Part shown: one piece after another, positions 1 through 64,000 of the stretch
How positions within the stretch are numbered: the first letter of the stretch is position 1
Layout of the letters: each line of letters begins with the position of its first letter
NCBI GenBank assembly: GCA_002269645.1
Contig: NIVC01000087.1
Span: 186,001 to 250,000 of the forward strand
DNA length: 64,000 nt
Source: Macrostomum lignano
Lineage: Eukaryota
Direction of reading: 5' to 3'
Notes under the pieces: generated by a model
The model's input: the letters and a program-made list of their open reading frames with translations, nothing else
Databases searched by the model: none
Told to the model about the DNA's origin: nothing
Made by a program: the position numbers and the translations under genes

Positions 1-420
1 GGGAAGGGTCACGGGTGCACAGGCGCCTTGGGCGGATCGGCCTGGTTGAGCAGGCAGGTTTCGCACGCCTTGACGGAGTCCTCCACGTCCTTGTCCAGGC
101 CGGGCCACCACACGTAGCTGCGAGCGAGCGCCCGCATGCGGCTGGCTCCAGGGTGGGCCTGGTGCAGTTCGCTGAGGACCTTCGAGCGGAGGGCGGACGG
201 AACGATGACTCTGGACCCCCCAAAGCAGGCAGCCCTGCTTGATGTTCAGCTCGTGCTGTCGGCCAAAGAACGTTTCGAGGCCCCCTGCAGCTGGGATCCG
301 GGCGCCCGACTGCAGACACAGCAGCACTCTGCCGAGCTGCGCGTGCGTCCGTGTCCTCTGCGAGATCACCTTTGCCGTCAGGGCCGAACCGACATCTTCG
401 TCGATGAGGAGGCAGTTCGG
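1..420 (-). pseudogene. Degenerate Ty3/Gypsy pol fragment (RNaseH-integrase junction and HHCC zinc-binding domain)
   Basis: Manual minus-strand translation gives ...KQGCLLWG/SRVIVPSALRSKVLSELHQAHPGASRMRALARSYVWWPGLDKDVEDSVKACETC, the Gypsy integrase HHCC region. It has a frameshift near 200 and a stop near 10, and is cut at about 420 by a satellite. Confidence 0.85.
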
Positions 421-890
421 CGGGAAAAGTTCTCGCGGGCAAACGTCGGTGGGCAAACTTCGGCGGACAAACGTCGGCGGGCAAAATTCTGGCGGCAAAC
501 GTCGGCGGGCAAAGTTCTCGAGAGGAAAAGTCTGCGGGCAAACTTCGGCGGGCAAACGTAGGCGGGCAAAGTTCTCGCGGGCAAACGTCGGCAGGTAAAT
601 TTCGGTGGGCAAACGTCGGCGGGCAAACGTAGGCGGGCAAAGTTCTCGCGGGCAAACGTCGGCGGGCAAACTTCGGCGGGCAAACGTCGGCTGGCAAAGT
701 TCTCGAGGGGAAAAGTCGGCGGGCAAACTTCGGCGGGCAAACGTCGGCGGGCAAACTTCGGCGGGCAAACGTCGGCGGGCAAAGTTCTGGCGGGCAAACG
801 TCGGCGGGCAAAATTCCGGCGGGCAAACGTCGGCGGGCAAAGTTCTCGCGGGCAAACGTCGGCGGGCAAAATTCCGGCGGGCAAATTTCG
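421..890. repeat. GC-rich minisatellite, 14-bp unit (TTCGGCGGGCAAAC / GTCGGCGGGCAAAC) with 16-bp variants
   Basis: Direct tandem repetition visible; the overlapping ORFs here are repeat translations. Confidence 0.95.
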
Positions 891-2174
891 TAGACCCGAC
901 CGAAAGACGATACGGGTGACCGAAAGACGATACGGATTTTTCTGTTAAGCATGTTGTTAAAAAGTTTGCTGATTTTGCTTTTAAAGATAAGAGACGGAAA
1001 ACCAAGGAAAGTGATGAGGACGCACTTTTTTCCAAACTTCACGCTCGCACATGGGCTCCAAACTTACTAGCCTACAAACAACAGGCTATGGGCATTTTTT
1101 CTTCTCTTTATAAAATGTTCCTAGAATTCATACTTGTTATATGATTTTGCCATACTTGTAGTTATAATAACATAGGTGCGGCCTTTGGGTCATAAATCAT
1201 TGCTTTCGATCTGGTCTGACAGCCACCTGCGCCTCACTCAATGCTGAGACTGGCGCCAGATGGTCTGAGAGGATGCGGGCGGTAGCTTTTTTCTCATCAT
1301 TTTGACAGGCCATCAAGATCGTTGTTCTATTGTTCGGGTTCACTCAAGCGTGTGACAGCTTTGACAGCCATGCGTTTTACCCCTAAAAGTACGTTGAGAT
1401 TAGCGATTTGTCTTCATAATCTTCTTTTTCTACTTAATAAGATCTTTCTAATATATATTTTTTCATCAATTTTCGTCATTCCTACGCGAAAGGTCATAAA
1501 TCATTATGTAGCGATTTTGAGAGATTTATGACCGCACCTGTCGTATTTTTATGGCCCCGAGGGAACTGATAGGATCTTCTGGTCACGTGAGTTTGGGTGG
1601 CAACAAGCTCAGCCAATCAGAAAATTCGACGTCAGTTATAACAAATCGGCTTAGCCAATCAGAATCGAGGTGTTTCATTATAAAAAATTGCGGTCCAGTT
1701 GACGGCTATAAAAACCGGCGTTTTTGGCCCGCTCGGACTTCAACTTGGCCGGTCATCTGTCACCTGACACCCGGCTGCTACTCGCGAGCGTCGTCTCTTG
1801 ATCCCCGGATCGCGACTCCCCCCATCATCATCAAGGACGAATCCGGCCCCGGTCGTCTGCAGCGAACATCAAGGTTAAAGATCATCACCTGCTAGCTATC
1901 TGCGAAGATTGTGACATCAGCATCATCCCGGGTCTACGCTGCGAAGCACTAAGCCGATTCGGTCACTGTGGATTACCTGGTCTCCGGCTGTTGAGTTTCT
2001 GATTGGTTGGGTGAGAGGCTACCTAGACTTCTTGATTGGATGATCCCCTATCTGTCCCCCATTTCAGTAGCTGGATTAGGTGCACACTTTTGCTCATTTC
2101 GTTCAACAGTGCTGTTATTGAGGCAGAAATCATTCAATAATACTGGTAGTAGTCTGGAACTCCAATTCAATCTT

Positions 2175-2531
2175 TCTTTTTTTTAGAGGCAGGGGGGTTG
2201 TGTGCACCCTGGCGCACTTTAAGCGACATTGGCACACAACCGGCGAGAGGCAATACTGCCCATTCCGCCGACTCCCCTGAGCAGGCATACAAGCGCGCGG
2301 ATACGTACGCAGGCACACACTCACACAGGAGTGTACAGCGGCCCTAACTTTATCAATTGTTAGGCATGTACACTTCACTGCGCCTTGGGGGGTTGGCTCT
2401 CAAGGCCGTTAATTGCACAAGCGAGCCAAGCCGAAATTCCAATTCAGCCCCAAATTAATGTGGCTGCACTTGGAATCGAGCCTGGGTCGCGGCACACCAG
2501 AGCAGCTGCGCTACCGCTGGGCTACGGCCCC
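2175..2531 (-). mobile_element. tRNA-derived SINE, copy 1
   Basis: The minus strand starts with a tRNA-like head carrying an A box (TAGCCCAGCGGTAG) and B box (GGCTCGATTCC) and ends in an A-rich tail. It is flanked by a 15-bp direct repeat CTCCAATTCAATCTT, and a close homologue lies at 8856-9216. Confidence 0.9.
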
Positions 2532-3299
2532 CTCCAATTCAATCTTAAGTGCGAAGTGATTCAGGAGAAGGTTAAATCTGACAGTTATTTTTATCGGTTT
2601 TATTTCTTTGTTCGCGATGGCTCAGATGAGTAGCTAAGCTAGTAGGCGCCGGTCACAATGGACCAATGGCAAGGCAGTTCTCAGGCGATCAATCTATCAA
2701 ATCAGTGAGCAAAATTGCCAATAGTGCAAAATCGGCGCTAGAGATATACTCTGTGCACTCTAGGTCCGCCAAGCGGCTCGGGTAATGAATCATGCGGTCT
2801 CTGATGTTCAAGTTAGCCTATCATCAGCGCTAGGAGAGGCTGGTTGGCGCGTTGAAGGCCAAAAGTACAATTCCTCGTATTTAGCAATGTAATAGTACAT
2901 GTAGCTACCCCATGCAGTCTCGCCACTGCAAGAATCCCCTGCACAAGTCCCCTCTGTACCTGCATGGCCAAATGCGATCAAGTCCCAGCAGTGTCCCTTA
3001 CCATCGGCTATGACTTCGAGATTGACAGCAAAAAGACACTAGTTGGCAGGTAAGTGCTAAGCCCCCTCTAGTCGGAAGCCCGATTTCGAAAGTTCCGGTT
3101 TGGTGAGCCAGGACGCACGGGCTGGTGGCAGCGGGTTAGCTAATCTGCGGATTAGCTGATCTCTACCTTCGAAATTCTCCCTGCTTCTCTCGCTGTCCCT
3201 CTCTTAGCTATAGGACCTAGACTGCTCGCCACACGATCAAGCTACCATGCTACCATGGGGCTGACCATCTGACAGGAGTGGGGGGCCAGGACTCTAATT

Positions 3300-3486
3300 G
3301 ATTTATTTCTGAGACCTCAGGCCCGAAGGCTTCCCCACAAGGGGGCCGAAAGGTCGAAACCCATCAAAAGGAAGAACGATGATCGGTTCACTGGGGTTGA
3401 TGTTTTCAGCTTTAGTGGTTTGTTGTGGGTTGACTCTTTCAGTAATGAATTTGTTGATGTTGCAGTGGATGAAGGCAAGTGGGTAG
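3300..3486 (-). pseudogene. Penelope-like element relic, RT-thumb/linker fragment (inverted relative to the endonuclease part)
   Basis: Minus-strand translation (G)YPLAFIHCNINKFITERVNP...PIIVLPFDG matches the GYP..FI...I and LP[YF]xG linker motifs of Penelope-like elements. Confidence 0.6.
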
Positions 3487-3714
3487 TGTTAGTCTAGGAA
3501 AACTGAGTCAAGTCATGTTTGCAAGCGAAGGAGAATACCATTGAAAGATCTCTACCGAAGTGACGAAAGTATTTATTTGACTACATAACACGAAACCACG
3601 TACATTAGTAGACAAACGCCATCCGATTGGCTGGGGGTTAAAACCATGCACACTGGCAAGCACAAATGTACACAGGTAGGGGTAAAACGATAGCGCGCAA
3701 GAATGATCAGTCAC

Positions 3715-3802
<88 letters not shown>

Positions 3803-3840
3803 AGTGAAACAACATGAAAAACCAAAGTACAACCCCAACA
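3487..3840 (-). repeat. 3' LTR of the Gypsy element, contains a long (GA)n
   Basis: Direct repeat of 7817-8122. Confidence 0.95.
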
Positions 3841-3893
3841 CTGCTCCCCCCAAAAGCAGCAAAACAAAAAACAAAAGAAACCAAGACCTGTCC

Positions 3894-6800
3894 TTAGACC
3901 TTATAACAAACAGGTTTACGAGGCCGCAAATAATACGAGCTTTGGGGCTGGAGAGTCTCATCTCCAGAACTCAGCGGGGAGTCACAGTCAGTCACCTCAG
4001 GTTCACGCAGCTCCGAGTCAGAGCCAGCCTTGGCACCCTGAATCGATAGCCCAGCCTGATCCTCGGATCCAGCCGCCTCGGTCAGCCGCCGATCGGCCTC
4101 CGCCTCCGGGCGGCAGCTCCATTGGTTTGCGTGCGCCATCCGCAGTCCACCGTCTGGTAGGTCAGCTGAGGTCACCAGAGCTGTGTTCCGGCCGTGCTGC
4201 ACGATGAACTTGGCCGGAACCGGAGCCGTGCCAGGCCGAGCCCTCAGCCAGATGGAGTCACCCACCTGCTCGGTCATCGTCAGCGGATGGCGCAGCCGGC
4301 GTCCCCACATGAGAATGTCCGGCGAGCTGGAACGATTCCCGCTAGGCCTGCTGGTGCGAATGGTTAGGAGCAATTTCTGCAGGAACTGGTCAAATGGGAC
4401 CACTTCTTCCACGTCTTCAGCCCGCCTTTGAGACTCCTCACCAACCGCTCAGCCTGCCCGTTCGATGCCGGATGGTACGGTGGGGTGTGCATCTCCTGGC
4501 AGCCGACACTGTTCAGCCACTGCGAGACTCTTTCCGACCTGAACTCGGGCGCATTATCCGACACTAGCGTCCGAGGCACTCCATTTCTGGCGAACACCGC
4601 TCTCAGCACTCTCAGCACACTGCCCGCAGACCTGTCTGGGACCTGGACAACTTCTGGCCAACCCGAGTATGCATCAGACAGCAACAGTAGCAAGCCCACT
4701 CCTGGCACCTCACAGTGGTCCATGTGGACCCGGGACCACGGCTCGCTCTCGGATGGCCAGATGTCAATTTTCCGCTGAACCACCGGCCGTCTTTCAGCGC
4801 ACAGCTGACACCGCTCAACAAACTGACGGACATCGCGATCCAGTCCAGGCCACCAGAACTCCTTAGACACATGGGCCTTCGTATTTTCCGCGCTCGGGTG
4901 CACCTCATCATGCGCGGTCTCCAAAATGCGCCGCCGGAGAATGGTCGGAGGCACCACCCTGGTACCGTGGATGACCAGCCCGTTCTCCACAGACAACGCT
5001 TCCCGACACGCTTTGTACGGCCGCTCCAGCTGAGAGACCTGACCCCACCGGCCTGTCCTGATTCTCTGCTGGAGTCTTTGAAGCAGTGAACACCGGGAAG
5101 TACTTTCTCTCAGCTCCTCCACGGTAACCAAGCCTCCGTCAGTGATCAACTCAGTCTGATGAACAGACTCCGTCTCAGGATCGAGGTTTTCAAAGCTCAG
5201 CCTTGATAGAGCGTCAGCATCCTGCATCTTCTTTCCCGGCACATATTCAATCTCGTAATCATAAGCCGATAGCCGCAGAGCCCACCGGGTTAGTCTGGCA
5301 GAAACAGTCTTTGGAAGATTCTTGCAAGGATTCAGAATAAACTTCAAAGGCTCGTGATCGGTCTGCAGAATGAATTTCTTCCCTAGCAACATTTTCCGAG
5401 CTCGTTCAACCGCCCAAACAATAGCCAGCGCTTCTCTCTCGATGTTTGAGTAGTTGGTTTCTGCCTGTGTGAGCGCCCTGGACATGAACATGACGGGATG
5501 TCCAGACTGGACCAGCACCGCGCCCAAGGATTTCTCGCTCGCATCAACTCGAAGACAGACAGGCGCGGAAACATCAAACGGCTTGATGCACGGGTTTGAG
5601 GCCAGACTCCTTTTGATCTCCGAAAATGCCGCCTCAGCCACCGCGTTCCATTGAAAAACCCGGTCACCGCGGCGAAGCTCCTGAAGAGGCCGACATTTCT
5701 CAGAAAAGTTCGGAACCAGCCGTCCATAAAATTGAGCCAGTCCTAGAAATCTCTCCAAATCTTTCTTGGTCTTCGGCACCTCGACATCCATCACACGTTT
5801 CACCATGCCCGGATCGGGTTTTATTCCTTCATCATCAATAATGTGACCAAGAAACTTCAGGCTGTTGGCTTCCATCACGCACTTCGCCTCGTTGATCTTG
5901 ACATTTGCGGCCTTTAACTTGTTGAGCACCTGCTCCCTAATTTTCTGCAACTCTGCCCGGCTCGCAGCACCGATCAGCACATCGTCCTGATATACTATGA
6001 CACATGGATGGTCTCCCAGGAGCTTTTCCATCACACGTTGAAAAACAGATGGCGACACCTTAATGCCATACGGCAACCGGTTAAACCTGTAGCAACCAAA
6101 CGGAGTGTTTATGGTGGTCACCGCCTTCGATTCCTCATCCAGGGGAACCTGATAGTACGCATCCGATAGGTCCAACCGACAGAACAGCTTCTTGTTGGCC
6201 ATTTTCGAAAAGGCTGTCTCAATCGAGGGAGTGAGGAAGGTCTGGTCTTGAACCAACCGATTAACAGCCGAATAATCTCCACAAATTCTCACGGATGCCC
6301 GATCTGACTTCACCGTCACCACAATTGGACTGCCCCATTCCGACGACATCACCTTCTCAACGATTCCAGCACTTTCCATCAGGTCCAGCTCCTTCTTAAC
6401 CAAGTGCTTCAGCGCTAAGGGCAGTTCTCTGGCTGCCTGGAAAATTGGCCTAGCTCCAGCACAAAGACGGATTTCTCCCGTAGCACCAGATATTCCCAAC
6501 AAGCTCTCATACCTGTTGCTGGCGGCTGACTCATCAGAACTGGCATGGTGCACCGGTGCGAGGACCAGCAGATTCCGGCCGAGCAGCCCAAACTCCTGTT
6601 GGCAGTCGATGACGGGCAGCTCTGCCGCCTTGAAGCGGCCGATGTTGCCAGTGGTCTCCACCAGGCATTCCAGAACGCCCATCTGTCTCATAACGTGTCC
6701 GTCATACGCCAGCATGCGCGACTTCGCCGACTTCAGCGGGGGCCTTCCGAGCTCATTCCAGATCCTTCGTGAGATTAACGAGCAGGAGGCACCGCTGTCC

Positions 6801-7794
6801 TTCTCCATCAGTACTTCTCTGTGATTGATTTTCACAGTGCAGAACTCGGCAGGCTTTCCTTCTCCACAGTAGAATACGGGCTCATCACGATAGGAGTCTT
6901 CTGGACTCAGCTGAGTGCCGACTGCTTCAGCTGGGGCAGCGAAGTGGGTCCTGGCACCGCGGCACACACGGCCAAAGTGGCCAGGCTTTCCACATTGATT
7001 GCAGGTGGCTCTCAGGGCTCGGCAGTCAGCGGGCTTCTGGTGCGATCTCAACCCGCAACGCTGACAGCGCTGGTGTCCGAAGTTCTGCTTCTGCCTCATA
7101 ACCGAATTAACGTTGACAGAGCCGGAGCTATCCGGATGGCAGTGAGCTTCATCAGCCGTAGTCAGACCCGCGGTCGACAGCGACCTAGCCTGGTGCACCA
7201 CCGAATCCACGAGAGTCGAGTGAGCAGCAGCCTGGGACCCAGCTGAAAAGTTGCTGACCATCAGCAGCTGCTGAACATATTCTGTGACCTGATCGACCGT
7301 CAGTTCTTGAGTAACTTCACGCTCGAGCACCTTGTTCCTGATGTTCGAGTTGGCCAGACCGGCAATGAGCCGCATCTTGATGAGCGCTTCGGCGGGGTCC
7401 GCTCCTTCCTTTTTCAGGCTCTCGAACTCGCATACGACGGCTTGCTCCCTGAGACGAGCGGCATAGCTGGTGACGGTTTCGCCTTCGGCCTGGCGCATAG
7501 ACATGAAGGCTGTCCTCTCAGCGATCTGCAGTTTCTTCTTGGGCTCCACAAACGCCAGTAGGCATTGCTTGATTTCAGACCATTTCATCGCAGACGGGTT
7601 TTTGGAGCAACCAGCTGCTTGACTTTTATGAGCTCAGCGACCCCGAGGCAGCCCATGAAAGCGTCGGTCAGCGCTCGTCTCTCGTCGGTATCTTCGACTC
7701 CTTTGGATCTGGCCTGGGCGTCAAATACTTCAACCCAGGCGCGAAGCTCATCTATGTTGCTCAACGGCAGCGTCTCTCTCAATTTGATGCTCAT
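3894..7794 (-). CDS. Gag-Pol polyprotein (two CCHC knuckles, aspartic protease, RT, RNase H, integrase), broken by two frameshifts near 7590 and 4400
   Basis: ORFs 7585-7794, 4364-7588 and 3894-4412. Motifs: CQRCGLRSHQKPADC and CNQCGKPGHFGRVC, DSGAS protease, LDLSDAYYQ and YQDD RT, VDAS...YSNIEREALAI RNase H, HHCC and D,D,E (MDH, SDN, AER) integrase. Confidence 0.93.
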
Positions 7795-7816
7795 GATCCT
7801 GCTTGCGACGCCAAAA

Positions 7817-8044
7817 TGTTAGTCTAGGAAAACTGAGTCAAGTCATGTTTGCAAGCGAAGGAGAATACCATTGAAAGATCTCTACCGAAGTGACGAAAGT
7901 ATTTATTTGACTACATAACACGAAACCACGTACATTAGTAGACAAACGCCATCCGATTGGCTGGGGGTTAAAACCATGCACACTGGCAAGCACAAATGTA
8001 CACAGGTAGGGGTAAAACGATAGCGCGCAAGAATGATCAGTCAC

Positions 8045-8084
<40 letters not shown>

Positions 8085-8122
8085 AGTGAAACAACATGAA
8101 AAACCAAAGTACAACCCCAACA
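7817..8122 (-). repeat. 5' LTR of the Gypsy element
   Basis: Direct repeat of 3487-3840, followed on the minus strand by the PBS. Confidence 0.95.
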
Positions 8123-8400
8123 GGTAGCCCACGTGGTCTCTCTCCTACGTGGGGAAAACAAAAGGCACTTGCACACCAGAACCAGAGAGCACTGGCTCAA
8201 ACCATCGGCCATTCAAACCCACCTCTTAGAATGCAATATAGCTGCTCCAGCATTCCTATGAACGCTTTATAATTATCGACCAATGTACATCTGACTATAA
8301 ACTTAAGATTCTTGAGACCATGCACATAAAAGCTTTTTCCCCCAACCTCAACACTCAACTCCAACATAGTGGCGCGGGCCATGTTCTCCGTGTTTTTTTA
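8123..8400 (+). pseudogene. Penelope-like element relic, GIY-YIG endonuclease C-terminal part
   Basis: Frameshift-corrected translation SYVGKTKRHLHTRTREHWLKPSAIQTHLLEC...FIIIDQCTSDYKLKILETMHIKAFSPNLNTQ has the Penelope GIY-YIG pattern (YVGKT, R..EH, LE..HI...P.LN.Q). Confidence 0.8.
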
Positions 8401-8855
8401 AGTTTTGAGAGAACGCCGACTACGGACTGCACTGCTCTGCCAAAATTTCCGTCCCTGACCTGTCTATTGATCTTCGAACAAATTTACTGTACAGAATAAT
8501 TACTCATCTAATTTTTTTGCGTCACACAAACATTTATTATCGTTAGCCTCGGTTTTTTCGTTCTAATAAAATAAACCTGAAGATGCACCACGGAGTGCGA
8601 AACGCGTCGACTCACAAATAAAATGTTGATTGTTGGTTTTTTATTCATATTATTTGCAAAGCGAGCAACTCTACCACACATTCGAAACATTTTTTGTATT
8701 AGCAAAACGACTTACTCGTACATGTAAGACATTGAATCAAATGCAATAGGCAAGGCAGGACAGGATTTTGGCTATTAATATGGCAGTCCTACGTTCAATT
8801 CAAAAATTCAGATTTTACATTCATTTTGGGACGACGGACATACGAATACCCACAT

Positions 8856-9216
8856 TATTTATTAGAGGCAGGGGGGTTGTGTGCACCGTGGCGCACTTTA
8901 AGCGACATTGGCACACAACCGGCGAGAGGCATTACTGCCCATTCCGCCGATTCCCCTGAGCAGGCATACAAGCGCGCGGATACGTACGCAGGCACACACT
9001 CACACAGGAGTGTACAGCGGCCCTAAATTTATATTATCGTTAGGCTTGCACACTTCACTGGGCCTTGGTGGGTTGGCTCTCAAGGCCGTTAATTGCACGA
9101 GCAGAGCCAAGCCGAGATTCCAATTCAGTCCCAAATTAATGTGGCTGCACTTGGAATCGAGCCTGGGTCGCTGGCACACCAGAGCAGCTGCGCTACCGCT
9201 GGGCTACGGCCCCCTC
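8856..9216 (-). mobile_element. tRNA-derived SINE, copy 2
   Basis: Homologous to 2175-2531; flanked by a 15-bp TSD TACGAATACCCACAT. Confidence 0.9.
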
Positions 9217-9383
9217 TACGAATACCCACATCATATAAAGAACTTGTATGAATAAATAATTGGTTCAATTCTTATTTTATCCGATCATTCTACGTACGTG
9301 CTTGATGAACACGATAAATTTGATCAATTCGATTAATATATCCCAAGGATCATGCTACTGTTCAGAAACCTGAATTTCTCAAC

Positions 9384-10022
9384 TATATAGTGCAAAACAC
9401 TTGTCTGCAAGGTGGGCAAGTATACCCTCTAAGCGAGATGAATTTCCTCACTTTTCGAGTGACGCAACTTACGGCACGCGCGAGTCTTATTGCTACTTGA
9501 GCTGACCAGGATAACAATAACGCGCCACCACACCGAGCCGATGCTGTTAGTCAACTAAAAGACCAGCTACAGCTGAGCACTCTGCGCTGGCCTTCCCGGT
9601 CCCCAGACATGAATCCCATCGAGCATGTCTCGTGGAACTTTCTAAAACGCAGCATTCGAAAAGAGAATCCACCACAGAATGTTGCGGAGCTGCGTCATGC
9701 CATTGAAAACGCTTGGCAGCAGCTTCTCCAGGACTTTCTGCGCCGCCTCATCCTGAGGATGCCCGGCAGAATCGCCGCACTTCTGCGTGCGAGAGGATCC
9801 CACACGCGTTATTCAGCATCGCAATTCTAACTGCTTATATTGCATAAAAAATAAACTTATGATTTTGTGCGACTCGTTAGATTCGATCAACTTTCCTTTC
9901 CTCGCGGCTGCTTATAGTTGTGTAACTTGAGGGTTGAATTGTGATGAGTGAGAAGTTGTCGCAATAAGTGAGAAAATTTTCATCTCGCTTGGAGGGTGGA
10001 ACTTTTGACTGTTGCTGAGTAT
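9384..10022 (+). mobile_element. Internally deleted Tc1/mariner DNA transposon
   Basis: 9507-9830 encodes QDNNNAPPHR...WPSRSPDMNPIEHVSW, the Tc1 catalytic C-terminus. Imperfect inverted repeats (CCCTCTAAGCGAGATGAA near 9425 versus TTCATCTCGCTTGGAGGG near 9980); TA at the ends. Confidence 0.8.
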
Positions 10023-12014
10023 ATACTGCGCGTGGGCATAGACGTATCACGACGCAATTACTTTGACCTCTTGACCTGCTGTCAAGGCAAGATCAAACAA
10101 AATTACGAGTAGGAGCCGATTTTTATCTAAACTCTGCCGTACATTACGCGCACTCAGGAAAAGAATCAATTGTTGCCAACACGGCCGCTTTTTGCATAGT
10201 CAGAACTGCATTTGACCTCAATTGCAAGGCCATATGCAAATTAAAGCAACAAAGTTAAATTACCAATTTAAAGTGGCAATGCTAATGTTGATTTCTTTAT
10301 TTATTAGACTCACATCACAGAGCCGCTATATTTATGAATTTTTATGTAGTTAGAAACGTAAAAATCTATTTTATGTAATGTACGGTCCTAGTTTTTAACT
10401 TGCATTTAAACTTAAAATCTTAGCTATGGGAGCAAGTAAAGAATGTAAAAATGTTTGATAACAATTTAAGCTAAATCAAATAAAGCACCATCCAAAATGT
10501 TAGGTGCGAATATATCAAATTTACTATTTTTAATTAACCGATCTTTTTGGGCAACAATACACACTAATCAGCTTATAATAAATATTATATTGTAAACTTC
10601 CCTGCAGTAAAGTTACTCGTAAGTCTCAATGTGAGCCAAAATTAATTATATAGCAATACGCGCGCACACCAAAAGCAATTAATATGAATATTAGCTGTGC
10701 GCATGCTTCATGTGTGTACAGATATACACACGATAGTGTAATGTTGAACAGCACAGATAACCAAGCAATTTAGCAGTAAAATCCACAGCAAACTAACACA
10801 TTTTGTGGCATTGTATTGCCAGGCGAGGCTACACAGAGAAAGACGGCATTTTTTCGTTTGAAACCAGGGCTGCTATATGAATTAATAACGTTTGATAAAC
10901 ATGCGATATGGAGCGCATGGGGTTGCACAGAATACTGCGCGTGGTACAAAACACGCAAAACATACTACTAACAGCATTTTCGAGGGGTACAAGACCTTCC
11001 AGAAATACAACAAAGTCAAGTCGATCACAGTGCCAGGTTGAATTTATTTGAAACAAATATATTGCAACGCTGAAAGCAATATTAAAACAAAATAAAATAG
11101 AATCAGCCGCGAGGATCAAACTTGGCACAACAAGCTGTTGGAACAAATTAAATACACTCGTAGCGAGTAAAATGTTCTGAAATAAGCTTAAGATAGCTAC
11201 TTTTACAAGTTAGAGGTTACAGCGATATCAAATAACTTAAGAACAGAAATACCCAACTATTCATAATTCCCACAGCGATCGGACATGACGAGGGTCTTCA
11301 CGCATGCAACTACAGAACCAGAGTCATCCTAGAATAAAAACAATATAAAAATATAAAATATAAAAATATGTAATTTGACTAATTTGTTATATTTAATCAT
11401 AAACTATATTAATGTAATAAGATACAAAAAACACAAAAAATATAATATAAAATACCACTCCTACCATACGATGCCTCCCCCAAAAGACGCACCAGCAACT
11501 ATTTTTAGCTTTAGAATTTACAGCCACCTAAAATAGATTCCTAACTCTGAAGGTTGTTCGATTGCGATAACAAAAGTATTTCCTTCAAATTTATTACCAG
11601 TTTGAACCACCTGTATAGTATTAGAAAGAACTAATAAGAGGATATTTAACTTGGCATGTTAAATATTCTCTTGAGCAGGAGATGCCACACAGGGACGCAC
11701 GCAGGTGAGGAGGGCCCGCGGTCCCCATTTCAATTGGAAGTCAAATGTCGCCCCTACACGAGTGAGCATACTTTTAGAAAGAAAAAGAAAAGAAAAGATA
11801 GACAAAAACTGAATAAATAGATTATGCCAATAATAGATGGACAGAGACAACATTTAGAGGTATCACACCAGATTAGACTACCGACTATGAGACTAATAAA
11901 CAAAACTGGAAAAAACATTCTTAAAAAAATCCAAGAGGAAGCAATTTAGGATTGGCAAATAAATAAGTTAACCACCGGGGACTCCAACTGGAGAAGGAAA
12001 CCGTTAGCCTAAAG

Positions 12015-12224
12015 CCAGGGGTTGGCAAACTAGCTAGTATTTATCTCAAGGGGCAAATGGAGAATCTAGCGCATAACTGTCGGTCAGAACAGGGGAGAGA
12101 AGAGAGCAGAAAAGAGATGGAGAAGGGAGAGGAGATTAGAGAGAAGAGAGCTGGGAAGAGACGCAAACCGGATGGCTATTGTAAAGTTTCAAAGGACCCG
12201 AGAGCCGGAGTTTGCCAACCCCTG
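12015..12224. mobile_element. hAT (Buster/Charlie-type) MITE
   Basis: TIR CAGGGGTTGGCAAACT / AGTTTGCCAACCCCTG; 8-bp flanks GCCTAAAG and GCTTAAAG with a central TA. Confidence 0.8.
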
Positions 12225-12569
12225 GCTTAAAGAGAAGCGAAAGTTTATTATCCAAAAAAGTATCGATACTAATTAATTGGTCTTAAACTACTCATAACTG
12301 GAACAAGTCAAATATAGAAATGTATCCAAGTGTCATGTGTTCCCCCGGCCTAAGTGTTATAGTCTAGAAGTGCATGCAGCAGCCTTGACAATCAATATTC
12401 TGAACAGAATCCATTGATCAACTGATACTGCCTGATACTGCCTGATAGGTAAATTTTAGTTTAACCATTGTAAAGATCGGAAGAATAACAAAAAGCTGAA
12501 CTAAGAAGAGCTAAGGATGACAAACGAAGTGGGATATAAATATTTGGCAAGTGCATGAATAGACAAGTA

Positions 12570-12620
12570 CTTGTAGTAGTAGTAGTAGCAGTAGTAGCAG
12601 TAGTAGTAGTAGTGGTAGTA
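12570..12620. repeat. (TAG)n/(CAG) microsatellite
   Basis: Direct observation. Confidence 0.85.
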
Positions 12621-13260
12621 GCCAACAGCAGGAATGAAAATTACAATTATTAGGTAAATTTTTGCATTAAAAATAGCTAAATCAGTTAACAGATGAGCTA
12701 TAACTAAGGAAAACTCGTATCTAAACATTGCGAAATTTGCAATTGAAATAATAATAATAATAATATTAGGCATAATTAATTAGTCAAGACACAATGCATT
12801 GGATATGCGACATTTATTATTACTATTCAATACGCATTGCTCTACTTACAGCAGTCCACGAATATATAGGCGAAAATCTAGTTAAATAAATAATCAAATC
12901 GGGTTTGTCGTGGAAAATGAATCAATTCTAAGCAAAGTACACTATAATATAATAGAGCAAGCATTTTCAGCTAAAGTGCAATATAAATGGACGCAGCAAA
13001 AAAAGAAAAAGCTCGTTGGATTGCCTCAGGATAAGCAAAGGATAAAGTAAGAAATTAGTTTTTTATCATAACGCAGTTAGCGAAACTACATTAGACGATT
13101 TTTGTGCAAATAAGCGGCAAAAATGGAAAAAGAAAATCGAGACAAGAAAAAGCAGAGAAAAGGCAATAAAGAAGTTCAAGAGTCCGTTGATTGTGTGTCT
13201 ACAGAGGGATAATTGCAAATTGGGGAGTTCAGAACACATGGGGAACTAGGAAATCAGGAT

Positions 13261-29779
<16,519 letters not shown>

Positions 29780-30959
29780 CACTTTTTAAGGTATTAAATA
29801 TAATAGGGGATTTAGACTTGCGTATGGAGCACAGCCATTGATTAATTGGCCTGGTATAAACCTATTAAATATTTAATTTAATTGGTATTATATTCCTTGC
29901 AAAATTGCTTAAATAAATAATTTTATAAATAGGGATTACGAATTAATCACGAAATGATTTTACTTGTTATGGGTGTGAATCGCAGTAGTCACGAGTTAGT
30001 TGGGTCAAAGGACTGTGGATGAAAGTTTCAAAATAGTGAATCAGTGTAGGTTTCTAACAATAATCGAGTTCGAGTTCAACGCCGGCGCGCGCGCTCTTAA
30101 TTCTTTTTGCTGTTGTTTAATAGGGCCGCCCAGTTTCCACGAACTACAAATGTTAAAACAACTTATTTTTAACAGTTGAAACAAATGTTTAAAATGCTAT
30201 TGTAATACGGTTATATATGCTTTCCTTTTCTTCAAATTCTTTACAAAAACAATCGATTTTTTTCAAGTCCTAGTTTAATATCTTATTTTAATCTCGTTAT
30301 TTATCGTTATTCTTATTCGCGATCCCTAGATACCAAACTAAAGCGTTGCGTATTAAACATATTACTAGACCGCTTGGGAGCGTAACACAGAGTGCGCTAC
30401 GCTCCCGTGTAGACAGCCGTTGTGTTACGCTCCGCTCCCGTCTAGGCGGTAATCTAAAGGGTGCGCGATCAATTCAAGTCTTTATCATTTTCACAATAAA
30501 TCTTAGGACGAAAACTTATCTCAAATATATAGTTCGTATTTTTAGTATATTTAGATTAGAGATTTAGTATATTTAGACTGGCCAAACAGGCTGTTTGCCT
30601 GAGCCAATGTACTACTACTACTGAACTACATGTAGTTTACAATTATAACAAATTCTTATCCTAAAAAATAGGCTACAGTAAAGTAAGCGCTAATGAAGCT
30701 CCCATGCATATTTTTATAGCTAATTTTAGAGATAAAAAAGAGATAAAAAATTGAATAATCAATCAAATTACTTTTACGCTACTTGCTGCTAATTTCAATT
30801 GCATAATACTTGTACAATACATTGGTTCGACTCCTGTGTGCAATGAGCAGAACAAAAGGGAATTTATCTTGCATTGCACTGTACTGCCATATGACATGGG
30901 CATCAGAAATAGCGTCCTTCGATCTTATATTAGTTGTCCATTGGGTATGAATTAGCAGC

Positions 30960-31345
30960 GGGAACCAGTTTACTGTAATTCGGCGACAGGTTGACAGGCG
31001 AAATCCGAGTTCGCCACGGCCCTCTTGTTGTTGCGCTGCAGACGCGGCGCACTTCTGAACGTAATCTTGCACAGATTTTGTCATGCCGTCCCAATTAAAT
31101 CGCCCCTGCAGCTTCGATAGGGTGGACTTTATCCCCTGATGAGCTCCTCCAGTCACAGAGGTGTGATATTCTTGAATTAATCGACACCGTTCTTCTTGAT
31201 CTTCCACCTCCAGTAGACGCTCCCTTGACCGATGGCGCTTCTTCCGACTATCATCCCGAGCTGAGAGCTGATAGAACAGCTGCTGGCCCTCGTACCTGAA
31301 GTTGAGCGCCTTCTGTCGAACCAATTGCTTTTGAAGTTGTTCTTC
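30960..31345 (-). CDS. Integrase zinc-binding (H2C2)-like ORF, isolated from any pol
   Basis: RQKALNFRYEGQQLFY...IQEYHTSVTGGAHQGIKSTLSKLQGRFNWDGMTKSVQDYVQKC. The last Cys of HHCC is absent and no catalytic core follows. Confidence 0.55.
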
Positions 31346-32089
31346 TCCTTATAGTTGTGGTCAAAGACGCAGGGACGATGCGCCACTAAGCAAGTAAAGT
31401 TTTATGTCGGAATACGCGACAGACATTTTTATGTATTAGTTACCTCAAAATAAGAAAGCCAAGTGCACGAAGTCCAGTTTAGTCGATATATTTAAACTTA
31501 AAGTTATTTATGGGCTGTAATTATTGACAGGTTTTTATCTCGTAAACCCCAGAGAGAAATTATAGCCTAACATGTAGGAGTGCGCTTGGCATGACTTGTC
31601 GTGCCGTATTCAATCTGGGCCCAGATTAAATAACGCATCGAAAGTTATTCAGCCAAATTTTTCTGCCTAGGAAAATGGTTGTTGTTGCGCTCCTCCAGTT
31701 TCGCTCCTCCAACTTTGTTGTTGCGCTCCTCCATAACACCGGTGTAAGTCACATCGAAAATGCTGGTTGAATGATTTTATACTGCAGCTTTTACACTTCG
31801 CACTTTTTATCAAGGACCACTGTATATATAGCTATATACATGTACAGTGGTCCTTGTTTTTTATACCGTAGGGTGCTGCAAGGAATGCATACATGTACGT
31901 ATGTTGCATGTACATGTACTATACATGTACAAATGAACTGCGTTCCTCTCAATTTACAACCGCTATCAAATAAAGCTATCAAGTCACGCGACTGATGTTA
32001 CAAAGCATATAAATAAAGGGAATATAAATTAAGTTAGGTTAGCCTGTCGAAGTACATGTACGCGATCGATTTGACGCCCCCCCCCTTGG

Positions 32090-32355
32090 CCACTTGTGTG
32101 GTCCGCGACTTGTTTTGAAGAAGTCGAAAAAAGCAGCCCGTGTCACAGTCCCAGAGGAGCCTTCTGAGCTCTGCACTGCTCAGCTGTTGCTGCTGCTGCC
32201 CGTGTCTCCTGCAATCCAAAAAGAGCCTAGCCTGTCGCTGTTGCTGCTGCTGCGCGGCACCTGCTGGCTTTGCCGAGTCGTCTGCTGGCTTCGCCGCGGC
32301 ACCTGCTGGCTTTGCCGAGTCGTCTACTGGCTTTGCCGCACCAGAACGGCACACC
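32090..32355 (-). CDS. Possible exon of an unknown gene (AKPA repeats, poly-Q)
   Basis: GC-rich open frame with protein-like low complexity and an AG upstream; no recognisable domain. Confidence 0.35.
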
Positions 32356-33869
32356 TACTAAGTGCTGGATGGGTGTTCGGAGAGGAAAAGTCAAAGCTGA
32401 TCGTCGATAGCTGTTACAGGTTTGTAGTTCCAGAAATGAAGGAGTAAGCACATCTATTGGCGCTGCACATTTAGACGAACTGACTGTATTTGCCGTGCCA
32501 CCGTCACTCAGACGGGCCAGAAATTCAAAAACGGCCCGTCTGGCACAGGACCAACCACCTTCCAGAGCACTGGCCTTAACAACGCGGCTCCAGCTTAGGA
32601 AAGCTGTAAAAGAGCCGACGCGACGGAGTTTGAATTCACTGGAAGCCGACATATGGACATGCATAATTTTTATGGACATTATTGTTTAAGCTTTTACTCG
32701 TAGTATTACAAATGCATATCCCCCATTCACAGCTCTTAAATCCAGAAATAAATACTTGTTAAAATAATGCACTCTCTTTTGTGCATTATAATTAGGGATA
32801 TTTAGCAAATTAATTCACCATTTCCTTTTTACTGAGCCAAAGCATTTTTACTTTTTACTAAGTAAAACTCGCTAAGTGCTTTTGCATGGCTACCCCTCAA
32901 CCGAGACTACGTGCCCACTCAAAACAACTGCTGCATGTGAAGGCACGATCCCCTTCGCCTCAAGGAATTTCGGAAAAAACATATAGCAAGGAGCGGAGCG
33001 CGAATTCAGATCAAAATTTGCTTGGTCATGAGTTAAATATTCAGTTAATTGTTGCATTGATAATGTGACTTTATTTTTGCGGCTCAGATTCACTTAAGAT
33101 CGTTGGAATTATCAAAGTAGCTACGCCAAAGATATCGAAAGTGGCTGGCATGCAACGGCAGGGGTTTACAAAAGCATTTTGGGCGACATTACGTTTTCCG
33201 GTTTTTAACACTGAACAAGCGAGTTACTACAGGGGGCGAGGTTAGTTTACCCAGGCTTGAATGTTTTGCCTTGGTTGCGTTAAAGCGATTCGGGAAGGTC
33301 TGGTCTCGAGTCCTATTACTGTATTTCTGTACTCGTCGGGTCGCACGTCCATCTCTCGGTCACCAGATTTGGTTGCGCTCGATGCTCCTTCTCGACGACG
33401 GTCTCCGGCCCCGGCACATGGCCGCGCTCATATCTCTGCCTCGCCCTTGTGTGTTTGATCTGAAATGGGCTGCGGTTTTCTTTAGCTCGTAGGTGCCTCG
33501 CTATCTATCTTCTGGATATGTTGAGTTGCCCACTTCCGCAGTCTTCTATTATTGCATTACCTTAGTCTGCTGGCCTTTGAGTCCAGTGTGCCCTTGGTTT
33601 TGGCTTTGCCTCGCCCAACTGTGCTTAAGCACGCCTCCAAATAGCCCTCTCTACTGTCGAATTTTCAAGCCCTATACTGATTTATAGCTTCGGCTAATAA
33701 GAATCCGGGAAGCTGCAGCACACGAAAGATTTGACAGCTACTACCGGTAAACAGGGGCGTCGCCACCGGCCGGGGGTAGGACATGGCCCCCTCAGTAAAA
33801 GCTATGGAAGACATGACAATGCTTTGTCCCCCCCCCCACCTTGTGATCCGTTGTGTAAAGCAATCCTCT

Positions 33870-36795
33870 TCAGGCGCTATCTTTCGGATGGCGCCGAGGA
33901 CCGTGAGGCTCAACAGCATCGAGCCCCAGCCGTACCACAGGGCACGCTTCGAGTCGGGACGCTGAACTGCCGCACTCTCAAGGCCGCCTGGCGACGAGGG
34001 CTGCTGGCGAAGCTAGCGCTCGACCTTAGCTGTGACGTCATTGCTCTGCAGGTGTCCATCAAGGCCGACCCGGGACTTCAATGTGAGGACTTGGGCGCCG
34101 GGTGGACGCTTCACTACACATCGGCGGTCGTGGAGGAGTTGGAGTGCTGATCGGACCGAGGCTGCAGCAGAGCTGTCGCTGCATCTCCCTGTCCCCTCGG
34201 CTGCTTCGGGTCGACGTCCGGCTTCGCGGCCGGAACGCTCGCCTGTTCTGCGCGTACGCGCCCCCTGCCACCCGCCCTGACGAGGCTCAGACCTTCTTTG
34301 AGCAGCTCTCGGTGCAGGTGGAGGCTATGGCGCAGCGTGATACAGTGGCTGTTCTCGGAGACCTAAACGCGGTCCTGCGTAGGTCCGAGCGTTCGCTGTT
34401 CGTGACACCGCGCGAGAACGGCAACACCGGAGCTCTGGAGGACTTCCTGGAGAGGCAGGACATGGTGTCGGTCAACACCCGCTTCCGCAAGTCAACGGGC
34501 GGGCTCGCGACTTTCGTGGGCTGCAAGAGGAGGCGGCGGAAGACGCGCGCAGGCGGAATGCAACACGCAGGCAGGCACAGCTCCACCACGTGCTATTGCG
34601 CTTTCGTGAGCGCCGTCGCGCCGTCAACTGCCGCGCCATCACGCCGCTGGCTCTGCGGTCCGATCACCGTCTGCTTATATGCGACCTTTGACTTCGCGAT
34701 CACCGTCCGCCGAAGCGGCCACCGCGGCGCTACTATCGCGCGCTTAGGGACGCCGACACGCATCGCCGCTTTGCCAGCGCTTTCATCACTGCGCTTGGCG
34801 GCAAACGTGGAGGTGCCGAGTACGCGGATGTGTGCGCTGCAGTTCGGGCCGCCGCAGAGCAAGCAGTCCCGCTGATGCAACCGGCCCAGCGCGGGCAGCC
34901 GGTCTGGCAGGACGACCCCGAGGTTCGGCAAGCGAAGGAGGAGGTGGAGAGCCTCCGTCTGAGCAGACAGCCAACCCGCGAAGCAGAGAATGTACTGGCG
35001 GCTATCTATCTCAAGCGCCAGCAGGCCGCTGTCGACGACGCTATTCAGGCCGTCTCTGCTGCTGGGTCCGATGCCAGAGGGCGCGTGGCCTGGTCTGCCA
35101 TCAATGCTCTGACGGGACGAAAACGGCGCTTGGCGCTAAACCCTGCAGGCGACACTGCGGACGAGCGCAGAAATGAGCTGCGTGAGTTTTTCGCCGCCAT
35201 CGTCAACGCGCCGCCACCCCTGCTGCCGGATAACCTGACGCTGCCGCCGGAGACGCCGTTGCCGGCAGAGGAGAGTTTCAGTGTAGCCCCAGTCAGCACA
35301 GCCGACGTTGTGAGGCTCGCCCAGCTGTCACCGGGCGGCAAGGCGCTGGGTCCGGACGAGGTGCCCATTGAAGCACTGCGCATTCACTGTGTGGCCAGTG
35401 AGGTCGCCAGATTGATGAATCGAGTGCTTTCCGGTGAGGCGGCGCCCAACGAATGGACCACGGCACACATCGTCGCAGTTCCTAAGAAGCCGGGCACCAC
35501 GAGGCTTGAAGAGCATCGAGGCATCTGCCTTCAGTCCTGCGCTGCGAAGCTGTTCAACCGCCTGCTGTTATCGCGGTTACAGCCGGTGCTGGATCCGTAC
35601 CTGCGCCCAGAGCAGAACGGCTTCCGACCCCAGATCGCAGCACAGTGACGTAGATCCTGGCTCTTCGCCGAGTCACCGAGGAGGCGCGGACGCACCAGTC
35701 GATCCTGATTGTCATCTTTGTTGATTTCAAGAAAGCGTTCGACTCGGTTGTCAGGGCTGCGCTCCAAATGGTGCTCCGTGCGTACAACGTGCCAGAACAG
35801 CTGGTTTCCGCCATCATGGCGATGTACCGCGACACGAAAGCTGCTGTGACAACGCCGGACGGCCTATCGGATTTCTTCGAGACCTCCTCGGGGGTTCTTC
35901 AAGGAGATACGCTAGCGCCGTTCTTGTTCGTGCTGGTGCTTGACTGGGTGCTGCGGACTGCACTTCCCTCTAACGACGATGGTTTCCTGCTGCGGCGACG
36001 CGTGGGTCGACGTCAACCGGAGAGGCGGCTCAGCGTGCTTGTTTACGCCGACGATCTCGCCCTGCTGTCCTCTACCGTTGAGGGCGCCCAGCGACAGCTT
36101 GATCGACTGGTTGCTGTTGCGGCGAGTGTCGGCCTGATGATCAACGCGCGTGCTGATCAGTGATCGTGCTGTGCGTGCCGGACGACATCGAGGCTGCTAT
36201 CCTATGCCGAGGCGCTGACGGACAGGCAACGGAACTTCCGCGATGTCAGCAGTTCATCTACCTCGGCGGTCTGGTCCCCGACGTACGCGGGGATCTGCGT
36301 CGTCGCCGCGGGCTTGCCTGGGCTGCCTTCCGCTCTGTGAGGGCAGTCCTGCAGTCTGAAGCCCTTCCGGACCGCCAGAGGGCGGCGCTGTTCCAGGCGG
36401 TAGTCGAAACCGTCCTGCTTTACAACGCGGAGACCTGGACGCTGACAGACTCGCTCGAACATCAAGTTGACGCGGCGCACGCTGGCCTGCTGCGCGCCGC
36501 TTTCAAGATCGGCGACGAGCGAGTCACCAACGCGGCACTCTATCGCCGCGCCGGCCTGGCCCGTCCAAGTGACCTGCTGCGCCGTCGGCGACTCCAGCTG
36601 GCAGGTCATATCATCCGCGCCGAGTCGTACTGCCCACAGTCGGTGCAGGAGGTGCTGCTGATCACGCTGCAGGCACCCTACCGGCGAGGACAGGCGCGCA
36701 CTCGGCGTTTCGTCGACTGCCTGCTGGCTGACGCCGGCGCCCCGGACTCTGCCGGCGGAGCGGCCTATGTTCGCACCCTGGCCTTGAGAGCGCCC
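33870..36795 (+). mobile_element. Non-LTR retrotransposon, RTE-like (APE endonuclease + RT), frameshifted
   Basis: Across successive frames: LRVGTLNCRTL, VLGDLNA, SDH (APE); KALGPDEVP, HRGICLQSCAAKLFNRLL, EQNGFRP, DFKKAFDSV, GVLQGDTLAPFLF, YADDLALL, FIYLG (RT). Confidence 0.9.
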
Positions 36796-37414
36796 TGTGA
36801 CACTAGAGACTATCCAGTTTACTCTGTTGTCTGTTGGGCTCGCCCTCCGATCCTGTTTAGGGCTGGTTTTGTCCGGGTCGGGCTGGCTGCCTGAAGTGGT
36901 AAGGTGGGCTCAGGCAAGAAAATCTATAAATAGTGTAGCTAGTTCTAGGTTCTATTTCTAGATCTCCACGGCTCAGGGCTTGTCTTCTTACTCATGCTCG
37001 CAATCTGTTTACTCTTCGCTTCGATTGTTGTTTTTTGTCTCCAATGTGCCCTGGAGAATTAGTTAGAAAAGCTGTCTGTCTTTCTGTCTGTGTCTGTCTA
37101 ATCTCGCATTGTCTCGTCTCGTCTTGTCTGCGTCTATCCTTTTTTCGTGTACTTTTAGACTTTACTTTGAAGTAACATTTTTGGATTTTTTATCTTCAGG
37201 TGCTATATACGGCTCCCTAGAAATGTACTTAAAAATCGGTTAAGGATATCTTCCTAATGACTGCCTGCCTGTGCAGTGAATCAGATCACAGATACTGTAT
37301 ACCCTAGGTGGTTCACTTAATTGTTTTTATAGCAAAACTACTATATGGAAAATGCACATTATCATGTACCGATTATTTTTAGTATCCGTCTTGTCAGCAC
37401 TCAATTTATAAAGC

Positions 37415-37645
37415 GCCGCAGGCACTCGTTTTCGCGCCGCAGGCACTCATTTTCGCGCCGCAGGCACTCATTTTCGCGCCGCAGGCACTCATTTTCGCGC
37501 CGCAGGCACTCATTTTGGCGCCGCAGGCACTCATTTTCGCGCCGCAGGCACTCATTTTAGCGCCGCAGGCACGCATTTAGCGCCGCTGGCACTTATTTTC
37601 GCGCCACAGGCACTCATTTTAGCGTTACAGGCACTCATTTTCGCG
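37415..37645. repeat. 21-bp minisatellite (GCGCCGCAGGCACTCATTTTC)
   Basis: Tandem units visible. Confidence 0.93.
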
Positions 37646-37887
37646 CCAACTCGTGGTAACAGTGAAAACTGTGATTTCGTAGATAATCTTTTAGATAATT
37701 GATAATGTTTTAGCGCTAAAGGCAGGTAGTTCAGGTAGTTAAATTTAAACATATCTACGCATAACTTCAGTCTAAATAGCTTGCAGTGGCAGTATAAGTT
37801 ATATATTTACTCGTACAAATCAAAGCAGCTCAAATCGGAATCAAACCACAACAAATAACACCCAACAGCTAAGAGAGCAAGGCAGCA

Positions 37888-38065
37888 AGTTCGGCTAGCA
37901 AAATCCTCGCTAGCAGATTTCGTCTAGCAAACTTCGGCTAGCAGATTTCGGTTAGCAAACTTCGTCTAGCAGATTTCGGCTAGCAAACTTCGTCTAGCAG
38001 ATTTCGGTTAGCAAACTTCGTCTAGCAGATTTCGGCTAGCAGATTTCGGCTAGCAGATCTCCTGC
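37888..38065. repeat. 14-bp minisatellite (TTCGGCTAGCAGAT/AAAC)
   Basis: Tandem units visible. Confidence 0.9.
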
Positions 38066-39923
38066 TAGCAGATCTTGTACTACCGCCAGGTACCATTACT
38101 GGCCCTCCCCGTTTTAAAAAGTGGGGGGGGACATGGCCCACTGTCCCCCCCATTCCTACGCCTATGAAACCTTTTTTTTGGGGGGGGGGGCATCACAAAC
38201 CGAAAAAACCACAACACCGCGAAAGCACTTCCCAATCCCATCATAAACCCGAAATCAGGAGTCGCCATGAATTTTATGGCGAGGGACAAAGCCAAGAATT
38301 CTACATGACTACAGATATAAATTCCTACAAAATTTTGGGGATCGGTGTTGATAGCACTAATTTTGGCGCCAAAGGCGCTATTTTTTGGCGCCCTGAAGCA
38401 AATTACGGATTTCTTTAACGGGTCACCATCACAAGGCGGGGCGAGGGACAAAGCATTGGCCGGGCATGTCCCCCATAGCTTTTACTGGGGGACATTTCCC
38501 CTCCCCCCCCCTAGTGGCGACGCGGCTGACCGAAATATAACGCCGAAAACTAAAATAGCAGCCCTCTTTTTCCAGCCGTCTCTAGTCCAGTAATTCTTAG
38601 AAGTCCATGTTTGAACTGGAAGGAATATTCCAAATCTCGTCTTGTCAGTCATCTTTGGCTGAACCCTAACCCTAACCCTAATCCTGCTTCGCATGTCGGG
38701 TCTGACTAAGCGGGAAGTAGAATCGATAAAAATGCCGTCTCCCCTTGGAGAGAAGAGATGGGAAGCGAGAGGCTCGAGGTGTACGAGCTACATTGCCAAA
38801 TGTCGAAGTAACCCCAACTGAGAGAATCGATCGGTTAGTCATATAGAATGTACATTTCTTTCCCTGTCTATCCCGCGCCCTCGCAGGAGGATTTCTCTCC
38901 ATATCTCTGTTTCATAGCTTGCACGGCCGGCCAATAGCAGAGTGCCAGTCGTATTGACCCCTCAATTCTCTCTCTCCAGCGCCTGGAAAGAGAATTTTAT
39001 ATATTCCGCCCTCAACTCGGGGCAGAGCCCGAGCCTCCCTCTGTCTGTAGCCCTGTGCACGGAATGGCTAAAAGGAATCTACCATTCTACCTCCCGATAT
39101 TTGTTATTCAACCTGCATCAAGTCAGAGAATGCGGCTGCAATTAAATTAAAGTAAGTTTTTTTCTGTATCACTACTGCTAATATATATCATTTGTTTTGT
39201 TGCCCTGGTGATGTCTTCGAGCTCGCCTGCAACGCTAACAAAAATTGTATTGATTTTTTCTCCAAACATTTTTATCGAATGGGTTGCTTCTCTTCTGAAG
39301 AAGTCCCAAATGACTATTATATTATTTTTTCTCTCACTAGCTAAGAAAACGCAAATCTAGCACTATTTAAAATTAACACTCAAAGTTTAGTGTTAATTAC
39401 AACTCATCTTCTCCATCTCCATCTTCTTTCCAGTCCTTGCTGCCGGCAGCTGCGGGTCAGGAAAGAAAATTTCCTCCCTTCCCCAGTACGAAAGCTCTTC
39501 TCCTCCATCCTCCATGATCTCCCCCATCAGTACGTAGATTCTCGTCCTCTTCTGAGTCAGCACTGGTCGCTGTTTTGCTTGCTGCTGTCTACTGCTACAG
39601 TGGATTGGAGGGTTGGGTTGTGGTTAACGAGTGGAGCTTCGCCAGGAAGGGAGCCTGGGGGGGGGGAGTTAAATGTTCGAGTTATAGCTCTAACCTAGCT
39701 CTCTTCTAATCTGGGCCAAGTGGATGAATCATCGCTGAAAACTATGCTAATGCGCCTTCCTTAGTCACTTCCCACAAACATTTTATGGCGTTTGGTGTCC
39801 TTGGTCTTGAAGTGATACATTTTGGCCCGGAAAGTTTCAATCCAGTTTTTCCCAATATTGGGGGAAAAGCAGATTAAAATAGTGAGCGATGGTGGTGGAT
39901 TAAGTCATAAAAAAAGAGAATAT

Positions 39924-40774
39924 TGATGTGTTCCTTATTACCCGACTGTTGGTAATCAAAGAACACTCACTTCTAGCTCAGTAGCTAGGCAACCCAGTAC
40001 GTCAACAGAAGGTATTCAATTACCTTGAGTCCTTAACTGAGAGCTCTCGTCAATACTCCTTGTTCGTTGATCTCGTTATCAGTAGCGTTCCTGTCCTTCA
40101 GGAATTCCGGGCGCCGGTCAACAGTTGATCTGGTCCGCTCTTGCAATTGTCTCTTTGACTTCTTGCCGGTCGGTTATCTGTAGTTCGGACCAATCGGAAG
40201 CTTCCAAGTTAACAATGGGTACCCTGCGCCAAACTGCGGTTTAACATAAGCCTACTCCTTCTAGCAGTGCCTCTATGCACTCTAGGTATAGCTCCGGAAA
40301 CCACTGATAGTCTTCTAAGATCTATCAGGGGCAGTCCTTCTGGATACTGCAACCAGTAGAGTCTAGACAGACTCAGGAGTCTCAACAGACTCAACCTAAA
40401 CTCCACGAGACGCCTCAAAAATACAGGCGCAAATGAGTAAGGCTTACCACAAGAACTCGACCAGTCTTCTGTAGGAAGTCCTGTAGTGGCTTCCTCTTCG
40501 GAGCTCTTCTCCTTCCGGAGGAAATGTGACTCCGGTACCGCTTCAGATCGCTTGTATTTATAGGCAACTTTTTGATCCAAAATAGCATTATTACCATCCA
40601 CGTGTTGCGCTAAAAGGGGAAAATGGCTCATGGCGTATCATTTTGGTAACATCTTTTCCTGGTAGCGTGATTCATTCAAAGCTTAGGCGCACATGCGTGT
40701 ACTTACTTACTTATAGTAGCATTATACGATTATCTTCTTTTATCCTTTTTTAACGGGAGGTAGAACACTCTACA
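39924..40774 (-). mobile_element. Solo LTR (family A, 851 bp)
   Basis: Minus strand TGTAGAG...ACATCA with internal TATAAATA; 4-bp TSD ATAT on both sides. Confidence 0.9.
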
Positions 40775-40875
40775 ATATGCCACTCGAGCAAAATTAATTA
40801 TTAAGATCGGAAGGAGGAGAATGCTGAATGCGCTTGACGGAGAAGGTATGAAGAGCGGCATAATCTGGCGAAGTG

Positions 40876-41349
40876 TCAGTGAGGTAGCCAGCAAGTCTTT
40901 CGTCGACGGTGAATAGCGTATAAATGTCGACGAAGGGAAGGGCAAGAGAAAGGAAAAAGAGTATGGGCAACTACCGAACGAGAATAAAAATCGATAATTA
41001 TTAAAGCAAAGTTTCGGGAGCGCGTTGAGAGAATAAAAACAGCGTGGGTGCAGAAAAAATTGTGCGGCTGCAGACGATTTTGCGTGCGCATGATAGTGCT
41101 ATTAGTAGCACGACGAAAAAATGGAGGAAAAATTTGATAAACATAAGGGGCAAGATAATTTAAAGAGATAAAGTAATTTTTAAGCGCGGAAGTTAGCATT
41201 TGTGCTGAGGGGTCAACCGCATCATAGCCAGTTGGTTGCCATAGGTAACGCATAAAAGGGAGCAGTAGAGGCCAAGTGTCTTGGTTAAAGCGCATATACG
41301 ATTGAGGGATAGTAGAGGCAGAGAGTTGAAGAAAGTTGTCAATTGTCAT
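40876..41349 (-). CDS. Orphan ORF (157 aa, probably frameshifted onward) between LTRs
   Basis: ATG-initiated open frame with protein-like composition; no recognisable motif. Confidence 0.35.
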   Translation of the reverse strand: MTIDNFLQLSASTIPQSYMRFNQDTWPLLLPFMRYLWQPTGYDAVDPSAQMLTSALKNYFISLNYLAPYVYQIFPPFFRRATNSTIMRTQNRLQPHNFFCTHAVFILSTRSRNFALIIIDFYSRSVVAHTLFPFSCPSLRRHLYAIHRRRKTCWLPH

Positions 41350-41380
41350 AGTAGGAGAAAAAATGTATAATTGGTGGTAA

Positions 41381-42435
41381 TGATATGTTCCTTATTACCC
41401 GTCCTCAACTGTAATCAAGGAACAATCACTTCTAGCTCAATAGCTAGGCAACCCAGTAAGTCAACAGAAGGTATTCAATTACCTTGAGTCCTTAGGAGAT
41501 ATCTCGAAGTATAGCTCGTGTAGTTCTCGTCAATATCGTGTAGTCAGCTTCTGACTTGCGTTCGTAGATCGGGTCCGAGTCTTCTTTCTTCCTTAGAAAT
41601 AGTTCCGGTCGGAATCTGTCGTTCGGAGCAATAGGAAGCTTCCAATTTAACAATGGGATCCCTGCGCCAAACTGCGGTTTGAATTAAGCCTCCTTCTTCT
41701 AGCAGTGCCTCTATGCACTCTAGGTATAGCTCCGGAAACCACTGATAGTCTTCTAAGATCTATCAGGGGCAGTCCTTCTGGAGACTGCAACCAGTGGAGT
41801 CTAAACAGACTCAAGAGTCTCAACAGACTCAAACTAAACTCAAGTCACACTGGACTTGAGCGAGACGTCTCTAACAACAACGGACGCAAATAAGGAAGGC
41901 TTACCGCAACAACCGACCGAGTCTTGGTCCAGGAAGTCTGACTGTGGCTTCCTCTTCGGAGCTCTTCTCCTTCCGGAGGTATTGTGGCTCCGGGTCCGTT
42001 CCGGACCACTTGTATTTATAGGCAAATGGACCCTCATGATGTCACGTGGGTCCAACTCTTCAACTGTCAAAAGGTGTCACGGTTTGGTTGCTGTCAAACA
42101 TGGCAGGTTAGAAAGTTACTCCATTGGTTTAGTGTAAAAACGCGTGATTGGTTATCGCATTCGAGTTATTTTTAGTTACATTTGATTGGTTCACGTGCGT
42201 ACGGTTGAATGATACATTTCTCCTGGGGTTTGAGTTTGACAAGTGCAGGTTACACGTGATTGGGTGATTTCTAAGTTTAGCATGCTCGAGGTCTCTTTCT
42301 TCCTATTGGTTAGTCCGAATATACAAAGTTCAAAGCATACCTTTATTCATACTCTTCAATTTACTACTAAATAAAATGTGCTAGTAGTACATTAACACTT
42401 TTATGTCTTCTTTACGGGAGGTAGAACACTCTACA
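41381..42435 (-). mobile_element. Family-A LTR variant with a replaced U3 region
   Basis: Homologous to the other copies from 41381 to the TATA box (about 42020) and in the terminal ~25 bp (CGGGAGGTAGAACACTCTACA); unrelated in between. Confidence 0.8.
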
Positions 42436-42880
42436 TGGAGTCTAAACAGACTCAAGAGTCTCAACAGACCCAAATAGACTTAAGTCACACTAGACTTGAG
42501 CGAGACGTCTCTAACACAACGGGCGCAAATCAGGAAAGCTTACCGCAACAATTCGACCGAGTCTCGATTGACTTGGTGATCAGGAAGTCCTCCTAAGGCT
42601 TCCTCTTCGGAGCTTCTCCTCTCGTCGGGAGTTGGCTCCTGGTCCGCTTCGGACCGCTTGTATTTATAGGCAACTTTTTGATCCAAAATAGCATCATGAC
42701 AATTCACGTGTTGCGCTAAAAAGGGGAAAATGGCTCATGGCGTATTATTTTGGTTACATCTTTTCTTGGTAACGTAATTCATTCAAAGCTAAGGCGCACA
42801 TGCGTGTACTTACTTACTTATAGTAGCATTATACGATTATCTTCTTTTTACCTTTTTAACGGGAGGTAGAACACTCTACA
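42436..42880 (-). mobile_element. Partial family-A 3' LTR with polypurine tract at about 42881-42897
   Basis: Starts mid-LTR (TGGAGTCTAAACAG) and ends ...CTCTACA; preceded on the minus strand by AAAAAAGGGAG. Confidence 0.85.
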
Positions 42881-43104
42881 AAAACTCCCTTTTTTACGAA
42901 AAACTCGTCCCGAGTTTTAACAATGAAATAAGAAAATCGGTTTGGTGAATTATTGTACACTTTACACGTAAGACCATTTACATATTTACTCGTAGCGTAA
43001 ATTGCGTGTTAATAAGGGTTAGTACTGTTAAGTCTATGCCCCGTTACTGTCTGTTACTCCATCTGCCGGGGATACCTGTTGTCCTCGCGTTGCTGCCGAG
43101 GCAT

Positions 43105-43711
43105 TCAGCCGAAGTTTGTCCTGAGCAGGCTGCTCACCTGATGTGCGGTTCGCGCCACCAGGGATGCCACTGCCCAGTACAGCGACTGAAACTTAGTGAA
43201 TCGCGGATCCTCGGTCCGCTCCAGCAAAAGCAGATAGGCCTCTATGGTCGTAAGTGGTTCTTCTGCACGCACCATAGTCCTGGCGATGTCTAGCAGCCAC
43301 CGCCAGTCGGCCTGATGCTGAAGCGGCCATGGCCACGTTCTTACGGCGACGGCCAGCTGCTCCAGGGTTAGCGCGTCAGCTCTGGGACAGCGAACATCGG
43401 CGCCAGCAGCACAGACGCTGTGTTGGACAGCGGAGCCAGACACACGGTGCACGTCATGATGTCACGTGCCCCGTACCGCTGAAGGCAGCTGAAACACACC
43501 CAATGCCGATTCGAACAGATTTGTACATTGGGCTGGTCACCGCAGAGGGCGCATTGGACCCGCGGCCTGCGACAGACCGGGCAGGCGGAAAGAATCGTCA
43601 CCTCGCCAATTTCTCCAGCCCGTTCGTCGCAGGGGAAGCACACCATTCACAAGTCGGGAGCATCGGCTCCCGTGCCTCGAGGCAGCAAGGGCAGGTATCC
43701 ATCTCGGCCAT
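43105..43711 (-). pseudogene. Accessory double-RING gene B, frameshifted copy
   Basis: Near-identical to 50607-51239 but split over ORFs 43598-43783, 43368-43646 and 43105-43452. Confidence 0.85.
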
Positions 43712-43789
43712 CTGTGGGCGATAGGTATAGGTATAGTTAGAACGATTGAGGATTATTTGAGATACGTAACAAGCATAAAGCATATGTTT

Positions 43790-44329
43790 TACTGGTGAGA
43801 CCTAAAAAGCCAAATAAAATAGCCTCGTGAGAGAAGTAATCGTTTAAGCGCGTGGCAGTATACGTGTAGCGTCCAGTGAAAGGTTTCATAGTCATGCAAA
43901 AACTGCAGTAAATGTCGTTCAATCTCCAAGGGTGACATATGACGCAAAAATCCTTGATTTCTATGAGCGTATAATCCGACACCATTTCTTAAAAGTGCTT
44001 TCGCGGGGCATACTATTACATAAGGGGCATCCTATAATGCCCCTACTAGCGGTTTGCTTCAAACAGTGCATGCAAATAAAATGTCCGTGGTTACAGTATT
44101 GAAACGTGCGCCAAGAATAACAATAGGCGCATTGTCGCAAACTACCTCTACAGAGGGGACAATTCTGCCATGGCTGAATATAATGAGAATTGCTTAAACA
44201 TTGTCCGCAAACTTTATGGTCATTGATGCAAATAGTCGATGGCTTGACAGCCAAGTCATCAGTTAAACATATCGGGCAGTCATATAGCTGCTGAGGTTGG
44301 GGCGCCTGTTTCGACAGTGCGTTGCCCAT
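43790..44329 (-). pseudogene. Accessory double-RING gene A (MGNALSK), both RINGs intact, C-terminal deletion/frameshift
   Basis: ORF 43961-44341 nearly identical to 51357-51977 over the first ~125 aa. Confidence 0.85.
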
Positions 44330-44470
44330 AATTGTCGTCACTTGTAGTCTTGTAGTCTTAAGTCGCTCGGATTAGTCGCCTCTTACGACAAGCTTGCGAA
44401 GCTGTAGAGCTATTCTGACCCGGTCTCTACACGGGTTTGTTCTCGAAACTGCCACTGCCACTGCCCAGTA

Positions 44471-45031
44471 CTACGGCTGAAACCGTACGAAGCGAGGGTC
44501 CTCCGTCCGCTCCAGCAGCTGCAAGTAGGCGTCGATGGCGGTGAGACCGGGTTGATGTCTCGCCAGGTCTCTAGCTATGTCAAGCAAATGCCGCCACGCC
44601 GTCTGATGCTGGAGCGGCCACGGCCATGACCGCACAGCGATCGCCAGCTGCTCCAAGGTTAGGAGGTCCGGTTCGGTGAGCGACAACTCCGGCACTACCG
44701 CCATAGTAGCCAGCAGCAGTGCCGTGGAATGCATCACCGGCTCCAGACACACGGTGCACGTTTGGATATCTCGTGCACCGTACCTATGGAGACAGCCGGC
44801 ACAGGCCCAGTGCCGACTTGGACAGATTTGGTACTGGGGCTGCTCGCCGCACAATGCACATGTGACCCTCGCCCTGCGACATGTTGGGCACGCCGACAGC
44901 ATGGTGATCTCGCCGGTCAGCTGTCGGGCCGCGGTGTCGCAAGAGAGACACACTTGGTGTCCCCATTCGCATGTCGGGACCGTTTCGTCCCGCGTCTCCA
45001 AGCAGCAGGGGCATGCGTCGTCAGCGTTCAT
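44471..45031 (-). CDS. Diverged accessory double-RING gene B' (186 aa, C-terminally truncated)
   Basis: All 16 putative zinc ligands conserved relative to gene B; CCCACAG directly before the ATG. Confidence 0.8.
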   Translation of the reverse strand: MNADDACPCCLETRDETVPTCEWGHQVCLSCDTAARQLTGEITMLSACPTCRRARVTCALCGEQPQYQICPSRHWACAGCLHRYGARDIQTCTVCLEPVMHSTALLLATMAVVPELSLTEPDLLTLEQLAIAVRSWPWPLQHQTAWRHLLDIARDLARHQPGLTAIDAYLQLLERTEDPRFVRFQP

Positions 45032-45099
45032 CTGTGGGTTGTAGGGTCATGATTTATTAGTACATCCTTCATAGTGCTTGCATTTGTGCGTAACAGAGC

Positions 45100-45761
45100 T
45101 CATTGTGGAAACCGTAGAAGCCATATGAAGTAATTGCGTGATAAAATAAGCTGTTTTAACGCATGACAATAAATATGCAGTGTCCAATGATAGGCGTTAT
45201 GGGCTTGTAAAGTATTTTGCAAATGCCGTGCTATCTCGAGGGGTAGCATATGTCGTAATATGCCCGGATGATTATGTGCGTAAAGAATCAATTCGTAGCG
45301 CGAGCGCTGAGCACAACGGGGTACTGGCCAAAACTCCAGCAACCGTTCTATACTCATGGCTGTCAGGGTATGAATATTATATACAGATAAACAGCGTGAT
45401 ACGTCCGGCTTTATGCGACACCACTTCTTGAAAGTGCTGTCCGTCGGCATGGTGTTACAGACAGGGCACCCTATGATGCCTCTGCTAGCGGTGCGTTTCA
45501 AGCACTGCATGCAGATAAAATGATTGTGACGACAGTATTGAAAGGTGCGCCATGAGTAACAATAGGCGCACTGCGTCAGACTACTCCTACATAGGGGGTA
45601 GAGTTGCCAAGATTGAATATAATGCGCGTCACGTAAGCATGTTCCACAGATGCGATGATTATTTATACAAATGGTTGGTGGCTTTATCCACAAATCTTCT
45701 TCCAGACAGACAGGGCATGTTGCTGTACTTGGGGCGCCTGCTTGGACAGTGCGTTGCCCAT
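45100..45761 (-). CDS. Diverged accessory double-RING gene A' (MGNALSK start at 45761; one frameshift near 45715)
   Basis: ORF 45100-45693 gives both RINGs and the full C-terminus; the upstream frame gives MGNALSKQAPQVQQ, and CPVCLEEDLWIKPP follows after the shift. Confidence 0.75.
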
Positions 45762-45849
45762 TGTCGGCGTTGCTTGAAGTTGAAGTCGCTCAGATTAGTC
45801 GCCTCTTACGACAAGCTTGCGAAGCTGTAGAGCTATTCTGACCCGGTCT

Positions 45850-46125
45850 CTACACGGGTTTTGTCTTTTTTTGTAGCTTAACGAGGTCGCAGATTTTAGC
45901 CGTGTGGCTGGCTCTCGTTCGCCGTTTGAGTCTCCTCGTTCTTCGTTGCGATGTGGCGGTTCGTTGAACGTGTGCGATCAGCGTTGTTGCGTGGTTGCGT
46001 GACGAACTTTTGAATGGACGTCGGGACTTCCACATATTGCGATGGCAGTAGTTGCTGTGCCAATAGGTTTGGTGGCTGGAAGTCTCGTCCAAACATTAGA
46101 AAGAATGGCGTATTGTCCGTTCGTT
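45850..46125 (-). pseudogene. Deleted integrase C-terminal fragment of family A
   Basis: Matches 52090-52220 and 52500-52620 (MFGRDFQPPNLLAQQLLPSQYVEVPTSIQKFVTQ joined to NADRTRSTNRHIATK). Confidence 0.85.
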
Positions 46126-47260
46126 AGCAATAGCGTTTGCAAGTTGTTGAATTGTCTCGTCCGTGTCTGTTAGAATGGGACTAGGTGCTGGCGAGTGTGT
46201 ACGGTTTTGTTCAAAATGATCCGCAAGAGGGTTGTTAAGCTCAACGTTATCTGGTACAAATAGATTAGGAACTGGTGAACTATTTCGTGGAGGCTGTTCG
46301 CCTACTTGACGGTCAGAAATTTCTAAATTTTGTTCAGGAGGTCTGTTAAGATTTGAGCTTTGGAATACTGGTCCGGAACGTAAATCTCGGACAGGTGTGG
46401 TCATCAACAAGAATTCGATCAATAATTTCAAGACAACGATATCACAAAAATGTAGTGGATAGTGGGATAAAGCAAGTGTGTCAAATTCAATGTGAGCAAA
46501 CGGCAGTGGCTTTCAGGGTTGCGGTTGGCGTATTGGCTGGGGAAGGGAGAGAAAGAGAGACTGTGATTTTTGAACTGTGGTCTGCACCGAGCTTTGAAAA
46601 TCGGAGTAATTTTGAATTGAACTGCCTTTTTGATCGGTTCTGAAACTTTTATTGAAACTGAATTTGATAAAGGAGCTCCTGAATGTTGGACTAGACGGAC
46701 ATCAGTGGTGGCCAATAAAATCGAATTTGTATCATTGAAATCGGCAGTTTTCTTCTGAGAATTTGGCAGTTTTCTTTTGAAAATTTGTTCTGGCTTTTAA
46801 ATTCCGAATTTAAATTTTGAATTTCTGACGAGTTTCAGCTACGGGTTGATTTCACAATTATAAGCAAGCGTAGAGTATTGTTTTTTGTAATTTTGTAAAT
46901 TTGCTATTTTAAATTTTTGAAATTTTATAATTTTTTATTGATCGGACTGATCATTTTGCAAATTTAACATGTAAATAGCACTACGGATTATACAAAAGAA
47001 ATGAGAAGCAGATGCATTGTTTTTTGTATTTTCAAGTTTTGTTATTTTTTGCGATCTAATGATCATTTTGAGTTTGTCGCAGGCTACGAAAATACTATGT
47101 GAATAGGCTAGCATAGATGAAGCGAAGAAGAATAAATGGAGACGTGCTTTTTGAGGTTTTGAATTTTATAATTTTTGTCGATCAAATGAACATTTTCAAA
47201 ATAGTGTTTACACAATGCAGCTGAGAAGGTAACAGAAAGTGAGTTGGAAATGAAACTGTG
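46126..47260 (-). mobile_element. Probable 5' leader and gag N-terminus of a related LTR element
   Basis: A-rich leader on the minus strand, then ATG at 46404: MTTPVRDLRSG...; fused to the integrase fragment. Confidence 0.4.
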
Positions 47261-47337
47261 CTCAAAAGACAATGAGAGAGTATAGTATATTTACAGGGCC
47301 CGAGGGGGTTTGGTGCTGAGGCCATAGAAATTGCGGC

Positions 47338-48292
47338 TTAGGGGGAGGGAATAAGGTAATTAAGGCGACCACCGTATGCGGAGGCAATCCAAGCGTCGGA
47401 CCAGCCAGCGGTAGTCGCGGGGTGAACCGTTTTCCGCGACACGAGTGATTTGCCTTCGAGATTGGGGCAAGGGGAATCGCTGACGTCAAAACAGGGGTCG
47501 TCGACGAACTCAGGGTGACCAACAATGTGTTCCCGATGAAACCGGGGAAGGGTGAGGAAGTAGGCTTCAATGGCCTGACCCCTAGGACTGCCGCGATGGC
47601 GCGTCCAGAAGTGCGACCAGAAGTGGTGGCGGAGTTGGTGTGAGGCAAGGTTAAACAGGCTCGAGGGTGAGTCGGAAACGGGGGAAACAAAGCTCTGGAG
47701 CAATTGGTCGTAGCGTTCACACTCCGAGTCATTAATTTTGTGACAGTATATTTGGCGGAGATATTTGTAGGTAAGAGGACCGGCGGTGTGAAAATCGACG
47801 CAACGCAGAGTGCGGAAGAGTACCTCGAAGTACTGGCGTTGAATGGCTAATTCGACGATTACGGACTTAAAGGCTCCTCGCAGGGGTGGGATATGGAGGC
47901 CCTCGAGGTGGAATAGCATATTCTATCTGCCCCGAAGTGGTCGACCAGAAGTGGTGGCGGAGTTGGTGTGAGGCAAGGTTAAACAGGCTCGAGGGTGAGT
48001 CGGAAACGGGGGGAACAAAGCTCTGGAGCAATTGATCATATCGTTCACATTCCATGTCATCGAGTTTGTTACGGTACACTCGGCGGAGATATTCGTAGTT
48101 GAGAGGATTGGCGGTGTGGAAATTGACACAACGCAGTGTGCGGAAGAGCACCTCGAACTCCTGGCGGTGGATGGCTAGCTCGACGATAGCAGACTTAAAG
48201 GTTCCTCGCAGGGGTGGGGTATGGAGGCCCTCGAGGTGGAATAGAATATTGTCTATCTGTCCCGGGATGTAGCATTGGCAGCTGTAGGAATC
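47338..48292 (-). CDS. 3' part of orphan ORF C, containing a diverged ~330-bp internal duplication
   Basis: ORFs 47867-48151 and 47338-47919 repeat FHLEGLH.PPLRG.FKS.IVELAI...HQLRHHFWS. Confidence 0.6.
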
Positions 48293-48296
48293 GTGG

Positions 48297-49166
48297 TGAT
48301 GTGTTCCTTATTACCCGACTTTCGATAATCAAGGAACAATCACTTCTAGCTCAATAGCTAGGCAACCCAGTAAGTCAATTAAAGGTACTTCTTACCTTGA
48401 CGTCGCTTGCAGATATCTCTTCTGTAGTCTTCGAGTAGATCTCGCTTGGATCTCTATGTGATCTCGTAGATCAGGCGCCTTGATTCTTCAGTTGCTCTGG
48501 TCCTGGTTCCTCTTGTACTTCCGATAAGTTCCTCCGGCCGGTATCTTCAGTCAGGACCAATCAGAGGCCTCGTATTAACAATGGGTACCCTGCGCCGAAC
48601 TGCAGTTTGAATTAAGCCTCCTTCTTTTAGTAGTGCCTCGATGCACTCTAGGTATAGCTTCGGAAACCACTGATAGTCCTCTAAGATCTATCAGGGGCAG
48701 TCCTTCTGGAGACTGCAACCAATGGAGTCTAAACAGACTCAAGAGTCTCAACAGACTCAAATAGACTCAAGTCTCAATAGACTTGAGCGAGACGTCTCTA
48801 ACACAACGGGCGCAAATAAGGAAGGCTTACCGCGACGACTCGACCGAGTCTCGATTGACTTGGTATATCAGGAAGTCCTCCTAAGGCTTCCTCTTCGGAG
48901 CTTCTCCTCTCGTCGGGAGTTGGCTCCTGGTCCGCTTCGGACCGCTTGTATTTATAGGCAAGTTTTTGGTCCGGAATAGTATCATGACAATCCACGTGTT
49001 GCGCTAAAAGGGGAAATGGCTCATTGCGTATCATTTTGGTAACATCTTCTTCTGGTAGCGCAATTCATTCAAAGCTTAGGCGCGCATGCGTGCACTTACT
49101 TACTTGTAGTAGCATTATACGATTATCTTCTTTTAACCTTTTTAACGGGAGGTAGAACACTCTACA
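48297..49166 (-). repeat. Family-A 3' LTR (outer)
   Basis: Near-identical to 56340-57209. Confidence 0.95.
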
Positions 49167-49510
49167 AAATCTCCCTTTTTTACGAAAAAACTCGTCCCGA
49201 GTTTTAACAATGAAACAAGAAAATCGGTTGAGTAAATTTTTGTTCACCTTATACGTAAGACTATTTATATTTTTACTCGTAGCGTAATTGCACGTTAATA
49301 AGGGTTAGTACTGTTAAGTCTTTGTACAGTTCCTTGGCCGTTACATCGGGAATACCTGTCGTCCTCGCGTTGCTGCCGAGGCATTCAGCCGAAGCTTGTC
49401 CTGAGCAGGCTGCTCACCTGATGTGCGGTTCGCGCCACCAGCGATGCCACTGCCCAGTACAGCGACTGAAACTTAGTGAATCGCGGATCCTCGGTCCGCT
49501 CCAGCAAAAG

Positions 49511-50363
49511 TGATGTTTTCCTTATTACCTGACTTTCGATAATCAAGGAACAATCACTTCTAGCTCAGCAGCTAGGCAACCCAGTAACTCAACAGAAGGT
49601 ATTCAATTACCTTGAGTCCTTTGGAGATCTCTCGGAGTAGTTCTCGATTTGCTTTAGTTGCAGGTGTAGTCACTTCTGACTTTCGTTTGTAGATCGGGTC
49701 CGATTCTTCTTTCTTCTTCAAATAGTTCCGGCCGGATTCTGTCGCTCGGACCAATGGGAAGCTTCCGAATTAACAATGGGATCCCTGCGCCGAACTGCGG
49801 TCTAAATTAAGCCTCCTTCTTCTAGCAGTGCCTCTATGCACTCTAGGTATAGCTTCGGAAACCACTGATAGTCCTCTAAGATCTATCAGGGGCAGTCCTT
49901 CTGGAGACTGCAACCAATGGAGTCTAAACAGACTCAAGAGTCTCAACAGACTCAAATAGACTCAAGTCTCAATAGACTTGAGCGAGACGTCTCTAACACA
50001 ACGGCGCAAATAAGGAAGGCTTACCGCGACGACTCGACCGAGTCTCGATTGACTTGGTATATCAGGAAGTCCTCCTAAGGCTTCCTCTTCGGAGCGCTCC
50101 TCTTCCGTGGGGAGAATGGCTCCGGTACCGCTTCAGATCGCTTGTATTTATAGGCAACTTTTTGTTCCAAAATAGCATCATTACAATTCTTGTGTTGCGC
50201 TAAAAGGGGAAAATGGCTCATGGCGTATTATTCTGGTAACATCTTTTTCTGGTAGCGTGATTCATTCAAAGCTTAGGCGCACATGCGTGTACTTACTTAC
50301 TTGTAGTAGCATTATACGATTATCTTCTTTTTTTTGTTTTTGCGGGAGGCAGAACACTCTACA
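49511..50363 (-). repeat. Family-A 3' LTR (inner), positioned inside a remnant of gene B
   Basis: The left flank 49340-49510 is the 3' end of gene B; a PPT lies on its upstream side. Confidence 0.92.
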
Positions 50364-50606
50364 AAATCTCCTTTTTTTACGAAAAAAACTCGTCCCGAGT
50401 TTTAACAATGAAATAAAAATCTTGGGTAATTGAATTATTCCACACTTTAACTTTAAATTGGTTACATAATTCTCTTTATTAACATATATGCACGTAATAT
50501 ACATTGTGTGTTAATAAAGGTTAGTGGTGTTGAGTCCGCGCTCAGTTAAAGTTAATCATATCTTCTGCCGGGGATACCTGCTGTCCTCGCGCTGCTGCCG
50601 AGGCAT

Positions 50607-51239
50607 TCAGCCGAAGCTTGTCCTGAGCAGGCTGCTCACCTGATGTGCGGTTCGCGCCACCAGGGATGCCACTGCCCAGTACAGCGACTGAAACTTAGTG
50701 AATCGCGGATCCTCGGTCCGCTCCAGCAAAAGCAGATAGGCCTCTATGGTCGTAAGCGGTTCTGCTGTACGCACCATAGTCCTGGCGATGTCTAGCAGCC
50801 ACCGCCAGTCGGCCTGATGCTGAAGCGGCCATGGCCACGTTCGTACGGCGACGGCCAGCTGTTCCAGGGTTAGCTCATCCGGCTCCGCCAGCGTCAGCTC
50901 CGGTACGGCGAGCATCGGCGCCAGTAGTACGGATGCTGTGTTGGACAGCGGAGCCAGGCACACGGTGCACGTCATGATGTCTCGTGCACCGTACCGCTGA
51001 AGACAGCTGAAACACACCCAATGCCGATTTGAACAGAGTCGTACATTGGGCTGGTCGCCGCAAAGGGCACATTGGACCCGCGGTCTGCGACAGACGGGGC
51101 AGGCGGTAAGGATCGTCACGTCGCCAATTTCTCGCGCCCGCCCGTCGCAGGGGAAGCACTCCTGGTGCCCCCATTCACAAGTCGGGAGCATCGGCTCCCG
51201 TGCCTCGAGGCAGCAGGGGCAGGTATCCATCTCGGTCAT
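50607..51239 (-). CDS. Accessory gene B: tandem double RING-finger protein with helical C-terminus (210 aa, intact)
   Basis: RING1 C-x2-C-x10-C-x3-H-x2-C-x2-C-x15-C-x2-C; 6-aa linker; RING2 C-x2-C-x8-C-x3-H-x2-C-x2-C-x11-C-x2-C. Confidence 0.88.
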   Translation of the reverse strand: MTEMDTCPCCLEAREPMLPTCEWGHQECFPCDGRAREIGDVTILTACPVCRRPRVQCALCGDQPNVRLCSNRHWVCFSCLQRYGARDIMTCTVCLAPLSNTASVLLAPMLAVPELTLAEPDELTLEQLAVAVRTWPWPLQHQADWRWLLDIARTMVRTAEPLTTIEAYLLLLERTEDPRFTKFQSLYWAVASLVARTAHQVSSLLRTSFG

Positions 51240-51309
51240 CTGTGGGCGATAGGTATAGGTATAGTTAGAACGATTGAGGATTATTCAAGATACGTAACAA
51301 GCATATGTT

Positions 51310-51965
51310 CTATCGGTGAGACCTAAAAAGCCAAATAAAATAGCTACGTGAGAGCACTAATCGTTTAAGCGCGTGGCAGTATACGTGTAGCGTCCAGTGA
51401 AATGATTCATGGTCATGCAAAAACTGCCGCAACTGTCGCTCAATCTCCAAGGGTGACATATGACGCAAAAATCCTTGATTTCTATGAGCGTATAAGAGTA
51501 GCTCGTCGCGACCGCTGAACGAAGCGAGGTACTGGCCAAAACTTCGATACTCATAGCGGTTAAGGTGTGCATAATGTAAACGGATAAACAACGCGCTGGG
51601 TCAGGTATAATACGACACCATTTCTTAAAAGTGTTTTCGCGGGGCATACTGTTACATAAGGGGCATCCTATAATGCCCCTACTAGCGGTTTGCTTCAAAC
51701 AGTGCATGCAAATAAAATGTTGATGGTTACAATATTGAAACGTGCGCCAAGAATAACAATAGGCGCATTGTCGCAAACTATCTCTACAGAGGGGACAATT
51801 CTGCCATGGCTGAATATAGTGTGAATCACTTAAACATTGTCCGCAAACTTTATGTCCATTGATGCAAATAGTCGGTGGCTTGACAGCCAAGTCATCAGTT
51901 AAACATATCGGGCAGTCATATAGCTGCTGAGGCTGGGGCGCCTGTTTTGACAGTGCGTTGCCCAT
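51310..51965 (-). CDS. Accessory gene A: putative N-myristoylated tandem double RING-finger protein (frameshift near 51535)
   Basis: MGNALSK; RING1 C-x2-C-x12-C-x3-H-x2-C-x2-C-x12-C-x2-C; 6-aa linker; RING2 with the same spacing as in gene B. The C-terminus continues in ORF 51310-51591, matching A'. Confidence 0.85.
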
Positions 51966-52085
51966 AATTGTCGTCAATTTGTCGCTGTCTTTGTGTCGCT
52001 CGGATTAGTCGCCTTTTACGACAAGCTTGCGAAGCTGTAGTGCTATTCTTTATCCCGGTCACTACACGGGGTTGTTCTCGAAACT

Positions 52086-55000
52086 CTAGCGTGGTCGTAG
52101 GTTGTAGCCATGTGGCTGGCTCACATCTGTCGTTTGAGTCTCCTCGTGCTTCGTCGCGATGTGGCGGTTCGTTGATCGCGTGCGATTAGCGTTGTCTAGT
52201 GTCGGTAGAAACGTCGCTGTGTCAGTGTTGATCTTCTTTAGTCGATGAATGTGTACGTAGAACTGGTGCTGATGTGGATCTTGTACATTAGCCAGGCGTG
52301 CCGTTGTCGGTGACGTTAGTTGGACCACTCGATGGGGTCCTTTATACTTCTGTGCATGTTTATGCGTCTGCTGCGGCGGGTAGTGTAGGTAAACGATGTC
52401 GCCGGCCGTCAGGGTTGTCGATCTCGCGTCGTTGCCGGTGGTCAGAGCCACCTGGTTGTCAATGTTGTGCTTAGCGATCTTCCATGCGAGGTGTAGTTGC
52501 GTGACGAATTTCTGAATGGAAGTCGGTACTTCCACGTACTGCGATGGTAGCAATTGCTGTGCGAGCAGATTCGGCGGTTGGAAGTCTCGTCCAAACATTA
52601 GGAAGAATGGCGTATTGTCCGTTGATCGATGAATAGCGCTGTTGTAGGCCATTGTTACAGATTGCAGGTAGATGATCCAGTCTTCCGGCTGTTGGTGCGC
52701 GAAATGTGTAATCATGTCGTGCAGGTTGCGGTGAAACCGTTCAACCATGTTTGCCTTCGGATTGTAGGTCGATGTGTAGATCTGCGTAATGTTGAGAATC
52801 CTTACGACTTGCTGAAACAGTTGCGATGTAAACTGCGATCCGTTGTCCGATGTGAGGTTCTTCGGCGTGCCGTACTTGCAAATGATTTCGTTGAAGAAAC
52901 TCATTGCCACTGTCTGAGCTGTGATGTCCGGTATCGGTATGGCGATAGCAAACTTCGAGAAGATATCCAAGGCGGTTAGAATGTAGGTGTAGGCGATGCC
53001 CTGGAGACAGCTCGGTGGCAGTGGTCCGGTGATGTCGATGCTTAGACAGTCCATTGTAGTCGACTTCGGAATGGACTGTAGCTGCGGTTTCTGTCGTCGT
53101 CCTGTCTTTGATGCAGCACATGAATGGCAGTTGTTGCAATACTGCTTGATGTCGCCATACATAGTTGGCCAAAAGTAGTATTGTTCCACTCTCGCGATGG
53201 TCTTTGCGGCCGACAGGTGTCCAGCTAGTGGGTTGTCGTGCAGCTCGTTGAGAATTGCTTGCCGAAACGAATATGTTACGTAGATCTTAGGTTTATTGTC
53301 GCTCATCCAGTAGAGCCGTGACTTATTGATTGTTAGGTGTTGTCGTTGCTTGCGTAGGAATTTTCGTTCCATGGGACTGAGTTTGATGTTCTTGTCGTCG
53401 TCTTTAACCGCTTGGTAGAAGTTGTCGCGCTCGGTTTCATCCACCAACTCCTTGATGTTAGGGATTGGATGAATGGCGTTGACTTCATAGGCTCTTGACA
53501 GGGCGTCCGCGGCTTTGTTGGTAATTCCTGGTTTGTAGACGAGTTTGTAGTTGTAATCCTGGATCTTGAGTGTCATCCTGATGAGTCGGTTGTTGGTCTG
53601 TAGTGTAATCTTCTTTGGTTTCGTCTGGTTTGTCTTGAAGTAGCTGCATTTGATGTCGGTTGGTATCTTGTAGATCATCGGTTGGATATGCGCATCCGTT
53701 GGACAAATCATTGGCTTTTCCGTTGCCGTTGCTTTGGCGACTACTGCTATCAGTAGTATCACGATGATCCAGTATAGCCAGTTTTTCCACTTTTTGGACC
53801 TTGCCGTTGTCTTTGCTGGCATTGGCCGCGATCGCCATTCGTTATCTTCCATGTCCGCATCATATCCTTCCGGTTGTTCCATTGGCTGTTTCAGGCGGAA
53901 GGCTTCTGATTCGCTTTGCTTTTTGGTTATTTCAGTATCTTCGTCTGCAGCTTCTTCCGATGTTTCTGTTGTTTCACTCCATTGCGTTTGGTATCTTTTC
54001 TCTGTCTTGTAGTCGACCGTTTGAATATAGGCTTCACCATTTCGTTTGTATCGGATCTCGTAGCATTCGTCGCTGTCGGAACTCGGCTTTTCTTTTATCT
54101 GTTCTTCTTCCATTTCTTCATCTTTCCATTGTATTTCGTAGCCTTGATCGCTGTCGGAGCTTAGATTTTCCGCTCCCAGTTCTTCCTGCATTCCTTCTTC
54201 GGCTCGGTATCCGCTCGTGTCATCATGCACCTCGCAGTCGTGATCGTTGCCGTAACTTATACATTCTTCTTCTTCCTTCATTTCTTTGTCTTTCGTGCTT
54301 GTTTTGTCGTCATCCACTGTTGTCGATTCATAGTTGTTTTCTCTGCCAGTCTTCATCTTTTCTTCGTTGCCGGTGTCGCTCTCCGCCTCCTCCCTTTTCT
54401 TGTGATTTACTTTCTTCCTGTTTTCTCTGCTGTCTCCGGTGGTCTCTTTTAATTTGATCATTTCGGTTTCATTCGTCTCTTCTGTCTTGTCAGTGTTGTC
54501 CTCGTGCGTTGTCTTTTTTTCGATCAGGCTGATGTCAAGTTCCGGGACTGTGAAGTCCATTTCCAAGTCGTCAATTGTGAACACTTGCTGTTCCTGCTGC
54601 TCATTTTCCGGTGTGTACGTGATGGCATTCGCGTATCGTGGCATTGCTTGCGTCGGCTGTCTTTGTGTGTACCTGACGTTGCGTGGCCTGTAGCCATTAT
54701 TTCTGAAGCGGCCTTCGTTTCCGAAGCGGCCATCATTTCCGGAGCGGTCATTATTTCCGAAGCGTCTATCATTTCCGAGGCGTCTCATGCCTTGTTGTTG
54801 GCGATTTTGATACTGCTGCCATGGTTTCTGCGGCTTCTGATTGTTGAATATCTGTCGCGGCTTGTCGTATCTTGTTGACCAATGAGGACAATTAATCTGA
54901 TAATGTCCTTCTTGTCCGCAGTAGTAACATCTGGCTGAGGCTTGTTCATTTCGTCTTTTTTGTTCGGCGATAGCAGCTGTCTGGTGCTGCATTAATTTGT

Positions 55001-55118
55001 TTAATTGCTGCGTCAGTTTCTGCACTTCATTGTTGCCTGTCGTCATTAATGGGGCACTGGCTTCCCATTGCATTCCGCAACGCAAAAGGTCTTCTTCGGT
55101 TTCGATATTTTCACGCAA
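52086..55118 (-). CDS. Gag C-terminus (CCHC) - acidic linker - hydrophobic segment - [PR/RT/RNaseH deleted] - integrase
   Basis: CYYCGQEGHYQINC; WLYWIIVILLIAVVAKATA; RNase H tail YKPGITNKAADALSR; HHCC (ELHDNPLAGH...CNNCHSC); SIDITG, TSDNGSQF, MVERFHR; KYKGPHRV. No DTG/DSG protease and no YxDD motif. Confidence 0.9.
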   Translation of the reverse strand: MRENIETEEDLLRCGMQWEASAPLMTTGNNEVQKLTQQLNKLMQHQTAAIAEQKRRNEQASARCYYCGQEGHYQINCPHWSTRYDKPRQIFNNQKPQKPWQQYQNRQQQGMRRLGNDRRFGNNDRSGNDGRFGNEGRFRNNGYRPRNVRYTQRQPTQAMPRYANAITYTPENEQQEQQVFTIDDLEMDFTVPELDISLIEKKTTHEDNTDKTEETNETEMIKLKETTGDSRENRKKVNHKKREEAESDTGNEEKMKTGRENNYESTTVDDDKTSTKDKEMKEEEECISYGNDHDCEVHDDTSGYRAEEGMQEELGAENLSSDSDQGYEIQWKDEEMEEEQIKEKPSSDSDECYEIRYKRNGEAYIQTVDYKTEKRYQTQWSETTETSEEAADEDTEITKKQSESEAFRLKQPMEQPEGYDADMEDNEWRSRPMPAKTTARSKKWKNWLYWIIVILLIAVVAKATATEKPMICPTDAHIQPMIYKIPTDIKCSYFKTNQTKPKKITLQTNNRLIRMTLKIQDYNYKLVYKPGITNKAADALSRAYEVNAIHPIPNIKELVDETERDNFYQAVKDDDKNIKLSPMERKFLRKQRQHLTINKSRLYWMSDNKPKIYVTYSFRQAILNELHDNPLAGHLSAAKTIARVEQYYFWPTMYGDIKQYCNNCHSCAASKTGRRQKPQLQSIPKSTTMDCLSIDITGPLPPSCLQGIAYTYILTALDIFSKFAIAIPIPDITAQTVAMSFFNEIICKYGTPKNLTSDNGSQFTSQLFQQVVRILNITQIYTSTYNPKANMVERFHRNLHDMITHFAHQQPEDWIIYLQSVTMAYNSAIHRSTDNTPFFLMFGRDFQPPNLLAQQLLPSQYVEVPTSIQKFVTQLHLAWKIAKHNIDNQVALTTGNDARSTTLTAGDIVYLHYPPQQTHKHAQKYKGPHRVVQLTSPTTARLANVQDPHQHQFYVHIHRLKKINTDTATFLPTLDNANRTRSTNRHIATKHEETQTTDVSQPHGYNLRPR

Positions 55119-55122
55119 AAGT

Positions 55123-55572
55123 CTATCCGAAGTGACGGCTGTGCGTTTTTATTACGTGCAAGATGAGGTTTTGTTCGCGATCCATCAATCGCTGTCTTTC
55201 TCTGGCGGCCAATTCTGCCGCTCCCAGTGGCGGTTGGTCCGCCGCTTGCAGCGGTGGCTGATGCAGTGCCTTAATTATCTGGCGGATATCGTCCACAAAG
55301 GCGAGGAAGGATTCTGTTGCTTGCATCCTTCTGTTATGTAACTTGTGCAGCAGCACTGATCTGTTTGTGCCGCAACGGTTGAAATGCGCGCGCAGTTGAA
55401 TGATTAGTGCTGGATAATTTTGCTGTGTTGCTGCATCCAGCTTGCCGTAAATTTCTCGCGCAGTACCTTGGAGAAGAGGTGGCAGCAGCTGTGCCTTCTC
55501 TGGATTTTGTAGGTTGTATTCCCTACATACCAGGTCAAAATGGTCGACGAATGTGTTAAAATCTTTCTCCAT
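55123..55572 (-). CDS. Gag N-terminal/capsid region of family A
   Basis: DFNTFVDHFDLVCREYNL...LLPPLLQGTAREIY...; homologous to the gag at 60702-61487. Confidence 0.8.
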   Translation of the reverse strand: MEKDFNTFVDHFDLVCREYNLQNPEKAQLLPPLLQGTAREIYGKLDAATQQNYPALIIQLRAHFNRCGTNRSVLLHKLHNRRMQATESFLAFVDDIRQIIKALHQPPLQAADQPPLGAAELAARERQRLMDREQNLILHVIKTHSRHFG

Positions 55573-56339
55573 CGAGAAAGTACCGACCGTTTCTTTGATG
55601 TCTCTGTGTACCGTTGGATTGCGCCGCCCATGTTGTTGATAGGATAGAACGGTAGTTCAGATCTGGATCGATTTGTAACGGATCGTCCAGTGTGGTGTTT
55701 GCCTCGGAATAAACCTCGACTGTAACGAATTGCCTTGTGGTGTCGATTTGTTATTCGCTGGCCTCGGATGCGGTGTGGCTTGCTGCCACTGGTTGTCCTC
55801 AAATGAACTTGTTCTGTTCGCTTGCTGATTTCGCACTTATGCGGCGTCCCGCAAAGTGTATCTTCAAGTTGGGATGGACTTGTCTTTTGCTTTGCAAAGG
55901 CTTTTTCTCGTCTGTGATTCTCTCTCTTTGTCAATTAACTCCGCTCTTCACGAAGTTTCAATTAATTTCGGTTTGTTTTAGTTTTTGTGCCGGCAAAGTG
56001 TTTCAGTTATTTTTTGTTTGTTTTGCGTCGACGATTTTTATTTTCGGTTTGTTTTCAGTGTACCGATGAATTTAATTTCGGTTTATTTTAAACTCACACT
56101 TGCTCGAGCTCGTCAAAACAAAAATTTAACACGCGTGCTCAAACTGTACTCAAATTGGACAGGTGCTCAAACCTGTACACCAAATTTTTACTCGAGTTTC
56201 ACAACGTACGGACTTAAAAAGTGTTAACTCTAACACGTGCGCGCAAAATTAATGAAGTCGCTCTGTCGTCACGTTACAATAGCTTGATCAGGGCTATTGC
56301 TCAAAGTTTGAGTAGTGCCGAGAGGGCGAGATCACCAAT

Positions 56340-57209
56340 TGATGTGTTCCTTATTACCCGACTTTCGATAATCAAGGAACAATCACTTCTAGCTCAATAG
56401 CTAGGCAACCCAGTAAGTCAATTAAAGGTACTTCTTACCTTGACGTCGCTTGCAGATATCTCTTCTGTAGTCTTCGAGTAGATCTCGCTTGGATCTCTAT
56501 GTGATCTCGTAGATCAGGCGCCTTGATTCTTCAGTTGCTCTGGTCCTGGTTCCTCTTGTACTTCCGATAAGTTCCTCCGGCCGGTATCTTCAGTCAGGAC
56601 CAATCAGAGGCCTCGTATTAACAATGGGTACCCTGCGCCGAACTGCGGTTTGAATTAAGCCTCCTTCTTCTAGTAGTGCCTCGATGCACTCTAGGTATAG
56701 CTCCGGAAACCACTGATAGTCCTCTAAGATCTATCAGGGGCAGTCCTTCTGGAGACTGCAACCAATGGAGTCTAAACAGACTCAAGAGTCTCAACAGACT
56801 CAAATAGACTCAAGTCTCAATAGACTTGAGCGAGACGTCTCTAACACAACGGGCGCAAATAAGGAAGGCTTACCGCAACAACTCGACCGAGTCTCGATTG
56901 ACTTGGTGATCAGGAAGTCCTCCTAAGGCTTCCTCTACGGAGCTTCTCCTCTCGTCGGGAGTTGGCTCCTGGTCCGCTTCGGACCGCTTGTATTTATAGG
57001 CAAGTTTTTGGTCCGGAATAGTATTATGACAATCCACGTGTTGCGCTAAAAGGGGAAATGGCTCATTGCGTATCATTTTGGTAACATCTTCTTCTGGTAG
57101 CGCAATTCATTCAAAGCTTAGGCGCGCATGCGTGTACTTACTTACTTGTAGTAGCATTATACGATTATCTTCTTTTAACCTTTTTTAACGGGAGGTAGAA
57201 CACTCTACA
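56340..57209 (-). repeat. Family-A 5' LTR (TATA at about 56991-56998, splice donor at 56438)
   Basis: Followed on the minus strand by AT plus a TGG-starting PBS. Confidence 0.95.
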
Positions 57210-57482
57210 GCGGTTCAGGTAGGACTCAGCAATGGTGAAGGTGAAGTCGGCTACGACATCGAAGCGTCCGTCACAATTGAAGAGATCATAAAGTAGAGAA
57301 TCAGGAATAGCAGGCTTAACAGTGCGAGGACACGGAAAGGGCGAAAGATAGGAGGGGTGATAATAAATGAAGTTACGACGATGTGGGCAATAGTACGTTT
57401 CACACAGGTAGTTGAATAACGGAGTATCATCAAAAGCAGTAAGGCCCTGGATGGCGATGCGCATTTGCCTGAATATGTTCAT
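57210..57482 (-). CDS. 5' part (91 codons) of orphan ORF C, interrupted by the 48297-57209 insertion
   Basis: Joins in frame to 48292 when the insertion and one TSD copy are removed. Confidence 0.7.
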
Positions 57483-57751
57483 GTTTAAATTAGAGTAAAC
57501 GATTAAAAGTATTTACTGTATTATGAAGTTTCCGAGACGTCAAAAGCTGGATGTGCGGAGTGTCGGTCCTGCAAGTAGTTTCGATGACGCTGAAGAAATG
57601 ATTAACCAAATGATGCTGAATTCTGTAGAATTTGTAATAGTGCAAAGAGTGCCAGTAGGATAATGCAGAGGATGATATAGTCGGGAAGGAGTTGGGGGCA
57701 GTGTTGGAAGCGTGTTCATTGGTTAGTTAGGGAATTCTGAACTATGCCTGA

Positions 57752-57986
57752 TGATGTGTTCCTTATTACCCGACTTCGATAATCAAGGAACAATAACTTC
57801 TAGCTCAGTAGCTAGGCAACCCAGAAGGTATTCATTTACCTTGAGTCCTTATGAAGTGTCTCTTCAATGTCGATCTCGGGTAAATCTCGTCTGTAGTCTC
57901 TTGTGACTGTCGTTCGTAGTTCAGGTCCGAGTCTTCTTTCCTTCTTCAAATAGTTCCAGCCGGATTCTGTTGCTCGGACCAATGGG
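57752..57986 (-). mobile_element. Truncated family-A LTR (U5 end)
   Basis: Homologous to the first ~235 bp of the other copies. Confidence 0.85.
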
Positions 57987-58654
57987 TGCGAACGGTTGGA
58001 CTGGCTTCCCCCTCCCCTCCCATTTGAGCATTCGAGACTGTCGTTATCATATTCGAAAAATGAATCGTAAATCACGAGCTCTCAAATTTAAATTCAGAAT
58101 TCAAATCGGTTCCAAGTTTTGTCCAGTGCACTGAGACGTGATTCAAGTTGCTTCAAATTCAAAGGATCCATGAAAGTCAATTCATTTTCGTTCCGGAACA
58201 ATTACAATTTCAACTCAATTCAAGAAACGTCGTCGAACGTATGATATCGAGTTCTTATTCTCAAGCCTCAGAGCTTCAATGCAGAAATTCAATTCAGTTA
58301 TTCGGATCCTCAATTGTTCAAGCTTCCAAGCTTCGATTTTTCAAAGACCGCGGCATCATCAATTGTTCAAGTTTATTTAATGTTGGACGCTTCTTTCTTC
58401 ACTGCTTTTCCATAGAATAGCAAAGTCTACTCTGGATTTCCTCAAGTAAACTTGAAACTCTCCAAAGTGACTTAGCTATTCGATTTCCTCCTCGGTTTTT
58501 TCCCAGTGTGTGGCCACATCTAGAAAACTGGCTTATCTCAGATTTTCTGCGCCGTTAAGCGCCCGAAAGAAAGAACGAAAACGTAAAAAACCTGACGAGC
58601 TATTCAAGCAAAGTCACTACAGCAAACATTAATCAAAATCTGGAGCCACCAATT

Positions 58655-59674
58655 TGTTGCTGTCAGAAAACTTTTTCGCTTATTAGACAGGCTGCTTGCC
58701 TGACCATTCATTATCTTCCTTGATTAAAGCCCAAGATTGGCTGTTTGCCGAGCCTGCGTGCTTCATCCGGAAAACCTTTTTGCTTATTTTTGCAGACCGC
58801 TTGTCTAGCCTTCCATCATTTTTTCTTGATTAGAGCCCAAAACTTACTGTTTGCAGACTCCATGAGCCCCATCCATCAAATCCTTATTCACCCAAGTTTT
58901 TTTTCGGATTGCTGATTCTGGCGGTTGCCCTTCATAGATCATTTTGATTTAGAGATTAGGGTGCTTGGGAATTTTTTGTGTGTTTAATCAACTTCAGTGC
59001 CCTCCAAAAAATCCTTATCTTAAACAAGCTGCCCAAGTCAGACTTCGCGCGCATACTTAATTTCCCAGAGAGACCTCTTTTCTTGATTAGAACCATCACT
59101 CAACTTCATCTCCCACGAGAAAATCTTTTCCGTAATCAAACTGTCCAGGCCAGCCTTATCCTGCCACCCCATCTCCGGTCCAGCGACCTTTTCGCAATAT
59201 CTGACAACTAGTTTCCCCAGGAATTTTTTCCTAGCCATTTCCCGTTTTGCATGATGGATTAAGATCAAAATAACTTCCACTTTTCTCCCATCTCCCTATT
59301 GCCAAAGGCAATAGATGTTCAGTGTTCCATACAGCTTCTGCCCTACTAATTTTGTTAGTCATCTTGTTCCCGGTCTTACAAAAACTACTTTTAGTACTAT
59401 CTATTCCTCGGTTTGCTAAAATATAACTTTGCCCATATTTCCCCTTTTCTTAAAAGCAGCCTGCGTTGATTTAAATAGTTAAACAGGTTAGTTTAGTTAT
59501 GTATTTTACAAACATCTATACACAAAAAGGGTAATCGCAACAACAACAATATAAATATATGTACACTAATAAGTAATTCAATTATCGTTTGCATATCTAC
59601 AAAAAGCTATACAAAAAATACAAAAAAGGGAAAATTAAATTCAAGTTACCCCACCTTCAGTCCCTTCAATTACA
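58655..59674 (-). mobile_element. Candidate LTR of a second family
   Basis: Minus strand TGTAATTG...CAACA followed by AAT and a PBS-like TGGTGGCTCCAGA; single copy, so the boundaries are unconfirmed. Confidence 0.35.
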
Positions 59675-59947
59675 TTAAACTAGAATAAAGTTACCCCAGC
59701 GTCGTCCCGCTACAATCTCCTCGACTTGCCGGAGTTCCTGCCACCATTCGAGGTGGCGCTCACACCACTTGCGAACAGGTATGACCAGCCGCCCGAACAG
59801 TGACAGCAGTTGAAGGCCCCGCCGTCTGCCCCGCTTTGTGTCTCGTGGCCAGCCGTCTTGTAATAGAATTTCCAGCTGCCACAGCCGTCGACAAATCCAC
59901 CACCACCGCTCAGCCGTTTCCTTCGTCCTCTCCAGTTGCGCTTCCAT
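59675..59947 (-). CDS. Trp/Arg-rich orphan ORF (90 aa)
   Basis: ATG-initiated; the stop abuts the candidate LTR; no recognisable domain. Confidence 0.3.
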   Translation of the reverse strand: MEAQLERTKETAERWWWICRRLWQLEILLQDGWPRDTKRGRRRGLQLLSLFGRLVIPVRKWCERHLEWWQELRQVEEIVAGRRWGNFILV

Positions 59948-60021
59948 AGTAACTCCTCGGACGGTAGCAGATTAGTAATAGTTGGATGGTTAAAATCGCG
60001 TAGGCATAGAAAGCTTTAGCC

Positions 60022-60681
60022 TGATGTGTTCCTTATTACCAGTCCTTTGATAATCGAGGAACAATCACTTCTAGCTCGGTAGCTAGGCAACCCAGTTATC
60101 AGACAAAGGTACTTCTTACCTTGACTTGCTTCTTCTTCGGAGTACTCCTTGAATTTCTGTAGATCTCGCTTTGATCTCTGTGTGATCTCTTAGATCGGGC
60201 GCCTTAGTTCCTCTACTGCTTCTGGTCCTGGTTCCTTTGTATTTCGCTTGTCGTTACTTCCGGCCGGTATCTGCAGTCAGGACCAATCAAAGGCTTCGTA
60301 TCAACAATGGGTACCCTGCGCCTAATAGCGGTATCAGTTAAGCCTTCTTCTAGCAGTGCCTTGATGCACTCTAGGTAATGCTCCGGATATCTCTAGTAGC
60401 TCCTCTAAGATCTGCTAGGGTAGTCCTTCGGGCGACTACTGCCAAGGGAGTCTAAACAGACTCAAGAGTCTCCACAGACTCAAATAGACTCAAGACACAA
60501 TAAACTTGAGCGAGACGTCTCAACAACAACTGGCGCATATAAGAAAGGCTTACCGCAACACTTGATCAAGTCTTTCGTTCGACTGGTGAATCAGGGAGTC
60601 TTCCTAAAGACACCCTCTTCGGAGCTTCTCCTATCGTCGGGAGTTGGCTCCGGTGCCGCGTTGGGCCTCTTGTATTTATAG
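60022..60681 (-). mobile_element. Diverged family-A LTR, truncated just beyond the TATA box
   Basis: TGATGTGTTCCTTATTACC start, homologous blocks, ends at TGTATTTATAG. Confidence 0.85.
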
Positions 60682-61487
60682 ACTTCTTCACCCTGACTCA
60701 CTTGAAAGGCATCGACCAACTGCATGACTTCCGTTCCTTCACTAAAGAGTTCGACTTGATCACACGCTCGTTTGGACTATCGGAGAACGCAAAGATTCGG
60801 CTCTTCCCGCGACTACTGAACGACCTTCTTAAACTCGAGTACAGCCGCCTTTCTGCCGCGGTCCAAGCCTCCTATCCAGCCACCATTGAGGCACTATCTC
60901 AACGCCTTCGAGAAGTAACCATTGGTTCGGCTCTAACGCTGCATAATGCAGCAACCCGGAAGCAGCAGTACCGCGAACCGTTCCTGCCCTACTTCACCGA
61001 CATCCGTCAAAAGCTCCGGTCAGCTATGCCGGAAATACCTGAAGAATTTCCGGAGGGTGCCGGTCCAGAAACACCACCCGCGAACCAAGCCGTAATCGAC
61101 CAGCGCAACCGAGACTTCCTTGCTACCCTAATGGCTACGACTATCAACAATGCACTGCCCTACATCAAACGAGAACTCTTAAAGCAAAATATCACCACGG
61201 AAAGTACTCTAATTAACAAGGCCATCCGCGCTGAACAAATCCGCGACTCCACCATGGACTCTGATGGCACTGACTTGAAGGCTCTGACTGAGCGCCTAAC
61301 AACCCTAGAGAAAACGACGAAGGAAGCCAATCAACAGGTAGTTGCCTCTCTGCAAACACAAACCAAGCCACTCACTGCTAATATGCAACAAAAGCCGACT
61401 TGTTGTCATTGCGGTCGACCTGGACATTATGCCGCCGACTGTCGTCGAAGGAATGACCAACAACCTCGTCCTTTCCGACCTAACTAA
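60682..61487 (+). CDS. 5'-truncated Gypsy gag (capsid-like + CCHC), opposite orientation
   Basis: DFRSFTKEFDLITRSFGL...; CCHCGRPGHYAADC; homologous to the family-A gag. Confidence 0.8.
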
Positions 61488-61559
61488 GGCGATCGAAGAA
61501 AAGCAGCCCAATATGGCTCTGACGTCCCGCGGAGTCGTTAGACCAGCAGGGACCGCCAC

Positions 61560-64000
61560 TTGACTTACTTGACTTAGCTGCAGGGCGGTCCGAAGACGCA
61601 GCGGGGAGGCGAGCGTCGCCCATTCCGCTAATCCCTGAAAGACCCGCATAGGCTAGGGCGCGGGGCCGGTCAGGGAGGTCTGCCGGTCCTGTCTGCAGCG
61701 TTGTCTTCGGTGGGGAAGACGGAGGCTCGCTTGGTGGCCCGGAGGAACCGGATGAGCCGTGGATGTTCTCGGGCCGGCAAACGTCGTCCAGGGACGGGTT
61801 GGGCCCGAGGTGGTTGAGCCGGTCTCGGTTGAAGGCCGGGCAGTAGCAGACGAAGTGCTTGGCGTCTTCGTTCTCGAGGTTGCAGAAAGGGCAGAGTTCA
61901 CTCCGGCGAACACATCGGAGGAAGCAGTGCCTGGCAAAGCAACCGTGACCTGTGAAGGTCATAGTGAGAGCGCGGATATCTTTTCGATTTTGATTCAAAA
62001 GGATTCTCCGCAGCTTGAGGGACGGATTGGGCACTGCCGCACGAGATTGGCGGCAGTTGGAGATGCCATCCCATCTGCGCAAGTGCAGGATGTCCGCCCA
62101 GTCGTTAATCTGACGATTAATGACTGGCGGGGATGGGGGCCAGGGGCACGGGGCCAAGGAGCGAGCCGGAACAGCCCGCCTTAGCGAGGGAGTCGGCGAG
62201 CTCGTTACCTTTGAAGCCGGCATGTCCTGGGATCCACGTGAGCCGGACGGTGTTCCTCCGAGCCAGCTTGTTGAGCTGCCCGATACAGTCGCGGACTGTT
62301 CGGGAGTTCGTAGTGGTGTGACACAGGGCCTATAAAGCGGCCTGGCTGTCAGAGTGGAAGAAGATTCTTCTGTCCTTGAAGTCCTTGCAGTGGAGCTCAG
62401 CTGCACAGGAGCTGATGGCAAGGACTTCATTCTGGAAGACGCTGGAGAGTCTGCCAGTGTGTTGGGCGTGAGTAGCAATCACGCGGCCGTTGATAAGGAT
62501 ACAGACTCCAAAGCCGGATAAACCGTCTTTGGAGGATCCGTCAGTGAAGCAGTGAACCTCCTGAGGGGCCCAGCTGTCGTTGGCGTTCTCCCTGGAGGGG
62601 ATAGTGACCTTGAAGCGTTGGTAGAGATTGAGGGAGCGCGGTTCAGCGTCCGAAAGGACAGCCGCACTCCCACTCTCCTCCAGAACTTTAAGGCACAGGT
62701 CAGAGTGCGGCAGGAGCTTGCGCTTCGCCATCGCTCTTTGTGGCTTGAAGCTAGCGCCAGCCTCGATGAGCCGGCGGGTGGTTTTAGCAGCCTCGCGACG
62801 GACAAAGATGTCCAGAGGCGGGAGGCAAAGAAAGGCGTTGAGGCCGTCAAAGGGAGCAGAGAGCGGGGCATTCAGGATCATGCGGCACGCACGTCCCTGC
62901 ACCTTTTTGAGGGCTTCGTGGCAGGTTTTAATCTGCAAGGCGCTGGTCCAGACCAGGCCGGCGTAAGTAACGGCCGGTCGGACCATTGCGGTATAGATCC
63001 ACCAGAGCCGCTTTGGGGTGAGGCCCCAGGTGGTGCCGACGGCTCTGCGCAGCTGCGCAAGAATCGCGAGGGCTTTTTTGGTTTTGGCCTGGACGTGGGT
63101 GGACCAGCTCAGCCGGTGGTCCAGCGTAACGCCGAGACACTTGGTTTGCTTGCAGGATGGAATTTCCACCCCGTAAAGCTTTAGTGGGCGAATACGCCAG
63201 TTTACCCTGCTGGTGAACATGATCGCGACAGTTTTGGTCTCGGAGAGCCTGAGGCCGCACCTGTCCGCCCAACGTTCAGCAGAGCGAATGAAGTTTTGCA
63301 AAAGATCTCTAAGGGTTTCAGGTGACGGTCCGGATGCCACGGCTGTGACATCATCGGCGTAACCGACCTTGAGGATGGGGTCAAGATGGCTGTCCTGGAG
63401 GAGCTCATCGATGACCATGTTCCAGAGAACTGGAGAGAGGACACCGCCCTGGGGGCTGCCTTTGCAGACGGTTACCGTCCGTTGGTGGCCCAACAGGTGT
63501 GCGGTGGCAGTACGGTGGCTGATCATATACATGATCCACCGGGTGAGGTGCGAGTGGGTTCCTCTAGCACGTAGAGCTCTGTCAAAAGCCTCAAAGAGGA
63601 CATTATCAAAGGCTCCAACAATGTCGAGGAAGACAGCGAGAGCGTAGCCATTACCAAGAACGGCTTTCTCCAGCATGTCAACCAGAACGTGAAGCGCGCT
63701 CTCCGTGGACCTGCCTGCCCGAAAGGCATGCTGGTTCTCACTGAGCGGCTTGTTCTTCAGTTCCACAGAGAGGAGGCGCCAGAGCACCAGTCTCTCTAAC
63801 AGCTTCACCAATGAGGAGGTGAGGCTAATTGGTCTGAAGGATTTAATGGACCGGTAGTCCGGTCGGCCAGGCTTGGGGATAAAGACCACCTTGGCCTCGG
63901 TCCAGGGTTTCGGAACAAAGCCGAGAACAATGCAAGCTTTCAGAAGCCGGCAAAGGTTCCGCAGGAAACCGGTGCATTTCACCGCCTCCCGCAGGAAGGC
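61560..64000 (-). mobile_element. Non-LTR retrotransposon with RT + RNase H + C-terminal zinc finger (Loa/Lian-like), continues beyond the window
   Basis: RPISLTSSLVKLLERL, FLDIVGAFDNV, GSPQGGVLSPVLW, YADD, CLGVTLD; RNase H FTDGS...QNEVLAI...SDSQAAL; CPFCNLENEDAKHFVCYC; short-repeat 3' tail near 61560-61578. Confidence 0.92.

Follow-up and report, generated by a model that had tools for sequence, protein, structure and literature searches.

The stretch of DNA analyzed here, hereafter the window, comprises 64,000 nucleotides from the flatworm Macrostomum lignano, the host of all window copies described below. Its minus strand carries an LTR retrotransposon with two additional genes, A and B, each encoding two consecutive RING motifs (Table 1). 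Both are sense-strand ORFs between the integrase stop codon (52086) and the polypurine tract and 3' LTR, an arrangement reported in a first-pass annotation of this DNA and confirmed from the ORF list. The same annotation counted three copies of each gene, and all six could be located by coordinates, together with a B-tail fragment within 49167–49509. B is the sole intact copy: B' is truncated, and the other four (A, A', A'' and B'') are broken. The window as a whole is a nest of rearranged transposable-element fragments.

Table 1. Coordinates of the element, its A and B genes and the second cluster within the window.
Feature	Positions	Strand	Evidence and remarks
5' LTR	56340–57209	-	Starts TGT, ends CA; 98.7% identity over 871 nt with 48297–49166
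gag-pol remnant, broken	52086–55572	-	ORF list; Pfam; alignment with polyprotein and L008
Integrase H2C2 zinc-binding and catalytic core domains	52758–53270	-	PF17921, E 2.5e-20; PF00665, E 2.8e-14
IN-A spacer with conserved non-coding block of ~75 nt	51966–52085	-	6 copies share 57 invariant columns
ORF A, A-type tandem-RING gene, broken by one frameshift	51310–51965	-	ORF list and comparison with A' and A''
Double RING of A (C3HC4 x2, 6-aa linker)	51654–51914	-	Regex scan; Pfam Sina_RING, zf-RING_2 and zf-C3HC4, all sub-threshold
A-B spacer	51240–51309	-	Branch-point-like TTCTAAC, pyrimidine-rich run, CCCACAG directly before B ATG
ORF B, B-type tandem-RING gene, intact, 210 aa	50607–51239	-	ORF list; GC-rich (GC3 0.71)
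Double RING of B	50958–51221	-	Regex scan; Foldseek matches are RING E3s
3' untranslated region and polypurine tract AAAAAAAGGAGA	50364–50606	-	Tract a few bases ahead of LTR
Inner LTR copy, different subfamily	49510–50363	-	85% identical to outer LTR pair
Second copy of B tail, 3' UTR and polypurine tract	49167–49509	-	Within 1.2-kb tandem duplicate of 49510–50732 (83.7% identity)
Outer 3' LTR, partner of 5' LTR	48297–49166	-	98.7% identity
Integrase remnant of second cluster, internally deleted	45896–46121	-
A', A-type gene of ~70%-identical subfamily	45100–45761	-	One frameshift; one RING1 zinc ligand substituted
B', B-type gene of A' subfamily, 186 aa	44471–45031	-	64% aa identity to B
Second IN-A-type spacer and A''	43789–44470	-	A'' (gene extent 43789–44329) broken by one internal deletion; double RING intact
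B''	43105–43711	-	At least 2 frameshifts; RING2 alone intact
3' UTR and partial LTR closing second cluster	42435–43104	-	91.5% identical to 48722–49510

LTR retrotransposon clades have been reported for M. lignano (PMC12801592). The window element was assigned to Ty3/Gypsy (Ty3/Mdg4), as first proposed, on the basis of Pfam matches to Integrase_H2C2, rve and a CCHC knuckle, and a protein search found its integrase to be 98% identical to an M. lignano 'retrovirus-related polyprotein'. Alignment of this 1488-aa polyprotein with the window gag-pol is restricted to the last 504 residues. The remnant carries one gag frameshift and one large internal deletion of ~3.9 kb, which takes out protease and reverse transcriptase together with the greater part of RNase H. 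The integrase frame is open up to its stop. It is collinear with the full-length copy L008 except for one gap. Gag is one uninterrupted ORF in L008 and L007, and in both of these sister copies Pfam finds the PR-RT-RH-IN order that is deleted in the window copy. Of the candidate clades Mag, CsRN1, Gmr1/Osvaldo and Mdg3, a standard CCHC knuckle and RT placed ahead of IN would speak against CsRN1 and Gmr1.

The outer LTRs, a pair of ~870 bp with TG...CA ends, flank the element on both sides, and no exact target-site duplication was seen in the sequences flanking their ends. A single polypurine tract and 3' LTR had been described after B. The purine tract is present, with an LTR starting downstream of it at 50363, but two LTR copies lie 3' of B. 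An Rfam search of 48000–57500 found no family, and a search for heat-shock elements like those reported for certain M. lignano LTRs returned a single match, outside the LTRs and no better than chance. The window copy is defective and non-autonomous: it has lost protease and reverse transcriptase and carries one frameshift in gag and another in A.

ORF A is open from 51357 to 51977 with its ATG at 51965, and its product starts MGNALSK. Its last ~80 residues are out of frame in comparison with A', A'' and an outside relative, and the piece of its C-terminus that corresponds to A' and A'' lies in a second frame. Because of this single frameshift, the C-terminus initially read for A is not the real one. 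A' retains the full C-terminal domain within one frame. The early description of unrelated C-termini of ~100 aa was thus based on a misread A tail, yet it holds for the real tails of A and B, between which homology was undetectable (BLASTP E 1.9; hhalign probability 0.4%). ORF B has the same length and end as the outside relatives P0048 (208 aa) and P0049 (214 aa). B' lacks about the last 25 codons, at the point where the next cassette begins. Both window subfamilies carry A, then B. The six copies compared for the conserved block in the spacer between integrase and A include L001, a locus from another sample whose integrase is just 63% identical; RNAalifold predicted three stems in this spacer, with 3 compensatory pairs in L001.

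The spacing of the RING motifs was exactly as first described, with two C3HC4 motifs of C-x3-H type, a 6-residue linker and an identical RING2 in both translations. RING1 reads C-x2-C-x12-C-x3-H-x2-C-x2-C-x12-C-x2-C in A and C-x2-C-x10-C-x3-H-x2-C-x2-C-x15-C-x2-C in B, and the RING2 that follows the linker reads C-x2-C-x8-C-x3-H-x2-C-x2-C-x11-C-x2-C. A six-frame regex scan returned 10 single and 4 complete double C3HC4 motifs, all on the minus strand inside A or B copies; 200 composition-preserving shuffles gave no match. RING1 fits the consensus C-x2-C-x(9-39)-C-x(1-3)-H-x(2-3)-C-x2-C-x(4-48)-C-x2-C as written, and RING2 fits the RING-HC consensus except in its first loop, which has 8 residues against a minimum of 9. 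Across 9 aligned sequences of 26–45% identity, 15 of the 16 metal-ligand columns are invariant and the 16th departs only in the degenerate A'. The proline and arginine of RING1 are likewise invariant: all nine members have C-P/Y/C-I/V/C-C, then Pro, then Cys and Arg. An arginine after the last cysteine is the E2~Ub 'linchpin' of RING E3s. RING2 has no such arginine in 9/9 sequences, one of which has a lysine there.

Profile comparisons were consistent with RING domains. The RING1 region of a family profile matched TRIM21, TRIM5, TRIM32, SIAH1 and the RING2 protein at E 1e-4 to 1e-2, and the RING2 region matched BRE1 and MAT1 in the same range. Against PDB RINGs the profile gave E 1.4e-4 to 7e-4, and HMMER aligned the family CPICL...CPxCR on TRIM21 CPICL...CPVCR. 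Pfam Sina_RING was matched by 8/9 members (best E 4e-5), below its cut-off of 29.3 bits, and no Pfam hit reached gathering score in any A/B family member.

Two AlphaFold2 models were of moderate confidence (pLDDT 63 and 71.5, pTM 0.66), from alignments 7–9 sequences deep, one of them without a locus-derived row. For B, pLDDT was 66–85 in 10-residue blocks of residues 1–80 and 57–74 for residues 81–100. Foldseek matches in the PDB were almost solely RING and U-box E3 domains, headed by a RING1B-BMI1 two-RING fusion and including the SIAH1 RING at a probability of 0.96. The models, in which no zinc was modelled, superpose on RING/U-box domains at 1.7–3 Å over ~50 residues with probabilities up to 0.99 at E > 0.03; every Foldseek E-value in the PDB and BFVD searches exceeded 0.004. 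A and B look like RING proteins in both profile and fold comparisons, as anticipated. In each of them the two RINGs precede a ~100-residue C-terminal domain, predicted to be all α-helical, that differs between A and B and found no match in profile or fold searches. A Trp-Pro motif ~35–50 residues past RING2 is common to A and B, an anecdotal observation.

A and B are paralogues with 32% identity, in agreement with the first reading. For the double RING of A, dN/dS (NG86) was 0.11–0.24, with pN 0.17 and pS 0.86 between A and A'. For B and B' it was 0.24 overall, 0.35 in the RINGs and 0.14 in the C-terminal domain. Synonymous sites are at or near saturation between the two window subfamilies (pS 0.86 for A/A', dS 1.2 for B/B'). 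These sequence comparisons, all within 0.11–0.35 and not near 1, indicate that A and B evolved under purifying selection.

The cassette extends beyond the window. In 7/7 further M. lignano loci A starts ~120 bp past the integrase stop. These sampled copies, full-length ones included, all keep an A of 70–144 residues and have no B; they also lack the A C-terminal domain, and the double RING is intact in 4/7. Since none of the seven has the full pair, the recently amplified subfamily does not depend on it in cis, and the role of the pair is either dispensable in cis or supplied in trans. Outside relatives came from Logan samples SRR31628392/394/425/437 and SRR31252246. In L001, a 119-nt spacer follows the integrase, then an intact A-type ORF of 206 aa; its stop codon is immediately followed by the ATG of a B-type ORF. 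L002 has the same A tail, TAG directly joined to ATG and a full B-type ORF. Because the divergent L001 has the same integrase-A-B order, A and B are part of the element lineage and not a capture at the window locus. Linkage to pol was found family-wide, at 7/7 M. lignano loci and in L001, against the capture of an intron-containing host gene at one locus only.

Among 1.84 billion representative proteins we found five matches and no cellular homologue. One match is a chimeric gene model of the window locus type, a UniProt 'RING-type domain-containing protein' joining B, B', B'' and LTR ORF pieces. Of the other four, P0048 comes after an A-type tail and P0050 after an integrase; P0049 and P0051 are the remaining two. 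In word-indexed protein searches neither B nor an A-type alignment retrieved anything, the self-match included, and an exact-sequence look-up of B found no record. A metagenome scan with the A-type alignment gave 177 pattern stretches and no relative. Three hits came from a viral-contig scan, and the two examined were a giant-virus single RING-H2 and a phage zinc protein, neither of them double-RING. The genes are essentially unannotated. Literature searches on LTR retrotransposons found no description of RING or C3HC4 accessory genes, and an M. lignano LTR retrotransposon survey made no mention of them; the initial impression that no known Gypsy lineage carries a double-RING pair is in line with this. 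A and B together make up a cassette of real accessory genes, not passengers, in a Ty3/Gypsy (Ty3/Mdg4) lineage of macrostomid flatworms, and the pair is old and maintained by selection. None of the three outcomes that the first-pass annotation had set against its own reading, namely host capture, dN/dS near 1 without linkage and a non-RING fold, was found.

The B-type ATG is directly preceded by AG in 5/5 B-type lineages, in three of them as CCCACAG immediately before ATG, a junction that is invariant in the three window spacers and in L003, L004 and L006. Since a splice-acceptor-like AG adjoins every B-type start codon, expression of B by cis- or trans-splicing is suggested. In M. lignano, 38.8% of genes are trans-spliced and ~7% of transcripts are multi-gene precursors (PMC5730564). 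A and B would probably be expressed from processed sub-genomic RNAs; the host trans-splices many polycistronic precursors. The abutting stop and start codons in L001 and L002 would also fit translational reinitiation in place of splicing.

The best explanation, to which we assign a probability of roughly 0.55, is an accessory cassette of RING-type E3 ubiquitin-ligase-like proteins kept by selection. The two RINGs of one chain would act as a RING heterodimer. RING1 appears to be of the E2~ubiquitin-activating type, with an aliphatic residue in C-P-I/V-C, a proline before the last cysteine and an arginine right after it. RING2, lacking that arginine, probably supports RING1. The divergent C-terminal domains would select targets, which could be host factors restricting the element or proteins that the element itself encodes. 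The N-terminal myristoylation-type signal of M. lignano A suggests membrane association. Ligase activity and target are putative, and the counter-defence role proposed in the first-pass annotation is a hypothesis. It is rather doubtful that single-chain 'RING heterodimers' destroy silencing or restricting host factors and are expressed by host spliced-leader trans-splicing at acceptors directly before the start codons.

A and B might instead be non-catalytic zinc-finger scaffolds that bind proteins or nucleic acids, small myristoylated matrix-like RING proteins resembling arenavirus Z that organise particle assembly or regulate element enzymes. Numerous RING folds have no ligase role, and the proteins are small (206–214 aa), with a RING2 devoid of the arginine after its eighth cysteine in all nine sequences. 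The MGNALSK start of A fits an N-myristoylation pattern in all M. lignano copies, and a hydrophobic helix in the family gag-pol hints at membrane-linked steps. However, RING1 keeps the aliphatic residue, proline and arginine of E2-activating RINGs in 9/9 members, the myristoylation-type start is missing from P0048–P0051, Z was matched at just E 0.3 and BFVD yielded no viral matrix-like protein. We consider this account unlikely.

Ligase-like A and B could also act on the element itself, limiting or timing its activity through turnover of Gag or integrase. This possibility shares the RING evidence with the ubiquitin-ligase-like helper explanation. Sampled full-length copies have lost B and the A C-terminal domain, as loss of a brake would predict, although loss of a dispensable helper fits equally well. 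Purifying selection in at least 3 lineages and retention across an integrase divergence down to 63% identity argue instead for a benefit to the element, making self-limitation distinctly improbable. Neutral decay of a passenger or captured host RING gene, or host RING genes merely lying beside element fragments, is highly improbable and already largely refuted: the window is full of rearranged fragments, the majority of its copies are broken and UniProt holds a RING gene model for such a locus, but dN/dS is 0.11–0.35, the same post-integrase position recurs in 7/7 other M. lignano loci and the divergent relative, no cellular homologue turned up among 1.84e9 representatives, the UniProt model is a chimera and the A/B genes have no introns.

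Taken as sequence and models present them, A and B are most likely ubiquitin-ligase-like helpers of the element. Descriptions of LTR retrotransposons usually stop at gag-pol, plus one env-like gene at most, and host-manipulating accessory proteins are a hallmark of complex retroviruses; if our reading is true, an invertebrate transposon follows the same strategy. The RING pair persists across deep divergence without a cellular homologue and would define a new tandem-RING protein family. The targets of the accessory proteins could be addressed in M. lignano, a tractable model whose piRNA biology is known and for which transgenesis is available. The acceptor-before-ATG pattern, if it is what it seems, would be a concrete case of a mobile element using host trans-splicing, checkable in sequence data.

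Several known systems share parts of this arrangement. The 3' ORFs of LTR retrotransposons and endogenous retroviruses (errantivirus/Gypsy env, Cer/Tas env-like, plant Gypsy/Copia) occupy the same sense-strand position between the integrase stop and the polypurine tract and 3' LTR, and share a probable sub-genomic processed RNA made via an acceptor just upstream of the ORF. In contrast to an envelope-like glycoprotein, A and B are two paralogous tandem-RING proteins of cytosolic type, and Pfam, fold matches and translations revealed no signal peptide, transmembrane anchor or fusion-protein similarity in them.

SINA/SIAH E3s have the same C3HC4 RING with C-x3-H spacing, and the SIAH1 RING ranks near the top in both sequence and fold comparisons. 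For the kinship proposed at the outset there is no more than a best Pfam match to Sina_RING, below threshold. Neither zinc fingers of SIAH type nor a TRAF-like domain for substrate binding gave a Pfam hit in A or B, which have a second RING 6 residues on. They accordingly fall outside the SINA/SIAH family. RBR/TRIAD ligases such as parkin and HOIP likewise have two RING-like zinc domains per polypeptide. A and B differ in giving no IBR hit, the linker being 6 residues, and in having an ordinary C3HC4 RING2 not of the catalytic-Cys type; parkin and HOIP appeared in Foldseek at low probability only (0.13–0.33). By motif content they are not RING1-IBR-RING2 ligases. Obligate RING-RING dimers (RING1B-BMI1, BRCA1-BARD1, MDM2-MDMX) also have two RINGs, only one of which keeps the E2~Ub-activating arginine. 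The best Foldseek match of both models is an engineered RING1B-BMI1 single-chain fusion, a weak one (E 0.03–0.04, TM ~0.2–0.26), whereas in A and B a single chain naturally contains both RINGs, 6 linker residues apart.

The likeness to ICP0, IE2/PE38 and arenavirus Z drawn by the first-pass annotation found nothing specific in our searches, with Z at E 0.3 and generic giant-virus RINGs as the BFVD hits. These viral RINGs, together with lentiviral Vif, Vpu and Vpr/Vpx, share a logic with the proposed role of A and B, that of a mobile parasite using the ubiquitin system. Small size and N-myristoylation also mark arenavirus Z, a RING protein too, and M. lignano A has a start of the myristoylation type. 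The lentiviral proteins recruit a host RING, whereas the A and B genes encode RINGs of their own.

Two minus-strand ORFs of the Ty3/Gypsy element, A and B, lie between its integrase and its 3' LTR. Each encodes two consecutive C3HC4 motifs with C-x3-H spacing (RING1 and RING2), joined by a common 6-residue linker. The double-RING pair 3' of the integrase that the first-pass annotation had observed was confirmed at the level of ORFs, motifs and copies. As claimed there, the RING2 spacing read from both proteins was identical (x2, x8, x3, x2, x2, x11, x2), and sequence comparison located three window copies of each gene (A/A'/A'' and B/B'/B''). A six-frame regex scan of the window returned 10 single and 4 complete double-RING matches, all within A/B copies; the same scan gave no C3HC4 motif match in 200 shuffles of the window. 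The double RINGs of A and B share 32% identity (E 2e-10) and, judged by sequence, the two genes are paralogues.

Features of the window and of related loci (window positions unless a locus is named)
Feature	Position	Strand	Remarks
5' LTR	56340-57209	minus	
Outer LTR, partner of 5' LTR	48297-49166	minus	98.7% identity over 871 nt
gag-like ORFs and ORF ending in integrase	52086-55572	minus	ORF listing, Pfam; gag, uninterrupted as one ORF in sister copies, has one frameshift here; pol with one large internal deletion (protease, RT, most of RNase H gone), frame open into integrase
gag-pol ORF	52086-55118	minus	
ORF A	51310-51965	minus	ATG at 51965; starts MGNALSK; downstream of integrase stop; one frameshift
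ORF B	50607-51239	minus	210 aa; downstream of integrase stop; intact
Untranslated stretch, purine tract, then LTR	3' of B; LTR start at 50363	minus	
Second cluster	42435-46121		order: integrase remnant, A', B', spacer, A'', B'', LTR fragment
A'	45100-45761		A-type; one frameshift, one zinc ligand substituted
B'	44471-45031		B-type; lacks about last 25 codons
A''	43789-44329		A-type; one internal deletion
B''	43105-43711		B-type; at least two frameshifts
Integrase-A spacers with conserved block	51966-52085; 44330-44470; about 45762-45905		
Same, related loci	L001 1323-1441; L007 13746-13856; L008 9040-9159		
Further LTR copies of the family	39924-40778; 41381-42025; 57749-57986		
ORF inside LTRs	48798-49034; 56870-57076; 40209-40631	minus	sense strand
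Double-RING ORF, L005	655-1047		130 aa
18-bp satellite array	18450-23870		5.4 kb, about 290 units
S6-kinase-like exons	16054-16515; 24175-24756	minus	host gene
Other tandem-repeat arrays	13767-14448; 14988-15949; 16632-17785		
Other mobile elements	3894-7588; 61480-63982	minus	
Other mobile elements	33731-36894; 60022-61487	plus	

An alignment of nine family members (26-45% identity) showed 15 of 16 zinc-ligand columns and the RING1 Pro and Arg to be invariant, the sixteenth deviating solely in the degenerate A'. It is established for RING E3s that the E2-contact residues and the 'linchpin' residue are those represented in RING1 by its aliphatic residue, its Pro and the Arg that follows its final Cys; the RING2 linchpin position holds N, L, G or K. 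Pfam consistently matched RING models, though always sub-threshold: Sina_RING was hit by 8/9 members (best E 4e-5), and zf-RING_2 and zf-C3HC4 were also hit. Against PDB sequences, the family profile matched TRIM21 (E 1.4e-4), TRIM5, TRIM32, SIAH1 and RING2 through RING1, and BRE1 (E 3.4e-4) and MAT1 through RING2, with HMMER aligning TRIM21 CPICL...CPVCR to the family CPICL...H..C..C...CPxCR. Predicted models of B (pLDDT 63) and of the intact A-type protein of an outside relative (pLDDT 71.5, pTM 0.66) each show a pair of small zinc-finger-like modules and, after them, a helical domain. Foldseek against the PDB retrieved RING and U-box E3 domains almost exclusively, every E-value exceeding 0.03; the top match was a RING1B-BMI1 single-chain fusion, and SIAH1 RING-ZnF1 was matched with probability 0.96. 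Among viral models, only generic giant-virus RINGs were found. The C-terminal domains of A and B gave no Foldseek match and showed no detectable kinship when compared with each other. Every M. lignano copy of A starts with MGNALSK, which fits the N-myristoylation pattern; this type of start is absent from the outside relatives.

Selection was estimated by the Nei-Gojobori method inside single reading-frame segments. The A double RING gave dN/dS of 0.11-0.24 between close copies, and A versus A' gave pN 0.17 and a saturated pS of 0.86. B versus B' yielded 0.24 (RINGs 0.35, C-terminal domain 0.14), and pieces of B versus B'' 0.15 and 0.34. The A and B genes were functional during the divergence of the subfamilies. 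GC3 was 0.62-0.73 in B-type genes versus 0.37-0.51 in A-type genes and integrase in every lineage seen (window, L002 and L003), indicating long separate histories for A and B. Owing to its frameshift, the last ~80 residues of A as read in the window copy are not the real C-terminus. The 3' end of the window element is doubled (B tail, UTR, polypurine tract and LTR twice, at 83.7% identity), and identity between the inner LTR and the outer pair is just 85%; the locus is thus a mosaic of subfamilies. An ORF inside the LTRs, conserved from copy to copy (…QHVDCH.TIPDQKLAYKYKRSEADQEPTPDERRSS…), has been taken up into UniProt gene model A0A1I8G201 and is probably not a gene.

The integrase part of the window element shares 98% identity with a 1488-aa M. 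lignano 'retrovirus-related polyprotein' (UniRef A0A0M4HFM6 / ALD16272.1), and members of that protein cluster led to seven further loci in GCA_002269645.1 (L007-L013). An A-type ORF starts ~120 bp past the integrase stop in 7/7. It encodes 124-144 residues in L008-L012, with the double RING intact in all but L009, where one zinc ligand is substituted; A is frameshifted in L013 and degenerate (70 residues) in L007. The LTR starts ~85 bp past the end of A-type similarity in six L008-type loci and several hundred bp past it in L007. All seven of these other copies do without B, and the window element is longer by ~1.05 kb, comprising the A C-terminal domain and the whole of B. This longer form is probably ancestral, since an outside relative carries full A and B.

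Word-indexed protein searches returned no relatives. A full HMMER pass of a B+B' profile over 1.84 billion representative proteins matched five. One, A0A1I8G201 ('RING-type domain-containing protein'), is a gene model in which pieces of B, B', B'' and the LTR ORF are joined as a chimera. The remaining four, 130-214 aa long, are ORFs on short contigs in Logan and derive from five sequencing runs. On contig L001, an integrase C-terminus 63% identical to that of the window is followed by a spacer of 119 nt and an intact A-type ORF of 206 aa (47% identity to A), whose TAG directly abuts the ATG of the following gene. L002, from another run, carries the same A tail (45/49 residues identical), then TAG|ATG and a complete 208-aa B-type ORF (29% identity to B). 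The order integrase-A-B therefore persists even in a lineage whose integrase identity has dropped to 63%. An AT-rich contig (L005, SRR31252246, 31% GC) holds a double-RING ORF of the same family with a textbook polypyrimidine/CAG acceptor upstream; a continuation containing Trp-Pro is read in a second frame. This may be a relative that has introns or has decayed, residing in a very different organism.

The integrase-A spacer contains a ~75-nt non-coding block conserved better than adjacent coding DNA, even between elements sharing no more than 63% integrase identity, with 57 invariant columns across six copies including L001. RNAalifold predicted three stems, and L001, the one divergent sequence, shows three compensatory pairs; CTAATC lies inside the block, followed by AG 20-30 nt later, and no Rfam family matched. 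Splice/branch region, export or packaging signal, and internal regulatory RNA are candidate roles. In every B-type ORF, AG stands immediately 5' of the ATG: CCCACAG|ATG in three window spacers and L003/L004/L006, with TTCTAAC or TTACTAAC ahead; TTGTAG|ATG in L001 and L002; and a pyrimidine run, then GCAG|ATG, in L005. In M. lignano 38.8% of genes are trans-spliced and multi-gene precursors make up ~7% of transcripts (PMC5730564). A and B are probably expressed from processed RNAs via cis- or trans-splicing. For L001 and L002, where stop and start codons abut, reinitiation in place of splicing is an alternative.

The gag-pol ORF carries, at roughly residues 180-470, a long, highly acidic low-complexity stretch and, after it, a transmembrane-like hydrophobic helix (WLYWIIVILLIAVVA). 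The helix falls between the CCHC knuckle and the point at which protease starts in full-length copies. The same region is seen in L008 and L007 and is unusual for a Gypsy gag. Elsewhere, the 18-bp array, strongly G- and A-skewed and open in several frames, sits between two exons of the S6-kinase-like gene, and three more arrays with long repetitive ORFs in several frames adjoin a kinase exon. Other mobile elements are present too: a distinct Gypsy gag-pol with an ORF of 1074 aa, an RT element of LINE-like type, and a related plus-strand LTR+gag interrupted by another LINE-like element with RT and RNase H. The region is a nest of insertions.

Taken together, the data support A and B as element-encoded, selected, RING-like and linked to pol; ligase activity, a target and the counter-defence role proposed in the first-pass annotation are inferences. 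No description of RING accessory genes in LTR retrotransposons turned up in an M. lignano survey of such elements (PMC12801592) or in literature searches of an open-access library, which is absence of evidence only. Accessory genes in such elements are already known; new here is their being a tandem-RING pair. A and B sit where Gypsy-type elements have their env-like 3' ORFs but encode a different product. SIAH membership, to which the C-x3-H spacing had pointed, fails because the SIAH zinc fingers and substrate-binding domain are absent, and RBR membership fails for want of an IBR domain. In functional terms, the closest analogy is to an obligate RING heterodimer, here in one chain.

Follow-up and report, generated by a model that had tools for sequence, protein, structure and literature searches.

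In a retroelement of Macrostomum lignano that carries two accessory genes behind pol, the second of them, gene B, may well be expressed from a subgenomic mRNA cis-spliced from a donor in the element's 5′ long terminal repeat (LTR) to a CCCACAG acceptor, a reading to which we give about an even chance on the sequence evidence. The window analysed here is a stretch of 64,000 nucleotides (assembly GCA_002269645.1, contig NIVC01000087.1, positions 186,001 to 250,000), and all features named below lie on its minus strand. The original prediction that the accessory proteins are made from spliced mRNAs skipping gag-pol survives in part: the acceptor of B is borne out at sequence level, whereas that of gene A is weak and the donor first named (D2 below) is contested. 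The part spliced out would, moreover, be gag-env-pol instead of gag-pol.

Element structure and LTR copies

The locus is a gag-env-pol Ty3/Gypsy errantivirus of M. lignano. It has the TG...CA LTR ends, primer-binding site (PBS) and polypurine tract of Ty3/Gypsy (Metaviridae) elements, and integrase comes last in pol, in keeping with the order protease-RT-RNase H-integrase; its domains close the frame (Integrase_H2C2 with E = 2.5e-20, rve with E = 2.8e-14). The N-terminal part of gag is broken by frameshifts (55123..55631) and is followed by a single open frame that runs from the gag C-terminus to integrase (52086..55148). The first part of this frame holds the gag C-terminus with a zinc knuckle, an acidic spacer, a signal-peptide-like segment and an env-like start; after an internal deletion (junction 53601/53602) it continues with the end of RNase H and then integrase, the reverse transcriptase being deleted from this copy. 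The in-frame hydrophobic signal-like segment and the env start inside the window mark an env-like gene between gag and protease. In the relative P0002, the protease lies upstream of the integrase tail and is preceded by a PF24664 match (E = 1.3e-4, under the cut-off), and P0002 is colinear with a Bursaphelenchus polyprotein. This is the env position found in GAG-ENV-POL errantiviruses with a class III (HSV/gB-type) env. Gene A follows pol after 120 nt and gene B follows A after 68-70 nt. An Rfam scan of positions 39000-61000 returned two chance-level matches and no ribozyme or known RNA element, and a viral contig search with the integrase part gave no match.

Judged by host, PBS and LTR length, the element is probably the published Mlig_errantivirus_2, for which 16 intact genomic copies are listed. 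Both come from M. lignano, the LTR measures 870 nt here versus 863-864 nt there, env likewise lies between gag and pol, and the PBS TGGTGATCTCGC (56326..56337) has the reverse complement GCGAGATCACCA, identical over 12 nt to the PBS listed for that element (PMC13524379). The copy described here differs in being internally deleted, and the available portion of the main text of PMC13524379 mentions neither RING proteins nor splicing nor accessory genes.

Two candidate donors, D1 and D2, recur among the LTR copies, and their positions are given with each copy (for D2, the first G of its GT). The 5′ LTR (56340..57209, TG...CA; D1 56873, D2 56438) is 99% identical to the 3′ LTR (48297..49166; D1 48830, D2 48395), ahead of which lies a duplicate of the 3′ end of B (49167-49510). 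Behind gene B and the polypurine tract comes a second LTR (49511..50363; D1 50024, D2 49610), whose identity to the 5′ LTR is 84%. The window further holds a solo LTR with the 4-nt target duplication ATAT (39924..40774; D1 40447, D2 40023), two LTR parts that run from the TATA box as far as the 3′ end (41381..42025; D1 41904, D2 41482; and 60022..60681; D1 60553, D2 60119), an LTR cut off before D2 (42435..42880; D1 42543) and a 3′ fragment (57752..57986; D2 57839). LTR comparison places the TATA box at 56993..56998, inside the invariant CTATAAATACAAG. Transcription would start near 56965, about 30 nt past this box, and the leader from there to gag (55632..56965, 1334 nt) contains no ATG where 15.4 would be expected. 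Within the transcribed LTR a single poly(A)-like hexamer is conserved, AATAAG, which stands about 16 nt from the end in 7/7 LTR 3′ ends.

Candidate splice sites

The acceptor of gene B is the best evidence for splicing, and its make-up supports use by the spliceosome. As had been predicted, it abuts the start codon: CTAAY-N17-CCCACAG/ATG, in which a branch-point-like motif and a 17-nt spacer precede the acceptor, stands ahead of all three copies of the gene, with CTAAC before B (51240..51268), CTAAT before the diverged B′ (45032..45060) and the acceptor G at 43712 before the frameshift-broken B″ (acceptor and gene, 43105..43740). None is expected from 100 shuffles. The regions that hold B and B″ share about 88% identity, which leaves B with B′ as the independent comparison. 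Between these two the acceptor is identical at 7/7 positions (−7 to −1) and the branch point at 6/8, with equal spacing; the spacer agrees at 7/17 positions and the sequence further upstream at 0/8, against a background of 29/55 identical fourfold sites and a dS of about 1.1. At the fourfold-site rate, 13/15 identical positions have a chance probability of 0.007, for windows that were picked after the motif had been seen. In the whole element, a YAG directly before the start together with a branch-like motif occurs at a single one of 110 sense-strand ATGs, that of B, and YAG sites with a CTRAY branch and no intervening AG number 2/185 in the element and 1/40 in the A′B′ region.

Donor D2, the site of the original prediction, reads TCAAG/GTAA and is indeed kept on the minus strand in every LTR that retains its 3′ end (7/7), 88-102 nt from that end, none being expected from 100 shuffles; with one pair among the seven LTRs 99% identical, the independent cases number six at most. 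The adjacent sequence had been described as highly variable, which is true upstream (0/20 positions invariant between −25 and −6) but not downstream, where 53-77% of positions are invariant per 30-nt window. In the 5′ LTR, TCAAG/GTAAG forms the 5′ arm of an AAGGTA-N5/6-TACCTT hairpin (56425..56443), an inverted repeat found in 7/7 copies with an invariant stem and a varying loop, and a conserved, structured block at the 3′ side of the LTR starts with D2. The core of the donor is predicted to be mostly paired in 7/7 copies (stem probability 0.43-1.0), unchanged by the presence or absence of the downstream leader; the invariant A at +4 falls in the loop, and the +5 base is G in three copies, T in three and A in one. 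Across five copies, 345 columns are invariant versus 657 positions from the TATA box on, with 19 invariant runs of at least 6 nt; in an LTR of which about half is invariant in any case, the conservation of a donor is by itself little proof. D2 is a weaker donor than was originally held, and a rival structural explanation for it exists.

D1, absent from the original prediction, reads GCG/GTAAGC (56868..56876, GT at 56873-56872) and lies about 90 nt after the inferred start. Its G/GTAAGC is kept in all seven LTRs that include the region, while only 10% of the positions in the window before it are invariant; a hairpin around D1 was unsupported by folding against shuffles (z +1.95). The donor motif of the host is GTRAG (PMC8629364). 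Measured by host-consensus motifs, as a spliced accessory mRNA would call for, D1 fits in 7/7 LTRs and is the better match, D2 fits in only 3/7 copies, and the B acceptor fits in 3/3. Both candidate first exons, ending at D1 or at D2, are without ATG.

The conserved block noted ahead of the A genes was recovered in all three copies, at 51995..52072 before gene A (51357..51965), at 45785-45860 before the diverged A′ (45100..45761, frame broken near its start) and, with the shortened A″, at 43961..44440; it accompanies A″ as a module. The frame of A breaks near 51545, and its homology to A′ runs on to about 51310. The blocks of A and A′ share 69/76 bases, and the integrase tail next to them is nearly equally conserved (93/110). 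In 3/3 blocks CTACAG (AG ending at 52035 before A) lies upstream of GACTAAT, an order that rules out a single intron with the one as its acceptor and the other as its branch point. The block offers no single conserved pair of branch point and acceptor, and the case for an A acceptor is weak. A structured, IRES-like role of the block was also rejected, its predicted folding being no stronger than that of shuffles (z −0.7, −0.5, −0.06).

Contigs of sequencing runs and gene model

A run search listed 24 runs, 20 of them with part of the A-B stretch and none with RNA on record as its source, and the contigs of four were examined: X1, X2 and X6 (guessed to be RNA) and X16 (type unassigned). No donor-acceptor joint was present among the 15 listed of 40 joints in the contigs of these runs, contigs being prone to drop rare forms, and no acceptor-positioned or SL-capped loose end among the 24 listed of 244. 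In all four runs contigs span the B acceptor unspliced (X1, 51143-51611; X2, 51143-51489; X6, 50424-51681; X16, 51186-51489), which shows that the unspliced form is present, not that the spliced one is missing. A gene model generated automatically for M. lignano, A0A1I8G201, which is a prediction and not RNA evidence, connects D2 with B and D1 with B′ and makes use of the acceptor of B″. It comes from the locus in the window or a near-identical copy, differs slightly from the window and merges several copies into one implausible protein. An AATAAA in the 3′ UTR of B is absent from the two other copies.

Expression of the accessory genes

In the mechanism proposed here, unspliced RNA starting about 30 nt after the TATA box would be scanned through the ATG-free leader to give Gag-Env-Pol, and would double as the genome. 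A fraction of the RNA would be spliced to the B acceptor from D1 (exon 1 of about 90 nt, slightly preferred), from D2, or from D1 and then D2. The PBS would be excised together with gag-env-pol, a loss of 5.6 or 5.2 kb in the deleted copy. Splicing would also place a purine at position −3 of the B start codon (A after the D2 joint, G after the D1 joint), where the base is C in unspliced RNA. The hairpin of D2 is predicted to attenuate this donor, and gene A would be reached through a weaker acceptor in its block, either CTACAG or an AG 15-23 nt past GACTAAT (candidate AGs at 52035, 51989 and 51985). As the third gene on the RNA, B is out of reach of scanning ribosomes, which speaks for the spliced mRNA.

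Resolution of A and B by SL trans-splicing from an LTR or internal transcript, in the manner of a host operon, is a real alternative in this host, though we hold it to be unlikely. The short gaps between pol, A and B agree with it, as does the CTACAG of the A block, which in 3/3 copies fits the top trans-acceptor motif YTNCAG (PMC8629364), and the Cer1 accessory mRNA is found with and without SL1 (PMC3315495). The CCACAG of the B acceptor, on the other hand, misfits YTNCAG in 3/3 copies, the motif being enriched rather than obligatory. Cis donors are conserved upstream, and trans-splicing is favoured where an upstream donor is absent (as cited in PMC8629364); a conserved poly(A) signal is lacking between the genes, AATAAA occurring before B′ only.

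It is likewise doubtful that no splicing is involved and that A and B arise through an internal promoter or through reinitiation on the unspliced RNA. The A block would in that case be a promoter or RNA element, and D2 would be kept as an LTR-end structure serving reverse transcription, packaging or 3′-end formation. The LTR 3′ block does fold better than shuffles in 3/3 copies tested (z −3.6, −2.5, −2.7), but compensatory changes were found in 0/28 pairs, in an automatic alignment that is out of register around D2. The invariant stem and variable loop of D2 in 7/7 copies, the unspliced contigs over the B acceptor in 4/4 runs and the movement of the block with A″ would all be accommodated, and there are precedents in the accessory ORFs of the MDG1 group, carried by unspliced RNA (PMC11952523), and in the internal promoter used by foamy viruses (PMC3694450). 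The A block, however, folds like its shuffles, and the absence of splicing would leave unexplained why branch point, spacing and AG are kept ahead of B, as well as D1 and the invariant +4 A in the D2 loop.

That the LTR donor is mainly a landing site for U1 snRNP suppressing polyadenylation in the 5′ LTR, with splicing to B being minor or from another donor, is quite improbable: the AATAAG conserved in 7/7 LTR 3′ ends follows D2 after about 83 nt, the 3′ arm of its hairpin is complementary to the donor core and foamy viruses share this order and a structure-masked donor (PMC3694450), but the pairing of D2 is predicted to be equal with and without the downstream leader.

Comparison with known systems

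Spliced accessory mRNAs are already known from Cer1 and retroviruses, and gag-env-pol errantiviruses have been catalogued in M. lignano. Cer1 of C. elegans is, like the present element, a Ty3/Gypsy element with a 3′ accessory coding region. In Cer1 this region is expressed through a spliced mRNA that occurs both with SL1 and without it (PMC3315495, PMC10309623). This mRNA is 2.4 kb long (PMC3315495), and the genomic RNA skips the splice sites (PMC3315495, PMC10309623). CERV of Cer1 shares exons with gag and, in the available text of PMC10309623, is not described as a RING protein and has no obvious homologues beyond nematodes, whereas the element here has separate ORFs past the pol stop, with a candidate acceptor adjoining the ATG and candidate donors within the LTR.

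Foamy viruses resemble it in having a structure-masked major donor in the LTR (in R), upstream of the PBS, and 3′ accessory genes; they differ in being true retroviruses that express accessory genes largely via an internal promoter, and RING genes are unmentioned in the available text (PMC3694450). LTR elements of bdelloid rotifers carry additional ORFs 3′ of pol that are said to be expressed, as a rule, from spliced transcripts, and these ORF3s are env-like or other captured genes, RING proteins being unmentioned in the portion available (PMC5408684). In the accessible supplement sequences of PMC12801592, covering six other families, four motifs of the element were not found. Literature searches and the available text of PMC13524379 yielded no description of double-RING cargo with LTR donors, and a cargo and arrangement of this kind, in which tandem double-RING genes under purifying selection follow pol and donors lie within the LTR, appears to be undescribed. 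If confirmed, this would be an invertebrate retroelement that encodes likely E3 ligases of its own, and its host is a model animal whose transgenesis and deep RNA data would permit a direct test of the balance between spliced and genomic RNA and of the countering of host defence.

The double-RING proteins

By their sequences, A and B are paralogous double-RING genes under purifying selection, dN/dS being 0.26 for B against B′ and 0.19 for A against A″. Gene B is an open frame of 210 aa (50607..51239) with a double RING-like region and a helical C-terminal domain, and is identical at 118/185 residues to B′ (186 aa, 44471..45031); gene A is also double RING-like. Across eight sequences, 14 invariant Cys/His columns form the C3HC4 ligand pattern in two fingers. 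Pfam RING matches had E values of 0.002-0.03, under the curated cut-offs. For the predicted structure model (pLDDT 76.7) the best Foldseek rows were RING domains (E = 0.086 in PDB, 0.028 among viral structures), no match in the fold searches of the RING model reaching E 0.001, and the best VIA Z score, 8.1, belonged to a generic helical bundle.

The tandem RING with helical domain has only four clear distant relatives, all unnamed. Word-based protein searches for relatives of A and B gave none and exact look-up 0/4; no match was obtained from viral contigs searched with B or from metagenome contigs with an A alignment, and an ESM Atlas search returned leads under 0.9 only.

The function predicted for A and B is that of E3 ubiquitin ligases; they share C3HC4 with RING-HC E3 ligases, and carry it twice per protein. 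Among viral RING proteins, arenavirus Z offers a comparison. A broader and more speculative reading, which we hold to be rather unlikely, is that the errantivirus independently evolved the plan of a complex retrovirus. Gag-Env-Pol would come from unspliced RNA and be combined with an expandable ubiquitin-ligase cassette, switched on by regulated splicing from hairpin-masked LTR donors, or resolved in host-operon fashion by SL trans-splicing, for counter-silencing or budding. Gene A starts with MGNALS, an MGxxxS myristoylation motif, and in the complex-retrovirus reading one ligase would possibly be myristoylated and membrane-bound.

Organisation of the element

The errantivirus-like retroelement belongs, by self-comparison of the window, to one LTR family of eight minus-strand copies (39924-60681), seven of which retain the 3' end. 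Its 5' LTR (57209-56340, minus strand) is followed on that strand by the PBS TGGTGATCTCGC, read from the sequence, and a long leader, and then, by ORF analysis, by gag, which is broken in this copy, and a single long frame of 1020 codons preceding the accessory genes A and B. This frame comprises a zinc knuckle, an acidic spacer and a hydrophobic signal-like segment, then integrase past an internal deletion at 53601/53602. The related database polyprotein P0002, whose order is colinear with a Bursaphelenchus polyprotein, aligns with both flanks of the deletion and carries between them a weak Monjiviricetes fusion-protein match (E 1.3e-4) with a protease after it; the family is therefore gag-env-pol. 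Behind A and B, self-comparison located on the minus strand an LTR at 50363-49511 that is 84% identical to the 5' one, then a second copy of the B tail, and finally an LTR 99% identical to the 5' LTR (49166-48297). By inference, this layout is most simply explained if a relative inserted into gene B and recombination came afterwards.

Mlig_errantivirus_2, listed in the supplement of PMC13524379 with 16 copies and LTRs of 863-864 nt, has the same 12-nt PBS, and the element is probably Mlig_errantivirus_2, matched by its listed features. Two LTRs (positions 42025-42435 and 60681) have everything in common from the TATA box onward, the upstream part being different or absent, which suggests U3 swapping.

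Putative gene B acceptor, putative LTR donors and leader

The original prediction held that the accessory proteins are made from mRNAs spliced from an LTR donor to acceptors before genes A and B. The strongest portion of this finding is the putative B acceptor, CTAAY-N17-CCCACAG|ATG, which was recovered at all three B genes (51240; B' 45032; B'' 43712). B and B' have diverged to a dS of ~1.1, with 29/55 fourfold sites identical; in a gap-free comparison the acceptor is identical at 7/7 bases and the branch region at 6/8, against 7/17 in the spacer and 0/8 further upstream. At the neutral rate, 13/15 identities have a probability of 0.007, for windows picked post hoc. Only one of the 110 sense ATGs in the element, that of B, is preceded by a YAG and branch motif. 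Start codons prefer a purine at -3; for B this base is C if unspliced and a purine once joined to either LTR donor.

The predicted donor, termed D2 (TCAAG|GTAA; GT at 56438-56437, minus strand), is indeed kept in 7/7 copies, the invariant run beginning abruptly at -5, and matches the top host donor motif, GTRAG (PMC8629364), in only 3/7. It also forms the 5' arm of AAGGTA-N5/6-TACCTT in 7/7 copies (predicted pairing probability 0.43-1.0) and opens a conserved LTR 3' block that folds well (z -2.5 to -3.6, 3/3 tested), in which compensatory changes were sought and none seen. Because D2 belongs to a paired hairpin and a conserved, folded block, its conservation lends no independent support to splicing; a regulated site, however, would be expected to look like this, with the donor hidden by pairing to its complement. 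A second LTR donor missed by the original prediction, D1 (G|GTAAGC at 56873, minus strand), lies ~90 nt past the inferred start and is GTRAG in 7/7 LTRs containing that site, with 10% invariant positions in the preceding window. An automated M. lignano gene model joins D2 to B, D1 to B', and D1 to an LTR-internal AG ahead of D2, and also uses the B'' acceptor, which shows the predictor's acceptance of these sites, not their usage in RNA.

The leader (55632-56965, minus strand), which runs for 1334 nt between the inferred transcription start and the start codon of gag, contains no ATG against 15.4 expected (P ~2e-7), ATG being by far its most depleted trinucleotide; the 708 nt past the LTR end likewise contain none against 8.2 expected. 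Such a leader is consistent with Gag-Env-Pol being made by scanning along the unspliced RNA, and either first exon would be free of ATGs. A TTACAG at 55720 (minus strand), 89 nt ahead of the gag ATG and seen in one copy only, matches the host YTNCAG motif and is a possible acceptor for a gag-env-pol mRNA lacking the PBS.

Contig check and competing readings

Contigs from four runs, three of guessed RNA status, served as the RNA check. No donor-acceptor joint was present among the 15 of 40 joints listed for these contigs, in which rare junctions tend to drop out. The B acceptor was spanned unbroken in 4/4 runs, so an unspliced form exists. For the samples concerned, this argues mildly against splicing as the dominant outcome and is compatible with a minor junction.

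That the locus works like Cer1 and foamy viruses, by cis-splicing from an LTR donor, is the most likely reading, at roughly even chances. In Cer1 an accessory protein is made from a spliced mRNA, with SL1 present or absent (PMC3315495, PMC10309623); the present element is a candidate member of the group with such spliced accessory mRNAs. Descriptions of the RING cargo and of the LTR donors were looked for and not found in literature searches or the text of PMC13524379, whose figures and sequence files, like Sacco et al. (2022), may bear on this.

SL trans-splicing onto the acceptors is considered unlikely. The CTACAG of the A block, the conserved stretch before gene A, matches the host trans-splice motif YTNCAG, and no conserved branch motif was found ahead of it. 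The predicted conservation of this block is real: A and A' agree at 69/76 bases, which is slightly above the adjoining integrase tail (93/110). Folding gave no special structure. Its CTACAG and GACTAAT are ruled out as acceptor and branch point of a single intron, since CTACAG precedes GACTAAT; the AGs downstream of GACTAAT vary in position and are mostly AAG. One contig from run X1 departs from the reference at 52005, directly past GACTAA, and continues for at least 255 unrelated bases, representing either a truncated copy or another downstream gene.

Absence of splicing appears similarly improbable; accessory ORFs on unspliced RNA are described for MDG1 elements (PMC11952523). Least probable, and quite doubtful, is that an LTR donor is chiefly a poly(A) guard. 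Foamy viruses have their major donor within R, where it controls polyadenylation together with RNA structure (PMC3694450).

Accessory genes

Genes A and B are paralogous to each other (E 3e-12). Each encodes two C3HC4 fingers, and 14 Cys/His columns are invariant among eight aligned sequences. Their Pfam RING matches fall under the cut-off, and the top structural matches of the predicted B structure (pLDDT 76.7) are RING domains, without significance. From the motif alone, both are predicted E3 ligases. Since dN/dS is 0.26 for B versus B' and 0.19 for A versus A'', the genes are functional now or were until recently. A profile search of 1.84 billion representatives returned seven matches at E 0.001. 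The top one is the M. lignano gene model UniRef A0A1I8G201, near-identical to B and B', which identifies Macrostomum lignano as the host. Four are Logan proteins with E values from 1e-27 to 1e-14, distant double-RING relatives (P0088-P0091; 130-214 aa) from short contigs (994-2070 nt), and the other two are marginal. Self-comparison also revealed a second cassette, A'-B'-A''-B'' (45761-43105, minus strand), which is no assembly artefact because the joint building it (52085 to 50667) recurs in contigs from 3/4 runs. All three A genes (51945-51965, 44309-44329 and 45741-45761, minus strand) begin with MGNALS, which fits the myristoylation motif MGxxxS and precedes the RING fingers, an arrangement reminiscent of arenavirus Z; Foldseek matches of the B model to arenavirus Z were not significant.

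Other features of the window

ORFs lie beside LTRs at 57165-57512, 40876-41391 and 47338-48307 (minus strand), the last with a tandem duplication (47605-48264); none of the three tested had a Pfam match, and the LTRs seem to have inserted into an array of such same-strand genes. Other retroelements, judged by translation, occur at 4364-7633 (minus), 34087-36894 (plus), 62330-64000 (minus) and 60543-61487 (plus), and comprise a Gypsy-type polyprotein that lies between repeats at 2179-2534 and 8858-9216 sharing 95% identity, two elements of non-LTR type and an opposite-strand gag. An array of ~290 copies of an 18-bp unit (18456-23900) has strong strand skew and stays open in several frames, and a lone protein-kinase ORF fragment, presumably S6-kinase-like, lies at 24175-24837 (minus strand; Pkinase E 7e-35).

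Follow-up and report, generated by a model that had tools for sequence, protein, structure and literature searches.

Flatworm errantiviruses carry a gB-type Env and have the gene order GAG-ENV-POL (Chary and Hayashi, PMC13524379). For one family from the worm Macrostomum lignano, Mlig_errantivirus_2, the available part of that paper gives 16 copies, 864-nt LTRs, and an internal length of 8,863 nt. Invertebrate errantiviruses are usually viewed as simple gag-pol-env elements. Myristoylation motifs on Ty3/gypsy accessory ORFs are already known from sORF2 of MDG1-group retrotransposons, where MGxxxS/T is present in only some members (4/6; PMC11952523, available part). Among RING proteins, the arenavirus Z proteins carry late domains with few exceptions (PMC3497041), and the membrane binding of RNF11 needs myristate as well as palmitate (PMC7697665), as far as the accessible portions of these two papers go.

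The locus analyzed here lies on the minus strand of a 64,000-nt (64-kb) stretch of M. lignano DNA, hereafter the window, to which all coordinates refer. It contains two accessory genes, A and B, in a Ty3/gypsy element, likely an errantivirus, with the order 870-nt LTR, primer site, frameshifted gag, 995-codon ORF, A, B, purine tract, and LTR (Table 1). The integrase was nearest to Ty3 among solved structures. The 995-codon ORF has no protease or reverse transcriptase (RT), and a deletion junction was located near 53601, where contigs of other copies continue in different sequence. The hydrophobic stretch of this ORF is likely the putative signal peptide of a deleted env gene between gag and pol. 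A Cys-containing stub, together with the signal-peptide-like stretch (53601-53830, minus strand), likely represents the beginning of a gB-type env that has been deleted; this stub between gag and the pol remnant gave no Pfam or Atlas match. A YPxL-like motif in the gag frame (55405-55416, minus strand) may be due to chance.

The carrier resembles Mlig_errantivirus_2, as described in the available part of PMC13524379, in the host label, the primer site, the LTR length (853-870 nt here vs 864 nt), and the signal-peptide-like stretch between gag and pol. Unlike that family, the copy here lacks protease, RT, and nearly all of env. Based on the primer site, LTR length, and env-like stretch, the carrier is likely a deleted copy of the Mlig_errantivirus_2 family or of a sister family, and the carrier family is likely envelope-bearing. 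Calculated from the published internal length of Mlig_errantivirus_2, a 3' region as long as the one here (1,722 nt) would leave 962 codons to encode protease, RT, RNase H, and the remainder of Env, and a short one about 1,370. Judged by usual domain sizes, this leans towards a short A without B in the Mlig_errantivirus_2 copy.

Table 1. Features of the A/B locus and its carrier element (positions within the window)
Feature	Positions	Strand	Remarks
5' LTR	56340..57209	-	TG...CA, 870 nt; AAG/GTAA donor-like site at 56438
Primer-binding site	56326..56337	-	12/12 nt identical to that listed for Mlig_errantivirus_2
995-codon ORF	52086..55073	-	Gag end (CCHC), acidic spacer, signal-peptide-like stretch, integrase
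Hydrophobic stretch	53736..53780	-	Residues 432-446, mean hydropathy 2.83
A leader, 120 nt	51966..52085	-	From pol stop to A; lacks ATG; TAA in frame at 52005-52007
Candidate H-type pseudoknot (4+7 bp) and two hairpins	52008..52070	-	Also at ~45800-45860 and ~44375-44435
ORF A	51357..51965	-	202 codons as it stands; family-like to ~codon 141; frameshifting deletion near 51545
A codons 1-7, predicted N-myristoylation signal	51945..51965	-	Met-Gly-Asn-Ala-Leu-Ser-Lys; residues identical at 44329 and 45761
RING finger 1 of A	51783..51914	-	Cys18-Arg61, C3HC4, C-P-x-C-R end
RING finger 2 of A	51651..51767	-	Cys67-Asn105; last Cys without following Arg
ORF B	50607..51239	-	Open, 210 aa; A paralogue with two RINGs and a helical tail
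LTR after B	49511..50363	-	Preceded by purine tract; 88% identical to 5' LTR
Further LTR after B fragment	48297..49166	-	860/869 nt identical to 5' LTR
Diverged A copy	45100..45761	-	Frameshift at about codon 15; codons 12-140 are 70% identical (nt)
Diverged B copy	44471..45031	-	186 codons; cut by junction to next leader
Third A copy	43961..44329	-	122 codons; ended by internal deletion and stop
Third B copy	43106..43711	-	Two frameshifting deletions

Between 39900 and 60700, the carrier family accounts for eight or more complete or fragmentary LTRs (70-99% identity), all on one strand and with mosaic internal parts; this region may be a nest or a piRNA-cluster-like locus. A junction at 44456/44450, which begins at the first base past the pol stop (52085), places the third A cassette after the diverged B. 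It is also found in a DNA run and may have formed where the template was switched at a shorter RNA's 5' end. A 12-nt complement of the primer site lies in the diverged B copy (~44900-44915, minus strand) and in no other B copy; it is probably due to chance. Two ORFs beside LTRs (47338-48264 and 57165-57482, minus strand; 193 and 105 codons) had no Pfam match, and the 193-codon ORF sits in a 330-nt tandem duplication. Elsewhere, the window contains exons of a host (animal) p70 S6 kinase (24175-24756, 14988-15788, and 29522-29785, minus strand); about 290 tandem copies of an 18-nt unit (18456-23900) separate exons of this gene. A separate Ty3/gypsy element (3487-8082) with one 1074-codon ORF has identical 266-nt LTRs and is thus a recent insertion.

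A and B are paralogues with about 25% identity; both have eight zinc ligands in each of their two C3HC4 fingers, and a common tail motif. The structure models (pLDDT 82 for B and 80 for A residues 1-140) had RING folds and helices. Nearly all fold matches of the two proteins were RING or U-box (best Z 5.2 for A and 5.6 for B), and the RING matches, with modest Z-scores of 4-5.6, covered about 50 residues at 2-3 Å. The best Pfam RING match of A had an E-value of 4e-05, and every A and B score was below the curated cut-off. The full HMMER scan yielded 7 hits, two of which (P0006 and P0007) were dropped as generic or low-complexity; P0002, labelled Macrostomum lignano, was retained for its host label only. 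Four Logan proteins (P0001, P0003, P0004, and P0005; 206-214 aa) had the same layout, the nearest being 41% identical. No protein was retrieved when A, B, or the family alignment was used in a word-index search, and searches for related loci in viral or metagenome contigs found none. All three A copies in the window are broken: at about codon 141 (51965 copy), after codon 122 (44329), and at about codon 15 (45761). Contig alignments show a loose end at 51543, by the A-breaking deletion.

In the family alignment, RING1 ended in C-P-x-C-R in 8/8 rows at about 25-45% identity, and the last Cys of RING2 was followed by Arg in 0/8. RING fingers bind E2 enzymes through a signature with a hydrophobic residue in the first Cys pair and a P-x-C-R end, and the Arg of this end has a role in E2 activation. 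By general RING-E2 biochemistry, RING1 is likely the active finger.

The sequence-only reading had reported that all three A copies open with MGNALSKQAPQ, and this was confirmed when the sequences were re-read at the minus-strand ATGs 51965, 45761, and 44329. Its assignment of this start to the N-myristoyltransferase (NMT) consensus also stands: Gly2, Asn3, Ser6, and Lys7 make up the pattern of a good NMT substrate, in which position 3 has to be uncharged (Asn3), position 6 is Ser, and position 7 is basic (Lys7). Peptides co-crystallized with human NMT1 contain Gly-Asn-x-x-Ser-Lys as in A, and in the bound substrate, a salt bridge links Lys7 with Asp471 while the chain from residue 2 to 7 is extended (PMC7048800, available part). 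As a chance test, 477 ATG-started open stretches of at least 60 codons in the window were scanned with a loose and a strict (MGxxx[ST][KR]) myristoylation pattern. The loose pattern matched 4/477 stretches and the strict one 2/477; both strict matches were A copies, so the strict pattern was present in 0/475 other stretches. The 45761 copy is absent from the set due to its early frameshift.

An in-frame stop lies 13-16 codons upstream of the ATG in each of the three A copies, and none of the three leaders contains an ATG. Four codons upstream, the 51965 copy has a TTG and the 44329 copy a GTG; neither codon is shared, and both are missing from the 45761 copy. The ATG is therefore the only start common to the three copies. 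Its context has A at -3 and G at +4, the latter being favored at start sites anyway. The ATG at 51965 is the putative start of A translation. Readthrough of the pol stop into A was ruled out by in-frame stops in three of three leaders.

In the structure model of A, residues 1-10 were coil (pLDDT 50) and the RING part had pLDDT 75-94; the signal is thus predicted to sit on a flexible, extended N-terminal tail. A has its first Cys at residue 18 and the six other alignment rows at residues 5-9, so the motif lies on an added spacer. As for a second membrane signal near the A start, neither a nearby Cys nor a basic cluster was found, with one basic residue in the first 20, and no transmembrane segment was detected in the A pieces (best 19-residue hydropathy 0.78-0.82). 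A single acyl chain binds membranes weakly. B was correctly described as being without Gly2, as position 2 is Thr, Asn, or Ala in its copies. Judged by this N-terminal pattern, intact A is probably myristoylated on Gly2.

Across the three A copies, codons 2-11 had four silent and no replacement changes (p=0.004 if neutral), and constraint on the N-terminal motif at the protein level is supported. Zero replacements in these codons are no rarer than the constraint on the A body predicts (p 0.06-0.31). The dN/dS ratio was 0.22 between the close A copies and 0.15-0.24 between B copies; selection on A and B is purifying.

The diverged copy had been counted as independent support for the motif, which was not borne out, since the silent divergence of its codons 2-11 equals that of the integrase and not that of the A body. 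Between the 51965 and 45761 units, third positions differed at 3/10 sites in codons 2-11, 26/78 in the integrase, and 70/126 in the A body. For the N-terminus, p was 1.0 against the integrase and 0.19 against the body; for the integrase against the body, it was 0.002. The two copies have a second block of 11/11 identity at codons 67-77. The leaders are mosaic, the 44329 copy pairing the leader of the diverged copy with a body like that of the 51965 copy. Recombination may have given the diverged A a start from a closer relative, and in a crossover the first A codons may have moved together with the integrase side. As a possible recombinant, the diverged copy provides weak independent support. 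Contigs in two runs span the A start at about 82% identity, one of them gapless, which indicates a further subfamily.

Conservation of Gly2 across the family was not supported: Gly2 was present in 0/4 outside relatives, whose starts are gene calls. The signal is probably a later add-on, as the distant relatives lack it, and the best reading is that the myristate anchor was gained in one lineage. Long branches dominate the family tree, and the order of gain or loss stays unfixed.

For the expression of A, the leader contained a branch-point-like CTAAT and only weak AG acceptor candidates. In all three B copies, CAG directly precedes the ATG, with a branch-like site 29 nt upstream, and the AAG/GTAA donor-like site was found in 7/7 LTRs checked (56438, 49610, 48395, 40023, 41482, 57839, and 60119, minus strand); B is therefore likely translated from a spliced message. 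The public gene model P0002 (B-like) fuses LTR-coded residues to the B start and omits A. No LTR-to-A or LTR-to-B splice joint was present among the 15 of 54 contig joints listed.

The leader block that can form the predicted structures was present at three places in the window and absent from all of 100 shuffles. All pairs (19/19) were kept in the three copies, one by an A-U/U-A compensatory change. Such a pseudoknot appeared in 3-6 of 2000 shuffles per leader and in 12 other of 2130 window slices. The pair-count shuffle control with three rows was not significant (154/500), and nested folding of the leader was no better than in shuffles (z -0.9 to +0.7). The pseudoknot is thus a candidate only, being found in 12 other slices and drawn from these very sequences. 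It may drive A expression, with an IRES, a nuclease block, or an export or packaging signal as candidate roles. Rfam gave nothing credible over 39500-61000. Hammerhead, HDV-like, twister, and pistol cores, compared with the leader by eye, did not fit.

Our best reading is that A is a RING E3 ubiquitin ligase with a lineage-gained anchor, rather than a matrix protein like arenavirus Z. A would be translated from the ATG at 51965 on a spliced or internally initiated message, and after Met removal, the host NMT would myristoylate Gly2. RING1 would then activate an E2, while RING2 and the helical tail would select the substrate. The target could be a membrane-bound host restriction or signalling protein or, alternatively, Env or Gag of the element itself where assembly takes place. 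The work would be split through the lineage-specific gain, with A at the membrane and B lacking the anchor. For the whole chain, in which myristoylated double-RING A of the errantivirus acts as an E3 ligase at membranes, the probability is put at roughly 0.45, i.e. it is tentative. RNF11 provides a precedent for a myristoylated RING regulator (PMC7697665, available part).

The sequence-only reading had proposed A as an E3 ligase or a budding aid. The ligase branch gained from the C-P-x-C-R end in 8/8 rows; the budding branch lost ground, as A has two RINGs plus a tail, and no late domain (PT/SAP, PPxY, or YPxL) was found in the coding frames of the A pieces, B, and the four relatives. The ligase is favored over a Z-like matrix protein because the ligase signature is family-wide and the anchor is not, and because late domains are absent. 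The context for budding is nevertheless better than that reading knew, since the family is likely envelope-bearing. The likely envelope favors a role for A like that of Z, i.e. a myristoylated RING matrix or budding factor that would link both capsid and gB-type Env to an enveloped particle's membrane. In other copies, contig ends show Met-Ala where gag has its first ATG, and Gag is thus likely without Gly2. Contigs also join A codon ~87 or ~107 to the 3'-LTR-side end, in 3/4 runs each, which suggests short, Z-sized A forms without B; these joints, however, have short sides (23-32 nt) with undetermined letters between them. Z was among the weak look-alikes of A (score 0.85; Z 4.0), though no better ranked than other RINGs. 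Z proteins combine G2, one RING, and a C-terminal late domain (PMC3497041, available part), unlike the two RINGs and tail of A. Gly2 is absent from all outside relatives and from B, and Gag has its own YPxL-like motif. A Z-like role thus appears unlikely, and it is kept in play by the likely envelope, the Met-Ala Gag, and the A-to-3'-end joints. Its specific form, in which an enveloped errantivirus with myristate-less Gag would use A from a pseudoknot-led internal message as a matrix or budding factor and convergent Z analogue, is doubtful to the same degree.

The motif might also be real and yet unused for membrane targeting, reflecting start context and recent shared origin, with A soluble or nuclear like B and active, for example, in RNA export or anti-silencing. 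The integrase-like silent divergence of codons 2-11, the mosaic leaders, the single membrane signal of A, and relatives that do without Gly2 are consistent with this, as is the nuclear export accessory protein of Cer1 (PMC10309623, available part). Against it, the four positions fit the NMT pattern together, a fit found in none of the other stretches, and the spacer is kept without replacement, though low-complexity tails would usually be expected to drift. On balance, we consider this alternative rather unlikely. The remaining explanation accepts myristoylation but assigns it to stability or weak reversible membrane contact; instead of forming a ligase, the RINGs would scaffold a host E2 or E3 or act on it as decoys. 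The missing Arg in RING2, the sub-threshold Pfam scores, and the weak hold of a single acyl chain agree with this explanation, whereas the full C-P-x-C-R end of RING1, kept in every row at about 25-45% identity, argues against it, and it is held to be improbable.

Searches of open-access literature turned up no publication that describes RING accessory genes on elements of this kind. The main text of the errantivirus paper mentions RING, myristoyl, accessory, zinc, matrix, and budding 0 times (PMC13524379), and the available text of the Macrostomum LTR survey has 0 mentions of ORF, RING, or envelope (PMC12801592). Four motifs of the A/B element were absent from the shortened sequences of six heat-shock families in the supplement of that survey. 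The motif by itself is ordinary, and its weight comes from its setting. It bears on how GAG-ENV-POL elements reach the membrane and escape host control, a question that can be tested because M. lignano permits transgenesis (PMC12801592, available part).

The comparisons below follow the available parts of the cited papers. Like arenavirus Z, A has a Gly2 motif, a flexible spacer, and then a RING fold, in an enveloped-virus setting (PMC3497041). Unlike Z, which has a single central RING in 90-99 aa, A has two RINGs and a helical tail in about 200 aa, its Gly2 is not family-wide, and PF03854 gave no match to A at E 0.05. The non-envelope ORF3s of bdelloid LTR elements (PMC5408684) and CERV of Cer1 (PMC10309623) are likewise extra Ty3/gypsy genes, theirs being expressed from spliced messages; their products are a GDSL esterase, a DEDDy nuclease, or an export protein, unlike A, and the available texts report no RING finger or myristoylation. 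The sORF2/FAST-like proteins of MDG1-group retrotransposons also derive from a Ty3/gypsy accessory ORF with a predicted MGxxxS/T (PMC11952523). However, sORF2, which is encoded by elements that lack env, is small, transmembrane, and fusogen-like, whereas A is a zinc-finger protein without a transmembrane segment and lacks the fusogen trait of a single such segment with a polybasic tail. A resembles RNF11 (PMC7697665) and ZNRF2 in having an N-terminal Gly2 motif before a RING acting in ubiquitination at membranes. It differs from them in its tandem C3HC4 fingers, in having no palmitoylatable Cys near the start, and in being borne by a mobile element; no sequence kinship of A to these acylated cellular RING proteins was found. 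With paired double-RING genes under purifying selection, one of them carrying a lipid-anchor signal, the carrier would be a complex element with ubiquitin tools of its own, and the pair is comparable to the accessory genes of vertebrate retroviruses.
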